Of a DNA stretch of 64,000 nucleotides, positions 1 to 64,000 are shown one piece after another. The stretch is from Candidatus Yonathbacteria bacterium (GTDB lineage: Bacteria; Patescibacteriota; Minisyncoccia; Phycocordibacterales; UBA1550), in NCBI GenBank assembly GCA_003483855.1, contig DMXP01000005.1, forward strand, positions 29,202-93,201, in the 5' to 3' direction. Below the pieces are notes generated by a model. That model was given only the letters and a program-made list of their open reading frames with translations. It was not told the DNA's origin and did no database searches. The translations under genes were made by a program, and so were the position numbers. Every line of letters begins with the position of its first letter. Position 1 is the stretch's first letter.

Positions 1-3000
1 CAAATGACGCAGCTGACATCCAGCTCTTTGTAGTAAGGGCAACAACAGAAATACCAAGCACCACTGTTTCCCCTTTTGCTTTTTCTCCACCCATCTTCTC
101 AATTCGCTCGTTTTCATGAGCGAGTTCTCCCTGTTCAACCACATCACCAAGATTGAAAATCGTATCTCCAGCATCCTTAATCTTTCTTCGCGAGAACATT
201 TGGCGAATAATTACCTCAATGTGCTTGCGTGAGATAGACGCGCCCTGAAGTTCGTAAATCTTGAGGACTTCAGTAATAATGTAATTTTCTGCTACATCCT
301 TTCCTGCGTACTGGAACACCTCTGCTATGTCTGCTGAACCGTCTGACAAAAGTTGTCCTTTTGACACAGCGTCGCCCACCTTTACAAACGGCGTACGCTT
401 TGCTGATGTTTCGTACTCTATTGCTTCACCCTTTTTCTTGCCTTCACCCTCAGCAGGGAGAACCTTGATAACCAGCTCCTTTTCGTCACGAATTACTTCT
501 GTAATCACGCCGTTTGTGTGAGAAATAATTGCGAGACTCTTTGGCTCACGCTTTTCAAAGATTTCTTCAACACGCGGAAGACCCATAGTAATGTCACCGC
601 CTGCCGATGCAATACCTCCAGAGTGGAAAGTACGCATTGTAAGTTGTGTACCTGGTTCGCCGATAGCTTGAGCAGCGATAATACCCACAGCCTCGCCAAT
701 CTCTACAAGCTCATTTCTACCGATGTCCAGACCATAACACTTGCGACAAATGCCATGTGAAGTCTTGCACGAAAGAGGAGAGCGGACAACGGCTTCGGTG
801 ATACCCTTCGCCTCCGCGTCCTTTGCATCTGCTTTTGACATAAGTTGACCCTTCTTGAAAATCACCGTGCCATCCGCGAGCGCAAGGTCCTTGGCAAGCA
901 CGCGACCTTTTAGATTGCGTGAAAGAAGGATGTCAAACCCAACAAGGTTTTCCTTGCGAATAGTCTTGCCTTCTTTGTCTCCACAGTCTTCCTCGGTGAT
1001 GATGGCGTCCTGCGCTACATCAACAATACGACGAGTAAGGTACCCTGCCTTTGCAGTCTGAAGAGCTGTGTCGGCGAGACCTTTACGTGAACCGTGAGTC
1101 GTAATGAAGTACTCAACCGGAGACAAACCTTCCTTGCTTGATGGAATAATCGGGAAGTCAATAGTGCGTCCCGCCGTGTTGATGATGAGTCCCATCATAC
1201 CTCCCATCTGGAGAATCTGAGCAATAGAACCGCGAGCGCCTGACTTCAACATGTCTTCCACAGAACCATTTTTGTCTAGAGTTCCTGGCATAAATTTTTC
1301 TATCTCGCCACGAGCTCCCTGCCAACACTCAATGGTGCGACGATAACGCTCGTCCTCGGAAAGAAGTCCGGCATTAAATTCTGAACGAATTTCGTCAGCT
1401 TCAATTTTTGCTTTTGCAATAATGCCTTTTTTCTCAGCAGGAATCTTGATCTCATCAATACCCCACGTAATACCAGCCTTGGTTACATACTTGAAACCAA
1501 AGTCCTTGATTTTGTCCAAAATCGGAGGTGTCGCGTCAATGCCGTACTTGTTTACAATCTCGTCAATAATAGACTCAAGCTCCTTTTGTGTAATCTCCTT
1601 GTTTACATATGCGAAGTCTGAAGGAAGCACGCTGTTAAAAAGTAGACGACCGACAGTAGTCTCAAAAACCTGACCGCCGAAAATGGCGTATTTTTGAGAG
1701 TCGGTACCCATCACCTTTATCTTTGCGCGATAGCTCACTGCGTCAAAATCGTGCGCTGTAATAGCGCTGTTTGGCGTAGGAAAAATCTTTCCTTCACCCT
1801 TTGCGCCTTCAATAATCTTTGTCATTGAATAACAACCTAGAGGAATATCAAGTTTTGGTTTTACAATTGGATCGCCGTTACCTGGCCCGAGGAGGTTCTT
1901 GTTTGCGGCCATAAGCTCGCCAGCTTCTTTTTGCGCAGCGTGCGAAAGTGGCACATGTACAGCCATTTGGTCTCCGTCGAAGTCCGCGTTGAAAGCGGCA
2001 CAAACGAGAGGATGAACCTGGATAGCGTTGCCTTCGATTAGTACAGGATGGAAAGCCTGAATACCAAGACGGTGAAGAGTAGGCGCGCGGTTCAAAAGAA
2101 CGTACTTGCCCTTAATCACTTCTTCAAGAATTGCCCACACTTCAGCAACACTGTCGTCTATGAGCTTGTTTGCTCCGCGAATATTGTACGCTAGCTCGCG
2201 CTCAATAATTTTTGAAACGATAAACGGACGGAAAAGCTCAAGAGCCATATGCTTTGGCAAACCGCACTGATCTAGATGAAGTTTTGGCCCAACGACAATA
2301 ACCGAACGACCGGAATAGTCCACACGCTTTCCGAGGAGGTTCTGACGAAAGAGTCCCTGCTTGCCTTTGAGAGTATCAGCGAGTGACTTCAAAGTACGCT
2401 TTTGAGCAGCATTCATTGCCACAGACTGCACACGACGAATAGAGTTATCAATAAGCGAATCCACCGCCTCCTGAAGGATACGCTTCTCGTTGCGGAGGAT
2501 AACATCCGGAGCGCCGATAGCCATGAGTTTCTTCAAGCGATTGTTGCGGTTGATAACGCGACGATACAAGTCGTTAAGGTCAGACGTAGCATGACGTCCA
2601 CCCTCAAGGGCGACCATCGGACGAAGCGCTGGTGGAATAATAGGAATAACTTTAATGAACATCCACTCTGGACGAACTCCAGAATTGATGAGAGACTTCA
2701 CGATTCCCAAACGCTTGTGGAGCTTCGCGCGCTCCACCGCGCCTGCTTTTTCTAGCTCACCCTGAAGCTTCTCGCGGAATTTTACCAAATCAATCTTTTT
2801 GAAGATGTTGTAAATCGCTTCTGCTCCAATACCTGCTTCAAATGCGGTGCTGTATTTGAGCGCAAACTTGTGATAGGTCATCTCATCAAGCACCTTGCCT
2901 TCAACAAGCGATTCAATTTCTTTTTTTGCTGTCAAAAGAAGCTCCTTCAATTTTTCTTTCCCTTTTTCGTCGGTAAGTGTCTTTGATTTGTTTTTATATT

Positions 3001-3469
3001 CCTGATCAAGCTCCTTCAAGAAGTTGTCACGCTCTGTGGTGTTTACAGAAGTGATGATGTACCCCGCAAAGTAAATAACTTTCTCAAGATCCACAATAGG
3101 AAGATTGAGTAGAAGGCCCATGCGTGAAGGAATGGAACGAAGGAACCAAATGTGCGCAACCGGTGAAGCAAGCTCAATATGCCCCATTCGCTCGCGACGA
3201 ACGATAGAGCGAGTAACCTCAACTCCACATTTCTCACAAATAATATTCTTGTAACGAATGCGTTTATACTTTCCGCAGTAACATTCGTAGTCCTTTTCAG
3301 GCCCGAAGATTCGCTCGTCAAAGAGACCTCCGCGTTCACTCCTTTGTGTGCGATAGTTGATAGTCTCCGGCTTTGTAACCTCGCCGTATGACCACTCCTT
3401 GATGCGTTCAGGAGATGCAAGCTTGAGAACTATTTCGTCGAAATTCTGTAATTCGCGTAGTGTTTTCAT
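1..3469 (-). CDS. rpoC: RNA polymerase beta' subunit (runs off the window edge)
   Basis: ATG at 3469 directly after the rpoB stop. Minus-strand reading gives the NADFDGD catalytic motif (~1970-1990) and [17 protein letters not shown]. Missing from the ORF track because its stop lies outside the window. Confidence 0.98.
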
Positions 3470-3470
3470 A

Positions 3471-6400
3471 TTATTTTTTCTTATTGAGCGAAATGTCGAG
3501 TGAGAGCCCGCGTAGATAATTTAGAAGCACATTGAACGACTCGGGGATATTTGTGCTTGTGATGTCGTTGCCTTTCACAATAGCGTCAAATGCTTCCGAA
3601 CGACCTGAAATATCGTCTGATTTAATAGTGAGCATTTCACGAAGGACATGCGATGCGCCGTAACCTTCCAGAGCCCACACTTCCATTTCTCCAAAACGCT
3701 GACCTCCACCTTGCGCCTTTCCGCCAAGTGGCTGTTGCGTGATGAGAGAGTACGGCCCGATTGAACGCATGTGGATCTTGTCTTCCACCATGTGGTTTAG
3801 TTTCAAGATGTACATATAACCAACCGCAATATCCTGATCAAACGAGTCTCCAGTGCGTCCGTCAAAGAGTGGCATCTTGCCGTCCTCGCGGTAGCCTGCC
3901 TTCACGAGCTCGCCCTTAATTTCCTCAACTGTTGCTCCCATAAACGGAGGTACGATTGCCTGATAGTTGAGCGTGTGCGCGGCTAGACCCAAGTGAAGCT
4001 CAAGAATTTGTCCCAAGTTCATACGAGAAGGCACGCCGAGCGGAGTAAGCACAACATCAATAGGTGTACCGTCTGCCATGTATGGCATATCCTCCTCAGG
4101 AAGGATTACAGAAATAACACCCTTGTTACCGTGACGTCCCGCAAGCTTGTCGCCCACAGAAATGTTACGCACCTGAGCAACTTCAATGTGAATTTTCTTG
4201 ATGATACCGCTGTCTAGCGCATCGCCCTTTTCGCGCGAGAATACTTTCACACCAATCACGCGTCCACGCTTGCCGTGATCCATGCGAAGCGAAGTGTCTT
4301 TCACGTCGCGAGCCTTGTCTCCGAAAATACTGCGAAGGAGTCGCTCCTCAGGGGTCAATTCTGTCTCACCCTTTGGCGTAATCTTTCCAACCAAAATATC
4401 TCCTGGGTGCACCTCTGCGCCAATACGAATGATGCCGTCTTCGTCCAAGTCTTTGAGCTTGAGCTCACCAACGTTTGGAATATCGTGAGTTGTAACCTCG
4501 GGCCCGAGCTTTGTGTCACGCACATTCACAACAAACTCGTCCATGTGAATAGAAGTAAACTTGCTGTCCTTTACGAGACGCTCCGAAAGAATGATCGCGT
4601 CTTCGTAGTTGGAACCTGCCCATGACATAAACGCAACGAGCGCGTTTTGCCCGATAGCAATCTGACCATTGTCTGAAGACGAAGTGTCAGCAAGTACAGC
4701 TCCCTTCTTCACCTTGTCGCCCACGTTTACAATAGGACGCTGATGGAATGCTGTGAATCCGTTTGTTCGTGAGAATGTTACAAGCTTGTATGAATGTTCC
4801 TTCCCATCTCCACCCTTCAAAACAATTTTTCTTGAATCCGAATGAGTGACAGTGCCATCCACATCCGCAATAACGAGACGACCTGTGTCGCGAGCAGCCA
4901 TTCCCTCCATACCTGTTGCAACCAGCGGAGCCTCTGGCACAACTACTGGGATTGCCTGCTTCTGCATGTTTGAACCCATGAGCGCGCGGTTTGCGTTGTC
5001 GTGTTCCAAAAATGGAATCATGGATGTAGCTACCGAGTATGCTTGGTTTGCTGCGATGTCCATGTAGTGCACATCCGCGCGGTCTACAAGCTCTGGGTGT
5101 CCAGCGCGACGAACCTCAACCTTCTCTTCAACAATGCTGTCACCATCCATTTTCAAAGACGCATGCGCGATGTTGTATTGCTCTTCTTCTAACGCATCCA
5201 TGTACACGATTTCTTTTGTGGTCTTGCCGTTCTTCACCTTTACATAAGGCGTTTCAATCATTCCAAAGTCATTGATGCGCGCATAGCAAGAGAGACGGAG
5301 AATAAGACCGATGTTTGGACCTTCTGGAGTGTGGATAGGGCAAAGGCGTCCGTAGTGCGATGTGTGCACGTCGCGAACTTCAATACCAGCGCGTTCGCGA
5401 GTGAGGCCACCTGGCCCAAGCGCTGAAAATGTGCGGAGAAGCTCAATTTCAGAAAGCACGTTGTACTGACTCATAAACTGAGAGAGCTGGTTTGTCGCAA
5501 AGAATTCCTTTAGTCGCGCCTGAAGCGGGCGAGGAGAAATAAATTGCACAGGCATTGTGGCGTCGGTATCAATTGTGGACATTCTGTCCTGAATATTACG
5601 CTTCATCTGTGTCATACCCACGCGAATCTTTTGCTGGAGCATTTCACCTACAGAGCGAATGCGACGGCTTCCGAGGTGGTCAATATCGTCTGGAAGAGCG
5701 CGAGGGTCTGCGTTTAGCTTTACGATGTGCGAAACGATTGTTGCAACATCACTTGCATCAATAGTGCGTCTTGCAATATCATCTTTATCAAGTCCTTTTC
5801 CAAAACGCTTGTTAAACTTAAAGCGTCCTACTTCTGATAGGTCATACTTCTCCTTTGCAAAAATAGAGTTCACGAAACCGCGAGCATTTTCTGCTGTTGC
5901 AAGGTCGCCATCGCGAAGCTTCTTGTGAATTTCAATAAATGATTCGTCAGGAGTAAGAGCGAGGTCTTTTGCGAGAGTTGCTTCAATCACCTTCTTTACC
6001 GCTTCGTCTTTCTTTGCAAATGCTTTTAGAATTGCTTCATTGTTTTCCAAACCAAGAGCGCGAAGAAGCACGGTTACAGGGAACTTGCGCTTTTTATCAA
6101 TACGCACGTACACCGCTCCGTCTGGATCGGACTCCACCTCTACCCATGCGCCACGGCCTGGGATAATTTTTGCGCCGAAGTAACGCTTGCCCTTGAGCTC
6201 GTCTACGGTGAATGACACACCGAATGAACGAGAAATCTGTGGCACAACCACGCGTTCAACCCCGTTCACGATAAATGTACCGTGCGAGGTCATCATAGGA
6301 AAATCCGCCATAAAGATTTCCTGCTCTTTCTCACTCTTAAACGTTTTGTTTATAAGTTTTACGCGCGCTTTGAGAGGCGCTTCGTAAGAGAGGTTGTTTT

Positions 6401-6623
6401 CTTTTGCAAAATACTCGTCATACTTTGGCGCCGAGAGTTCAATGCCAACGAATTCAAGTTCAAACTTTTTTTCCGAGTAATCTTTAATCGGAGAAAATTC
6501 TTTAAATGCTTCCTTGAGTCCTACTTCGAGAAGCCATTTGTATGACTTCAAGTGTGTCTCTACGAGGTTCGGGAGTTCGATTTGCGGTTTCTTGTACCGC
6601 GCAAAATATTTCTGTTCTCGCAT
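3471..6623 (-). CDS. rpoB: RNA polymerase beta subunit
   Basis: GDKLAGRHGNKG, GGQRFGEMEVWALE and TPEGPNIGLI motifs. Confidence 0.99.
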   Translation of the reverse strand: MREQKYFARYKKPQIELPNLVETHLKSYKWLLEVGLKEAFKEFSPIKDYSEKKFELEFVGIELSAPKYDEYFAKENNLSYEAPLKARVKLINKTFKSEKEQEIFMADFPMMTSHGTFIVNGVERVVVPQISRSFGVSFTVDELKGKRYFGAKIIPGRGAWVEVESDPDGAVYVRIDKKRKFPVTVLLRALGLENNEAILKAFAKKDEAVKKVIEATLAKDLALTPDESFIEIHKKLRDGDLATAENARGFVNSIFAKEKYDLSEVGRFKFNKRFGKGLDKDDIARRTIDASDVATIVSHIVKLNADPRALPDDIDHLGSRRIRSVGEMLQQKIRVGMTQMKRNIQDRMSTIDTDATMPVQFISPRPLQARLKEFFATNQLSQFMSQYNVLSEIELLRTFSALGPGGLTRERAGIEVRDVHTSHYGRLCPIHTPEGPNIGLILRLSCYARINDFGMIETPYVKVKNGKTTKEIVYMDALEEEQYNIAHASLKMDGDSIVEEKVEVRRAGHPELVDRADVHYMDIAANQAYSVATSMIPFLEHDNANRALMGSNMQKQAIPVVVPEAPLVATGMEGMAARDTGRLVIADVDGTVTHSDSRKIVLKGGDGKEHSYKLVTFSRTNGFTAFHQRPIVNVGDKVKKGAVLADTSSSDNGQIAIGQNALVAFMSWAGSNYEDAIILSERLVKDSKFTSIHMDEFVVNVRDTKLGPEVTTHDIPNVGELKLKDLDEDGIIRIGAEVHPGDILVGKITPKGETELTPEERLLRSIFGDKARDVKDTSLRMDHGKRGRVIGVKVFSREKGDALDSGIIKKIHIEVAQVRNISVGDKLAGRHGNKGVISVILPEEDMPYMADGTPIDVVLTPLGVPSRMNLGQILELHLGLAAHTLNYQAIVPPFMGATVEEIKGELVKAGYREDGKMPLFDGRTGDSFDQDIAVGYMYILKLNHMVEDKIHMRSIGPYSLITQQPLGGKAQGGGQRFGEMEVWALEGYGASHVLREMLTIKSDDISGRSEAFDAIVKGNDITSTNIPESFNVLLNYLRGLSLDISLNKKK

Positions 6624-6889
6624 ATGGTGATGTAACGCGTTAATTACAAAATGCCTCTTAACCCATTATTGGTTGCCCGTAAACAGCAAAAATCAAAAAG
6701 GCACGGAATATCCACCTTTCTGATTAAACAAGGGTATAAAAGACACTTAATACCTATTAAAATTGTACCTCCTCTCTATCGTACGGCGCCAAGTACGCAA
6801 TCAAATTACCGTTAAAAAGCAGTATACCAGACTGTAAATTGGTGTCAATGCGTAAATTATCCTTACACAGCAAGGATAATTCTGAATTT

Positions 6890-7771
6890 CTACTGCCAGG
6901 CTTCATGAAGATGCTCCGCAAGCTTACGCTTCAAGAGACCTCCGTCAATCAATTCCACTGAGTTTGACTTCGCCAAAGCTATCGCTCCTTGTGTAAAATA
7001 TGAAGTCGTTATTACAACTGCTCTTGTACACCCATAATGTACTCGCCCCGCCACCGCTTGCTGAACTGCTTTGTTATCGACAGGATCCTGATAACACTTC
7101 GCTTGAATAAGTATGCTCTCACCATTTTTATTCGCAATAACATCTGCGCCTTGATCACCAGAGCCACCTACTCTTTTACTTGCGTAACCCATCGCGCTAT
7201 AAAGTCGGGCGACAAGATTTTCAAATTCAATTCCACTTTTGCTCAACTCGCTCATGTTGTGCACTGCTTTTGTTCCAATACTTTCATTTAAATATCTATT
7301 CTCTTTTTTATCAATAAAATGTCTCAAGATTACAGAAAGTTCACCATAATCTTTTGTTGATATGGTGATATTTTTTTTATTAGCATTATCACGAAAGTCA
7401 TCGAGACGCTTCCACTCAAACTTGTACCCCCGATATTCCCAAGGTTTAATTTTGCCCTCCTTTCCAAACTGGTCAATGAAGCTGTTTACACTACTCTCAA
7501 AACCAGTATTTGCTATCTGCTCAAGGATACTATCAAGATGACGTTTCGTATTTTCCCTTCTTTTAAATATGTAAAACATATAGGCACCGACAGCTAGGAC
7601 AAGTACCGCAAGTGCAGGAAAAACGTAATGATTCATCTCAAACCAAAAACGATTAGTATCCACGTAGTATACGAATATGAGGTACGCGATACCAAACACA
7701 AATAGACCTGCAACCCCTCTCAAAAAACCATCTTCTTCATTTTCTTTTCTTCTGTAGCGTCTTTTATACAT
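6890..7771 (-). CDS. Membrane-anchored Mrr-type (type IV) restriction endonuclease
   Basis: Two N-terminal hydrophobic helices. The C-terminal EFENLVA...GDQGADVIA...IQAKCY...VITTSYFT matches the Mrr_cat PD-(D/E)xK pattern (QxK variant). Confidence 0.85.
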   Translation of the reverse strand: MYKRRYRRKENEEDGFLRGVAGLFVFGIAYLIFVYYVDTNRFWFEMNHYVFPALAVLVLAVGAYMFYIFKRRENTKRHLDSILEQIANTGFESSVNSFIDQFGKEGKIKPWEYRGYKFEWKRLDDFRDNANKKNITISTKDYGELSVILRHFIDKKENRYLNESIGTKAVHNMSELSKSGIEFENLVARLYSAMGYASKRVGGSGDQGADVIANKNGESILIQAKCYQDPVDNKAVQQAVAGRVHYGCTRAVVITTSYFTQGAIALAKSNSVELIDGGLLKRKLAEHLHEAWQ

Positions 7772-7836
7772 ATTAGAAACAGTATACCAAATTCAAAACA
7801 ATAATTCCTAGTTCACATAGGCGAGCCCTATGTAAA

Positions 7837-8439
7837 CTACTTCAACTTCCCCTTTCGCCACTTCTCAATCTTTTTGATACCGAGCTTTTTTCCGAGGCAA
7901 TTAACCCATGCCTCGTCAGTCCCCCGAGACGCATAGTGTCTAATGTTGACAACCTTACCGCACCTAATTCTATCCCTAAAGTGCTCATTAAAACATCTCC
8001 ACAAAAAAGATGTGTCTGCACCTAAGGTAATAAATACTGTATCCTTGCCGATTTTAACATCCATCATTTCTTTTTCAAATAAATCTGCGTGTTTTTTAAT
8101 CTTTTCAGGATGCTTATGAAAATAAGATTCTACTTCTCGTGCATTTGCATTCGCATGATACTTAAAAATATCAGTCAGGTAGGAGCCCCTTAGTTTAGTA
8201 TCATTATTGCACGCATACATTAACTTCCTATCATGTTGCCCACCGTGGAAATTTGACCATGATGGTTTCTTCAAGTCTTTTGATATATTTAAACCAACAA
8301 ACACATATCTCGTATTCAGTTGAGCAACACTTTCATCAATAACAGATGTATCATTCTGGTCATTTTCATCCCAAATCGCCCAACTGGAACATGGGCCGTA
8401 TTCCATGCTTAATTTTTCATATTCATTAGTGGTATACAT
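7837..8439 (-). CDS. Hypothetical protein, possible uracil-DNA glycosylase-superfamily fold
   Basis: VFVGLNIS resembles the UDG/MUG GxNP motif; also YLTDIFK, FITLG and a late HY motif. Confidence 0.5.
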   Translation of the reverse strand: MYTTNEYEKLSMEYGPCSSWAIWDENDQNDTSVIDESVAQLNTRYVFVGLNISKDLKKPSWSNFHGGQHDRKLMYACNNDTKLRGSYLTDIFKYHANANAREVESYFHKHPEKIKKHADLFEKEMMDVKIGKDTVFITLGADTSFLWRCFNEHFRDRIRCGKVVNIRHYASRGTDEAWVNCLGKKLGIKKIEKWRKGKLK

Positions 8440-9183
8440 TTAATCAATAACATACCCATCTACTTTTTGAGAGTGGAACAGTGTTGTATTTGAAACAACA
8501 GTGACTCCATTATCCCACGCCTCAACACTATAGCCATGGGTGAACGGGGTAAGCAAGACATCATCTGGGATATCCACGAAATGCTCTGTTGAGTAACCAG
8601 AAGACGAGGGGAAGAAAGTGACTGAATTAGGACCATAAGTATACAAAACTAGCCGTGAATTAGCTGGAATATTTGTTCTCCATGAGAAACGACCTGAGTT
8701 ATTAATATTAGTTATACCTCTCAGTAAAATTGACAGTGCAGGGACATCCTCTTGAGATATCTGAGTTTGTACAGGTTGAACTAAAACGGATGGGATAATT
8801 ACTGCTTCCTTTATCCATCGAACAACATTTCCTCTTGCATCAATCTCGGCAACAGCACCATTTTGAAATGTTACGATACTAGTCTTTGACTCGTCCTGTT
8901 TTTGTGCTACCTGTGGTTCGGGTGTAACTTGCTTTTTAGGTGATACAACCACAGAGTTTTTACTTTTTTTTGTAGCTACTTCTTTTTGTTGAGAAACTTC
9001 CCCCGAACTTGTTGCAGTTGTTGTCGCTTTTTTATTTTCAAAATTTACATCATGAGTTTGCTCAACTCTCACTTCTGCTGGTCTACTAAAAATCTTCCAA
9101 GAAAACGGATTCCACCATGAAGCCAGCGCAATCTGTGGCACAATAAGCGTAGCTACAGCCAAAGAGATCAAGATTTTTTTCAT
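8440..9183 (-). CDS. Secreted hypothetical protein (WWNPFSW N-terminal motif)
   Basis: Signal peptide ending ALA, then SWWNPFSW, a low-complexity linker and a beta-rich C-terminus. Confidence 0.7.
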   Translation of the reverse strand: MKKILISLAVATLIVPQIALASWWNPFSWKIFSRPAEVRVEQTHDVNFENKKATTTATSSGEVSQQKEVATKKSKNSVVVSPKKQVTPEPQVAQKQDESKTSIVTFQNGAVAEIDARGNVVRWIKEAVIIPSVLVQPVQTQISQEDVPALSILLRGITNINNSGRFSWRTNIPANSRLVLYTYGPNSVTFFPSSSGYSTEHFVDIPDDVLLTPFTHGYSVEAWDNGVTVVSNTTLFHSQKVDGYVID

Positions 9184-9221
9184 ACCAATATGGTACTCCT
9201 CTTCCCTCAGATAAGCAACAT

Positions 9222-9635
9222 TTATTCCTCTGACTTCTTCACTTCTCTTTCCTTACTTCGTGTAGTTGAACCATACATAAAAACTCCTACAAGTGATGCA
9301 AGAGTACCCACGCCGATTATACCGCCAGCAATGGCATTCCCATAGATAGAGATGATTGCGGAAACAACAAGCCCAGCAACAGCAATAACAAAACCAAGAA
9401 TTTGACCCCATTTTGAACGAGCAATGTCGGAACTAATTACCTTTTGCTCAAGATCTTTTCTGTGCGCAGATTGGTCTTCTGCCATCTTGATTATTCTTTC
9501 AGCCGAACCAGGAACTACTTCTTCAAACTTGCGCAGAATGTCTGGATGAGGAAGCGGTCCAGAAAACGACTGCACAGAGTGCTGTTGAACTACTACACCA
9601 TTCTGATTATGCTGTCTTTGTAAGCCCTTGCTCAT
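9222..9635 (-). CDS. DUF2335 family membrane protein
   Basis: FSGPLPHPDIL...VPGSAERIIKMAE...HR signature plus two C-terminal TM helices. Confidence 0.85.
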   Translation of the reverse strand: MSKGLQRQHNQNGVVVQQHSVQSFSGPLPHPDILRKFEEVVPGSAERIIKMAEDQSAHRKDLEQKVISSDIARSKWGQILGFVIAVAGLVVSAIISIYGNAIAGGIIGVGTLASLVGVFMYGSTTRSKEREVKKSEE

Positions 9636-9828
9636 AATTTTTTATAGAAAACTTTAAGTCCTCGCCAACTGCACCCCAATCACTCTTTAACGCTTTTATA
9701 TCAGCCTCCTGTTCTGTTTCTGAAATATTGTAATCCTGTAGTGTCGCTCCTAAATCAAGAATGCGCGACATACCCTCAAGAAATGATGGTTCTGCAAAAA
9801 GCCTGCTAGAAGAATAGATATTTTTCAT
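9607..9828 (-). CDS. Small hypothetical protein upstream of DUF2335
   Basis: Start reassigned to MKNIY, 6 nt after a TATACT -10 box; overlaps the DUF2335 start. Confidence 0.7.
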   Translation of the reverse strand: MKNIYSSSRLFAEPSFLEGMSRILDLGATLQDYNISETEQEADIKALKSDWGAVGEDLKFSIKNYEQGLTKTA

Positions 9829-9864
9829 ATTGAAAGTATAACAAATCGAGTTTATATATACAAA

Positions 9865-9930
9865 TGCAGAAACCGCAACACGGGGTTGCGGTTTCGCGTC
9901 CTGCCACCGAAGCGACAAGAGGTATGAATT
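9865..9930 (-). ncRNA. Candidate small two-hairpin RNA
   Basis: Minus strand: TTGCAA-17-TATCTT promoter, then CTTGTCGC-TTCG-GTGGCAGG and GAAACCGCAAC-N5-GTTGCGGTTTC hairpins. Confidence 0.45.
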
Positions 9931-9964
9931 AAAGATACCTTACCTCTATGCAAATTGCAAGCAG

Positions 9965-9973
9965 TTATCCACA
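9965..9973. promoter_or_regulatory. DnaA-box consensus
   Basis: TTATCCACA, perfect match. Confidence 0.5.
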
Positions 9974-10103
9974 GCCTCAAAACCTACCTCATCTTCCCTC
10001 TCCTCCACTCTTGAATTAGCAAATTCACTTACGTGTCATATCTTCTTATGGTCGCCCGACGAAATTTCCTTTTAGAAATTTTTTCGGGTAAACCACCCGA
10101 GGA

Positions 10104-10763
10104 CTACCTTAGTTTACCTTCTCTCCATTTTTCTATCGCAGAATGGTCGCCGGACAGTAATACCTTTGGGACTCGGTACTTTTTGCCTTTCCATTCTAGG
10201 ACTTCGGGGCGAGTGTACATCTCGGGGGAAGCAGTGCGTTCCTCCTCTAGCGATTCCATTTTCCCGAGCACGCCTTCAATCTGGCGCGCACAAGCGTCTA
10301 CGACAACCATTGCAGGCACTTCCCCGCCTGTGAGCACAAATGGCCCCACGGAAACCTCCTCCGCTTTGAAAATCTTTTTCACTCGCGCGTCAATACCTTC
10401 GTAGCGACCTGCTATCAAAATAATGTCTGTATATTTGGTAACAAGAGCTTTTGCGTACACGTTTGTAAATTGCTTGCCTCCTGGCGCAAACAAAATTACC
10501 TTCACTTTAGTATTCTTTTTGCGCGCAATACCTCTTGCAATCTTTTCAAGTGTGCGAAGCATCGGCTCTGCTGTCATTACCATCCCAGGACCTCCCGCGT
10601 ATGGGCGGTCATCCACCTTTCCCCATTTGTTACCGGCAAGCTCACGTGGGTCATAATACGAAACAGAGATGAGCTTCCCTTCCTGTGCACGACCAAGAAT
10701 AGACGCGTCCATATATGGACGTACAGCCTCTGGGAAAATAGTGACAATATGAAAACGAATCAT
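10104..10763 (-). CDS. trmD: tRNA (guanine37-N1)-methyltransferase
   Basis: VDDRPYAGGPGMV, GRYEGIDAR and FVLTGGE motifs; start set at MIRFHI. Confidence 0.97.
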   Translation of the reverse strand: MIRFHIVTIFPEAVRPYMDASILGRAQEGKLISVSYYDPRELAGNKWGKVDDRPYAGGPGMVMTAEPMLRTLEKIARGIARKKNTKVKVILFAPGGKQFTNVYAKALVTKYTDIILIAGRYEGIDARVKKIFKAEEVSVGPFVLTGGEVPAMVVVDACARQIEGVLGKMESLEEERTASPEMYTRPEVLEWKGKKYRVPKVLLSGDHSAIEKWREGKLR

Positions 10764-10850
10764 GAGGGGGTAGAATATCGAATATTGAATGTCGAAGTTG
10801 GAATGGGCCCAACTCATTACATTCGTTCAATACTTAATACTATACACCAA

Positions 10851-10885
10851 AAACAAAAGAGCACCATTTTGGCACTCTTTTGTTT
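10851..10885 (-). terminator. Intrinsic terminator-like hairpin after khpA
   Basis: AAACAAAAGAG...CTCTTTTGTTT inverted repeat. Confidence 0.55.
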
Positions 10886-10929
10886 AATGCGAATCCTTGT
10901 ATTATTCAATATTCGATATTCTATTTCTC

Positions 10930-11244
10930 CTACCCCTTTAGTCCTTCAATCACCTCATCCACTGTCTTTGAAGCGCTGGGGCCTTTGCCTCCTGCTGGCT
11001 CGCTGATCTTTAAATTCACACGCGCGTTGTTTTTCATTCCAACTACGCGAAGAAGTGTGCGGATTGCTTTTGCGGTGTTGCCATCGCGTCCGATAATTTT
11101 TCCCATATCTCCGGGATTTACATCAAGCGTGATGAGCACGCCCATTTCGTCCACCACACGTGTTACTTTTACATCGCTTGGATGTTCTACGAGCGCTTTT
11201 ACTACATATTCTAGAAATGTTACATCTGGTTCCTGTGTTGTCAT
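10930..11244 (-). CDS. khpA: KH-domain RNA-binding protein
   Basis: DMGKIIGRDGNTAKAIRTLL; located next to trmD. Confidence 0.92.
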   Translation of the reverse strand: MTTQEPDVTFLEYVVKALVEHPSDVKVTRVVDEMGVLITLDVNPGDMGKIIGRDGNTAKAIRTLLRVVGMKNNARVNLKISEPAGGKGPSASKTVDEVIEGLKG

Positions 11245-11343
11245 ATGATCGTGTTGTCTTATCGGTTAGCTACTAACATTTCAGCCTACTAGCTGATTGG
11301 GATATCGTACTACAAATGTGCCTACTATTCAAGAACGACCACG

Positions 11344-11467
11344 CCTTGTTTTAGAATTGCTTTGAGTACGAGGCGTGGGAGGTTTTTGTGACTAAAATGT
11401 ACAATTTGTACTTTGCAGAAACAAAAACATCCCACAACGAAGTAGGCGAAGTGATTTTAAGACAAGG
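11344..11467. repeat. Long-hairpin REP/MITE family A, copy 1
   Basis: Imperfect terminal inverted repeats, TACGAGG, a central GTACA-N-GTAC and CAACGAAGTAG; related to 26581 and 31069. Confidence 0.7.
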
Positions 11468-13265
11468 TTGCCTTTATACGGCGAACGCCAGCTGACGACG
11501 CCTCCTCTTTCACAATTTTAAACTTCCCCATTCCTTCTGTTTTTTCTACGTGAGGTCCACCACAAAGCTCTGCGGAGTATTGTGTGCCGTCTGGTGAAGC
11601 AACAGAGTACACATTAACCACATCTGGATACTTCTCCCAGAAACTTCCTTCCGCCCCACGCGCTTTCGCTTCTTCTTTTTTCATCTGCTCAATTTTTACC
11701 GCGCATCCTTTCGCAATCGCCTCATTTACATACGCTTCCACCTTGTCTAAAACGTCCCGCTCTACTTTTTGCGGATATGTGAAATCAAAACGGGTTCTTT
11801 CTTCTGTAATATTTGAACCTGCCTGATGCACATCGTTTCCTAAATATTTGCGAAGGCCCGCGAGCATTAGGTGGGTCGCTGTATGAAGCGCGGTTGTCTT
11901 TATGCTCGCATCCGCGAGCCCACCTTTAAACTTCCCCTCTGCGCCTGCGCGCGAAAGCTCCTGATGTTTTTTGAAATCCTCGTCGTACCCCGCTCTGTCC
12001 ACAGAAACATGATGCTCCTCCGCGAGCTCCTCTGTCATCTCTATTGGGAAACCGTATGTTGAAAACAACTTAAACGCGTCGTCCCCAGAAATTGTTTTAT
12101 TTTCAAAAAGTCGAGCAATCTCTTTTGTTCCACGCTCAAGTGTTTTTCTAAACCTGTCTTCCTCCTCCCAAATTTCTTTTACAATAATATCGGTTTGTTC
12201 AAAAACATTGTCGTACACTCCGCGATATTTTTCTGCAATCACAGGAACAAGTTCAGAAAGCATATTGTGCCCTATGCCAAGTATGTCTGAATAACGAACA
12301 GCGCGACGAAGAAGTCTGCGCAAAATGTATCCTTGGTCGGTGTTTGACGGTCGCACTCCATCCGCAATAATCATCACAGCGGTACGCACGTGGTCTGCCA
12401 CGATACGCGATGCGCGAATGTGTTTAACATCAACAGGAATATCTCCGCCAGCCAAATCTGCAATCTTTTGCATTATCGGCGCAAACAAATCCGTCTCAAA
12501 CACATTGTCTTTCCCTTGTATCGCCATAACCACACGCTCTAGCCCTGAGCCTGTGTCAACATTTTTCTGCGCTAGTCTTCCAATCACCTTGCCGTCTTTT
12601 TTCTCGTACTCCATAAACACGTCGTTCCAAACCTCCACGATATCCTGCCTATCATCTGCCGTTAGATATTCCTCCTTTGTCATCTCGCCTAGCCCATTTT
12701 CGGTAATATCGTAAAACATTTCTGTGTCGGGACCGCATGGGCCGTTGTCTCCTGGGCTCCACCAGTTGGACTTTGCAGACATAAAATAAATATGACTGTC
12801 CGGCATATAGTTTCGCCAAATATCAAGCGCTTCGTTGTCGCGCGGAGCATCATCATTGCCTTCAAAAACAGTTACATACAAACGCGACGGATCCAAACCA
12901 AGCCCCTCGTCTTTTGATGTCAAAAATTCAAAACTCCACTGAATAGCTTCTTCTTTGAAATAATCTCCAAGCGACCAGTTGCCAAGCATTTCAAAAAAAG
13001 TGTCATGAGTTTTGTCACCCACTTCCTCAATGTCCTGCGTGCGAACACACTTCTGGCTGTTCACGAGTCGCTTCCCGCTTGGATGCGGTGTGCCCATTAG
13101 GTACGGCGCGAGCGGTTGCATTCCAGCAGTATTAAAAAGCACCGAGGGGTCATTCTCGGGAACAAGTGGCGCCGAGGGAATAATCGTATGCCCGCGCTTC
13201 TCAAAAAACTTTAAAAATCTGTCGCGAATTTCTCGGGAGTCCATCCCAATAGAAGTTTTGTCCAT
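11457..13265 (-). CDS. alaS: Alanine--tRNA ligase (short form without C-Ala domain)
   Basis: FNTAGMQP, TFFEMLGNWS, HTATHL, ELCGGPH and SSAGVRRI; ends right after the editing domain. Confidence 0.98.
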   Translation of the reverse strand: MDKTSIGMDSREIRDRFLKFFEKRGHTIIPSAPLVPENDPSVLFNTAGMQPLAPYLMGTPHPSGKRLVNSQKCVRTQDIEEVGDKTHDTFFEMLGNWSLGDYFKEEAIQWSFEFLTSKDEGLGLDPSRLYVTVFEGNDDAPRDNEALDIWRNYMPDSHIYFMSAKSNWWSPGDNGPCGPDTEMFYDITENGLGEMTKEEYLTADDRQDIVEVWNDVFMEYEKKDGKVIGRLAQKNVDTGSGLERVVMAIQGKDNVFETDLFAPIMQKIADLAGGDIPVDVKHIRASRIVADHVRTAVMIIADGVRPSNTDQGYILRRLLRRAVRYSDILGIGHNMLSELVPVIAEKYRGVYDNVFEQTDIIVKEIWEEEDRFRKTLERGTKEIARLFENKTISGDDAFKLFSTYGFPIEMTEELAEEHHVSVDRAGYDEDFKKHQELSRAGAEGKFKGGLADASIKTTALHTATHLMLAGLRKYLGNDVHQAGSNITEERTRFDFTYPQKVERDVLDKVEAYVNEAIAKGCAVKIEQMKKEEAKARGAEGSFWEKYPDVVNVYSVASPDGTQYSAELCGGPHVEKTEGMGKFKIVKEEASSAGVRRIKATLS

Positions 13266-13393
13266 AAAAATACTTAAAATATTACCGAGCCCCCAATGCG
13301 TTTTCCTATAATTCTGTGAATATTTCAGAGAAACTTCTAACGGGACAAGTATTCGCCTATCTTATACCAAAATGCTCCATTTAGACAACTTTT

Positions 13394-13876
13394 CTAATCC
13401 TCAGGAGAAAAATGCGCGAGAGCTTTGACCTTGTTTTCTATGTACCAGAGACCGGTAAAAATAAACAACGCGAATACTGTCGCAATGACCGCCAAAACAT
13501 AATATCCATACCCTATTGCCACGCCCACGCCGGCGGCAACCCAAATGCCTGCCGCAGTTGTAACCCCGCTAACTTTTGAGCCCTTGAAAATAATGAGGCC
13601 AGCGCCGATGAAACCGATTCCCTGAATAATAGCAGCGGTAACGCGCGCTGATGAATCTGTAAACATTGTGGCGTTGGAACCGTAACCGCCCGATGCAAGC
13701 ACTCCGACAATTACAAAGAGAGCCGAGCCCATAGTCACGAAACCGTATGTGCGCATACCGGCAGTCTTGCCAGCAAGCGCGCGCTCAATGCCAAGCGACA
13801 TTCCTAAAAACATCGCTGTGAACAACTTGAGAATAATTTCCAAATCTTGACTGCTTAAAAGTGTTGTGATGTCCAT
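13394..13876 (-). CDS. MgtC/SapB family membrane protein
   Basis: GIERA...AGMRT...GIGFIGAG...GVTTAAGIW. Confidence 0.92.
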   Translation of the reverse strand: MDITTLLSSQDLEIILKLFTAMFLGMSLGIERALAGKTAGMRTYGFVTMGSALFVIVGVLASGGYGSNATMFTDSSARVTAAIIQGIGFIGAGLIIFKGSKVSGVTTAAGIWVAAGVGVAIGYGYYVLAVIATVFALFIFTGLWYIENKVKALAHFSPED

Positions 13877-13896
13877 TTGTTTATTGTAACAAATTA

Positions 13897-14760
13897 TTAA
13901 AATTCCTGACAGACTTGATCAACTTCTTCTACTACTCTTCCAATCTGTTCATCCGTAAAGCCAATTGATTTCAATGGAGCTGGATTATTCTTTAAATCGC
14001 GACACATCACAATTCCTTGTTCAAGTAAATTATTTTTGTCACTCTGACTAAGTGTAGAAAGAAATGTAAGCGGATGCACTCCCGTTTCCAAGATTAAATC
14101 CTGCAAATTGCCTTTTTCAGGATAGTCCCAGCCAATCACAGTGAGCCCAGAGCAATTCGCATATTGAATTGCATCACTCGTGAGCTTAGTGTTTGTAATG
14201 AGCCACCCCTCGTGAACTTTCTTTACCTCTCCTTCGTGTCTTTTATGCGCTTCATCGTGAGCTTTCTGCAAATCCATAAATCGCGCACGGACATAAAGCG
14301 CGACCTTCACGTCTGTTTTTATACCTTGCTGATTGTGGAACTTGCACTCTGCAAAAATATGCCTGTCGCCTTTTTCCATAAGCACGTCCACCTCGTGATC
14401 AACACAAAATCCCTGTAGAATTACACCTGTCTCTGCAGTGTAACCCTTTCCACGCAAAACTTCCGCGACAAATTTTTCAAATGGAAATCCGCTAGGCCCG
14501 AGCTCTAGCACTGCTTTCCTTAGCGAATAACGAATAGCGGCAGGATATTTTTTTTTCTTGAGAATAGAGTACGCGTGCTTGTAAATCTGCGAAGTCTTCA
14601 TCCCCTCGTGAAGCTCTGGGAGAATGTGCTCAACTATACGCTCTATAGTTTCATCGTCTGCACCAGAACGCGTAAGCGAACGACGAAGTTTATTAAGAGA
14701 AAATCGCTCACGCTCGCCAGTGCTTTTTATGACCCACACGTCATCTTGCTCTTTGTTCAT
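13897..14760 (-). CDS. ATP-cone domain fused to an Mrr-like PD-(D/E)xK nuclease
   Basis: N-terminal VIKSTGERERFSLNKL (ATP cone); FEKFVA...EVDV...ECK...LITN. Confidence 0.8.
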   Translation of the reverse strand: MNKEQDDVWVIKSTGERERFSLNKLRRSLTRSGADDETIERIVEHILPELHEGMKTSQIYKHAYSILKKKKYPAAIRYSLRKAVLELGPSGFPFEKFVAEVLRGKGYTAETGVILQGFCVDHEVDVLMEKGDRHIFAECKFHNQQGIKTDVKVALYVRARFMDLQKAHDEAHKRHEGEVKKVHEGWLITNTKLTSDAIQYANCSGLTVIGWDYPEKGNLQDLILETGVHPLTFLSTLSQSDKNNLLEQGIVMCRDLKNNPAPLKSIGFTDEQIGRVVEEVDQVCQEF

Positions 14761-14789
14761 ATTCCTTAGTTTAACACAATGAATAGGCA

Positions 14790-14952
14790 AAAGAAAAAGG
14801 TCGAGCTAAGATACTAGCTCGACCTTGCTAAGATACTTTGGGGGATCGCAAACTCTCCAAAGGGTTGCTGTCGTGGGATGCCGTATGCAACCGTGCCTCT
14901 TTAATTCAACCCCAAGTGAAGACATAAATACCTCAGAGATTCACTGTGCACA
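14790..14952 (-). ncRNA. Candidate 6S-like rod-shaped RNA
   Basis: TAGACA-17-TAGTGT promoter with an upstream A-tract, extended self-complementarity, and a terminator hairpin at 14797-14826 with a U-tract. Confidence 0.45.
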
Positions 14953-15018
14953 AATAAACACTATCACAAGAATGCAATTTTGTCTATATTTTTTTATTTA
15001 TTGTAATGTCGTGCACCA

Positions 15019-15098
15019 GTCTTTGCGAGCAGAGCGAAGCAAGCCAGGATTATGTGCGACAAGCTCTGGATTGCTTCGTTGTACCTCCTCGCAAAGAC
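15019..15098. repeat. RPE-like palindromic element
   Basis: GTCTTTGCGAG...GAAGCAAGCCAG...CTGGATTGCTTC...CTCGCAAAGAC. Confidence 0.7.
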
Positions 15099-15143
15099 AA
15101 TGCCGAGAGACATCGCTACAAACCATCAACTAACGACTATTGG

Positions 15144-16268
15144 CTATCCCACTATTCCGCCACCAATACACTCTTTCCCATCATACAAAACTACTGATTG
15201 CCCTGCGTCAAAAACTGCTGGCTTTTCGAGGCGCAATGAAAAAGAATTTTCATTAACACTAGCAATCTTGCATTTGTACTGCTCGCCGTGGTAGCGCACC
15301 TGCGCGGTATATTTCCTTGCAGTATCAGGAATCGTTCCACTACAAAAACTCGCCTGCTCGGCTCGTAGCTCCTGCGAGGCGCACCCCAGTGCCTTTTTTG
15401 TATGAGGTGCAACCGTAATTGTATTTTTTTCAAAATCTTTTGCCACAACATAGAGTGGCGCATCGTCAGTACCTTTCTTCGTAACCATAAATCCATGACG
15501 TTCGCCAAGCGTAAAAAAGTATGTGCCACGATGCGTACCGATTATCTCGCCTTTTCCATTCAGCACACTTCCCTCTTTCTCCTCAATATAGTTCGCGAGA
15601 AAATCCTTCATATCAAGCTTGCCCACAAAACACAGTCCTTGCGAATCTTTTTTCTCCGCAACTGGCAAACCAAACTTTTTCGCAAGAGCGCGCACTTGCG
15701 ACTTTTTGTAACCGCCAATCGGGAAAAATGTTTTGCTCAGCTGTTCCTTTCCTAGTGTCCACAAAAAATACGATTGATCCTTGGTATCATCAACTCCCTT
15801 TAGCATTCTGTGTTTGCATTCACTTTTGACTTTTGACTTTTGACTTCGAATCAGCTGATTCGCGTCTTGGACGCAGACTACCTTTGCGTAGTGTCCTGTC
15901 GCCACAAAGTCCGCTCCCTCTTTCATGGCTCGTCTAAAAAATGCGCCAAACTTTACCTCGCGGTTGCACATTACATCGGGGTTCGGCGTGCGACCCTGCC
16001 TGTACTCCGCAATCATATAATCCGCCACGCCTTCTTTGTATTCCTTTTCAAAATCCCACGTGAGGAGGGGGATGCCAAGGGGCGCAGAAACGCGCATTGC
16101 GTCCAAACGCTCCTCACGCCACGTGCATGGCAAAAAATCCGGTTGCCATACCTTCATAAAAACACCCGTAACATCGTACCCTGCTTTTTGTAAAAGCGCT
16201 GCAGAAACTGACGAATCCACTCCGCCTGACATTCCAACATATACTTTACCCTTCGACTTTCTATTCAT
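15144..16268 (-). CDS. mnmA: tRNA 2-thiouridine(34) synthase
   Basis: GMSGGVDSS, TPNPDVMCN, ATGHYA, KDQSYFL and DSQGLCF motifs. Confidence 0.98.
   Translation of the reverse strand: MNRKSKGKVYVGMSGGVDSSVSAALLQKAGYDVTGVFMKVWQPDFLPCTWREERLDAMRVSAPLGIPLLTWDFEKEYKEGVADYMIAEYRQGRTPNPDVMCNREVKFGAFFRRAMKEGADFVATGHYAKVVCVQDANQLIRSQKSKVKSECKHRMLKGVDDTKDQSYFLWTLGKEQLSKTFFPIGGYKKSQVRALAKKFGLPVAEKKDSQGLCFVGKLDMKDFLANYIEEKEGSVLNGKGEIIGTHRGTYFFTLGERHGFMVTKKGTDDAPLYVVAKDFEKNTITVAPHTKKALGCASQELRAEQASFCSGTIPDTARKYTAQVRYHGEQYKCKIASVNENSFSLRLEKPAVFDAGQSVVLYDGKECIGGGIVG
15848..15873. repeat. 26-bp REP family B copy inside mnmA
   Basis: GAATCAGCTGATTCGCGTCTTGGACG; near-identical to 54744 and, inverted, to 57054. 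Confidence 0.8.
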
Positions 16269-16369
16269 TTGTTTACCCTACTTGAATACCATCAAAATCG
16301 CAACTCTAACAAACAATCAAGTTTTGCATTTCGCGCCCATTCCATGTTCTACATTCCAAATTCGACATT

Positions 16370-17398
16370 CTATCTTAGATACTTCCCCTTGTTTACCACA
16401 TGCTCATCAAATGTTTTTGCGTAATGCATCGCGCCTTCTTTATCTGAAAGATAATACATAAAAGATGTTGCCGTTGGACTAATAGCCGCGCGAATAGCAA
16501 CAATGCCTGGGTTTCCAATAGGACCAGCAGGGAGACCTTTGTTTGTATATGTATTGTACGCTGATTTTATTTTTAGATCTGCAGTTGTAAGCTCGCTTGA
16601 TTTCTTGCCCAGTAGATACATAAATGTTGCGTCTACTTGAAGAGGCATTCCTTTTGAAATACGATTCCAAAGCACGCCTGACACTAGAGCCATATCCTCG
16701 GGATTAGAGGCTTCTCGTTCAAGTATAGATGCCATAATAATTATATCGCGCAATGAATGCTTTGATGTTTCAATCGCGCCAGACCATGGCTCTATTTTTT
16801 TATTAAAATTGTTAATCATTATTTGTTCTGCTTCCAATGCTGTAACATTTTCAGGGAAAAAATATGTGTCGGGAAAAAGGTATCCTTCCTGCGGACGCGC
16901 ATGTTCTAGAAAAAACACAGTATCAAAATTTGAAATATTTTTTTCTAAAACTACTGCTACTTCCTTGTTAGACATTCCCTCCGGGATAGTTACGCGTACC
17001 GCAGGAATTCCTGAGATGCTTCGCGCAATGCGTATTGCAATACGACAGGCAGAAATCGGTTCTTTAAAAAGATACTGCCCTGCGGACACAGGCTTTGCGC
17101 CTCCGACGAGCTTCGCGCAAGATTCAAAAAGACTCTGTGAGCGGATAAGATTTTCTTTTTCAAGGAGTGCGGAAACTTCTGTAAGTGAAGCGCCCTTCTT
17201 TACTGTAATCATTTTATTTTCTGGAAAACTAAATGGGGGCATTACACGAAAGGAGATGTACGCTGAAAAAAGGACAATTATAATAACAATAACAATCAAA
17301 ACTTTTGCTCCTCGCTCTTCTATGCCGAGCGAAGACAGAAACCTTGAAAAACGTCCTGCTTCTTCTTGTGTTACTTTTTCTTCTGGTGTTTTGTCCAT
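16370..17398 (-). CDS. mltG: Endolytic transglycosylase
   Basis: EGYLFPDTY, ASILERE, LQVDAT, YNTY..GLPAGPI; start set at MDKTP. Confidence 0.95.
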   Translation of the reverse strand: MDKTPEEKVTQEEAGRFSRFLSSLGIEERGAKVLIVIVIIIVLFSAYISFRVMPPFSFPENKMITVKKGASLTEVSALLEKENLIRSQSLFESCAKLVGGAKPVSAGQYLFKEPISACRIAIRIARSISGIPAVRVTIPEGMSNKEVAVVLEKNISNFDTVFFLEHARPQEGYLFPDTYFFPENVTALEAEQIMINNFNKKIEPWSGAIETSKHSLRDIIIMASILEREASNPEDMALVSGVLWNRISKGMPLQVDATFMYLLGKKSSELTTADLKIKSAYNTYTNKGLPAGPIGNPGIVAIRAAISPTATSFMYYLSDKEGAMHYAKTFDEHVVNKGKYLR

Positions 17399-17403
17399 GA
17401 TGA

Positions 17404-18639
17404 TTAAATTGGCAAATTGACTGGCGCTTCTGACTTGCGTGAGGGAATACGACCGAATGTAGGTGTCTGCGCAACACCTCCTGGGAAGTGATAAATAGTG
17501 GCGAGCTCCTCTGTGGTAAGCACAAACGGTTTCAACTTGCGTGGCAAGTGGAACCACGAGCGTTGCTTGTAAGCTTCAAACATATCTACCTTTTTCCAAG
17601 TAAGACGCGTCTTGTCATAATCCTCCCACGGGAAATCCCATCCGTATGTTTGCTCACCACCTTTGAATGAGTTTAGATTGTTTGAAGTAAACGGGCGCAA
17701 TAGACCACCTAGCGCTTTTATATGACCAAAATCTGCTTTGTCCTTCTTCCCAAGATATATCGCGCGAATACCGCAATCAAAACCGAGCTTGTTTATACTA
17801 CGCTCAATAGCAGCAACGGCGTCTTGTTCGCCCTTGGTGGTCATAAAAAGTTTAGCAAAGCCTTCATCAGTTTTCTGGTCACGCTTCATTATCCTTTCGA
17901 TTAGCGCTTTCCCTTCATCTTGCCATGTACCAATACTGCTATCGGCTTTTTTATATCGCTTGCTTGCCGACTGAACAAGTATCTGAATCCAAATCTGCTC
18001 ATCCTTCCCAATTGACCCTAAGTACTCAATAATAGAAGTGATTGGATCAATTTTGAACTCCTCTTTCACACCCTCTTTGTCCATACCGTAGTCAACATAA
18101 GTTTTTATTGGATACGCGTCTTCTTTTGAGAGAGTGTATTCGGAGCTAATCATTTCCCATTCGCCCTTTTTGCCCCTGTAGTCCACATAGCGTGTGTAGT
18201 CTGGGACCTCGTGTATTTCTATATCAGGATACTGCGCGTAAAGTTGCGCCTCTATAACATTTTTATAAAATGCGCCTGTGCGAATAAAAAAGTGGACATT
18301 TCCATCTAGAGAAACCATCTCTAGAGAAAACCAATCCTTTACTTTTCCTTTCCAGTATTTGTCCCACCAAACAATCTTGCCGGATGACTGATAAAGCGCG
18401 TTTAACATAATCTCCATCGCAAGCGGAGTTTTGTGAATCTCCTTTGGAATCTTGACCTCGAGCATTATCCAATTGATGCGTGAGATATATCGCCCCTGCA
18501 CATAATGCATCCATTGATGCAAAAATAAATAACCTAGAAAAATCGGGCCCCAATAAGGGAACCATGCAAAAAAAGTTGATAGAAGAGAAACAACCTGCGC
18601 GTATAACTCGCTAAATCCGAGAGACTGAATTAAATCCAT
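17404..18639 (-). CDS. Conserved CPR-type hypothetical membrane protein
   Basis: FSLEMV...YAQYPD...DPITS...QIL...EELATIYHFP pattern, which from recall occurs in CPR proteins linked to VirD4-like ATPases; start set at MDLIQ. Confidence 0.6.
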   Translation of the reverse strand: MDLIQSLGFSELYAQVVSLLSTFFAWFPYWGPIFLGYLFLHQWMHYVQGRYISRINWIMLEVKIPKEIHKTPLAMEIMLNALYQSSGKIVWWDKYWKGKVKDWFSLEMVSLDGNVHFFIRTGAFYKNVIEAQLYAQYPDIEIHEVPDYTRYVDYRGKKGEWEMISSEYTLSKEDAYPIKTYVDYGMDKEGVKEEFKIDPITSIIEYLGSIGKDEQIWIQILVQSASKRYKKADSSIGTWQDEGKALIERIMKRDQKTDEGFAKLFMTTKGEQDAVAAIERSINKLGFDCGIRAIYLGKKDKADFGHIKALGGLLRPFTSNNLNSFKGGEQTYGWDFPWEDYDKTRLTWKKVDMFEAYKQRSWFHLPRKLKPFVLTTEELATIYHFPGGVAQTPTFGRIPSRKSEAPVNLPI

Positions 18640-18762
18640 ATTTCCTATGATAACACACGGGGAACAATTGACAATTGACATGTAACCAAAAAAGCGCGTT
18701 TCCGCGTAGCGGAAACGCGCTTTAGTCAATTGTTAATGGTCACATGTCAAATGTTCCCCCTC

Positions 18763-19791
18763 TTACGCCAACGCGTATTTCCCGTCCTTTGTTCTCTTGA
18801 ACATCTTTGGGTCCTGAAGATTTACAAAGACTGTATTTTCTTTTACATAACGCTCTTTGAGTACACGGTCAATGATATCTTTTTTTGCAAGTGGTCCTTC
18901 CTTTTTGAGAACCTTTGCGATTACATCCTTCACAACACCTTTTTCGTAACCCCATGACGATAGAGCATACAGACCGCGACCGACTAGCACAAAACGTTTG
19001 TCTTTTATAAGCTCATTGTGACATGTTGCTACGTGCGCTTTTTTGCCAAAAATCTGAGTGATTGACTTTGCAACCTCTGTAAAGTGCATAGGTGAACCGT
19101 GCTTGCGAATAATAAGGTACGCATAATCGCGCATTCCGCGGGCATTTACATTGTGTGACTCTGTAACACCCCACTCGCCAAGAGGGTTTCTTGCAATTGT
19201 TTTCGAAAGCGCCAACCAACGCTTTGTGATTTCCTCGTTTTTATACTCTTCAGAAACATCCTTGAGGTGACTCAAAAATGCTGCGATGATTTCACTTTCA
19301 GGAACCAAATCCTCATGAGTAAGTGTTTTGTAAAGGTCGCGAATAGCATCATGGACCTTCATAGAAACTTTGTCGTCAACGATCCAGCGATGGCGAAAAT
19401 TCTCATCCTCTTTTTCACGTTTAAACTGGTCACCGAGAACAAGCAAAAAATACAGGTGGTTCTGCGTACCTTCGTCCTTAGATATATGCATCAAAAAATC
19501 TTCCTCGCACACGACTCCGCCCAATGACACTACTAGCTTATTCAATTCTTCAAATACGTCCGCTTCCTTTTTGAACGCGTCGGATTTCTTGATGGCGCCC
19601 AAAGCAAAGTTTTCAATCTGGCGAACGCGCTCGCGTGTTATACCATATGATTTGCCTATACCCTCAAGTGTCATACGATCGGTACTTTCACCCAAACCGT
19701 AGCGCCTTATCATCATATCAAGGGCGCGAGGCGAAAGAGAAGCGAGTAATCGTTTTACGACTTGTTTTGGCTTAAATGTTATGGCTGACAT
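18763..19791 (-). CDS. Sigma70 region-4 HTH plus HARE-HTH (RpoE/delta-like) protein
   Basis: RRYGL...TLEGIG..YGITRERVRQIE; C-terminal PMHFTEV...HNELIKDKRFVLVGRGLYAL. Confidence 0.8.
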   Translation of the reverse strand: MSAITFKPKQVVKRLLASLSPRALDMMIRRYGLGESTDRMTLEGIGKSYGITRERVRQIENFALGAIKKSDAFKKEADVFEELNKLVVSLGGVVCEEDFLMHISKDEGTQNHLYFLLVLGDQFKREKEDENFRHRWIVDDKVSMKVHDAIRDLYKTLTHEDLVPESEIIAAFLSHLKDVSEEYKNEEITKRWLALSKTIARNPLGEWGVTESHNVNARGMRDYAYLIIRKHGSPMHFTEVAKSITQIFGKKAHVATCHNELIKDKRFVLVGRGLYALSSWGYEKGVVKDVIAKVLKKEGPLAKKDIIDRVLKERYVKENTVFVNLQDPKMFKRTKDGKYALA

Positions 19792-19878
19792 ATGTAATGA
19801 CTATTAAAATATCTTGTTAATTAATTTTCTCGCACAAAGTAAACCCTTTATATCATCAAAGGGGTTATGAGTCAACCC

Positions 19879-22275
19879 CTAGTCGCCAACCACAATATTG
19901 ATAAGTCTTCCTTTTACATAAATAATCTTTCTTATAGTATTGCCACCCACCCATTTAACGATTGCTGGACGCGCAAGAGCAAACTCTTTTACACCCTCCT
20001 CTGATGCATTCACAGACACAACTATAGTGTCGCGGAGCTTTCCACCGACCTGAATGGCAATAGTAACCTCATTCGCCACGCATTTAGACGCGTCAAAAAC
20101 AGGCCATTTTGCTAGGTGGATTGACTCCTTGTTCCCCACTTCATGCCATAGCTCCTCTGTGATGTGCGGAGCAAATGGAGCAAGGAGCAGAAGAAGATTC
20201 TCATACACACTCTTTGGAATCGCTTCAAGCTTCTCTATTTCATTTACCAAAATCATCATCGCAGAAATGACTGTATTGAAACTAAACTCTTCAATATCCT
20301 CCCCGACTTTTTGAATTGTTTTGTGAACAATCGCTTCGTCTTTTAGTTCTGCATTGTTTGAAACCTTTTCCTTCAATTTCCACACCCGTTCCAAAAAACG
20401 TCGCGGACCTATGATTGTTGCTGAATTCCACGCCTTCATATCCTCAAGAGGTCCTAGAAACATTTCATGGAGACGTAGTGTGTCCGCTCCGTATTCAAAA
20501 ACTATGTCGTTCGGGTTAATCACATTCCCAAGCGACTTTGACATTTTTCGCCCATCCTCTGCGAGAATCATTCCTTGGTGGCGAAGCTTCATAAATGGCT
20601 CATCAAAATTAATATAGCCAAGTTTTTTTAGAACTTTTGTAAAAAATCTTGCATACATAAGGTGAAGCACGGTGTGCTCTGCTCCCCCCATATACATATC
20701 TACAGGAAGCCACTTTTCAATTGCTTCGTGTGAAGCGAATTCTATATTATTTTTTGGGTCGGCGAAACGTAAATAGTACCAACTTGAACAAACAAAAGTG
20801 TCCATAGTGTCTGCTTCACGTCGCGCAGGTTTTTTACACTTTGGGCAAGCAACATCATTAAATGTCTTTGAGTATTTGAGTGGGGATTCTCCTGTTGGAC
20901 GAAAATCAACATCCGTAGGAAGGAGCACTGGGAGGTCTTCTTCGGGCACTGACACTTCGCCGCATTCGTCGCAATAAATAATCGGTATTGGCGCGCCCCA
21001 ATAGCGCTGTCTCGACACAAGCCAATCACGCAAACGATAATTTACTTTTTTAAAACCCAACTTTTTTGATTCGAGCCACTCAGACATTTTCGCGCGGGCT
21101 TCCTCGGATAAGAGTCCGTCAAATTCCCCAGAATTGATGAGTATGCCATCCTTTATGTATGCTTCTACTCCGCCAAAACCATCAATCGACGGCAAGATTG
21201 ACAGGTTGTATTTTTTAGCAAACTCAAAATCGCGTTCATCGTGTGCTGGGACTGCCATCACTGCTCCTGTGCCGTAGTTACTAAGCACATAATCAGCAAT
21301 AAACACTGGCACAGGTTCATTAGTAAATGGGTTAACCGCAGAAATCCCCTCAAACTTTACTCCTGTTTTTTCTTTCGCGAGTTCTGTGCGCTCAAGTTCA
21401 GTCTTTTTACTGGTTTCTTTAATATACGCATCAATTTCATCGTTATTTTTAGTAGTTGCGCGGAGTTTTTGGATAAGCGGGTGTTCTGGCGCCAGAACCA
21501 CATACGTCATTCCAAACACAGTGTCGATGCGAGTCGTGTATACAGCAATTGATTCATTTACATCTGAAATTTCCATCTTGAACTCTACACCCTCGCTTCT
21601 GCCAATCCAGTTTCGCTGAGCAGAGATTGTAGACGAAGGCCAATCAACTTTACTGAGATCATCAATGAGCTCATCTGCATAATCTGTAATTTTAAAAAAC
21701 CACTGCTCCAAATCTTTTTGTATAACTTCATTTTTACATCTTTCACAAATACCGTTCTCGGCCTGCTCGTTTGCAAGAACAGTTTTACATGATTCGCACC
21801 AATTTACCTTCGCCTTCTTTTTGTATGCAAGACCATTTTTGTAAAGAAGCAAGAAAAACCACTGTGTCCATCGATAATACTCAGGCGATGACGTATCAAT
21901 CTCGCGCGACCAGTCAGATGAAAAACCGAGACTCTTCATCTGACCAATAAAGTTTTTGATATTCTTATGTGTACTTATGTCAGGATGAATACCTGTTTTG
22001 ATAGCATAATTTTCCGCAGGCAAACCAAAAGCATCCCAGCCAATCGTGTGCATCACATTAAACCCCTTCATCCGCAAATAACGCGAATAGATGCATGTTG
22101 CAGTGTAGTTTTCTACATGCCCAAGGTGCAACCCATCTCCCGATGGATACGGAAACATATCCAGCACGTATTTTTTGGGCTTGTTGGAGTTATTGTCAGC
22201 CTGATACATCCCAGCCGACTCCCATTCAGCCTGCCACTTTTTCTCTATTTTAATATGGTCGTACTTTTCAGACAT
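19879..22275 (-). CDS. leuS: Leucine--tRNA ligase
   Basis: MFPYPSG.GLHLGH (HIGH) and KMSKS; start set at MSEKY. Confidence 0.98.
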   Translation of the reverse strand: MSEKYDHIKIEKKWQAEWESAGMYQADNNSNKPKKYVLDMFPYPSGDGLHLGHVENYTATCIYSRYLRMKGFNVMHTIGWDAFGLPAENYAIKTGIHPDISTHKNIKNFIGQMKSLGFSSDWSREIDTSSPEYYRWTQWFFLLLYKNGLAYKKKAKVNWCESCKTVLANEQAENGICERCKNEVIQKDLEQWFFKITDYADELIDDLSKVDWPSSTISAQRNWIGRSEGVEFKMEISDVNESIAVYTTRIDTVFGMTYVVLAPEHPLIQKLRATTKNNDEIDAYIKETSKKTELERTELAKEKTGVKFEGISAVNPFTNEPVPVFIADYVLSNYGTGAVMAVPAHDERDFEFAKKYNLSILPSIDGFGGVEAYIKDGILINSGEFDGLLSEEARAKMSEWLESKKLGFKKVNYRLRDWLVSRQRYWGAPIPIIYCDECGEVSVPEEDLPVLLPTDVDFRPTGESPLKYSKTFNDVACPKCKKPARREADTMDTFVCSSWYYLRFADPKNNIEFASHEAIEKWLPVDMYMGGAEHTVLHLMYARFFTKVLKKLGYINFDEPFMKLRHQGMILAEDGRKMSKSLGNVINPNDIVFEYGADTLRLHEMFLGPLEDMKAWNSATIIGPRRFLERVWKLKEKVSNNAELKDEAIVHKTIQKVGEDIEEFSFNTVISAMMILVNEIEKLEAIPKSVYENLLLLLAPFAPHITEELWHEVGNKESIHLAKWPVFDASKCVANEVTIAIQVGGKLRDTIVVSVNASEEGVKEFALARPAIVKWVGGNTIRKIIYVKGRLINIVVGD

Positions 22276-22341
22276 TAGACCCATTGTAGCAAAACACGCG
22301 CCGAGCACCAATATTGGTGCTCGGCGGGGGTTTGAAGTACA

Positions 22342-23310
22342 TTATCTGACAGGAGCAGGTTTTACTATAGTGTTGATCATCGGATATAGCTCTGGATCAA
22401 GAGTGCGGTCGAAACAGACTCTCCCTGCTTCGTGTTGCCAGTTTTCATTTGTTGAAGTTTTATACACAGAAACAGGGCGGGCAAAATTCTCTACGGCCAT
22501 ACCTTCTGGGGTTTCCTTGCTAAATGTTGCGCATAGTTGGAATGAATACTTTCCCTTAACAAGGTACTCATATTGCGCTTTTGTGGTTGGGTCAATCGGC
22601 ATTACAAAACCGCTCAATGGATCCTTGATGTCATCCAACACTGCTGGAAGTTTTTGTTTCGCCTGCCAATAATAAATTATTTGATTTTGAATTGTTTGCA
22701 AACCATCCAGCCTGCTAGCGTCAAAACGCTTTTCCTTTTGCGCATAAGGCGAACCCATCACAAAAAATCCTACTACTACGGCAAGTATTACAAACACGCC
22801 CGACCCATAGGCAAAACGTTGACGCATACCAGCGCTTTCAGAAGACAAATGACGCATATCATAAAAGTAGTACCCGAACACTGATGAAAGCACGAGAATT
22901 ATAGAAATTACTTTGAGAGCAAAAGCGATCGTGATTTCCTGACCGGCAAAAAACGTTTGCAAAAGAACAATGAGATCTACCGCTATCATCGCGCCAGCAA
23001 TAAAAAGTGTGAGGTACACAAGCCATTTGCGCACCGACAACTCCCGTTTCTCTGGAAACTCGGATTCCGCGCGCGACGTGATTCGCATAAAAAGAATGTG
23101 GAGCGGGAACGCAACGATGAGCATCGCTATAGCCAAAGACACACCGCCAGCGTATGGATCAACATACTCAAAAGGTTTTGGATAAAGCTGGTTAATAACT
23201 TCAAATAAAAGTGTCAGAATGCTGGCAACACTGATATATAGTGTTACGATTGCGCCGAAATAGAGAAAGAAGTCCTTTGGCGAGGTTCTAGGTTTTTGCG
23301 TGTTTTCCAT
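22342..23310 (-). CDS. DUF5671 family membrane protein
   Basis: PKDFFLY...RKWLVYLTLF...five TM helices, C-terminal DP.T...YEY...LCATF. Confidence 0.75.
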   Translation of the reverse strand: MENTQKPRTSPKDFFLYFGAIVTLYISVASILTLLFEVINQLYPKPFEYVDPYAGGVSLAIAMLIVAFPLHILFMRITSRAESEFPEKRELSVRKWLVYLTLFIAGAMIAVDLIVLLQTFFAGQEITIAFALKVISIILVLSSVFGYYFYDMRHLSSESAGMRQRFAYGSGVFVILAVVVGFFVMGSPYAQKEKRFDASRLDGLQTIQNQIIYYWQAKQKLPAVLDDIKDPLSGFVMPIDPTTKAQYEYLVKGKYSFQLCATFSKETPEGMAVENFARPVSVYKTSTNENWQHEAGRVCFDRTLDPELYPMINTIVKPAPVR

Positions 23311-23385
23311 ACAAGTAATTGTACCTCGGCGATGGACAATTGACAATTGTTATTAGTTGGTCTTTTTGTGATAGAATGAATATCA

Positions 23386-23814
23386 ATGGAAGCGCGGAAA
23401 AAGAAGATTCTACTAATAGACGATAACGAAATTGTTCGTTTGATGTTTTCAAATGTTTTTTGGCTTCACGGACTAGACGACAAATACGAGTTAAACACTG
23501 TCGGGACCATAGACGAGGCGTTTGTTTTCATAGACAACCCATCTACTCGCCCAGACATTATCTTTACAGGACTTGTTATGCCATTTATAAAGGACGGCAA
23601 AAAAGAAACGAGCGCTGAGGCAGGATTTTCACTTCTTAATCGCGTAAAAAATAATCCTGAGACTCAGGCAATTCGTGTCGTAGTTTTTTCTGGATACAAC
23701 GAGGAAGAATACCGCGCGCAAGCGATGTCCCTTGGCGCAGAGATGTACCTACAAAAAGGTGAGAATATGCCACAGGATCTTATTGGGATTATCAAGTCAT
23801 TTGACACACCGTAA
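23386..23814 (+). CDS. Stand-alone response regulator receiver (aspartate-less)
   Basis: ILLIDD...PDIIFTGLVMP...VVFS...YLQK. Confidence 0.85.
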   Translation: MEARKKKILLIDDNEIVRLMFSNVFWLHGLDDKYELNTVGTIDEAFVFIDNPSTRPDIIFTGLVMPFIKDGKKETSAEAGFSLLNRVKNNPETQAIRVVVFSGYNEEEYRAQAMSLGAEMYLQKGENMPQDLIGIIKSFDTP

Positions 23815-23816
23815 TC

Positions 23817-25118
23817 ATGAGCGCGCCACTTGTAAAACTTGAAGGTATAAACTTCTACTACAATCGTGGGAAGCCTTCTGAAGTGCACGCATTGAAGGAC
23901 ATCAATCTTGAAATTGAACGCGGAGGATATGTAGCTTTTTTTGGGCCATCTGGATGCGGAAAAACTACACTCACCTATTTGATTGGCGGTATAGAAACAG
24001 AAAACACGGACGAGGGACACATTCTCATAAACGGACGCGACCTTCGTGGACTTTCTAAAAAAGAGCTCGCTGTTTACCGTCAAGTCGGTGTTGGTATTAT
24101 TTTTCAACAATTCAACCTTCTCCCTTCTCTGACAGTTTTAGACAATGTAGCACTTCCCATGGCATTCCTTGGCATTAGTGTTGATCGTCGTAGAAAAGAG
24201 GCGATGAAACTACTGGATAGATTCTCTATGACAAGCAAAGCAGACCGTTTTCCATCGGAGCTTTCAGGCGGGCAACAGCAACGCGTAAGTATCGCGCGCG
24301 CGCTCGCAAACAACCCCCCTCTAATTATCGCGGACGAACCTCTCGGTAATTTGGACTCTGAAAACGCAAACAAGGCACTTGAATTTTTAAAAGAGCTTAA
24401 TGAAAAAGATGGACGCACCATTATCATGGTTACACACGAATCATGGAGCTTACGTGATGCAAAAACAATTTTCTACCTAAAGGATGGCGAATTGATCAGA
24501 AAAGAACAGCCAGAAAAAAAGAAAGAGGCTCAAAAGAAACTTTCAGAACATTTGTATCACAACCTTTTCCCCGATGTAACGCCTGAGAGGCTAATGGCGC
24601 GTTCACTTTCGTATATGCTTATGCGCGGGTTCTCGGGAGACGAGATTAAACGCTTTGAGATGTTCCTCGCAAAAAGACTTGCGGGAGAGATAGACACACC
24701 AACATTTATTGATTTTCTCGATAGCCCATACAAAGAAGGAGGGGTTGGCCTATGGAAGCAACGCGCAATCGCAATCGCAAAAACAGTGGAGGACATTGTA
24801 GAAAAAAGGAAGACAGTTGAGGATGTTTACACGGACCTACAAAAAGATCCTGAGACACCTCTCTATGAAGCAGTTTCAAAAATGCGTTCATGGCTATTAG
24901 AAGACTACAAGGGCATACTTTCAGACATTCAAATCGTGCGATTTGATGAGGCAGTTGAGGACCGCTTCAGAAACATCATCAGTCCGGAAAACTTCCGCCA
25001 GGTGCTAGAGCTTCCACGAGTAGACTTTGGAGTTGGTCTCGCGCCAGGAACAGTGAGAACAATTTCAGAAAAGCTTGAAACAATTCTCACCGGCAAGAAC
25101 CTGCAAGTATTTCATTAA
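23817..25118 (+). CDS. ABC transporter ATP-binding protein (LolD/MacB-like) with a C-terminal extension
   Basis: GPSGCGKT, LSGGQQQR, IIADEP and VTH motifs. Confidence 0.93.
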   Translation: MSAPLVKLEGINFYYNRGKPSEVHALKDINLEIERGGYVAFFGPSGCGKTTLTYLIGGIETENTDEGHILINGRDLRGLSKKELAVYRQVGVGIIFQQFNLLPSLTVLDNVALPMAFLGISVDRRRKEAMKLLDRFSMTSKADRFPSELSGGQQQRVSIARALANNPPLIIADEPLGNLDSENANKALEFLKELNEKDGRTIIMVTHESWSLRDAKTIFYLKDGELIRKEQPEKKKEAQKKLSEHLYHNLFPDVTPERLMARSLSYMLMRGFSGDEIKRFEMFLAKRLAGEIDTPTFIDFLDSPYKEGGVGLWKQRAIAIAKTVEDIVEKRKTVEDVYTDLQKDPETPLYEAVSKMRSWLLEDYKGILSDIQIVRFDEAVEDRFRNIISPENFRQVLELPRVDFGVGLAPGTVRTISEKLETILTGKNLQVFH

Positions 25119-25123
25119 AATAT

Positions 25124-26392
25124 ATGGATCAATTCACTGAAAAAACAGAAGTGCAACAGAAGGTAGCGTCAAAACTTGAAGTAAAGACAGACCACAGTCT
25201 TTCTGCTTGGGACCTGCTCAAACTCTCCCTTCGAGTTTTTCGCACAAAACCAACACGTACTATTTTAACAGTACTTGGTATGTCCGTTGGTATCGGTACT
25301 GTCGTTTTTCTTGTGTCTCTTGGTTATGGGCTTCAATACATTTTAATTGGTAACCTAATTACTAGCGAGGACTCCCTTATGACACTAGAAGCAGCATACC
25401 CAAGCGAAGCTGGAAAAAGTATTGACCTTGAGAAAATGGATGAAATAAAAACAATGGAGGAAGTGGACGCAATAAGCCCTGTCACAGAATTCTCTGGCGA
25501 ACTTTCTATTGCTGGTGGAGCTCCAGGCCTTATCCCTGTGACTCGTGTCGTTCGTTCATCATATTTTAGATATGCAGGAGTTTACCCAGATATTGGAGAT
25601 GTATTTAGCGAGGATAACCCTGGAGCTGTTTTATCAATACAAGCATTGAAACTTCTAGGCCTCAATGTAGATGAATCGATTATTGGGAAAGAGGTTTCTG
25701 GAAAAGTTTATTACCCAAAACAAGACGGAAGCACAGAAGAGGTAATTATTTCTAAACTGCAAATTCGTGGAGTTATTACTGACGAAAATGAACCGCCTCT
25801 TGCGTACATTCCCTACTATTCAGTCTCGAAAGAGCCAACTGCTCTCAAGAGTTTACTCATCAAAGCGCGTAATGTTGACCTTGTTGAACAACTGCGAGAT
25901 AAATTAGATAAAGAAGGTTTCCTCGTGAGCGCGAAAATTGACCTAGTGAATCAAGCGCGAAAAATCACAAACGCTATAACAGTAGTCCTTATGGTTTTTG
26001 GCACAGCCGCTCTTATCGTGTCCGCTATTGGAATGTTCAACACTATGATAGTCGGCTTTCTTGAACGTATTTACGAAGTGGGGGTTATGAAATCCCTCGG
26101 CGCGACAGACGGCGACGTGCAAAACCTGTTCCTTATGGAATCCTTCATCATCGGATTCTTGGGAGGGCTCTCTGGAGTCGCTATCGGTATGGGGGGAGGA
26201 TCAGCCATAAACTTTGTGATGAGTACTCTTTCTCAAAACCTAGGAAGCAAGGCACTTACACTTTTCATCACACCAGCGTGGTTTGCAATTTCAACTATTA
26301 TTCTTTCCTCGTGTATAGGAATTATTTCCGGCGCTTTGCCTGCAAGAAACGCATCCAAGCTCTCACCGAGAGAAGCATTCGTGAGAAAATAA
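25124..26392 (+). CDS. ABC transporter permease, MacB/FtsX family
   Basis: RTILTVLG...GMFNTM...ERIYEVGVMKSLGA...PARNASKLSP. Confidence 0.92.
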   Translation: MDQFTEKTEVQQKVASKLEVKTDHSLSAWDLLKLSLRVFRTKPTRTILTVLGMSVGIGTVVFLVSLGYGLQYILIGNLITSEDSLMTLEAAYPSEAGKSIDLEKMDEIKTMEEVDAISPVTEFSGELSIAGGAPGLIPVTRVVRSSYFRYAGVYPDIGDVFSEDNPGAVLSIQALKLLGLNVDESIIGKEVSGKVYYPKQDGSTEEVIISKLQIRGVITDENEPPLAYIPYYSVSKEPTALKSLLIKARNVDLVEQLRDKLDKEGFLVSAKIDLVNQARKITNAITVVLMVFGTAALIVSAIGMFNTMIVGFLERIYEVGVMKSLGATDGDVQNLFLMESFIIGFLGGLSGVAIGMGGGSAINFVMSTLSQNLGSKALTLFITPAWFAISTIILSSCIGIISGALPARNASKLSPREAFVRK

Positions 26393-26580
26393 AATCCGCT
26401 CACCATTTCCTTTTCTGTTGCACGCATAATTTTTTGCTAAAAATTTGACTCCAAGAGCGAACCAGCTGATTCGTCTGCTCGCCTCGCCAGGCTGTGCAAG
26501 GCACCAGAAAACGAAACGGCTCGCTCTGAGAAAAATCATGCGGTCGTCTTTTATGCAAAAAACAACCGCATCTGTTTAGG

Positions 26581-26692
26581 GTCTAAATTGCTCAAGGTGC
26601 GAGGCGTGGAATATTTTTACGCCCAAGACGTACACTCGTACGACGTGGGAGAAAAAATATTCCGCAACAAAGCAGATTGAGATAACTTAGAC
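26581..26692. repeat. Long-hairpin REP/MITE family A, copy 2
   Basis: GTCTAAATTGCTCAA...TTGAGATAACTTAGAC; TGCGAGG, GTACACTCGTAC, CAACAAAGCAG. Confidence 0.7.
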
Positions 26693-27784
26693 TCTAAACT
26701 CGATGACGTCGCCGTCGCTGACTATATACTCCTTCCCTTCAATCCTCAGCAACCCCTTCTCCTTTGCATTCGCAAATGATCCCGCATCCAATAAATCCTT
26801 CCAATAAATAACCTCCGCGCGAATAAACTTGTCTTTAAAATCGGTATGGATTGCCATTCCTGCCACTGGCGCTGTGCTCCCCTTTTTAATAGTCCATGCG
26901 CGGGTCTCTTTTTCTCCAGTTGTAAAATATGTTTCAAGCCCGAGCATTTCGTAACCTTTTGTAATGAGGTCATTGATGCCGTCATTTTTTGAGCCAAGTT
27001 CTGCGCGGAACATTTCTTTTTCTTCACCTTCAAATACTGAGAGCTCGTGTTCCACTCCTGCATCCACTACCACATAGTGCGCGCCGAGCGTCTTCAAGTA
27101 TGCGAGAAGTTTTTCAAAACGTTCACCTTTCACTTCATCCAAATTCTTACCGCCAGCTTTTTTGTTAAGCACATATAAAATAGGTTTCATTGTAAGCAGG
27201 TGCATTGCGCGCGCAATGAGCACCTCCTCGTCTGTAAGCGATACCGTACGCGCGAGTTTCCCTTGCACTAACGCATTTGAAATTTTTTGCAAAATATCTT
27301 TTTCTCTTATTGCATCCTTGTCGCCACGCTTCACATCCTTCTCAATATTCGCGAGACGTTTGGTCACTGTTTGTTCGTCGGCAATAATAAGCTCAAGGTT
27401 TATTGTTTCAATATCTGACACAGGGTCAACCTTGCCGTGCACATGTATCACGTTGTCGTCCTCAAAAATGCGCACTACTTCTGCAATGGCATCCGTCTCG
27501 CGAATATTTGAAAGAAACTGATTTCCCAAACCTTCACCTTCACTAGCTCCTTTCACGAGCCCAGCAATATCCACAAACTCCACCGCTGCAGGAATTGTCT
27601 TTTGTGTTTTTGAAAACTCCGCGAGTTTATGCAGGCGCTCGTCAGGCACAGCAACAACACCCACTGATGGGTCTATTGTGCAAAAAGGATAATTCTCCGC
27701 TGGAACAGATTTTTTCGTTAATGCGTTAAAAAGAGTGGACTTGCCGACATTTGGAAGTCCGACGATACCTATTGCGAGTGCCAT
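26687..27784 (-). CDS. ychF: Redox-regulated ATPase YchF
   Basis: [30 protein letters not shown] and YFTTG motifs. Confidence 0.98.
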
Positions 27785-27785
27785 A

Positions 27786-28013
27786 TTACTTTTGTAGTAC
27801 TTTCTGGAGCTCCCCCTGATGAGCCCTCATCACTTCCATTGAGGCGGCTTGCTCTGAACGGCCAGCCTTCACCTTGGCCTTTATTTCGTCACCAATCTTT
27901 TTAAAAAGCTCTGTGTTCTTTTCTACAAGCCCGATAATGCGGTCAATTTCTGCCTCTGGAACACCTTTGAGTTGGCGTTTTATAACTTGTTTAAGTAAAA
28001 ATTCTTTTATCAT
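27786..28013 (-). CDS. Small conserved hypothetical protein
   Basis: Helical 75-aa ORF coupled to ychF; start set at MIKEF. Confidence 0.7.
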   Translation of the reverse strand: MIKEFLLKQVIKRQLKGVPEAEIDRIIGLVEKNTELFKKIGDEIKAKVKAGRSEQAASMEVMRAHQGELQKVLQK

Positions 28014-28142
28014 ATCTGACGATATTAGCAGAAAAAAACCGGTTTTACAAACAAAAACTAACAAGAAAAAATCTCAACCCATACTATACACGCATTTGTC
28101 CGATAGTATATTATACGTGTATAGTAGAAAACAGGAGAAAAA

Positions 28143-29144
28143 CTAATGCCCGCTGACTGCGCTGATGCATGCGTTGAACGCCTGCACGCCCGCATTGTAT
28201 GTTGCAACTGCAACTCTGTTTGCCTCTACGAGCGAGTTATATTGTGGCACCAGCGCGTTGTATTCATTTATATATGTATTGTAATTTGGATCATGTTGCG
28301 AAGTCGCATCAAGCAAGGCCTTTTTTGCGTCAAGCTTGGAACGCATGTCCGCTATCGTTGCGCTGGTTGAATCAATCTGAGCTTTGAGTGTTTGATCTGT
28401 TGCTGGACACGCTGACAATGGAAGCCCAAAACTTTGCACGGCGAGCCATGTCATATGACCATCATACATTCCTTTACCAACAGCAACGCCGATCTCCCTA
28501 TAATGCGTATTCAAAATATTCGCGCGATGACCGGGGCTGTTCATCCACGCGGTAACCACTCCAGCGTCGCCCGCAAAATCTCCTAGAGCGAGGTTTTCCC
28601 CTACTGTCACATATGCGTACCCGACAGCCTGAGCCAAGTCCGAAGGACCCACACCAGTTGGCGACACGTGTTCAAAGTATTGTTTTGCAAACATGTCATC
28701 AACCTTCATCTGCGCATCACGATTTAGAAGAGTATTTTCAGTAAGCGCAGGCAGTGCTCCATTTTGCGCTCGTTCTATGTTTGTGCGTTCTATTATTCCT
28801 CGCGCAGTAAGGTCTGTCGCGCTTGTAGTCTGTGTAATTGCCCGAAGTGGACCAGGAGTAACAACAGACTTCTCTACCACTGCCGTTTTTGGTACAAGAC
28901 TGCCGTTTGTCGCAGTTGCGGTTGTCGTTTTTGGTACGACCTTTTTTACTGTTGCTTGCGTGGATGTAGAAACAACTGTTTCTCGGCTTGGCCGTGGACT
29001 TAATTGCTCCTTTTTCGCAACAACTGGCATTTCTTGCGCTATTTCTCTCGGCGCAAAAGTCTCCCCGAGGTACGTGTACGAAAGCGCTCCCGCTCCTATG
29101 AGCGCCAAAATTCCCGCGAGAATTTTTATTATTGATGCCAGCAT
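28143..29144 (-). CDS. CAP (SCP/YkwD) domain secreted protein
   Basis: YFEH.SP, GENLA and WMNSPGHRANIL motifs. Confidence 0.93.
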   Translation of the reverse strand: MLASIIKILAGILALIGAGALSYTYLGETFAPREIAQEMPVVAKKEQLSPRPSRETVVSTSTQATVKKVVPKTTTATATNGSLVPKTAVVEKSVVTPGPLRAITQTTSATDLTARGIIERTNIERAQNGALPALTENTLLNRDAQMKVDDMFAKQYFEHVSPTGVGPSDLAQAVGYAYVTVGENLALGDFAGDAGVVTAWMNSPGHRANILNTHYREIGVAVGKGMYDGHMTWLAVQSFGLPLSACPATDQTLKAQIDSTSATIADMRSKLDAKKALLDATSQHDPNYNTYINEYNALVPQYNSLVEANRVAVATYNAGVQAFNACISAVSGH

Positions 29145-29148
29145 TGTT

Positions 29149-29934
29149 TTATTTCCTTAACACCTCAAGAAAGAGAAACATTGGTATCTCTTTTCTCGCT
29201 CTATCCTCTGCTTTCTTTCTTGGACCAGCCTCGCTTTCTCTGTGAGAGAGCCATTCTTCTAATCGCGCAACCACAAACCCGCTGTTCGCGAGTGTTTTGA
29301 AATAGTACTGGAGCGGACGGTGGAAAGAAACGGTCGTTGGCCCGCCACGCTTACTTGGATTCATTTCAATCTCCACTTTTGACTCTGACATATAGCTGTC
29401 TATGCGACGATACTGTGTTTTTGATTCCTCGTCATAACCCCATGCGCTTGCTTTTGGAACACGAAATGCTGGATGGTTGAGGACGATAAAAAGCTTTCCG
29501 TGAGGTTTAAGCACGCGCGCGCACTCTTTAAAAACTTTGTGTGGAGCTTCTATATTTTGTATCGCAAGCACAATCGCAATTTTATCAAATGAGCTGTCTT
29601 CAAAAAGCGAGAGGTCCTCGGCAGAGTGTGGGAAGTATTTGATCTCTTTTGAGGACTCTTTTTTTGCGATGAGGATGAGTTGTTTCCCGAGGTCCACTCC
29701 AGTAGTATCCGCGCCTTCTTGAAAAAATGCTTGCGTAAAAAAGCCCTGCCCACACGCGAGGTCAAGCACACGCTCCCCCTTCATAATAGCCATAGCGCGG
29801 AGAATATTTGGTAAAATCACGCGCGCTTGATATGTATCATCCCCAGCGAGAAGCGTATCGTACCAATGCGCCACCCCTCCCCACGAGGTGGTCTTCTTTT
29901 TCGCTATCGGATGTTTTTTAGGTTGTTCGGTCAT
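29149..29934 (-). CDS. Class I SAM-dependent methyltransferase
   Basis: VLDLACGQG and RVLKPHG motifs. Confidence 0.9.
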   Translation of the reverse strand: MTEQPKKHPIAKKKTTSWGGVAHWYDTLLAGDDTYQARVILPNILRAMAIMKGERVLDLACGQGFFTQAFFQEGADTTGVDLGKQLILIAKKESSKEIKYFPHSAEDLSLFEDSSFDKIAIVLAIQNIEAPHKVFKECARVLKPHGKLFIVLNHPAFRVPKASAWGYDEESKTQYRRIDSYMSESKVEIEMNPSKRGGPTTVSFHRPLQYYFKTLANSGFVVARLEEWLSHRESEAGPRKKAEDRARKEIPMFLFLEVLRK

Positions 29935-29976
29935 ATTGTCATTGATTCTAGCATAAAATTGTAGTATTGTGACCCA

Positions 29977-30484
29977 ATGAAATGGATTCTATTCACGGGG
30001 ACATGGAAGCTCACGAACGACGAAGTTGAGCACGATGTGCGTCAGGCTGCGCGTGAAGTTATAGCGCGTGGGGACCGGCGTACTCACTGGTGGTGCGACT
30101 GGAGTAGACTACTTCGCAATGGATGAAGTGTTGAAGCACAATCCTACAGCATCTCACCTCCGCGTTATCATCCCCGCTCGGCTAGAAAGCTATATTGAGG
30201 ACTACTTTACGAACTGGTGTCACGAACCAATCACGCAAAAAGACATCGACAACCTTGCGACAATTTTAAAACATATCAAGAAAATAAACCCTGCAGGTCT
30301 TTTGGAAATGCCATACAAGAAAATCACGCAGGAACACTACAACCTACGCCATGACCAAGAGGTTATGTACTCAGACGAAGTACACGCATTCCAAGTAAAT
30401 GAGAGTGCTGGCACACAAGATACAATAGATAAATCAGCAAAAGCTGGACTTAAAACCACTCATCACAAAAAGTATCAGATTTAA
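29977..30484 (+). pseudogene. SLOG (DprA/LOG-like) protein split by a single-base frameshift near 30076
   Basis: Frame 1 reads MKWILFTGTW...EVIARGD; frame 2 continues GVLTGGATGVD...GTQDTI; one extra C in GGGGACCGGC. Confidence 0.75.
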
Positions 30485-30504
30485 TTATGTGCTAAAATCG
30501 GCCT

Positions 30505-31071
30505 ATGAATAAGTCTGATGAGCTAAAAGCGCTCCATGAAAAATGGCTTCAGGAATGCGCCTGTGAATTACGAAAAAACGCGATACAGTGTGTTCCTGGT
30601 GACGGCAAGGCAAGCGCGCAAATCGTATTCATCGGCGAAGCGCCAGGAGCAAAGGAGGACAAAGATGGTCGCCCATTCGTCGGCTCCGCGGGGAAATTTC
30701 TAGCGGAGATGCTTGAGAGTATAAAAATGAAACGCGAGGATGTGTACATTACCAACATCGTGAAATATCGCCCGCCAGAAAATCGCGACCCGACATCTAA
30801 AGAGATTGCCGACTGTGCAAAGTGGCTTGAAGAAGAAATCAAACTCATAGACCCAGCGCTTATTGTTTTTCTCGGTCGCCACTCAATGAACCATTTCTTT
30901 CCGAACGAAAAAATTTCTGAGGCGCACGGTATTCTAATCACAGGAGAGCACTTCGGCAAGGTTCGTAACTTTCTCCCTCTCTATCATCCTGCCGCTGCTC
31001 TCTACAACGGCTCTTTGCGCGAAGTTCTGAAAGAGGATTTTAAAAAAATTCCTAGAGCAATGAAAATGTAG
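30505..31071 (+). CDS. Uracil-DNA glycosylase, family 4
   Basis: IGEAPG..ED..GRPFVG, NIVKYRPPENR and YHPAA motifs. Confidence 0.95.
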   Translation: MNKSDELKALHEKWLQECACELRKNAIQCVPGDGKASAQIVFIGEAPGAKEDKDGRPFVGSAGKFLAEMLESIKMKREDVYITNIVKYRPPENRDPTSKEIADCAKWLEEEIKLIDPALIVFLGRHSMNHFFPNEKISEAHGILITGEHFGKVRNFLPLYHPAAALYNGSLREVLKEDFKKIPRAMKM

Positions 31072-31195
31072 AAAACTAAAAAATTGTTTTAGATACGAGG
31101 AGCCTAGAAATTTTTTGAGGATGATGTACAGGCAGTACTTCGACGAGAAAAATTTCGTAGTGACAAAGTAGATGAAATAATTTTTTAGTTTTCTA
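31069..31195. repeat. Long-hairpin REP/MITE family A, copy 3, spanning stop codon to stop codon
   Basis: TAGAAAACTAAAAAATT...AATTTTTTAGTTTTCTA; TACGAGG, GTACAGGCAGTAC, GACAAAGTAG. Confidence 0.7.
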
Positions 31196-31432
31196 CAAAA
31201 TGACTGTCGCCTCATTATGAGCCACTTCCAATATCCCACTCTCCACAGGAATTACAATTTCCTTGCCTTCGCTGTCAACAATTTTTAGAACACCATTTTT
31301 GATAGGTGTCGCAAGAGGCGCATGGTGAGGAAGAATGGTAAGGTCACCTATACTACCAGTGCATGACAAACTCTCTGCTTCTCCTTTAAAAAGCACTTCG
31401 TCCACTTTTGCGATGGTTAGCTTCATTGACAT
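31193..31432 (-). CDS. atpC: ATP synthase epsilon subunit (N-terminal domain only)
   Basis: GDLTILPHHAPL; follows atpD. Confidence 0.93.
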   Translation of the reverse strand: MSMKLTIAKVDEVLFKGEAESLSCTGSIGDLTILPHHAPLATPIKNGVLKIVDSEGKEIVIPVESGILEVAHNEATVIL

Positions 31433-31433
31433 A

Positions 31434-32834
<1,401 letters not shown>

Positions 32835-32913
32835 CTAATAAATCTTCCTCAATTAGTCTGAACTCTATCATTTTTTACCCAAAAAACCAAGCCAAAAAAA
32901 GGAGAATTTGGGA

Positions 32914-32966
32914 TGTGGATAACTCAACCTATAAAAGTTGCCGTTTATTCGCAGATAGTATATATT
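32914..32966 (+). promoter_or_regulatory. DnaA box plus a sigma70 promoter facing the mazF 3' end
   Basis: TGTGGATAA at 32914; TTGCCG (32938)-17 bp-TATATT (32961). Confidence 0.6.
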
Positions 32967-32972
32967 ATAGGT

Positions 32973-33043
32973 ATTAGGGCTTCGGCCTCCGAGATACCCG
33001 TCACCGCAAGGTGGCGGGTATCGATGTTTACGGACGAGCCCTT
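32973..33043 (+). ncRNA. Candidate structured RNA antisense/convergent to mazF
   Basis: GGC-TTCG-GCC and GATACCCGTCACC-GCAA-GGTGGCGGGTATC hairpins; alternative closing stem AGGGCT/AGCCCT. Confidence 0.5.
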
Positions 33044-33455
33044 AGGTATATATTCGGAAGGCTTCAACTACTCTATCAAATTCACTTTGATTAACAGTGT
33101 CCACCTTACGCAATAACCTATTATTACTAATCACGCGTGCTTGAGTAAGTTTAATCCAGACAGGCTTCGTATATTCCTCTTCCGTTTTACTATTTTTAGC
33201 TTGTATCTGAATCTCATAATGAAAGCCATCTAGTTTCTCTTTGCTCGTTATCGGTAGCACGAGCATGGTTTCTTTATTATACACTCGCACAACCAAAACT
33301 GGCCGTTCAAAATTTTCATTTTTGCCATCAACTTCTGCTCCGACATTTACACCAAGAGCGCACCACCATACTTCACGAGGATACGCATACGCTTTCTTTC
33401 CCGAATCACCTAAATTCTTTTTCTGTGAATTCCAAGCATCAAACTCTTTTTTCAT
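33042..33455 (-). CDS. PemK/MazF family endoribonuclease toxin, no adjacent protein antitoxin
   Basis: EVWWCALGVNVGAE..GK...RPVLVV...LPITS...Q.RVI...RL. Confidence 0.88.
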   Translation of the reverse strand: MKKEFDAWNSQKKNLGDSGKKAYAYPREVWWCALGVNVGAEVDGKNENFERPVLVVRVYNKETMLVLPITSKEKLDGFHYEIQIQAKNSKTEEEYTKPVWIKLTQARVISNNRLLRKVDTVNQSEFDRVVEAFRIYT

Positions 33456-33591
33456 ATAGGCTCAATTATATCACGATTAATTATAGATAATTAAAGGTAC
33501 CTGACACCTTTCCCCTCCTTTTCTTCATATAGACATAACAAACTCCCAGCAATTGCTGAGAGTTTGTTATTAAATACACAGACCCCTTTAC

Positions 33592-34272
33592 TTATTTAAC
33601 GACCGCAGCATCCAACACAGCCTGCGCCTCCACATTCCCATTCTTTGAGGAGAGGGTTACCTCTGTAGGGGTAACAACGCCTCCAGAAGGAGGTAACACT
33701 GCTACTGATTTTATTTCATTCTCTATATCAGAAACAAAGCGACTTCCACTAAACATTTTGTGTAAATGCGCCAACTCTTCATCCCCTACGCCAATTTCTC
33801 CATTAACACTTACGGTGTATTTCCCTTGCGTCCAACCATTTACCGTAAACGCACCCAAGGAATCTCTTGTTAGGAAAACGAGGACACGATCGCCAGCCTT
33901 AAACGAAGGAGACCCTTCGACAATCATTTTTGTACCGCTTACCGAACCACCAAGAGTTTGAACAGCTAGCGTTTGAGAGGTGATGTTTTCTGGGTTATAA
34001 AGATACTTTTCAACCTCCAAAGTTACTGTAGAAACTATATCTTCTTCTCCTTCTCTAATTTTTGATGGATACTTACCACTTCGCACACTGCTTACCCTTG
34101 CAATAAGAGCCACTGTAGAACTTCTAATAAGCTCTTCTTTACTAATTTCAGCCAAAACTGCGTGCCCAACCACCGATGTCGTTTGGCTTGCTCTGGGTAA
34201 AAAAACATACACTCCCATACTTGCACCAATCACTACTAGCGAAATAATAACGGGCGAGATATTTCTTTTCAT
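33592..34272 (-). CDS. Exported hypothetical protein (TLGG...F..GDRVLVFL beta domain)
   Basis: N-terminal TM helix; co-oriented with the matrixin gene. Confidence 0.7.
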   Translation of the reverse strand: MKRNISPVIISLVVIGASMGVYVFLPRASQTTSVVGHAVLAEISKEELIRSSTVALIARVSSVRSGKYPSKIREGEEDIVSTVTLEVEKYLYNPENITSQTLAVQTLGGSVSGTKMIVEGSPSFKAGDRVLVFLTRDSLGAFTVNGWTQGKYTVSVNGEIGVGDEELAHLHKMFSGSRFVSDIENEIKSVAVLPPSGGVVTPTEVTLSSKNGNVEAQAVLDAAVVK

Positions 34273-34311
34273 AAGTTGCGAGATAAATTAATTATTAATT
34301 AAAGACAAAAA

Positions 34312-34872
34312 TTAAGGGTACACGGCGTTTATTCCACTCAAGTCATCCGCAACGAGAGTACGCTTTTTAGTTTCACCAGTTCCGACATAGCCATACATCG
34401 TTTTTTCTGTATCTCCGCCACCATATAAGTCATTCAACATAAGAAAATGCCCGAATTCATGCGTTGCGACATTCTGCACATCATACAATCCAGGAGCCCC
34501 AGAAGTTGACCATGAGTAATAACTATTAAACACTAGATCGGTGTCTGTTATTGTAGACCCAGAAGAAGTAACTGTTGTTAGGGCAAGTGCTCCTGCGCCA
34601 AAATTTGAAACAGTGATATCGTTGTTTGATGTTCCAGCAGAAAAAGTAAACGGCGACGATGCCCCATTCCAAGGAGTCATCCCTTGTGCAATCGGTGTAA
34701 TCCACGAACTTGGTATACTTGGACTTCCAAAATCAGCAGTGGTTCCATTTGTTGACCACTTTACGCCAGCATATGAATATGCAGAAACGAATGACGGGAT
34801 CATTAAAACCAGCAACATCGTACCAAAACCAAAACTGAACATTTTTTTGAGAATTAACGTATTTCGAAGCAT
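34312..34872 (-). CDS. Matrixin/M10-like zinc metalloprotease
   Basis: Signal peptide; HEFGHFLML zinc motif and Met-turn TMY. Confidence 0.85.
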   Translation of the reverse strand: MLRNTLILKKMFSFGFGTMLLVLMIPSFVSAYSYAGVKWSTNGTTADFGSPSIPSSWITPIAQGMTPWNGASSPFTFSAGTSNNDITVSNFGAGALALTTVTSSGSTITDTDLVFNSYYSWSTSGAPGLYDVQNVATHEFGHFLMLNDLYGGGDTEKTMYGYVGTGETKKRTLVADDLSGINAVYP

Positions 34873-35069
34873 AATTGAATTATTTATTAATTTTACATTG
34901 ATAGTATCTGCGCATCGACCATTACACTACAGTGTAGTAAAAAAAACTGGGTTTAGTAAATCCGCAACTGTGGACAACCTAAAAACCATTGAATAACCAC
35001 GGAACCGAAGCTAGTCACAGATAGGAAACGGGTACGGTTCACTGTCTCATTATATTTTACCACTCCCCA

Positions 35070-35229
35070 CTCCTCGTGCGAGGGATGCCTCTTGTGTGGG
35101 GACTTGCGAGCGTGAACCCAGGGTCATTCTGCTGAATGAGACGCTCACACGAGGACGATTTAGTAAAATCGCTCTTGGAGCTTTTCTAGCAAGAAAATAT
35201 CCGTACCCCGCACAAGACGGCTCCCGAGC
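35070..35229. mobile_element. MITE-like family C, copy 1, abutting the atpG stop
   Basis: Colinear with 53924-54084; internal inverted repeats CTTGTG.GGGG/CCCCGCACAAG. Confidence 0.7.
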
Positions 35230-36155
35230 TATTTCATCGCTTCAATCCCCCCGATAATCTCACTCATCTCTCTTGTAATCGCGCCTTGTCGGGCTTTGTT
35301 GTACTGACGCGTGAGTGAGAATGTAACTTCCTCGGCCTTGTCAGAAGCATTTCGCATCGCGACCATTCGCGCCGAATGCTCGGACGCCTTTGCTTCCAGA
35401 AAAGCATGGTGGAGTTCAATAGCGAGAAGTCGCGGAATGAGTGTCTCAAACACCGCCTCTGGCGATGGCTCAAACAAATAGTCAGCCGGCGCCGATTCCT
35501 TTTCAATATCAACATTTGTTTCGGCAAACGCGCCCTTCTCTGGCACGATGCCCTTTATCATTGTTGTGAGTCCCTCCACAGAGAGGGGGAGCAACGAGCG
35601 CGAAACTGGTTCCTGTTCAAATGTTGAGCGAAAGTTTGTGTACACTAGCATACACTCGTCGTACTTCCCATTTGTAAACAAGTCAGTAATGAGCGACACG
35701 ACCCCAGAAAAATCACCGATGGCGCTTTCGTCTTTCATTGTTTCAATATGCTTTTCCATAATATACCCTCGGCGCGCAAAAAATTCTTCCCCTTTGCGAC
35801 CGATAGCAATAACACCTGTGTTCTCGCGAGAAATGTATCTGTCCGAGAGAGAAGACAGGGCGCACTTTGTAGCCCCACTGTTCAGTCCTCCAGCAAGCCC
35901 TTTGTCGCTCGTCACAATAACAAGGAGAATGCGACTCACTGGACGCACAGCTACGAGTGGGTGACGAGCAATATCAACTGAGTGCGAGATGCGAGAAAGA
36001 ATACGAAATGCCGCCATAGCATATGGACGCGCTGTAAGCGCGGACAACTGCGCCTTGCGCATTTTTACACCAGAAACAGCCTCCATAGCTTTTGTGACTT
36101 GGTGCGTCTTTTGCACAGAGCGTATTTTTCCTTTTATCGCGCGGAGGGATGACAT
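35229..36155 (-). CDS. atpG: ATP synthase gamma subunit
   Basis: TKAMEAVS, SDKGLAG, ASEHSARMVAM and NKARQGAITRE motifs. Confidence 0.98.
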   Translation of the reverse strand: MSSLRAIKGKIRSVQKTHQVTKAMEAVSGVKMRKAQLSALTARPYAMAAFRILSRISHSVDIARHPLVAVRPVSRILLVIVTSDKGLAGGLNSGATKCALSSLSDRYISRENTGVIAIGRKGEEFFARRGYIMEKHIETMKDESAIGDFSGVVSLITDLFTNGKYDECMLVYTNFRSTFEQEPVSRSLLPLSVEGLTTMIKGIVPEKGAFAETNVDIEKESAPADYLFEPSPEAVFETLIPRLLAIELHHAFLEAKASEHSARMVAMRNASDKAEEVTFSLTRQYNKARQGAITREMSEIIGGIEAMK

Positions 36156-36200
36156 TTGGGTAGGTGTTAGTTTGTAGGTTTTAGTTTTTAGAAAATGCTA

Positions 36201-37772
36201 CTAGTGAACGATAAAAAGTTCTGGGTGCGATGTTACAAAATCCGCAAGAGCGAGTTTCAAATTTGCCTCAGTTTGCTCTGAAATCGCGTGCTCCTTTTTG
36301 ATTGCATCCACAATGCCCTTTGCATGATGATCAAAGTATTCTGAAAGTTTGTCCTCAAAAAGACGCATGTCCTCAACCTTGACCTTGTCAATAATTCCGG
36401 AGATGCCAGCAAAAATAACGATGACTTCTTTTTCAAATGAAAGCGGTTTCCCGTTTGTCTGCTTCAATAGCTCCGAAAGACGTCGGCCTTTTTCAATACG
36501 ATCTTTTGTTTCCTTGTCCAGGTCAGACGCAAACTGCATAAAAGCTTCAAGTTCGCGAAATTGCGCAAGCTCCAAACGAATCTTCCCAGCAACTTTCTTC
36601 ATCGCTTTTGTTTGCGCATTTGATCCAACGCGTGACACCGAGAGACCAACGTTTACCGCAGGACGCATGCCTTTGTTGAAAAGATCAGTGTCCAAATAAA
36701 TCTGTCCGTCGGTTATGGAAATCACGTTTGTGGGAATATACGCTGACACGTCTCCTTGCTGTGTCTCAATAATAGGAAGCGCAGTTAGTGACCCACCACC
36801 GAGTTTGTCCGAGAGCTTTGCGGCGCGCTCAAGAAGACGCGAGTGCAAATAAAAAATATCTCCCGGATACGCCTCGCGTCCAGGTGGACGGCGAAGTAGG
36901 AGCGACATCTGGCGATACGCAACAGCGTGCTTAGAAAGGTCGTCGTACACAACAACCGCATCTTTCCCTTTCAACATAAAAAATTCACCAATTGTCGCGC
37001 CTGTAAATGGAGCGAGGTATTGAAGCGCAGCCGCTTCCGACGCCCCAGCGACAACAACAATCGTGTACGCCATAGCTCCACGTTCCTCAAGCTCGCCCAC
37101 GATGCGCGCGATCTTTGACTCCTTTTGACCAATAGCAACATAAATACAAATAGGGCGTGTTTCTTTTGGCTCTGTGATTTGGTTTAAAATAGTATCAAGG
37201 GCGATGGCGGTCTTCCCTGTGCCACGGTCGCCAATGATGAGCTCGCGTTGTCCTCGCCCAACTGGAATCATAGAGTCAATAGCTTTGATGCCAGTGTGCA
37301 CTGGCGTATCCACTCCTGCGCGGTCAATAACTCCAAAAGCGATGCGCTCAATAGGCATTCTATCTTCTTCTTTGATCGCCCCCTTGCCGTCTACAGGCTC
37401 GCCGAGCGCATTCACAACACGACCAATCATTCCAGTTGATACGGGGATAGAAAGTGTTTTTCCTGTGCCTTTTACAATCATCCCTTCAACAATACGCTCC
37501 GCGCCAGACAAAATAACTGCCTTCACATAGTCCTCCTCTAGGTTAAGAACGAAACCAACAATCGGTTCCGCATCAAGGGTATCATTGAGTGTCTTTTTGC
37601 CAACATGTTCAAAAACAACCATTTCCGCCATCATCGCGTTTTGAAGTCCGTCAATCTCAGCGATGCCGTCGCCTGCCTTCACAACAGTGCCAACACGCTC
37701 CACTGATGTCTTTGGTTCAAGCGCTTCTATTTCCTTTCTGATTTTTTCTATGAGGATTGTGTTCATGGTCAT
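36201..37772 (-). CDS. atpA: ATP synthase alpha subunit
   Basis: GDRGTGKT and [12 protein letters not shown] motifs. Confidence 0.99.
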
Positions 37773-37773
37773 T

Positions 37774-38205
37774 TTAATTAGTAATGTCTCGATAAAGTTC
37801 TACGAGGGATTTTTTGTAACTGCCGTCTATCAGAGTGTCTTTTGTTCTTATTTGAAACCCTCCAACTATTGTTTCGTCCACTACATCACGGCGTGTCGCG
37901 CCTTTGCGTATAACTCCTTCTTTTTCATAATGGTCATACGCATGCGCCCACTTGCTCACACTCTTGTTGTCAGCAGTTACTAGGAGGACTTCGTTCCTAT
38001 CTCTTTCACGCGACATTATTTTTTCAAGTTCATGAGCGACAAAAGGTAGCAACCTTTCATGTCCGCGCGCTGAGACTACCTTGCGAAAGCGAGCAAAGAT
38101 TTTTTTAGAATCGCTATCGGACTCGAGCAAGCTTGCTCGTGGCTTGGCCATAGACATATTTTGTAACGCTCCATAAAGCGCCTCTGCGTACCATGATGCT
38201 TTCAT
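37774..38205 (-). CDS. atpH: ATP synthase delta subunit (divergent)
   Basis: YAEAL...[11 protein letters not shown]...LIDGS; operon position. Confidence 0.85.
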
Positions 38206-38289
38206 CCCGTTAGAAGTTACTTACGATTAGCTGATAATGGTTAAAATTTTTCATGTTGTTTAAATACACATTACTTCTAACGGGATGAA
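38201..38289. mobile_element. 89-bp MITE with 17-bp perfect terminal inverted repeats
   Basis: TTCATCCCGTTAGAAGT (38201-38217) / ACTTCTAACGGGATGAA (38273-38289). Confidence 0.75.
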
Positions 38290-38294
38290 TCCCG

Positions 38295-38750
38295 TTACTT
38301 CTTAAGCGCGCCTTGACGAAGAATCTTCTCCGCAGAGAGAACCGCCATGCGCGCGACCTCGCGCTCGGCTTTTTGAATCATCTCTTCGCGCTCGCGCGCA
38401 GTACGACGCTCTGCTTCGTTCAAAAGATGCACCGCCTTTCGGTGCGCATCTTTCATTATTGTAATCTCCGAGGTTTCCGCGTGCTTCTTTGCTGAGTCTA
38501 TAATATCATCACCTTTCATTGTGGCCTCGCGTATAATACGCGCTTTTTCAGCTTCCGCTTCACCTAGCTGACGGTCAGCTTCTTCTGCATCCTGAATGGC
38601 GCGTTCAATCTTTTTTCTACGCACATCCACCATTGCAAGAACTGGCTTGTACAAGAAAATGTACAAAACAAGCAGAAGCAAGCCAAAGTTAATCATCTGC
38701 ACAACAAGGAGCTTCCAGTTGATTCCAAATACGTCGAGAATTTGCTCCAT
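38295..38750 (-). CDS. atpF: ATP synthase F0 subunit b
   Basis: QMINFGLLL...YKPV...R; coiled coil. Confidence 0.95.
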   Translation of the reverse strand: MEQILDVFGINWKLLVVQMINFGLLLLVLYIFLYKPVLAMVDVRRKKIERAIQDAEEADRQLGEAEAEKARIIREATMKGDDIIDSAKKHAETSEITIMKDAHRKAVHLLNEAERRTAREREEMIQKAEREVARMAVLSAEKILRQGALKK

Positions 38751-38769
38751 AATTAACGAATGATTTTGA

Positions 38770-39033
<264 letters not shown>

Positions 39034-39039
39034 CTAGTC

Positions 39040-39783
39040 CTAATGCACCTCAGTGATTGCAATCTTCACAAAGAAAAGTGTGAGGAGCGCAAATATTGCG
39101 GCTTGGATAAACCCAACAAATACCTCAAAAAGCATGATGGGGACAGGCAACACAATTGGAACAAAATGCTGAATAACCAGAATCATCACTTCCCCTGCAA
39201 AAATGTTTCCGAATAAACGAACAGAAAACGAGACCAATCTTGCGACCTCAGAAAATAGTTCGATAATTCCCACCAGAAACCCTAGGGCAGAACTAAGATT
39301 AACAAATTTCTTCCCATATCTCAAGAACCCCAATGTTGCCACCCCAGCAACCTCTATTACTATGAATACGATTACGGTTAGAGCTAGTGTGGTATTGAGA
39401 TCCGTATTCATTGAGCGAAGTAGCGGAATAAACTCTCCATGAGCATTTGTCCATCCAATACTTCCTATCCCAGGGGTAAACTCAATGATATTTGCGGTAA
39501 AAATAAAAAGGAAGATAGTGAGGATTAACGGAAAAAGCTGTCGTGCCAGTTTTTCATTCCCAAGAGTTTCTGTTATGTAGTCTAAAATTCCAACAAAAAG
39601 CGTCTCAACGAGAGTTTGTAAACGCCCTGGAATTAGAGCGAGTTTTCTTCGCACAAAAAAAGTAAGCACCACCAAAAGGAAAAAAACAACGAAGCTCATC
39701 AGCATCGTGTTTGTGATTGGAATTCCCCAAAGTGTGCCTATTTGTTCAGCGGAGAGCGAGATGTGGATACTTTTTTCTGCCAT
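39040..39783 (-). CDS. atpB: ATP synthase F0 subunit a
   Basis: SVRLFGNIFAGE and QAAIF motifs. Confidence 0.97.
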   Translation of the reverse strand: MAEKSIHISLSAEQIGTLWGIPITNTMLMSFVVFFLLVVLTFFVRRKLALIPGRLQTLVETLFVGILDYITETLGNEKLARQLFPLILTIFLFIFTANIIEFTPGIGSIGWTNAHGEFIPLLRSMNTDLNTTLALTVIVFIVIEVAGVATLGFLRYGKKFVNLSSALGFLVGIIELFSEVARLVSFSVRLFGNIFAGEVMILVIQHFVPIVLPVPIMLFEVFVGFIQAAIFALLTLFFVKIAITEVH

Positions 39784-39864
39784 ATGACTGCGCGCATTCT
39801 AGCAGAAACTTGGGCTGACTTCAACAATGAAGCCGAAACACTCATGACTCAATAGATGTTGGTG

Positions 39865-40338
39865 TTAAATCCCTAAAATACGGTATACGGCAACTCCAAA
39901 AGCGATAGTTACATTGAGCGACTCCTTTGTGCCGAGCATTGGGATTTCTGCGATAACATCGCTTTGAGCAAGTACATCATTTGAAATACCAACTACCTCC
40001 GCGCCAACCACAAACGCAACCATTTCACATCCACTCACACTCACCTCTTTATAGTCTACTGATTTCTCGTCCTGCTCCAACGCAATAATAAAATACTTTT
40101 CTTCCTTTAGTTTTTTTACGCATTCAAATGTGCTTTCTACATATTCCCATTTCACAGTGTCCTCTGCTCCTAGTGCGACCTTAGCAAAATCTTTTCTTCG
40201 CTCCTCTTTTTTATCAAGTGGTGTTGGAGTGGTTCCGCACAAATATATTTTCTCTATGCCAACCGCATTTGCAGTGCGAAAAATAGAGCCAACATTGTAA
40301 ACACTGCGAAGATTGTCTAGCACTGCAACAGCCTTCAT
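39865..40338 (-). CDS. TrmH/SpoU family RNA methyltransferase
   Basis: DNLRSVYNVGSIFRTA, GAEVVG and IPMLGTKESLNV; start set at MKAVA. Confidence 0.92.
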   Translation of the reverse strand: MKAVAVLDNLRSVYNVGSIFRTANAVGIEKIYLCGTTPTPLDKKEERRKDFAKVALGAEDTVKWEYVESTFECVKKLKEEKYFIIALEQDEKSVDYKEVSVSGCEMVAFVVGAEVVGISNDVLAQSDVIAEIPMLGTKESLNVTIAFGVAVYRILGI

Positions 40339-40342
40339 TTTT

Positions 40343-41374
40343 TTAACTGTTGCGTGTTCCACGAATAGTGGAGTATATTTCAAGAAACGCAAAGAGAAGC
40401 GCGAGCGCGAGTGGTCCAAACAAAAATCCAATAGGTCCAAACAATCCTATCCCTCCTAAAATAGAAAGAAGAATTAGAAATGGATGAAGCTTCGCGCCCT
40501 TGCCTACAATCTTTGGCCCCAACACATTGTCCACCAAACCTACAGCAACAATCCCCCAAATGAGGAGTCCGACAGCCGCCACCTCCGCTCCTGTGAAAAA
40601 TAGAAATAAAATCGATGGGATAATAACGATAGATGTCCCAACACCAGGGATAAGGGCTGTTACAGCCGCCACACTACCCCAAAGGACAGAGTTTGGAACT
40701 CCAAAAATAGCGAGACCTATCGCCGTCAACACGCCCTGCACTAGCGCAACTGAAATACTCCCGCGCACCACAGAGTTGATAGCAAGTTCAAGCTTGCGAA
40801 AAATTGTTTCATCGTATACATCAGAAAGTGGGCTAAGCGCAACCACAGACTTCCTAAGCTCGTGTCCATCCTTGAACAAGTAATAAAGCGCGATAAAAAG
40901 AACGATAATGCTGACCATTATTTTCGCAACATTTGAAAAAACAGTGCCGAGGTGTTCTATTAGGAAGCTCAATCCCTGTTCCATGTACTGTTCAAAATCA
41001 AGAGACCCGACAGGAAGGAATGGTATACTCATTCCTCGCACTAGATTTTCTGTGGCTCTCAATAGTCCGCCTGCTCCACCATTATCTGTTAGAGACGAGT
41101 ATAGCGATGTTGCCTCCTGAAAAATTTGCGTGCTTAAAAATGTTACCGGCACGACAATCACAACAAGAACGAATGCGGTGGTTATGAGAGCGGAGATTCC
41201 ACGGCTCTCACGCAACGCTGATAAAATTCTTTTATGCACAGGAGAAAAAACCGTTGCAAAAATCACCCCTAAAATAAGCGTGTATAAAAACGGCTCAAAA
41301 ATAAAAAATGTGATAATAGACATCCCCACAAGAAGGGTGATGAGAAAGTATAGTTCTGATTTTTGGTAGCTCAT
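40343..41374 (-). CDS. AI-2E family transporter
   Basis: Multi-TM; DNVLGP...LHP...GG...FGPIGFLFGP. Confidence 0.9.
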   Translation of the reverse strand: MSYQKSELYFLITLLVGMSIITFFIFEPFLYTLILGVIFATVFSPVHKRILSALRESRGISALITTAFVLVVIVVPVTFLSTQIFQEATSLYSSLTDNGGAGGLLRATENLVRGMSIPFLPVGSLDFEQYMEQGLSFLIEHLGTVFSNVAKIMVSIIVLFIALYYLFKDGHELRKSVVALSPLSDVYDETIFRKLELAINSVVRGSISVALVQGVLTAIGLAIFGVPNSVLWGSVAAVTALIPGVGTSIVIIPSILFLFFTGAEVAAVGLLIWGIVAVGLVDNVLGPKIVGKGAKLHPFLILLSILGGIGLFGPIGFLFGPLALALLFAFLEIYSTIRGTRNS

Positions 41375-41384
41375 ATGGACTCAA

Positions 41385-42359
41385 TTATATAGTTTTATTG
41401 GAAAGAACGCCATTTAATCTATTTTCCGCAACAGAACGCCAAAAGAAATAGCCGACAACAGTGATTGTAACCACTGGCGAAAACCATGCTGGAATGTGCG
41501 CCCCAAATGCCTCAAGAATCATCACAAATCCAAGGAAACCAATGGAGTACATTGCGCCATTCTTTAGATAACTGTAAGAGCGAATGCGCTCAACACCCAA
41601 AACTGTGAGTTGACGCACTACAATAGCGCCAATACCAGTACCAATAAGTATCATCGGCACTGACGTAGTGAACGCAAATGCTCCAACAACACCGTCAATA
41701 CTAAACACCGTGTCAAGAACCTCCAGAAAAAGCACCTTTGACCAGTCCGACATAGAACTGTGCTCGCCAGAAGCAATGATTCGCTCCTCAATAATTTGCG
41801 CATTGTCTTTAAACCCTTGTGTTATAAAAAAGATACTAAAACCGACAGCTGATGCAAGAGCAAGATGCATTGGGTTTTCCAAAATTGACTTATTTATTTC
41901 ATAAAGAACACCTACGAGTAGAAGCGCTGCTATTGAATAAAACCAAACCGCGCCATATTTTTGGACATACCATTCGTGCGGAAGCCCAAAGTTTTTGTCC
42001 TCCATAAAAAGCCAATGCGCCCAAAGAAGAATAAGAAACATCCCACCTGCTATCATAATTATCGGCGTTGCTTCAAGGACTGCGACAGAAACAGATGGAT
42101 CATTTTGCCAAATTACAGAAATAGCGCCAAAAAAACTTAGACCCGGAGTAGAGAGGTATACAATAATAGACGGCAAAACCCCGCGAACAACGAAGACTGC
42201 AAAAAGAATTCCCCACGTAAGGAAAAATCTCCTAGCTCGACGACTCTTCATTGTTGAAAGCACGTCCGCATTGACAACCGCGTTGTCAATACTCATCACT
42301 GTTTCAAAAATTACGAGCCCGAGAATTATGAGGAAAAGTTCAAACATTGCGTTTATCAT
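41385..42359 (-). CDS. DUF475/TerC-like membrane protein
   Basis: SIDNAVVNA, LEVLD..FSIDGV and YLKNGA motifs. Confidence 0.88.
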   Translation of the reverse strand: MINAMFELFLIILGLVIFETVMSIDNAVVNADVLSTMKSRRARRFFLTWGILFAVFVVRGVLPSIIVYLSTPGLSFFGAISVIWQNDPSVSVAVLEATPIIMIAGGMFLILLWAHWLFMEDKNFGLPHEWYVQKYGAVWFYSIAALLLVGVLYEINKSILENPMHLALASAVGFSIFFITQGFKDNAQIIEERIIASGEHSSMSDWSKVLFLEVLDTVFSIDGVVGAFAFTTSVPMILIGTGIGAIVVRQLTVLGVERIRSYSYLKNGAMYSIGFLGFVMILEAFGAHIPAWFSPVVTITVVGYFFWRSVAENRLNGVLSNKTI

Positions 42360-42415
42360 AACGCATAATTGAGCAAAAGAAAAACCTGGGTAATTTACAC
42401 CCAGGTTATAGTTTA

Positions 42416-42751
42416 TTACTGGAGCTGATGCCCATCTGGACAGAAGAGAATGATCTGATCCACAAAATTATCGAGGTCTGTAGGATTGCTTCCATACTCA
42501 ACCATTTCTTCTATCACCTCATCTAGATACGCAATGGTGAATGGTAGGAGCTCAAAATTAAACTCAACCACAAACTTTTTTCTTGAGGTAGAAAAGTTTT
42601 TAAAAAAATCCTTCTCAAAAACTGGGACTCGTGTGCCTTTTGTTTTCTCCTCCTCAATTACCAACTGCATTAATACTGAAAGCCGGTCTGACTCATTTGG
42701 TAAAAAAGAAAGCGTGGTCTTGCCATCACTCGGGTTAAATCTGACGTCCAT
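42416..42751 (-). CDS. Hypothetical acidic protein
   Basis: 111-aa ORF with a perfect AAGGAGGTG SD and a downstream hairpin. Confidence 0.7.
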   Translation of the reverse strand: MDVRFNPSDGKTTLSFLPNESDRLSVLMQLVIEEEKTKGTRVPVFEKDFFKNFSTSRKKFVVEFNFELLPFTIAYLDEVIEEMVEYGSNPTDLDNFVDQIILFCPDGHQLQ

Positions 42752-42844
42752 ATCACACCTCCTTCATCTTCGCAAATTTAAGGAACAAAAAATGTGACCA
42801 GTGGCAACTACGTTTATTATAAAGCGATTAGAATATTTGAGCAA

Positions 42845-43239
42845 GGAGCCCGCCTCCGCCTTTCGATTCTCCTCGGAGTCACACAATAGCAAAAGATGTC
42901 CCGAGGCTCTCGGTCACGGGTTACTAATTAATTTTTGGATAGCCTCGTCGTGTACGACAGGTCTAAGACTAGCGTGTGGTCAACACGTAAGTAATTTTGC
43001 TAAATCAAAGTCACTAAGTCTACTCGTGTGTCGCGTTTCAATCGACACTACGCGACGCGATTTTGCAAAATCGACACTGCGTGGACGTAAGTGCTCGCGA
43101 CCCCAGAGTCCAAGATTAGGGCCAAGCCCCGAATTTGTTAATTCGAAATCTGCAGATTCGTCGTGGTTTTGCGTGCTCGCAAAACATCACTGCGCTTTCC
43201 ACAAACTAAAAACCTGCCGCAGGGCAGGTTTTTAGTTTG
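42845..43239 (-). mobile_element. tRNA-Ala-linked element (one full unit plus the start of a second)
   Basis: Core GGGGTCGCGAGCACTTA...TAGTAACCCGTGACCGAGAG; direct repeat CCTCGGG at 42900-42906; anti-tRNA copy at 42862-42876. Confidence 0.7.
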
Positions 43240-43313
43240 TGGACCCGAGGAGAATCGAACTCCTTACCTCCGGAGTGCAAAACCGGCGCTCTAGCCAGGT
43301 GAGCTACGGGCCC
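43240..43313 (-). tRNA. tRNA-Ala(TGC)
   Basis: Cloverleaf GGGCCCG...TTTGCAC...TTCGATT...CGGGTCC-A with a G3-U70 pair. Confidence 0.95.
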
Positions 43314-43356
43314 AGATATCAAAACACTACTTTAGCAAACTACCTAGATTTTTACA

Positions 43357-43424
43357 GCGCCGGTTTTGAAACCGGCGACTATTATTCCTCTCGGCAGAGC
43401 CTCGTGGCCAGGTGAGCTACGGGC
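43357..43424 (-). pseudogene. Disrupted duplicate of the tRNA-Ala 5' half
   Basis: 43407-43424 is identical to 43294-43311; AAACCGGCG is also repeated. Confidence 0.6.
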
Positions 43425-43533
43425 ACATTCACCACATTTAACAATTAACTTGTGACATGTGACAAATTCAAACCCATTTGTGCGGGTCAATTGTCAATTA
43501 TTCTTAGTTAAATGTTATCCCGTCTATAATACC

Positions 43534-44499
43534 TTATTTTTTCCTTAATGCAAGGGTGAGCACATAGTCAACAAATTCTGGAAGGGTGAGCCCACTCTGC
43601 GAGAGTGATTTCATGAGGAGCGATGTATCGGTAAGTCCGGGGAGTGTGTTTACTTCTAAAAGGTACGGCCCTTCTTCTGTCAAAATAAAATCGTATCTCG
43701 CATAATGTCGCGCGCCAAGGTGGGCGTGAGCGCGGAGTGCATCTTCCTCAAGGGCTCTGCGTTCAGCGTCGCTCATGCGCGCGGGTCCTACTGGATGCGT
43801 CAGATTCCTATATTTTTGATCATAGTCAAAAAGCTTCCCATCTGGTAAAAGAATCTCAAGAGCGGGAGTTGCGTATGAACCAACCCCTTCTGATGAATCT
43901 ACGACACCAACTGTAACCTCGCGCCCTCGCACGTACTCCTCAATCATTGCCTTCTCCGAGTATGCGAGAGCGCGCTCTATCGCGGACACAAGTTCGCGGT
44001 CTGTATGCGCGAGAGAGAGGCCTACTGACGAACCTCCCGAAAGTGGCTTCACCACATACGGCGCCTTTATCTCAGATCCGACACGCGCCACGACCTCGCT
44101 CACCTCCTCGCCTCTGGAAACAACGAGCCCACGTGGCACCTTGATGCCGACAGCAGAAAAGTATTTCTTCGCGAGATCTTTGTTCATACCAATAGCAGAA
44201 GGCATCGCTGTGGAACCAGTGTACGGAATATTAAAAAGCTCAAGAATTTTTTGCACTTTTCCGTCCTCACCAAACTCACCATGAAGAGCGTTGAAAACAA
44301 TATCAACGTGTTGAGCAAGTTTCGCCGGGCTCGTTGGTCTGCCGTCTATGTGCCACTCGCCAGCGTTTGTGATAAGTATATCGTGTGCTTCATATTTGTC
44401 CGAAGGAAGCGCTGAGAGCACGTTTCCACCAGTACGAAGAGAAACATGGTATTCGCTACCAAGCCCCCCGCGCATAACACCGACCCGAAGTTTGTTCAT
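43534..44499 (-). CDS. ddl: D-alanine--D-alanine ligase
   Basis: LHGEFGEDG, GGSSVG and LEVNTLPG; start set at MNKLR. Confidence 0.96.
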   Translation of the reverse strand: MNKLRVGVMRGGLGSEYHVSLRTGGNVLSALPSDKYEAHDILITNAGEWHIDGRPTSPAKLAQHVDIVFNALHGEFGEDGKVQKILELFNIPYTGSTAMPSAIGMNKDLAKKYFSAVGIKVPRGLVVSRGEEVSEVVARVGSEIKAPYVVKPLSGGSSVGLSLAHTDRELVSAIERALAYSEKAMIEEYVRGREVTVGVVDSSEGVGSYATPALEILLPDGKLFDYDQKYRNLTHPVGPARMSDAERRALEEDALRAHAHLGARHYARYDFILTEEGPYLLEVNTLPGLTDTSLLMKSLSQSGLTLPEFVDYVLTLALRKK

Positions 44500-44591
44500 A
44501 CAGACAGTATACAAGAGGTGTGTCACTTGCGAAAGTGCCACATTGATTTTAGTGCTGTTTCTGATAGTATGAGCAAGTATTTATATTGATT

Positions 44592-44672
44592 GCCGGAATG
44601 GTGGAATGGTATACACGTGCGACTCAAAATCGCATGCCGCAAGGCTTGTGGGTTCAAGTCCCACTTCCGGCA
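44592..44672 (+). tRNA. tRNA-Leu(CAA)
   Basis: Cloverleaf with a long variable arm; anticodon loop CTCAAAA. Confidence 0.96.
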
Positions 44673-44890
44673 CAAAGCGTAAAAAAACCTGCACTGCTGC
44701 AGGTTTTTAGCTTTGTGCGGGCGGAGTGATGTTCCGCGACCACGCGGAACCGCGAGCCGGGGGCGGCAAGTACTTACGGCTATGAGAGCGTATCCGCTTG
44801 AAGAGACTTAGTAACTTATGCTCACACAGACTCAGTCGGGCTTTGCCCGTCCTTACCTTTCCCTTCGTGACCGACCCTCTCTCGGCACAA
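44673..44890 (+). mobile_element. tRNA-Leu(CAA)-linked element (anti-tRNA arm largely lost)
   Basis: Hairpin, then GGGCGGAG...GCGAGCCGGGG...AGTACTTA...GACTTAGTAACT...TTCGTGACCG; direct repeat CGGCACAA at 44883-44890. Confidence 0.65.
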
Positions 44891-44961
44891 GCAAAGCGGG
44901 TGTGACCGAAGGTCGCACCCGCTTTTACTTAAATTGTCAGTTGTCAAATGTTCCTCCCAAT

Positions 44962-45582
44962 TTATATCTTCCCCACCAAGTCCAATCCCGGCTTCAATGT
45001 GTCATCACCTGGCTCCCAGCTTGCTGGACAGACATTGCCACCATGCTCACGAACAAATTTTGCCGCCTGCAGTTTACGTACGAGCTCCTTTGCGCTTCGC
45101 CCTACGCTGTTATCGTTTACTTCCACTATACGAAGAATACCATCTGGATCAACCACAAATGTTCCGCGAAGCGAAAGTCCTTCTTCGGGAATGTATGTGC
45201 CAAACATATGGCAAAGTTCACGACGAGTATCAGAAATCATTGGGAACTTTATTTTCTTGATAGCTTCCGAAGTGTCGTGCCACGCCTTATGAACAAAAAC
45301 AGTATCTGTTGAAACTGAAAGCACTTCCCCGCCAAGTTTTTGAATCTCCGCATAGTTGTCCGCCATCTCCTCAAGCTCTGTTGGGCAAACAAACGTAAAG
45401 TCAGCTGGATAGAAAAAGAGAATGAGCCACTTTCCGCGATAATCAGAAAGTTTAATCTTTTTTACTTCTTCATTGTGAAATGCTTCCACCAGAGCGTCTG
45501 GAATTTCGTGTCCTATTTCCGCAAACATTAGCATATCTACCGAACATCCTCCACAACACTCATTCATATCTTTATGTTTCAT
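44962..45582 (-). CDS. ahpC: Peroxiredoxin (2-Cys, AhpC type)
   Basis: FYPADFTFVCPTE and VCPASW motifs. Confidence 0.96.
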   Translation of the reverse strand: MKHKDMNECCGGCSVDMLMFAEIGHEIPDALVEAFHNEEVKKIKLSDYRGKWLILFFYPADFTFVCPTELEEMADNYAEIQKLGGEVLSVSTDTVFVHKAWHDTSEAIKKIKFPMISDTRRELCHMFGTYIPEEGLSLRGTFVVDPDGILRIVEVNDNSVGRSAKELVRKLQAAKFVREHGGNVCPASWEPGDDTLKPGLDLVGKI

Positions 45583-45625
45583 GGTAGTAATTTATTGTTT
45601 ATTGATATATAAGTAATATACCAAA

Positions 45626-46528
45626 ATGGCACCAAAACAGAAAGATAGGATAATCGCTGTTGTCGGTCCAACAGCCTCAGGCAAGAGCGCTCTTGCTGTA
45701 GAGATTGCTCGCCTTGTTAACGGCGAGATTATTTCGGCTGATTCACGACAGGTTTACACTGGGCTTGATATCGGCACAGGCAAGGTCACGAAACGAGAGA
45801 TGCTTGGTGTGCCCCACCACATGCTTGATGTCATAAATCCTAAACGAACAATGTCGGTCGTACAGTACGAACGCCTCGCCACACGAGAAATAGAAGATAT
45901 TTTGAAGAGAGGAATAACCCCCATCATTTGCGGAGGCACGGGGCAATACGTTGACGCAGTACTTACCACTGCTTCATTCCCTGAGGTTCCACCAAATGCA
46001 AAACTCAGGAAAAAATTGGAGAAACTTTCGGCTGAAAAACTTTTTAAAAAATTGCAGAAAATGGATCCTGCGCGGGCAAAAACAATTGATGCAAAAAATC
46101 CACGACGGCTCATTCGCGCAATTGAAATTGCAGAAGTGCTCGGTAGTGTGCCATCGCGCGAGCCTGCGACCGAGCGCTATGACACTCTTTACATAGGACT
46201 CGCGCTTCCAAAAGAAGAACTGTCAGAACGCATCCACAAGCGCCTCGTGGCACGTATGCGCCAAGGCATACTAGCCGAAGCGAAGCGTTTGCACGAGAAA
46301 GGTCTCTCCTGGAAGCGCATGAAGGCACTTGGACTTGAGTATCGCTTCCTTGCGCAATTTTTGCAAAATAAAATCTCAAAAGAGGAATTGCTTGATTTGC
46401 TTGAAATTGCAATTCGTCAGTACTCAAAACGCCAGATAGTTTGGTTTAAGAGGAATGAGAAGATTAAGTGGTTTGAGCCAAGTGAGTCTAAAAAGGTTTT
46501 GTCAGTTGTAGTAAAATTTTTGAAATAG
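45626..46528 (+). CDS. miaA: tRNA dimethylallyltransferase
   Basis: GPTASGKS, ISADSRQVY, GGTGQY and KRQ..WF motifs. Confidence 0.97.
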   Translation: MAPKQKDRIIAVVGPTASGKSALAVEIARLVNGEIISADSRQVYTGLDIGTGKVTKREMLGVPHHMLDVINPKRTMSVVQYERLATREIEDILKRGITPIICGGTGQYVDAVLTTASFPEVPPNAKLRKKLEKLSAEKLFKKLQKMDPARAKTIDAKNPRRLIRAIEIAEVLGSVPSREPATERYDTLYIGLALPKEELSERIHKRLVARMRQGILAEAKRLHEKGLSWKRMKALGLEYRFLAQFLQNKISKEELLDLLEIAIRQYSKRQIVWFKRNEKIKWFEPSESKKVLSVVVKFLK

Positions 46529-46530
46529 AA

Positions 46531-46785
46531 GCGGGCCCACGAGTCCGCGGTCCCGAGTTACTAAGTATTTTTCCACACTTCGTGTTCAAAAATCCTAAGT
46601 GTTCGCGACCACGCCTCGGCGACCCAGTGAGTACACTGTGTGCTCCCGATTTCTTAGGTTGTACTCAACCTCTTGAAATCGCAGTGCCCTAGATTTATCG
46701 TGGCCCCGCCTGCGGTTTTCGAGTCCTCGTGGGCCTAGCAGTAACAACAAACCCCAAACACTGTCGTGTTTGGGGTTTGTTACTG
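46531..46785 (-). mobile_element. tRNA-Trp-linked element
   Basis: 18-bp anti-tRNA copy at 46718-46735, conserved core, 13-bp direct repeat 46531-46543 = 46785-46797. Confidence 0.8.
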
Positions 46786-46856
46786 CGGGCCCACGAGGAC
46801 TCGAACCTCGGTCTGCGCGTTTGGAGTGCGATATTCTACCACTGAACTATAGGCCC
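46786..46856 (-). tRNA. tRNA-Trp(CCA)
   Basis: Cloverleaf, anticodon loop CTCCAAA; weak anticodon stem. Confidence 0.9.
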
Positions 46857-46931
46857 TATAGCTACTGCCTTACAAATCGGAGTATATCAAAATACTCATG
46901 AAAAGAAAAACCCGGCATTGCCGAGTTTTTT

Positions 46932-47090
46932 CTACTTCTTTGCTTCCTTGTGAGAAGTATGAGCGCGACAAGAATTGCAGTATTTGTCTAGCTCAATTTT
47001 ACGCTCAACAAGCTTCTTGTTCTTGCGAGTCCAATAGTTTATGCGCTTGCACTTCTTGCAGGCGAGTTTGATAAGTTGGTCTTGTGACAT
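46932..47090 (-). CDS. rpmG: 50S ribosomal protein L33 (Zn-binding form)
   Basis: MSQDQLIKLACKKCKRINYWTRKNKK...KYCNSCRAHTSHKE; below the ORF-track size cutoff. Confidence 0.95.
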   Translation of the reverse strand: MSQDQLIKLACKKCKRINYWTRKNKKLVERKIELDKYCNSCRAHTSHKEAKK

Positions 47091-47195
47091 AATTTTCCTA
47101 TCCTACTACACTCAGCACAAAAAGGCAAGAAAACTGCTATTTAAAAAAGACGGGTGATAATATCACCCGTCTTAACTATTTATTATCATTTACTA

Positions 47196-47840
47196 TCATG
47201 CGCATTTATCAGAATACGTATCGATGTTTGCGCAAGCAATCATCTTTGCATCATACCATGACGTGTAAAGATATCCTGCTTCAAAAGGTTTGGTTCCTTT
47301 TTCAAAACCGTTTATGAGCTCTTTCACCTGATCAATAGTTGATATTCCTTCCATTTGAATACCATGCGCATATGAAGAACTAAAGTAGTCCCTGAGCTCG
47401 TCGTTACATTCGTAAAGTATCGATTCGTCCTCCTCTATGAGTGGTGCGATAAGACCTGCCAAAAAATGTTCTGGGGCTTTTTTCTTTCCAAATATTTGCT
47501 CAGCGAGCGACGCGTACACTGATGCAAGAATGTAACAATCTATTGCATGATTCAATATCTTGCGCTCCTCGTGCAGTGGCGCATATTCAACACGATTAAT
47601 TTCATACTCAACCTTACTGAATCCAAGTATATTTATGATACCATGGACACTCGTAGGTCTTCTGAATGAACCGTGACATATACACATATGATTTGTCATG
47701 CGCAAGAGTCTCACAACAAGGTAAGGTTGAAAGACCAAAAGTTTTGCAATGTCTCCAAACGAAGAATCCTTGTTTGCAAGCAAGTTAGAGAATTTCTTGA
47801 TGAACCCTTGTGTCACATACACCTTTTCAAATTCTTCCAT
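47196..47840 (-). CDS. Divergent HDOD-domain protein
   Basis: QPYLVVRLLRMTN...SVHGIINILG...EHFLAGLI; GGAGGG SD before MEEF. Confidence 0.6.
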   Translation of the reverse strand: MEEFEKVYVTQGFIKKFSNLLANKDSSFGDIAKLLVFQPYLVVRLLRMTNHMCICHGSFRRPTSVHGIINILGFSKVEYEINRVEYAPLHEERKILNHAIDCYILASVYASLAEQIFGKKKAPEHFLAGLIAPLIEEDESILYECNDELRDYFSSSYAHGIQMEGISTIDQVKELINGFEKGTKPFEAGYLYTSWYDAKMIACANIDTYSDKCA

Positions 47841-48090
47841 TCTACCCTCCTGTGTATTATTTTGTGATGTAAATGTACTGGTGCACATAATATCATAAAA
47901 TATGGGATTATGTCAAATAGCAATTTTTTAGAATTAAAAATCTAGTAGAACCTTTAACGGATTCATAATTTTGTACACCTGTAAATTAGCAAATTTTAAT
48001 CTTGGCAAAAGGATTCTCTTTTTCGAATCCTTCCCAACACTACAAAAGCCAAAAGCCTCCAACTCTCTCGAGTTGAGGGCTAGGTTTTTG

Positions 48091-48173
48091 TGCGCCGGGA
48101 AAGATTCGAACTTTCGAAGACCGAAGTCAGGAGATTTACAGTCTCCCCTCGTTGACCACTTGAGTACCGACGC
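48091..48173 (-). tRNA. tRNA-Tyr(GTA)
   Basis: Cloverleaf with a variable arm; anticodon loop CTGTAAA. Confidence 0.95.
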
Positions 48174-48241
48174 ATTTTAACAAGCGCTTTTAAAGCGTTT
48201 GTTAACTCTATCACTTTTTTTCTCTCACTTCAACCTCATTT

Positions 48242-50932
48242 TTAAATGCTTGCTTTTGCTCTAACTCGCGTTTTTGTCGTCACTTGTTTTTTCTCCACAC
48301 GGATAGCAATCTCGTCTTTCTCCACAGAGACTAGCACGCGACCGCCTTTTAGCACTCCAGATGAAATCATAAGCGAAGCGACTGGTGTCAAAATCTTTGT
48401 CTGGATTAGTCTCTTGAGCGGGCGTGCGCCGTAGCGTGAGTCGTACCCTTTTTCGGCAAGATATGTCAGAACTTCGGGCATAACATTGAGAGCAATTTCT
48501 TTTTCTGCGAGTCGCTTCTTTATGATATCCACCTGGAGTCCGACAATACTCTTGATAACCTCTGGCGACAAAATATCAAAAATGATGATTTCGTCCAAGC
48601 GGTTCAAAAATTCTGGACGGAAGAAATCCTTAAGCGAGCCCATCACGCGCTCCTTTGCGTCGGAATAATCAGCACTGTCACTCGCATGCGCGCCGAAACC
48701 AATCGCCTGCATTTTATCAATGTATTCAGAACCAATGTTTGATGTCAAAATGATGACAGTGTTTTTGAAATTCACCACACGACCTTTTGAGTCTGTAAGG
48801 TGACCACTGTCAAGAACCTGAAGCAAGATGTTGAACACCTCTGGATGCGCTTTCTCAATTTCGTCAAAGAGTAACACAGAGTATGGGCGATGGCGCACTG
48901 TCTCAGTGAGGTTTCCACTCTCTTCGTGTCCCACATATCCAGGAGGTGAGCCGATTAATTTTGACACTGAGTGTTTCTCCATATACTCCGACATATCCAC
49001 TCGAACAAGCGCTTTGTCGTCGTTGAACATAAACTCAGCGAGTGCTTTAGAGAGCTCTGTCTTACCAACACCTGTTGGTCCAAGGAAAAGAAACGAGCCG
49101 ATTGGGCGGTTTGGATCGGCGATGCCCGCGCGCGTACGTTTGATTGCGTCTGAAACTTTTTGGATAGCGTCCCTTTGTCCTACAACACGCTTCTCAAGTT
49201 CTGCTTCTATGTGCGCAAGCTTTCCAGCTTCTTCCTCGAGCATCTTGGTCACCGGAATACCTGTCCAACGAGCAACAACTTCCGCGATATCTTGCTCTAC
49301 AACTTCTTCCTTCAAAATACGACGTGATGACTGAAGCTTTTTCAGACGCGCGACTTTAGAAACCAAATCTTTTTCAAATGATGGAATGCGTCCATAACGA
49401 ATCTCCGCCGCAAGAGCGAGGTCAGCTTTCATTTCAGCAGTTTCTGCCTCCAGGCGAGCAGTCTCCAGACTTTTCTTGATTGCGCGAATGTCTTGAACAA
49501 GCTCCTTTTCGTTTTTCCACTTAATCTCTATTTCCTTTGTCTTCTCGCGAAGGTCACCGATTTCCTTATCAATCTTTTTTGTGCGCGCTTTTGCATTTTT
49601 GCCGGCATCACCCTCAATAGTTGACTCCTTTTTAAGGGCCTCTTTTTCAATTTCAAGACGCATTATGCGACGATGTGCCTCCTCAAGAACAGGCGGTTTG
49701 TTTTCAAGCGAAATGCGAAGTGACGACGCAGCCTCGTCTATAAGGTCCACTGCTTTGTCTGGTAGAAAACGATCGGTGATGTAGCGACTTGAGAGATTTA
49801 CCGCAGCCATAATTGCGTCGTCTGTAATATGCACTCCGTGAAAGAGTTCGTATTTTTCTTTTAGTCCACGAAGAATAGCCACCGCGTCTTCAATGCTTGG
49901 CTCATTTACATGCACAGGCTGGAAACGACGAGTAAGCGCGGGATCTTTTTCAATATGCTTTTGGTACTCACGAAGGGTCGTTGCGCCGATAGCGCGAAGC
50001 TCCCCGCGAGCTAGAGCAGGCTTCAACATATTTGACGCGTCCATAGAACCCTCCGCGGCGCCAGCGCCTACTATAGTGTGAATCTCGTCTATAAAAAGAA
50101 TTATCTTCCCTTCCGAGCGCTCAATTTCTTTCATAATTTTCTTCAAACGATCCTCAAATTCACCGCGGTACTTTGTGCCTGCGATAAGCTGACCAAGGTC
50201 TAGAGAGACGAGCTCCTTGCCCTTCAGAGACTCTGGCACGTCACCCTTTGCCATGCGAATAGCGAGTCCTTCCACAACAGCAGTCTTGCCCACACCTGCC
50301 TCCCCAATAAGAATGGGATTGTTTTTTGTGCGACGAGAAAGAATTTGAATTATACGCCCGACTTCATTATCGCGACCAATCACTGGGTCAAGCTTGTCCT
50401 GACCAGCAAGCGCTGTGAGGTTCCTCGTGTATTTGTAAACTGACTTGAGTTTTTTTGATGGCGTGCTGTCTGTAATATTTTGTGTGCGAAATTCCTCTAG
50501 CACGCGCATTACACCTTCGCGGTCAATATTGTGACGTGACAAAAATTCGCGCGCTTGACCTTCTACGTCAAAAAGCGCGAGAAAAAGATGTTCACAGGAA
50601 ATCTGTTCGTCTTTCATTGCTTCTGCAAGGCGGGGCGCAACTTCTCCCAAAACTTGCCCAAGCTCAGGAGTAAGATACAGTTGATACGATGCCGAAGCGA
50701 CATTTTGCGAGGTTGTTGGTTCAATGAGATCAAGGATCGCTTCCGCAAACGCCATTGAGTCCACATCTAGACGATCTAGGATAGACACAACAATACTCTC
50801 GTCGTCGAGGACAAGGGAAGTCAATAGGTGCATTGGGCTCACATGGTTCTGCCCGCGCTCTACCGCAAGCTCGTGCGCGCGACGAATAATATCGCGAGCT
50901 TTTGTTGTGAAATTGTTAAATGGTGGCATCAT
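48242..50932 (-). CDS. clpB: ATP-dependent chaperone ClpB
   Basis: Two AAA+ modules ([16 protein letters not shown]) and a long middle coiled coil; start set at MMPPF. Confidence 0.95.
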
Positions 50933-51060
50933 TTGAATTGAATGTTGACGAATTAGCAAATTCGCGCCTGGCGCTATCGAATATTGAATGCTAGATATTA
51001 AGAGTAATGTACAATAGCTGTTCTCCCCTGTCAAACTTCGCCGTAAAAATGCTGAACCCA

Positions 51061-51903
51061 CTATATAATCTTCTCAGGATCAGCAAGGGCTGTTTTCGTG
51101 GCTTCATTAATGAGCCTTTTTGCTTCTGTCACAGGTACTCCATACTGAGAACCAGTGCTTTCATCAATATTCAAAAAACCAATAATTTCGCCGTTCAAAT
51201 TAATGATAGGCGCGCCGTTTGATGTGCCGGCAAAGCGCATGGAGATTGCGATATTGTCCAAAATCTTCGTTTCAACTTTTGTTTCCTTGTCAACAACAGC
51301 GCGCGTATCAAGGCTTGTGATAATTCCAGTTGAAATCGTTTTTCCGTCACGACCGGCGATGACAAGTGAAGTTTGCCCAAGTTTTAGTGTGTCGGGATTC
51401 CCAAACGCGACAGTGTTAAACTTTGGTGTTGATGTTGCTGACACTGGCACAAGGCGACCAAGACCTAACGAGTTTGCCTTATTGTTTGAAATAACTTCAA
51501 GAGTGTATTGGATTCCATTGATTGTCGTATAGAGTACACCAAGTCCAAGATTCCAACGAGCTGTTATCACAAGTCCATCAGGAGACACAATCGTTCCCAC
51601 CCCTGCAGAAAGAACACCTCCATCACCAATCTCCGCCTTAAAAGGAATAATGTTATTTATGTTTTTATCGATAGCCACCACGAGTAGGTCTTCATCTTTA
51701 ACCACAACAGTTGCACCCGGCTTATCTACAAAAGTAGGAGTAATCTTTTCTATCGTGCGCTCAACCACGTTGGTTATCGTTTGATTTACTGGGTCAGGCG
51801 CCTGATCCATAAGTGTAACTACAACGATTCCTGTTGCCATTGATGCAACAAAACTAACGAAAAGTGTGAGTAAAACTATTTGCGCTTTTGTGAGATGCTC
51901 CAT
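51061..51903 (-). CDS. Trypsin-like (HtrA-type) protease homolog with a degenerate active site
   Basis: GVGTIVSPDGLVIT(ARW), GTSNGAPIINLNGEIIG; N-terminal TM helix. Confidence 0.75.
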   Translation of the reverse strand: MEHLTKAQIVLLTLFVSFVASMATGIVVVTLMDQAPDPVNQTITNVVERTIEKITPTFVDKPGATVVVKDEDLLVVAIDKNINNIIPFKAEIGDGGVLSAGVGTIVSPDGLVITARWNLGLGVLYTTINGIQYTLEVISNNKANSLGLGRLVPVSATSTPKFNTVAFGNPDTLKLGQTSLVIAGRDGKTISTGIITSLDTRAVVDKETKVETKILDNIAISMRFAGTSNGAPIINLNGEIIGFLNIDESTGSQYGVPVTEAKRLINEATKTALADPEKII

Positions 51904-52023
51904 AGGGTTGAATATTGAATGTTGAATTAGCGTCCAAGACGTGAATTTGTTAATTCAAGAATGTAGAACAAATGCGGATACAAATACTCTCAATTCTTTA
52001 TTATTGTAATTGTACAGCCTTGT

Positions 52024-52599
52024 CTATTTTACTGCAAGAAATCGCTCAGATGCAACGCTCCAGTCAATCGCATTCCAAAACGCAGAGATGTAGTCCGCGC
52101 GTTTGATGCCATAGTCTAGAGCAAATGCGTGTTCAAATACATCCATCACCAAAATGATTGTCGTTCCAGCGAGATGCCCGCCGTCGTGTTCATTTATCCA
52201 CACATTAAAAAGTTTTCCCGTTTCCACATCGCGCGCAAGCACAGCCCAGCCAATACCACGCATAGCGCCAATTGCGCGAAAATCTTTTTCCCAGTTTTCC
52301 ACTGAACCAAAATCCTCTTCAAGTTTTTTCGCAAGCAAGGACTTTATATCCAAATCACTTCCGCCCTTAGTCATATTCCCAAAATATAATTCGTGCAGAC
52401 GCATTCCGTTCCACTCCCATCCGAAACGACGCTTTAGCTCGCTGTACGGCGGTGTTCCAACATCTGCGGGCTTTAGAAACTCGTGAATTTTATTGGTATT
52501 AGAAACATATCCCTCGTAGAGCGTGAAATGGTTACGTAGAAGCACATCCGAAAATCCATCGGTTCCCAAAAGTCGTTCAAAATTTTTTGCTTCGTACAT
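52024..52599 (-). CDS. Fe/Mn superoxide dismutase family protein
   Basis: HFTLY, LHELYF and DVFEHA motifs. Confidence 0.92.
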   Translation of the reverse strand: MYEAKNFERLLGTDGFSDVLLRNHFTLYEGYVSNTNKIHEFLKPADVGTPPYSELKRRFGWEWNGMRLHELYFGNMTKGGSDLDIKSLLAKKLEEDFGSVENWEKDFRAIGAMRGIGWAVLARDVETGKLFNVWINEHDGGHLAGTTIILVMDVFEHAFALDYGIKRADYISAFWNAIDWSVASERFLAVK

Positions 52600-52625
52600 A
52601 ATAATTTAGTCTAAAGTTATTAAGG

Positions 52626-53810
52626 TTAAATTAAATCGCTCTGCGCTTGCGATTCACGGAGGAATGGTACGAGACGAATGATTTCATTCGCCACGTGCGC
52701 AATATCCTCATTTTTTGTTTCCCTTCCGAGTGAAAAGCGGATTGAGCCTGATTCACCTTCATTTGCTTCGCCTATCGCCATTATAACATGAGACGGTCCA
52801 CCATCTGAACTCTTGCAAGCACTCTTCCCAGACACCGCAACCCCAGAAGCATCAAGGTAAAGCACGAGCGCTTCACTATCCACTCCGTCAAACGAAATGT
52901 TCAAAATATTTGGCAAACTGTGTTCAAGAGAGCCGTTCACACTTGTGCCTGAAACTTTCTTAAGAATCTTCGTAGCGAGCGCGTCGCGAAGGATAACCAC
53001 GCGCTTCCCTTCTTTCGCGCTCATTTTTTGCGCCTCCTGTAGGGCCTCTGCGAACCCTCTAGCAAGGGCAACGGCTTCCGTGCCTGGACGACGACCGCCT
53101 TCATGTTCACCGCCGTACATTTGCGAAAGCAAATTAACTCCGCGTTTTACAAATAGCGCGCCGATACCGCGTGGGCCGTATGTCTTGCCAGAAGAAATGG
53201 TCATCAAGTCTACACCAAGGCGTAGCACGTTGATGTCCAAGTAGTTCCCTGCTTGCGCGGCGTCTGTATGAAAATATGGGTACGCGCTTCCGTTCATTTT
53301 CCTTGCATGGCGAATTTCTTTTGCAACATCAATAATCGGCTCAATCGTTCCGATTTCATTATTCGCATACATTATAGACACAAGAGCAGTTTCAGGAGTG
53401 ATAAGTTTCCGCAGCTCTCTCGTGTCCACCAGCCCGCGACTATCAACAGGGAGATAATCCACCTGAATCCCAGCAGATTCAAATGCTCTCGCAAGTCCAA
53501 TAACCGATGCGTGCTCAATAGCAGATACAATGATACGTGGTTTCGCAATTCCACAAGCGCGCACCACACCGCTTATCGCCAAATTGTTCGCCTCGGTCGC
53601 GCTACTCGTGAAAACAATCTCATCTGGACGCGCGGACAAACATTCAGCAATTCCGGCACGAGCCGTCTCGAGGACGGCTCGTGCCGACCTGCCCTCCTTA
53701 TGAATCCCACTCGGGTTCCCTGGAAACTTTTTTGTCGCTTCAACAACCGCGCGCAAAGCCGTGGCACTCACCGGCATCGCCGAAGCATAATCCATGTAGA
53801 TTCTTTTCAT
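52626..53810 (-). CDS. iscS: Cysteine desulfurase (IscS/NifS type)
   Basis: YMDYAS, NNEIG, HTDAAQ, KTYGPRG and SAC motifs. Confidence 0.93.
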   Translation of the reverse strand: MKRIYMDYASAMPVSATALRAVVEATKKFPGNPSGIHKEGRSARAVLETARAGIAECLSARPDEIVFTSSATEANNLAISGVVRACGIAKPRIIVSAIEHASVIGLARAFESAGIQVDYLPVDSRGLVDTRELRKLITPETALVSIMYANNEIGTIEPIIDVAKEIRHARKMNGSAYPYFHTDAAQAGNYLDINVLRLGVDLMTISSGKTYGPRGIGALFVKRGVNLLSQMYGGEHEGGRRPGTEAVALARGFAEALQEAQKMSAKEGKRVVILRDALATKILKKVSGTSVNGSLEHSLPNILNISFDGVDSEALVLYLDASGVAVSGKSACKSSDGGPSHVIMAIGEANEGESGSIRFSLGRETKNEDIAHVANEIIRLVPFLRESQAQSDLI

Positions 53811-53923
53811 CCCGACATCATATCCCGCGAGTCAATTGTTTTCAATAGTTGAACCCAACCTTGGTCTTTCTGGCGAGGCGGTCTTCCTATTTACCAGCAA
53901 TGCAAAATAAGCATTGGGTTCCC

Positions 53924-54084
53924 CTCCTTGGCGAGGAATGTCTCTTGTGCGGGGACTTGCGAAAGCGACGGCTTGAGCACGAGGACGATTTAGCAAAATC
54001 GCACCTTGGGCTTTTCTAAAATAAATATCCGTACCTCATTCACCAGAATGACCTACGGGCAAGTCCACAAGACGACATCCGAGC
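53924..54084. mobile_element. MITE-like family C, copy 2
   Basis: Colinear with 35070-35229 (CACGAGGACGATTTAG.AAAATCGC, AAATATCCGTACC, CACAAGACG). Confidence 0.7.
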
Positions 54085-54121
54085 AGTTTTTGCAAAAATC
54101 CTTAAAATGTGGTACATTTTC

Positions 54122-54281
54122 GGAACCTCCTCTCTAAAATAGTGCTGAGATGAAAGGTTTTAATTTCGTAGCGAGAATTTCAAGACGCGAAGAGGTGAAG
54201 CGAGCTTCATTGATGAGTGCCTTGAAATTTGTAGTAGAAATTTAAGCCTTATCAGCCAGCAATATTTTAGAGGGCGGTTCC
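54122..54281 (+). repeat. 160-bp imperfect hairpin forming the 5' leader of the DUF4446-infB unit
   Basis: GGAACC..CTCTAAAATA / TATTTTAGAG..GGTTCC; TTGCAA-17-TACATT promoter immediately upstream. Confidence 0.65.
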
Positions 54282-54285
54282 TAAT

Positions 54286-54753
54286 ATGACACCAGAAGCT
54301 CTACAAATAACCGTTATCGTATTGAGCGTTATCATGATAGCGCTCTCTGCATTGGTTTTTGTATTAGAGCGTCGTATGAAAAAGCTACTCGCGGGGAAAG
54401 ACGCATTGAGTCTTGAGGAAACAATTGTAGCCCTGGGCAAAGACATTCGCGCTCTGGAAAAGTTTCAGTCAGATACGGAGAACTACATTACTGATTCAAA
54501 CAGACGCATCAAGCGAAGCATTCAAGGTGTTGAGACAATTCGTTTCAACGCTTTCAAAGGCAACGGTGAAGGAGGAAACCAAAGTTTCGCAATCGCGCTC
54601 CTGTCTGAAAATGGCGATGGAACGGTAATCTCCTCCCTCTTCGCTCGCGACCGAATGAGCATCTTTGCAAAGCCCATCAAAAACTTCACTTCCGAACTTG
54701 AAATGACAGACGAAGAAAAGGACGCGGTCAAACGCGCGACACCGAATCAGTAG
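54286..54753 (+). CDS. DUF4446 family protein
   Basis: N-terminal TM helix; RFNAF...GGNQSFAIALL...G.VISSL..R...FAKPI. Confidence 0.8.
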   Translation: MTPEALQITVIVLSVIMIALSALVFVLERRMKKLLAGKDALSLEETIVALGKDIRALEKFQSDTENYITDSNRRIKRSIQGVETIRFNAFKGNGEGGNQSFAIALLSENGDGTVISSLFARDRMSIFAKPIKNFTSELEMTDEEKDAVKRATPNQ

Positions 54754-54819
54754 ATTCGCGTCTTGGACGTAAAATTAATAAGTTCCTCATACGTTCGCGT
54801 TTGTATTTTCATTTTTTTT

Positions 54820-56355
54820 ATGACAAAAAATTCCACATCAAAAATAATTCCACGTCCGCCCATTGTTGTTATCATGGGGCATATTGACCATGGAAAGTCA
54901 TCGCTCCTTGACTACGTCCGCAAGACAAACGTTGTTGAGGGAGAAGCTGGTGGCATTACTCAGCACATTTCTGCATACGAGGTGTCACACCATCTTGACC
55001 AAACGCGAAAAGATGCGCTCGCGAGCAACCGCATCACTTTTCTAGATACTCCGGGGCACGAAGCTTTTTCAAAAATGCGCGCTCGTGGCGCAGGGGTAGC
55101 GGACATTGCTATTCTTGTAGTCTCAGCAGAAGACGGTGTGAAGGAGCAAACAAAAGAGGCGCTTCGTTCTATTAAAGAGGCCGGCATCCCGTACATTGTC
55201 GCCATCAATAAAATAGACAAGCCAAACGCAAACATTGAGCGCACAAAACAAAATCTCGCTGAGAACGAAATCTATCTTGAGGGATTCGGCGGTGACGTGC
55301 CATTCGTACCAATCTCTGCAAAGCTCGGCACCGGTGTGCCAGACCTTTTGGATATGATGCTTCTTGTTGCAGAAATGGAGAACCTTACAGGCGACACATC
55401 GCTTCCAGCAGAAGGAATTGTGGTGGAGTCAAACATTGATACAAAACGTGGCACATCCGCAACTCTCATCATTACAAATGGCACACTCAAAAAAGGAATG
55501 TTCATTCTCGCAGAGGAAAGCATGTCCCCTGTGCGCGTGATTGAAAACTTTCTAGGCAAGCAAGTTTCCGAAGCAACATTCTCATCCCCTGTTCAGATTA
55601 CCGGCTTTGACGCTCTCCCTGCTGTAGGAAGCACTTTCCGCGCGTACGCAAACAAAAAAGATGCTGAGAAGGTTCAGCTTGAACTCAGGGAAGCAAAGAG
55701 CAAGGAAAAAGTGAAGGAGATTGTGCGGACAATCCCGCTCGCAGACGACGCGCTTGTCGTGCCTATTGTTTTGAAATCAGACGTCGCAGGTACCCTTGAA
55801 GCGATTGAAAAAGAACTTGCTAAAATTGAGCGCGAGCGTGTTGTAATAAAAATCATCGCGAAGGGTGTCGGCACTATCGGTGAAAACGACGCGAAGCTCG
55901 CTTCTGGTTCAGACAGCGCCATCATCATTGGCTTCCACACAAAGGTAGAGCGTGGCGCACAAGATATTGCGGAGCGCTTTGGCATCACTATCAAAACTTT
56001 TGATATCATCTACAAACTTTCAGAGTGGTTAAACGAGGAGCTAGATCGTCGCACACCTAAAGTTATGGGCGAGGAAGTTGTTGGTATGGCAAAAATTCTC
56101 AAAACATTCAGCGCCACAAAGCACAAGCAGGTTATTGGTGGAAAGGTAACTTCAGGCACGCTTGAAGTTGGCGCGCAGGTAAAGATTATGCGTCGCGATG
56201 TTGAAATCGGTCGCGGAAAAATTGAAGGTCTCCAAGCGCAAAAACTTCCAGCGAAAAAAGTTGAGGAAGGAAACGAGTGCGGAATGATGATAGACGGAAA
56301 AATTGAAATTGCCGGCGGTGACGTGCTTGAAGCTTTTGTGATGAACGCCAAATAA
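54820..56355 (+). CDS. infB: Translation initiation factor IF-2 (short form)
   Basis: [26 protein letters not shown] and NKID motifs; start set at MTKNS. Confidence 0.97.
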
Positions 56356-56364
56356 AGGCCACTC

Positions 56365-56459
56365 GCTAAATTCTTTTTAGGGTACGACTTTTTTGAAGCT
56401 TAAAAAAATCTGAAGTTTTCGCGCCGTCGCGCTCAAAACCCCCTAAAAAGCAATTTAGC
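56365..56459. repeat. Intergenic long inverted repeat
   Basis: GCTAAATTCTTTTTAGGG / CCCTAAAAAGCAATTTAGC. Confidence 0.55.
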
Positions 56460-56526
56460 TCGCTCTGAGTTAGGGGAGCCGACTTAAATTACGAATTGTG
56501 GTAGTATAAAAAATAATAAGAAAATC

Positions 56527-56853
56527 ATGACCACTCCAAGACAAGACAAAATGCGCGCATTCCTACGCGCCATCGCCGCAGACTTTTTCACTCGTGAAGC
56601 TGGAAAAAACTCGCTCATCACAGTGACAGATGCGACCATCTCCCCCGACTTCAAACGTGGGACAATTTACTTTACCTGCTTCCCCACAAGCGAGGAAGAG
56701 AAGGCTCTTGATTTCGCAAAACGAAAGCGCACCGAACTCCGTGAATACATCAAAGATCATGCGCATTTAAAAAATCTTCCAGTGCTTGAAGTAAAGATAG
56801 ATGAAGGCGAACGAAACCGCCAGAGAATTGACGAGTTGGGACAACAAGGCTAA
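56527..56853 (+). CDS. rbfA: Ribosome-binding factor A
   Basis: ITVTD..ISPD...P.L....D; follows infB. Confidence 0.9.
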   Translation: MTTPRQDKMRAFLRAIAADFFTREAGKNSLITVTDATISPDFKRGTIYFTCFPTSEEEKALDFAKRKRTELREYIKDHAHLKNLPVLEVKIDEGERNRQRIDELGQQG

Positions 56854-56894
56854 GATAGGCAGGTGCTTAGGTTTAAGATCCACAAATAGGGAAC

Positions 56895-57047
56895 ATGGCA
56901 ATAAAACCAAAGTGTGATAAATGTAAAGAAGAACTCAAAGATTTTGGTGGCATTTTATTAAGTCCGCCTGACAAAAAAGATATGGTTAGGAAATTTCATT
57001 TGTGCCAAAAGTGTTACAAAGAAATCTCAAATGAGTTAAAAAATTAA
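56895..57047 (+). CDS. 50-aa zinc-finger-like protein
   Basis: MAIKPKCDKC...LSPP...HLCQKCY; not in the ORF track. Confidence 0.7.
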   Translation: MAIKPKCDKCKEELKDFGGILLSPPDKKDMVRKFHLCQKCYKEISNELKN

Positions 57048-57080
57048 GGTTTACGTCCAAGACGTGAATCAGCTGATTCA

Positions 57081-57152
57081 GGCGTGGTAGCCAAGTGGTA
57101 AGGCAGTGGTTTGCAAAACCTCTACACGCGAGTTCGATTCTCGCCCACGCCT
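57081..57152 (+). tRNA. tRNA-Cys(GCA)
   Basis: Cloverleaf, anticodon loop TTGCAAA, U73. Confidence 0.95.
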
Positions 57153-57403
57153 CAAAGAAAATTCTGTTAAGAATTTTCTTGGCGTGGGAGCAGGTAAACT
57201 GCTTTGCCTGCGTCGGGTCCTAAATTTCGCACAACTTTGTTGTGCGAAATCTTACGACATGATTTTTGAAGCGCAAAAATCAGAATCGAAGGGCGGAGCA
57301 TGTCGCTTGCGACAGCGAGCCGGGGTCGCGAACACTTTGTAGTTTTCAAGCGAAGCGAAGAAAAATACTTAGTGATTCGTGACCGAGAGCGCCCACGCCT
57401 CAA
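57153..57403 (+). mobile_element. tRNA-Cys-linked element
   Basis: Split anti-tRNA copy (GGCGTGGG at 57181, AGAATCGAA at ~57282), core, 14-bp direct repeat 57390-57403 = 57142-57155. Confidence 0.75.
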
Positions 57404-57418
57404 GAAACAATTAAATAC

Positions 57419-57499
57419 GTCCGGGTGGTGGAATGGTATACACAGGAGACTTAAAATTTCCCGCCGTAAGGCTTATGGGTTCGAGTCCCATCCCGGACA
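57419..57499 (+). tRNA. tRNA-Leu(TAA)
   Basis: Cloverleaf, anticodon loop CTTAAAA. Confidence 0.95.
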
Positions 57500-57721
57500 C
57501 AAAATTAACAAGCGGAAAGCGATAGCTTTTTGCGACTGTAATTTTGTAGTCCGGGATGGGACTCGAAAGCCGGAGGCGGGCACCTTGTGTAATCACAAGG
57601 TCGCTGAGGCGGGGTCGCGAGTACTTAGGAGCGAAGCGACTTAGTAACTCGGGCCAAGCTTAGGGCCAAGCCCCGAATTTGTTAATTCGAAATCTGCTGA
57701 TTCGTGACCGCGGACCATCCC
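57500..57721 (+). mobile_element. tRNA-Leu(TAA)-linked element
   Basis: 19-bp perfect anti-tRNA copy at 57549-57567, core, direct repeat CCATCCC at 57715-57721. Confidence 0.8.
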
Positions 57722-57807
57722 TGTATTACCAAACAAGATTTGCCGAGCAAGCTAGTCCAATTGTAACAAACAAAAACACCCATAAGGGGTGTCTATGTTT
57801 ATATTTG

Positions 57808-57890
57808 TGCCGAGGAGAGGACTTGAACCTCCATGGGTTAACCCCGCTTGCTCCTAAGGCAAGTGCGTCTACCAATTTCGCCACCTCGGC
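57808..57890 (-). tRNA. tRNA-Leu(TAG)
   Basis: Cloverleaf, anticodon loop CTTAGGA. Confidence 0.95.
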
Positions 57891-57901
57891 ACTTCGCCCT
57901 G

Positions 57902-57974
57902 TGCACCCAGTAGGATTCGAACCTACGACCGTCTCGTTAAGAGCGAGCTGCTCTACCAACTGAGCTATGGGTGC
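57902..57974 (-). tRNA. tRNA-Lys(CTT)
   Basis: Cloverleaf, anticodon loop CTCTTAA. Confidence 0.93.
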
Positions 57975-58028
57975 ATGTAGAAAGCATTATACACAAAAAC
58001 TGGAAAATTAAAAGACGTTTTTGTTTTG

Positions 58029-58113
58029 TGCTGGAGGGCGGGACTTGAACCCGCATAAGCTTACGCTCGTAGCGTTCTGAACACTATGTGTATACCAATT
58101 TCACCACTCCAGC
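58029..58113 (-). tRNA. tRNA-Leu(CAG)
   Basis: Cloverleaf, anticodon loop TTCAGAA. Confidence 0.94.
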
Positions 58114-58270
58114 AAAATTTTATCTTTTTGAATATCCCAAATTTTACCATATTTCCCAAGCCTTCCACGTCGTACGTGCGGGCTTGACTTTTTCATCAAA
58201 ATCCTATATAATATAAAAAGGTTACAGATCTTTGATAATTGCAAATTAAACTTACTTATAGGAGGTTCAA

Positions 58271-59308
58271 ATGGACATAATAATCATAGTGCTTCTGTTG
58301 GTTGCAATTTGGTATCTCGCGCAACTGACAGTCTGGCTTTGTGCCAGCATTGGTATCTTTTGGATTACACCAAAAGAAGGAACCGCTGTTGCCATTATGC
58401 GCAACAAAAAATTCCATAAAATGTTGCTACGCTACACTGGTCACCACTTTAAAAGCCAGCGCAGCGCTTATAAACCGTCAGAAAACAATCTTGATGGATA
58501 CGAAATTGAGCAAGAAGAAATTTCTGAAGAAATTTCTATGTTTACTTCTATCGTCTTCCCTATCCGCGGAGTTTCGTGGATAGGCATCCCGCCATTTTAC
58601 AGCGTGTACAGTTACAAATTTAAATGGATGGATGACAGGTTCGTAATGCGTGATCCAGAAGAGATTGAGTGGATCCTCGTGCAAAAATATGTCTATGGCC
58701 TCGTTCTAGACAATATTGAGCTTGAAGGAGGAATCCCTTACACAATCAAACTTCTAATTACACTTCAGGTTACAAATCCGGCAAAGGCTTTATTTCGTGT
58801 TAAACGTTGGCTTGATGCAACAATGGAAAGAGTCTCTGGTTGGTCGCGAGATGAATTCTCCACTTTGTCCATAGATGACTTCGTTGTAGCAGAAGGCGAC
58901 AGGGAAATGGCGGAGTCAGAAGGTCATGCTGGGCCGAGACTTGAAAGAGCTCTCAAAAGGATAATGAATTCTGCAGAAAAAGACATAGAGCCAGAGTTTG
59001 GCATTGACATCAGCATTGTTCAGGTTGTAGAAATAGACCCTGCCAATGATGAGATGCGAAAAATCATTATCCAAAGAGAAGTAGCGAAGCAACAAGCTGC
59101 GGCGGTAATTGAAAAAGCAAAAGGCGAAGCGGAGGCGATAAACATTGTCAATGCTGCGGCGGAAAAAATGAGCGACAAAGCAATGATGCTCAAGGGATTC
59201 CACGCAATTGAAAACGCTGGAGCAAATGTAACGCTTATCGGGAAGGATCTTAATCTTCCCTCAATGCTTCAAATTCCAACATCTAACAAAGAAGGAGGTG
59301 CTAAATGA
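58271..59308 (+). CDS. SPFH/band-7 domain membrane protein
   Basis: N-terminal TM helix; VTNPAKALF...FGIDI..V.V.EIDP; AKGEAEA coiled coil; GGAGG SD. Confidence 0.75.
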   Translation: MDIIIIVLLLVAIWYLAQLTVWLCASIGIFWITPKEGTAVAIMRNKKFHKMLLRYTGHHFKSQRSAYKPSENNLDGYEIEQEEISEEISMFTSIVFPIRGVSWIGIPPFYSVYSYKFKWMDDRFVMRDPEEIEWILVQKYVYGLVLDNIELEGGIPYTIKLLITLQVTNPAKALFRVKRWLDATMERVSGWSRDEFSTLSIDDFVVAEGDREMAESEGHAGPRLERALKRIMNSAEKDIEPEFGIDISIVQVVEIDPANDEMRKIIIQREVAKQQAAAVIEKAKGEAEAINIVNAAAEKMSDKAMMLKGFHAIENAGANVTLIGKDLNLPSMLQIPTSNKEGGAK

Positions 59309-60138
59309 TTAACAGTTTGTTGTGGATATTGTTGATTCTGGTAATTGTGACTGCCTCTTTGGGGTCACTTTACTTTTTGAAATTCAACAAGTCAGCACCT
59401 GCAGTAGGTGGCAATTCATCGCAACCAAAACAACCAACCGCCATAGGCAAGATCTATGCTGGATGGGGTAAAATGACGCCAGGCTCAAAAAAAAGGGTTT
59501 GGCTCATCGTCCTTTCTGTCATAGCGATGTTGGTTGCCGCAGCGTCAATGCCAAAATCAATTGCAGCAGAAAGTTCCCCAGAAAATGTCTATCTCTGGGC
59601 GGGTATTATTGCCCTTTTGGGGGTTCACTTTGTCTGGGCAGTCTACTCGTTTAGCGAAAAAGTAAGCTGGATGGAAACAACAATTCTATACGGCATCATT
59701 TTCTTCTACGGGTTAACGTTGGTATTTCCGCAAGTTGTGCCGATACGTGATGCTTTATGGGGTCTAACAAATAAAGCATTAACGGATGCGCAGGAGGTAA
59801 TAGTATCCGCTAACGAAAAATACGGGGAAACACCTTCTGCTCCACAAGTACAGCAGTCAGCAAGCGCGCCAGCGGTGTATCAGCCACAGACACGAGTGAT
59901 TGAGATGACGGCCACCGAGGATGAATTCACGGAAGTGAAAATACCTTCGGGTGTACATTTCTCAATAGACTGTCCTGATGACGGGCTTGCAAAAGTCTTT
60001 CATCGTGATGCGCAACAAGGAATCATCTATGATTGCGCGCAGACTGTTGAGGTTGGCGAAAACCTGCACAACTTCCGTATTGGATTCTCTTCAAAAACGG
60101 AAACTCCTGTGTTGGTGCGAGTTCGCATCACATCGTAG
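59305..60138 (+). CDS. Multi-TM hypothetical protein coupled to the SPFH gene
   Basis: ATGA overlap, AGGAGGT SD, four hydrophobic segments, soluble C-terminal domain. Confidence 0.7.
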   Translation: MINSLLWILLILVIVTASLGSLYFLKFNKSAPAVGGNSSQPKQPTAIGKIYAGWGKMTPGSKKRVWLIVLSVIAMLVAAASMPKSIAAESSPENVYLWAGIIALLGVHFVWAVYSFSEKVSWMETTILYGIIFFYGLTLVFPQVVPIRDALWGLTNKALTDAQEVIVSANEKYGETPSAPQVQQSASAPAVYQPQTRVIEMTATEDEFTEVKIPSGVHFSIDCPDDGLAKVFHRDAQQGIIYDCAQTVEVGENLHNFRIGFSSKTETPVLVRVRITS

Positions 60139-60283
60139 ACTTAATTTGCAATTCAACTCAAAAGCCCACAGAGCAATCTGTGGGCTTTTTTCTTTACCCG
60201 CTTAAGTTTTCTGCTTGCCTGTCCTGATTTCATTGAAACCCAGGTAGATAAGAAAATTTTGGCGGGTTTGTGTTTACCCAAAC

Positions 60284-60526
60284 CTATCTGGAGAACCCCA
60301 TCACAAACTCATTGATGAAGTTTAGTATCCCCCACACGCTGAGCATAATAGAAAGACCAATAACTCCCCACATCATATGTTTCTTTCCTTCTTGTTGAGC
60401 GTCCTCACTACTTTGGTCCTTTACAAACTTCATTACTCCATACAGAAAATATCCTACAGCCAAAGCCATAAGTAGCATCACTATCGGCTGAAGGATAGCG
60501 TCGTTAATTTTCTGAATGATGTTCAT
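60284..60526 (-). CDS. VirB2/TrbC-like pilin
   Basis: Two TM helices around GKKHMMWGVIGL. Confidence 0.7.
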   Translation of the reverse strand: MNIIQKINDAILQPIVMLLMALAVGYFLYGVMKFVKDQSSEDAQQEGKKHMMWGVIGLSIMLSVWGILNFINEFVMGFSR

Positions 60527-60547
60527 TGTGAGCTTTTTTAACCTATA

Positions 60548-60895
60548 CTAGAGAGAAAGCGAAGGCGCGGTACGCGTAGTTGTGTCTAGCTTTGCTGAAG
60601 ATGTAAGAAAGTTTACTAGGCCCCAAATGGACACCATCACTGCAATACCGATAACACCGTATATCATTCCTCCTTGCTTTTCCTTGCGCGCCTCAGGGTC
60701 ACCAGCGGACATTACATAACCAAATACGTTCCAAAGAAAATACACAACAGCTCCAGCGAGAATAAGCACTGTTAATGTACTGAGTCCATCCTTCAAAAAT
60801 GCGATTAGCCCAGACACAGTGCTTGCCCCTTGCGCAATCTGCGCTCCTGCCACAAATGGTGTTAAAATGAAACCTAATGCAATAATCTTTTTCAT
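60548..60895 (-). CDS. VirB2/TrbC-like pilin
   Basis: Signal peptide; Y..SAGDPE...IYGVIGIAV. Confidence 0.75.
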   Translation of the reverse strand: MKKIIALGFILTPFVAGAQIAQGASTVSGLIAFLKDGLSTLTVLILAGAVVYFLWNVFGYVMSAGDPEARKEKQGGMIYGVIGIAVMVSIWGLVNFLTSSAKLDTTTRTAPSLSL

Positions 60896-60977
60896 ATTTA
60901 TATTTATATTTATTAATTTACCTACGATAATTAAGGCCCGCTCGTATGCATATTATTATACGAAACTTGTGAAAAAA

Positions 60978-61265
60978 CTACAATGGTCGTTCAAACCGCT
61001 CCAAATTGATGCGGTCTGAAGTGTTTAATTTGAGCGAACCAGTGACAAAGTTTACCAACCCCCACATAGACACCATTACAGTGATAGCAATAATGCCCCA
61101 CACCGCTTGTTTCTTCACTTTTGCAAGCTCCTCTGGGTTGTCGTTGTTCTTGTACACCCCCATCATGTTCCATAGGAAAAAAACCACAGCCACACCCAGA
61201 AAAATAGAGAAAAACGGCGTTATGACCGTGTTAATGATGTAGTTAATAAATTCCTTGAAATTCAT
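60978..61265 (-). CDS. VirB2/TrbC-like pilin
   Basis: KKQAVWGIIAITVMVSMW; start set at MNFKE. Confidence 0.7.
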   Translation of the reverse strand: MNFKEFINYIINTVITPFFSIFLGVAVVFFLWNMMGVYKNNDNPEELAKVKKQAVWGIIAITVMVSMWGLVNFVTGSLKLNTSDRINLERFERPL

Positions 61266-61270
61266 AATTA

Positions 61271-61756
61271 TTACTGGGTAAGCGTTGAAACAGTCTGCCC
61301 GATAATCTGCGCAAATCCCCACGCACCGAGGAGGATAAATGTGCCAATAATACTATACCAAAGGATATTTTTCGCTTCTGTTAATTTCGTGTCATTTCCT
61401 TGCGCGCTTACAAAAAGGAACCCAGAATAAATGAAGGCGAGGACGATAAATGGCATAAGCACCTGAACAGCGGTTTTTGTGACAGCGGTGGCAAACTGAG
61501 AGAACGTGGAATATTTTATTGGGTTTTGGAGTTTTGTGTTTGCGGAGAGGCCAGAAGTACCGCCTGAAGGCGCTGTACTTCCTGATGGCGCTGTACTTCC
61601 TGATATTGATGGAGCAGAATAACCGCTAGACATCACAGGGAGGGAACAATCAATACCAATGTAATCTGGATCGCCAGGAACGCACTGATCTGCCATTGCA
61701 AAAGAAGGGATTCCTATCAAAACAGCCAATAATGTCGCGCCAAATATTTTTTTCAT
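61271..61756 (-). CDS. VirB2/TrbC-like pilin with Ser/Gly/Thr repeats
   Basis: LQNPI...IYSGFLFVSAQGN...AK..LWYSIIG; 18-bp tandem repeat at 61569-61604. Confidence 0.8.
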   Translation of the reverse strand: MKKIFGATLLAVLIGIPSFAMADQCVPGDPDYIGIDCSLPVMSSGYSAPSISGSTAPSGSTAPSGGTSGLSANTKLQNPIKYSTFSQFATAVTKTAVQVLMPFIVLAFIYSGFLFVSAQGNDTKLTEAKNILWYSIIGTFILLGAWGFAQIIGQTVSTLTQ

Positions 61757-61777
61757 ATCCATAGTATATCTTATTTA

Positions 61778-62179
61778 TTATTGAAACATAAACTGCATAA
61801 AGCTTGCCTGTTCGTCAGTCAAAAACGCAAAGAGTACTGTCTTGATAAGGATATACGCCCCGAGCATCACAAGGAACCCTACGCCAACACCTTGGAAAAT
61901 ACCGGTTGCCTTAGTCTTTGCTTCTTCTTTTTTAGGATTTAATATTAACAAAGCCCCAGCATACATAAAGCGAAGTGCAGCTAAAGGCACCGCAACAGCA
62001 AAGATTAAGAACTTTATAACATTATTAACTAGCATAATCAGATCATCAAATCCACAGTCTGGACCGTTGCATGGGATGCCAACTTGCGCCCACGCAAACA
62101 CTGGAACTGCAAAAAAAGTAAGCGACAAAATCCACGCTATTATTTTTTGATTTTTCATTACAGAATTTGTATTTTGCAT
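61778..62179 (-). CDS. VirB2/TrbC-like pilin
   Basis: PCNGPDCGF..L...YAG...KA. Confidence 0.75.
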   Translation of the reverse strand: MQNTNSVMKNQKIIAWILSLTFFAVPVFAWAQVGIPCNGPDCGFDDLIMLVNNVIKFLIFAVAVPLAALRFMYAGALLILNPKKEEAKTKATGIFQGVGVGFLVMLGAYILIKTVLFAFLTDEQASFMQFMFQ

Positions 62180-62210
62180 ATTTAGTTCGCTAATTATTCT
62201 ATCGCATTAC

Positions 62211-62266
62211 ATTCTACATTCGACATTCTACATTCTACATTCTACATTCTACATTCAATATTCTAC
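62211..62266. repeat. Heptamer tandem repeat (ATTCTAC)x8
   Basis: Eight units, two of them variant (ATTCGAC, ATTCAAT). Confidence 0.9.
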
Positions 62267-62273
62267 CCTACCA

Positions 62274-63596
62274 TCATTGCTGTTGATAATCCTGCAGAAT
62301 CTTTGAAAGACTACCGTGCGCCACAGTGAGCGCCTCGTTCATACTGCTACGACCGGAGTTCACGCTCTCAATCATATTCATAAAAATAAGATTTGTTTCC
62401 GCAGATGATGGGTCGTACCAAGCGCGTGAGATGAGAGCGGAGTCATAAAAAACCGATAGTGCAGGGTCCGTTGGTCTAACAGAAATGAGGTCGCGTCGCA
62501 CCGGTGGAAGCTTTAATAGGTCGCTAATTCCAGTAATAACCCTGCTTCCAGAAAGAAGTGTTGTAGCGCGCAATGCCCCTGCTTGATTTTTCCCTGACGC
62601 CACAATTGCCACACCGTACATGCGACCAAACGTGAGTTTCTTTGCTGTCATGCCGACCTGTGGCACTACCGCCACATCAAAGTTTAAGTGTGGATTCATT
62701 TGTTTTATTAATTGATTTTCGCTCGCGTAGCCAAAGTAGAGAGCCAAGTCTCCCGACTGAAACATCGCGCTGGATTGAGGCAATGAGCGATTCCACGAGT
62801 ATGAATCCTTTTCTGGTTTCGAAAACTCTGTGTAAAAACGCATTGCTGTAACTACTGGATTTTCAATGTTTGCAGGACCCTGAATGGTGAGACCGGCTGA
62901 AAGCGAACCATTTTTGCTAATTACAACAGAGCTTCCCGCCTGCATTAAAAGGATAGAGAGGATTTCCTTTACGTTGGTAACATTTCTGTATTCACCGAAT
63001 GGTACGAGACTCTTTAAAATGCCTCCCGTTCTGCTACGAACAGTAATCTTTGGAACTAGATCATAAAATTCTGTCCAGTATTTTGGAGGCGCGGTGAGAA
63101 GCGCATTGGTAAAAATATCGCGGTTCCAATACATCACGATTGGGTCCACAATAAAAGGCAAGGCGACGATGCCTTCAGGACGGAGAAACATCTCCCCTTC
63201 TTCTATAAATGTATTTTTAAAATCACGTTCACGGATTGTTTCGTACGAAATTGGAGCAATCTTATTAAGATTTGCTATTAATTCGTCTTGTGGAAGTATT
63301 ACCATATCGGGGCCCTTGCCACTAGCAAGCGCTTCAACAAAATCCTTCGTAAAATTTTCGGGTCTTTTTTCTACATATTTTATGCTCACACTCCTCTCGT
63401 CACGAAAAATGTTTTCAATGAGTGTTTGCATTATTTCCTTAGGCACACTTCCCCATAGTATCACCTCACCATAATTGATATCTTTTTTACTTGTAGGAAG
63501 TGGGATTTTCCCAGAAAAACCAAGGAACCCGAGTATGAGCAAAACGACAAACACACCTGTGAGAACTATTTGAAAAATTTTTGGTCGCTGTGGCAT
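62274..63596 (-). CDS. Extracellular solute-binding protein (family 1, sugar-type)
   Basis: ALASGKGPD, ALP..VD...YWNRD and F.SG..A motifs; N-terminal anchor. Confidence 0.85.
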   Translation of the reverse strand: MPQRPKIFQIVLTGVFVVLLILGFLGFSGKIPLPTSKKDINYGEVILWGSVPKEIMQTLIENIFRDERSVSIKYVEKRPENFTKDFVEALASGKGPDMVILPQDELIANLNKIAPISYETIRERDFKNTFIEEGEMFLRPEGIVALPFIVDPIVMYWNRDIFTNALLTAPPKYWTEFYDLVPKITVRSRTGGILKSLVPFGEYRNVTNVKEILSILLMQAGSSVVISKNGSLSAGLTIQGPANIENPVVTAMRFYTEFSKPEKDSYSWNRSLPQSSAMFQSGDLALYFGYASENQLIKQMNPHLNFDVAVVPQVGMTAKKLTFGRMYGVAIVASGKNQAGALRATTLLSGSRVITGISDLLKLPPVRRDLISVRPTDPALSVFYDSALISRAWYDPSSAETNLIFMNMIESVNSGRSSMNEALTVAHGSLSKILQDYQQQ

Positions 63597-63611
63597 ATAG
63601 TTAGAATTATA

Positions 63612-64000
63612 TCAGGACTTGAACAATAGCAAACCATAATGGTGCTCGCCGACTGGGACTTCGTTTTTTAGAACAAAACCTTCCGCCTCGCAAAGTGCTA
63701 GAGCAGTGTCCTTTGTCACCACCATTTTCGGCGCTGGGCCCAAGTTGTTGAACGAGTCAGTCCAGTCTATCAGAAAAAGCTTGCCACCGACTTTCAAAAT
63801 ACGACTCGCCTCGCGAAGGAGCCCCGACTTGTCCTCCGCCTGGAAAAGAACGTTAGAGATAATTACCGCATCGCATACTCCGTCTTTTATTTTAGTTCCG
63901 CCGATATTTTCAATATTCCCCCATAGAAGCTCAACATTTTTTAGTCCGCGACGTGTCGCCTCGTCTTTAATATTAGTAAGAAAATCTTTTTGCACCTCCA
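63612..64000 (-). CDS. Class I SAM-dependent methyltransferase (5'-truncated by the window edge)
   Basis: RILKVGGKLFLIDW...GP...HHYGL. Confidence 0.85.
   Translation of the reverse strand, partial: EVQKDFLTNIKDEATRRGLKNVELLWGNIENIGGTKIKDGVCDAVIISNVLFQAEDKSGLLREASRILKVGGKLFLIDWTDSFNNLGPAPKMVVTKDTALALCEAEGFVLKNEVPVGEHHYGLLLFKS

Follow-up and report, generated by a model that had tools for sequence, protein, structure and literature searches.

The closest described counterparts of the elements analyzed here are the tRNA-linked repeats (TLRs) of Escherichia coli. In that organism, 22 TLRs occur at ten loci and are defined by an 18–19-bp direct copy of the end of the upstream gene (PMC8144298). 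For the TLRs, repeats known since 1978, PMC8144298 refers to Egan and Landy (1978) and Rudd (1999); it assigns them no known function and suggests that RNase E reads the repeat. The TLRs, including RtT, and the units of the present study are alike in that they are gene-less, lie right behind tRNA genes, end with a direct copy of the tRNA tail, and often stand in tandem.

Integrase islands at tRNA genes, bounded by attL and attR, and the integrase-less remnants of such islands carry a direct repeat of the block from the T-loop to the 3' end and leave the tRNA restored. Unlike these islands, the units described here have neither integrase nor cargo, include a target-matched inverted copy, and share their cores across nearly all tRNA types. 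The attP of CTX phage is a folded single-stranded attachment site. Both integron attC sites (PMC4792948, PMC5027507) and CTX-phage attP resemble the units in their direct/inverted/direct topology, in extrahelical features on one arm, and in tandem accretion. Integron cassettes differ from the units, which use tRNA tails as targets, have target-specific arms, carry no cargo genes, and occur with a Xer-like recombinase only.

Here, we describe such units in a 64,000-nt stretch of contig DMXP01000005.1 of a Candidatus Yonathbacteria bacterium, hereafter the window. The host genome (labeled G000) comprises 726 kb in 8 contigs; other labels denote relatives (G), their contigs (C), and individual loci (L).

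Structure of the Trp Unit

In tRNA sense, the order of elements behind tRNA-Trp is hairpin, inverted copy, folded core, and direct copy of the tail. The parts are as follows:

46785..46856, minus strand: tRNA-Trp(CCA), the target gene (T54 at 46805, C56 at 46803; ARAGORN, Rfam)
46738..46784, minus strand: terminator-like spacer hairpin, 47 nt, absent at the empty site of relative G020
46718..46735, minus strand: exact 18-nt inverted copy of tRNA positions 54-71
46611..46717, minus strand: left part of the core, with short stem P3 and a GA-rich internal loop
46549..46610, minus strand: long core hairpin P4, with a bulged A, compensatory pairs, and a GAA triloop
46531..46549, minus strand: direct copy of the tRNA tail from C56, 16/19 identical, last 13 exact (46531-46543)

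The left part of the core carries a palindromic insertion (approximately 46643-46704), which is also present in G044 and in the Asn unit of G000. The direct copy abuts the 3' end of miaA (45626-46528, plus strand). For the RNA fold of the region, z was -10.4, and none of 100 shuffles folded equally well. The design is not an assembly artifact, because the independent assemblies of relatives carry it as well.

Other Units in the Window

Besides Trp, four further units of this kind, 150–350 nt long and gene-less, lie within the window, together with a truncated second Ala unit and a partial structure behind tRNA-Tyr. Some of them have the left junction of a second (tail) class, which joins at a C in the tRNA tail and leaves direct repeats of only 3–6 nt.

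57154..57403, plus strand: Cys unit, behind tRNA-Cys (57081-57153)
57154-57180, 57189-57213, and 57216-57281, plus strand: spacer, conserved small hairpin, and secondary insertion of the Cys unit
57181-57188 and 57282-57290, plus strand: split inverted copy of the Cys unit
57291-57384 and 57390-57403, plus strand: core and 14-nt direct copy of the Cys unit
57501..57721, plus strand: Leu-TAA unit, behind its tRNA (57419-57500), with the spacer at 57501-57548
57549-57567, plus strand: 19-nt inverted copy of the Leu-TAA unit
57568-57709, plus strand: core of the Leu-TAA unit, with a REP-like insertion at about 57655-57703
57715-57721, plus strand: 7-nt direct copy of the Leu-TAA unit
44674..44890, plus strand: Leu-CAA unit, behind its tRNA (44592-44673), with a tail-class left junction and the inverted copy at 44710-44719
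up to 44872 and 44883-44890, plus strand: degenerate core and 8-nt direct copy of the Leu-CAA unit
42900..43238, minus strand: Ala unit 1, behind its tRNA (43239-43313), with a spacer and a tail-class left junction (to 43198)
42900-42906, minus strand: 7-nt direct copy of Ala unit 1, whose core contains two secondary insertions
42849..42899, minus strand: truncated Ala unit 2, in which a 15-nt inverted copy (42862-42876) is followed by the beginning of a core
48022..48089, minus strand: trailer of tRNA-Tyr (48090-48173), with a spacer hairpin and an imperfect inverted copy (about 48022-48040)

A first-pass annotation of this DNA had listed the copies behind Trp, Leu-TAA, Cys, Leu-CAA, and Ala, and all of its coordinates and lengths were reproduced on re-measurement. 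The layout that it assigned to these five tRNAs was present at all of them, but it had missed the inverted copy behind tRNA-Tyr, where neither core A nor a direct copy was found. At Leu-CAA and Ala unit 1, where it had described the inverted copy as mostly eroded, the shortness of this copy is not mere erosion but corresponds to the tail-class left junction. The Cys unit of relative G017 (L003) lacks the secondary insertion.

The segment 44873-44890, at the direct copy behind Leu-CAA, is closer to the tail of another Leu-CAA allele (as in L058) than to the present tRNA, which suggests from sequence comparison that the tRNA gene at this site may have been replaced after insertion.

A separate family of REP-like palindromes was also recorded in the window (15842-15873, 43119-43145, 51931-51957, 54738-54769, 57054-57080, and 57663-57689), with two copies inserted into the Ala and Leu-TAA cores; repeats similar to these palindromes flank one RAYT-like gene (L218). 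Short dispersed arrays of a 7-nt tandem repeat lie at 62208-62270, 16336-16377, 10748-10805, and 51903-51927.

Target Tracking and Position of the Junction

The proposal that the inverted segment follows the identity of the adjacent tRNA was borne out. The inverted copy fitted its own tRNA best in 31 of 61 distinct units, and in 28 of the 33 clear cases, i.e., those scoring 10 or more; the direct copy did so in 37 of the 61. Across the whole of G000, the inverted copy was best for its own gene in 12 of 38 tRNA/tmRNA trailers and among the top two in 3 more. Metagenome units retrieved by means of the conserved small hairpin followed a tRNA in 94 of 119 cases, and the core-proximal segment of the arm had at most one mismatch to its tRNA in 86 of these 94, a test in which 5 of the 10–12 nt were preset by the search pattern.

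The first-pass annotation had also noted a common register of the direct repeat at Trp and Leu-TAA. A fixed start was confirmed; its position was corrected to C56 of the T-loop, with local mismatches in the window copies. Among the 37 related units whose repeat is at least 7 nt long, 35 have a direct copy that begins at this base; in several relatives, the direct copy reaches the full 18-nt alignment score. The inverted copy stops two bases before this start. For the register test, a 7-mer of the arm was placed first and the bases that follow were then examined; 68 of 102 units could be placed, the remainder having no recognizable core start (11) or no unique placement (23). The next two bases complemented the target in 57 of 58 T-loop units and in 8 of 10 others, which comprised five different dinucleotides. 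The third base did not complement the target in any of the 58 T-loop units or in 9 of the 10 others, and the first base after the junction was C in 67 of the 68 placed units. Since the TT dinucleotide of the T-loop is invariant, tracking of the two bases is tested only by the approximately 10 non-T-loop units, which are related to each other.

The arm is not continuous in all units. Of 166 units, 60 have a conserved small hairpin that breaks it at positions 65-67, and 11 have one additional base at positions 72-73. Where placement was possible, the hairpin coincided with the acceptor/T-stem boundary (46 of 49 units), and it lies 11–12 nt from the core even in tail-class units. Thus, an arm that is interrupted by a hairpin and still tracks its tRNA indicates that target-matched segments are embedded in a conserved scaffold.

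Distribution, Turnover, and Exchange of Cores

The right-end motif of core A was detected in 28 of 29 genomes of the genus and in 3 of 151 genomes of the class. A shorter core motif occurred in 95 of 121 genomes of the order, where a reversed control matched 14, so some single matches may be due to chance; these counts rest on exact motifs and underestimate divergent cores. Records with the motif carry Patescibacteria or Paceibacteria labels. In G000, each of the 10 matches to the right-end motif of core A has a tRNA or tmRNA no more than 700 nt away.

The prediction that cores occur mostly beside tRNAs also held. Among 84 matches in 80 genome loci, a count that leaves out 43 short loci of the same scan, 63 lay within 400 nt behind a called tRNA or tmRNA. 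The other matches, inspected by eye, were mostly located behind cut tRNAs, at the ends of recombinase islands, behind other units, and at one protein-gene end, and one was due to chance. In another sample, 19 of 21 stood behind a tRNA or tmRNA. Targets other than tRNA are tmRNA and the end of a gene that we take to be rpsI (L056).

Comparison of the Trp loci within the genus (22 in all, one of which had no tRNA call and was set aside) showed, by eye, a unit at 15 of 21, the hairpin only at 1, and neither at 5. An empty orthologous site, which the first-pass annotation had proposed to look for, was found in G020: the locus is syntenic, and the 46 nt from the tRNA to the end of miaA contain no hairpin and no unit. 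The flank in G008 is the same as in G000, with a different spacer, and the Trp loci of G011, G023, and G043 contain tandem units. At least four unrelated cores occur behind this same tRNA, and one spacer is combined with several cores; in G000, at least four unrelated cores were distinguished by eye. This variation is what accretion of pre-formed cassettes predicts, although the direction of change is not given for any single pair of genomes.

Four patterns searched against viral contigs matched 0, 13, 0, and 0 loci, and all 13 had no tRNA or core context. A blastn search against phages and plasmids gave no match.

At two convergent tRNA pairs of G000 (C4:44769-45471 and C8:73493-73869), units stand back to back with one central hairpin in common. 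Of the 24 runs of N in the G000 scaffolds, 20 were found by eye at the center of perfect palindromes, 4 of these in tRNA spacer hairpins; another gap splits a tRNA-like sequence (C8:85929).

Folding of the Units

Pairs of the P4 stem covary, with 76 of 77 being Watson-Crick. When tandem GA pairs were allowed, GNA triloops numbered 24 on the tRNA-sense strand and 0 on the other strand in 81 cores, which are related to each other; with strict stems, the counts were 10 and 0 in 80 such cores, against a shuffle mean of 2.2. When all 38 G000 trailers were pooled, there was no strand bias (5 versus 5). GNRA or UUCG loops were absent from the tRNA-sense strand of the 81 cores. The DNA fold of the Trp unit is better on the tRNA-sense strand (-50.3 versus -39.9 kcal/mol). 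According to PMC13037366, mini-hairpins of the GNA type are far more stable in DNA than in RNA, a comparison made for RNA in the tetraloop form, and such mini-hairpins are found at single-strand origins.

Comparison With TLRs and One-Strand Elements

The first-pass annotation had left open whether the element was already described. Its layout is, since it matches that of the E. coli TLRs; its sequence is not among the Rfam RtT repeats. The RtT model RF00391 gave no match at E up to 10 in window positions 42500-58200 and none at E up to 5 in four related loci, with the E. coli copies scoring 133–138 bits. The 18–19-bp tail copy that defines the TLRs is only loosely matched here: the Trp unit has 16/19 from C56. 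The units share the TLR layout and not the RtT sequence, and TLRs are a known, unexplained class.

In E. coli DNA covering 3 of the 10 TLR loci, we found inverted copies at tyrT and tyrV (19/22) and in four lys units (9/10). At lysQ, the inverted copy was 13/13 and the terminator was duplicated, and no inverted copy was found at the 5S-linked rrB. GNA triloops in the TLRs numbered 12 on the sense strand versus 1 on the other, in repeats that are not independent. The junction differs: it lies at T55|C56 or in the tail in the units described here and at A58/A59 in the TLRs. Unlike TLRs, the units also have several core families and a conserved hairpin within the arm. The terms "inverted," "mobile," and "palindrom" had no match in the main text of PMC8144298, although its supplement may bear on this. 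A literature search, with most subscription papers outside its scope, returned TLRs only in PMC8144298 and no account of the inverted copy or of units in Patescibacteria.

IS608 recognizes its target through pairing with the bases 5' of the cut and has a preference for C at +1 (PMC5934647). The units may resemble IS608 and REP/RAYT systems, as presented in PMC5934647 and PMC6006769, in having one-strand hairpin substrates, 5' target bases read at the 5' foot of a hairpin, and C at +1. The sequence pattern fits pairing with the 5' target of the IS200/IS605 type, with two bases only and without a constant tetranucleotide guide. In engineered IS608, the extended pairing lies upstream of the cut, whereas in the units it lies downstream, 3' of the junction. 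Unlike IS200/IS605 and REP/RAYT elements, the units leave a direct repeat and show no co-occurrence with Y1 transposases. Taken together, they fail to qualify as Y1 elements, integrons, or integrase islands; genes of retrons and IS110 were not encountered in G000.

Search for the Mobilizing Enzyme

In agreement with the first-pass annotation, no integrase or transposase was found among the 26 window proteins scanned against Pfam, and the description of a non-autonomous element with a target-matched segment is supported. Copies containing an ORF, which that annotation had suggested seeking, were not found: of 94 units, 47 had their direct copy within 300 nt and none had it farther away, while no direct copy was found for the other 47. 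No circle or excision junction was present among the joints listed for contigs of 4 runs. Within 700 nt of 181 units, no recurrent mobile gene was detected, except for a small ORF at 4; this 90-aa ORF (L104 and three other loci), presumably GIY-YIG-like, lies just upstream of four different tRNA types. Clustering of the genes neighboring these 181 units recovered chiefly syntenic housekeeping genes. A 137-aa ORF directly after tRNA-Thr(TGT) (G000:C1:23302-23715) is possibly PD-(D/E)XK nuclease-like.

G000 encodes one Xer-like recombinase (PF00589), three Y1 proteins, and two large serine recombinases, with no match to reverse transcriptase (PF00078) or IS110 recombinase (PF02371). A Y1 transposase is not supported as the enzyme: Y1 genes are equally common in genomes of the order that have a core motif (56 of 95) and in those that lack one (15 of 26), and the Y1 profile is uninformative. 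No core was found in the flanks of Y1 and tyrosine-recombinase genes, and the Y1 genes have flanking palindromes of their own. In a single case (L213, G010:C3), the next element after a cassette-like core behind tRNA-Gln is a RAYT-like Y1 gene, which has inverted ends of its own. A tyrosine recombinase occurs in 28 of 29 genus genomes, mostly as one copy, and, being nearly universal, cannot discriminate. Serine recombinases occur in 23 of the 29 but are missing from carriers such as G004, an 89% complete genome with 14 core motifs and no serine-recombinase match. A retroviral-style primer-binding-site model was discarded because G000 has no reverse transcriptase and tail-class units lack the 18-nt copy.

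A serine-recombinase island at tRNA-Gly(CCC) was observed outside the window (G000:C6:209-2215 and C1:1-6300), in which a perfect inverted repeat of 115 bp encloses the recombinase gene and an inverted repeat of 242 bp encloses the cargo.

Proposed Mechanism and Alternative Explanations

We propose, at roughly even chances, that the units are small non-autonomous integrative cassettes of the TLR type that move as folded single-stranded DNA, with the inverted arm pairing with the target. From the anatomy, target tracking, fixed register, empty site, tandem arrays, and swapping of cores, we infer the following steps. One unit would consist of the tRNA-tail copy, the terminator-like hairpin, the inverted copy, and the core. 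Its tRNA-sense strand would leave as a single-stranded circle and form a folded junction: the inverted arm would be paired with the tail copy of the same unit, and two bases would remain free beside the core. The arm, presumably acting as a guide, would then pair with the exposed non-template strand of a gene that matches it, and this pairing would extend to the two target bases that precede the cut. A single strand transfer at NN|C would insert the unit and restore the tRNA, the old tail moving downstream as the direct repeat, and replication would fix the inserted unit. Cores would be exchanged between arms, and arms for new targets would arise rarely, by fold-back copying. The register fits a reaction of the IS608 type, in which the two paired bases are followed by a free 3' end, and the topology fits folded single-strand attachment sites that replication resolves (PMC4792948).

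The enzyme would act in trans. Tentatively, it may be a protein outside PF01797 that uses HUH-like chemistry, or else a host topoisomerase; the one Xer-like recombinase that is conserved is a somewhat less likely candidate, host repair or recombination without a dedicated enzyme seems unlikely, and a large serine recombinase very unlikely.

Several features could also arise if only the core were mobile and both arms were made on the spot, which we consider rather unlikely. A nick beside the terminator would prime fold-back synthesis through the tRNA tail, the core would be joined, and synthesis would restart at C56, the outcome being an inverted triplication around the core. Such a process would account for the two extra bases that track variable target bases, for direct repeats that continue through a second copy of the spacer hairpin (2 of 61 units, L049 and L076, and E. 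coli lysQ), and for targets other than tRNA, namely tmRNA and the protein-gene end. However, fold-back copying at every insertion, which the first-pass annotation had considered, fits poorly because the conserved hairpin sits within the inverted copy 11–12 nt from the core, in tail-class units as well, and because one module of hairpin and inverted copy joins different cores among genomes; a single spacer module is likewise common to several genomes with different cores, and the empty Trp site offers no hairpin from which synthesis could start. Both models are compatible: fold-back copying may found new arms, which then spread as cassettes.

It is less probable still that the units are cis-acting RNA modules. 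On this view, read-through transcription would produce an RNA whose inverted and direct copies pair as an acceptor/T helix resembling that of a tRNA, and this helix would either tune processing or give rise to a small RNA, like RtT and RrB in E. coli. The stems covary, the inserted hairpin keeps to the acceptor/T-stem boundary, and E. coli TLRs are transcribed and processed (PMC8144298). Against this, a terminator-like hairpin precedes the inverted copy, the 81 cores are devoid of GNRA and UUCG loops, and TLRs are reported in PMC8144298 without known function, the rRNA-linked ones having only modest phenotypes. Many tRNAs have no unit and close relatives differ, and a required tRNA-processing signal, one of the readings of the first-pass annotation, fits this patchy presence poorly. 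Descent from the tRNA-targeting large-serine-recombinase islands of these bacteria, with the units as shrunken relics, is highly improbable. The islands do share a topology of tail, inverted lobe, inverted tail, second lobe, and tail; among 31 recombinase loci of the genus, the gene is enclosed by a long inverted repeat in 9, of which 7 are beside a called tRNA, and a hairpin of 210 nt is all that is left of the cargo lobe at L279. However, in the cases seen, the islands use no junction other than the tRNA tail, their inverted copy does not extend beyond the shared 4–7 bases, and their arms resembled no core in a homology screen of two G000 loci. In addition, the L279 island lies between the tRNA and an intact cassette, and G004 combines its core motifs with the lack of a recombinase match. 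The serine-recombinase island family looks separate from the cassettes.

A wider version of the cassette proposal is conceivable, though we lean against it: the units may be DNA-guided, self-targeting single-strand elements with interchangeable protein-binding scaffolds, in which one or two target-matched segments direct insertion at NN|C. Their targets would be the tails of tRNA, tmRNA, and ribosomal-protein genes, the enzyme would be a host or an unrecognized one, and the E. coli TLRs would be resident copies.

Significance

This work adds a junction register of two bases with C at +1, DNA mini-hairpins biased toward one strand, inverted copies in the TLRs of E. coli, and a profile that was negative for Y1. 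These results link a widespread repeat of ultra-small bacteria to the E. coli TLRs, whose origin has been open for decades, and yield a testable rule: the inverted arm overlaps the junction by two bases, C stands at +1, and folding occurs on one strand. Should the units do no more than accrete, tRNA tails are still hotspots of turnover, at which att-site callers and assemblers can be misled. If the arm is a guide, lysQ and tyrT of E. coli would give access to it in the laboratory, and these bacteria would harbor a naturally evolved, programmable single-strand DNA insertion of the kind that has been engineered into IS608.
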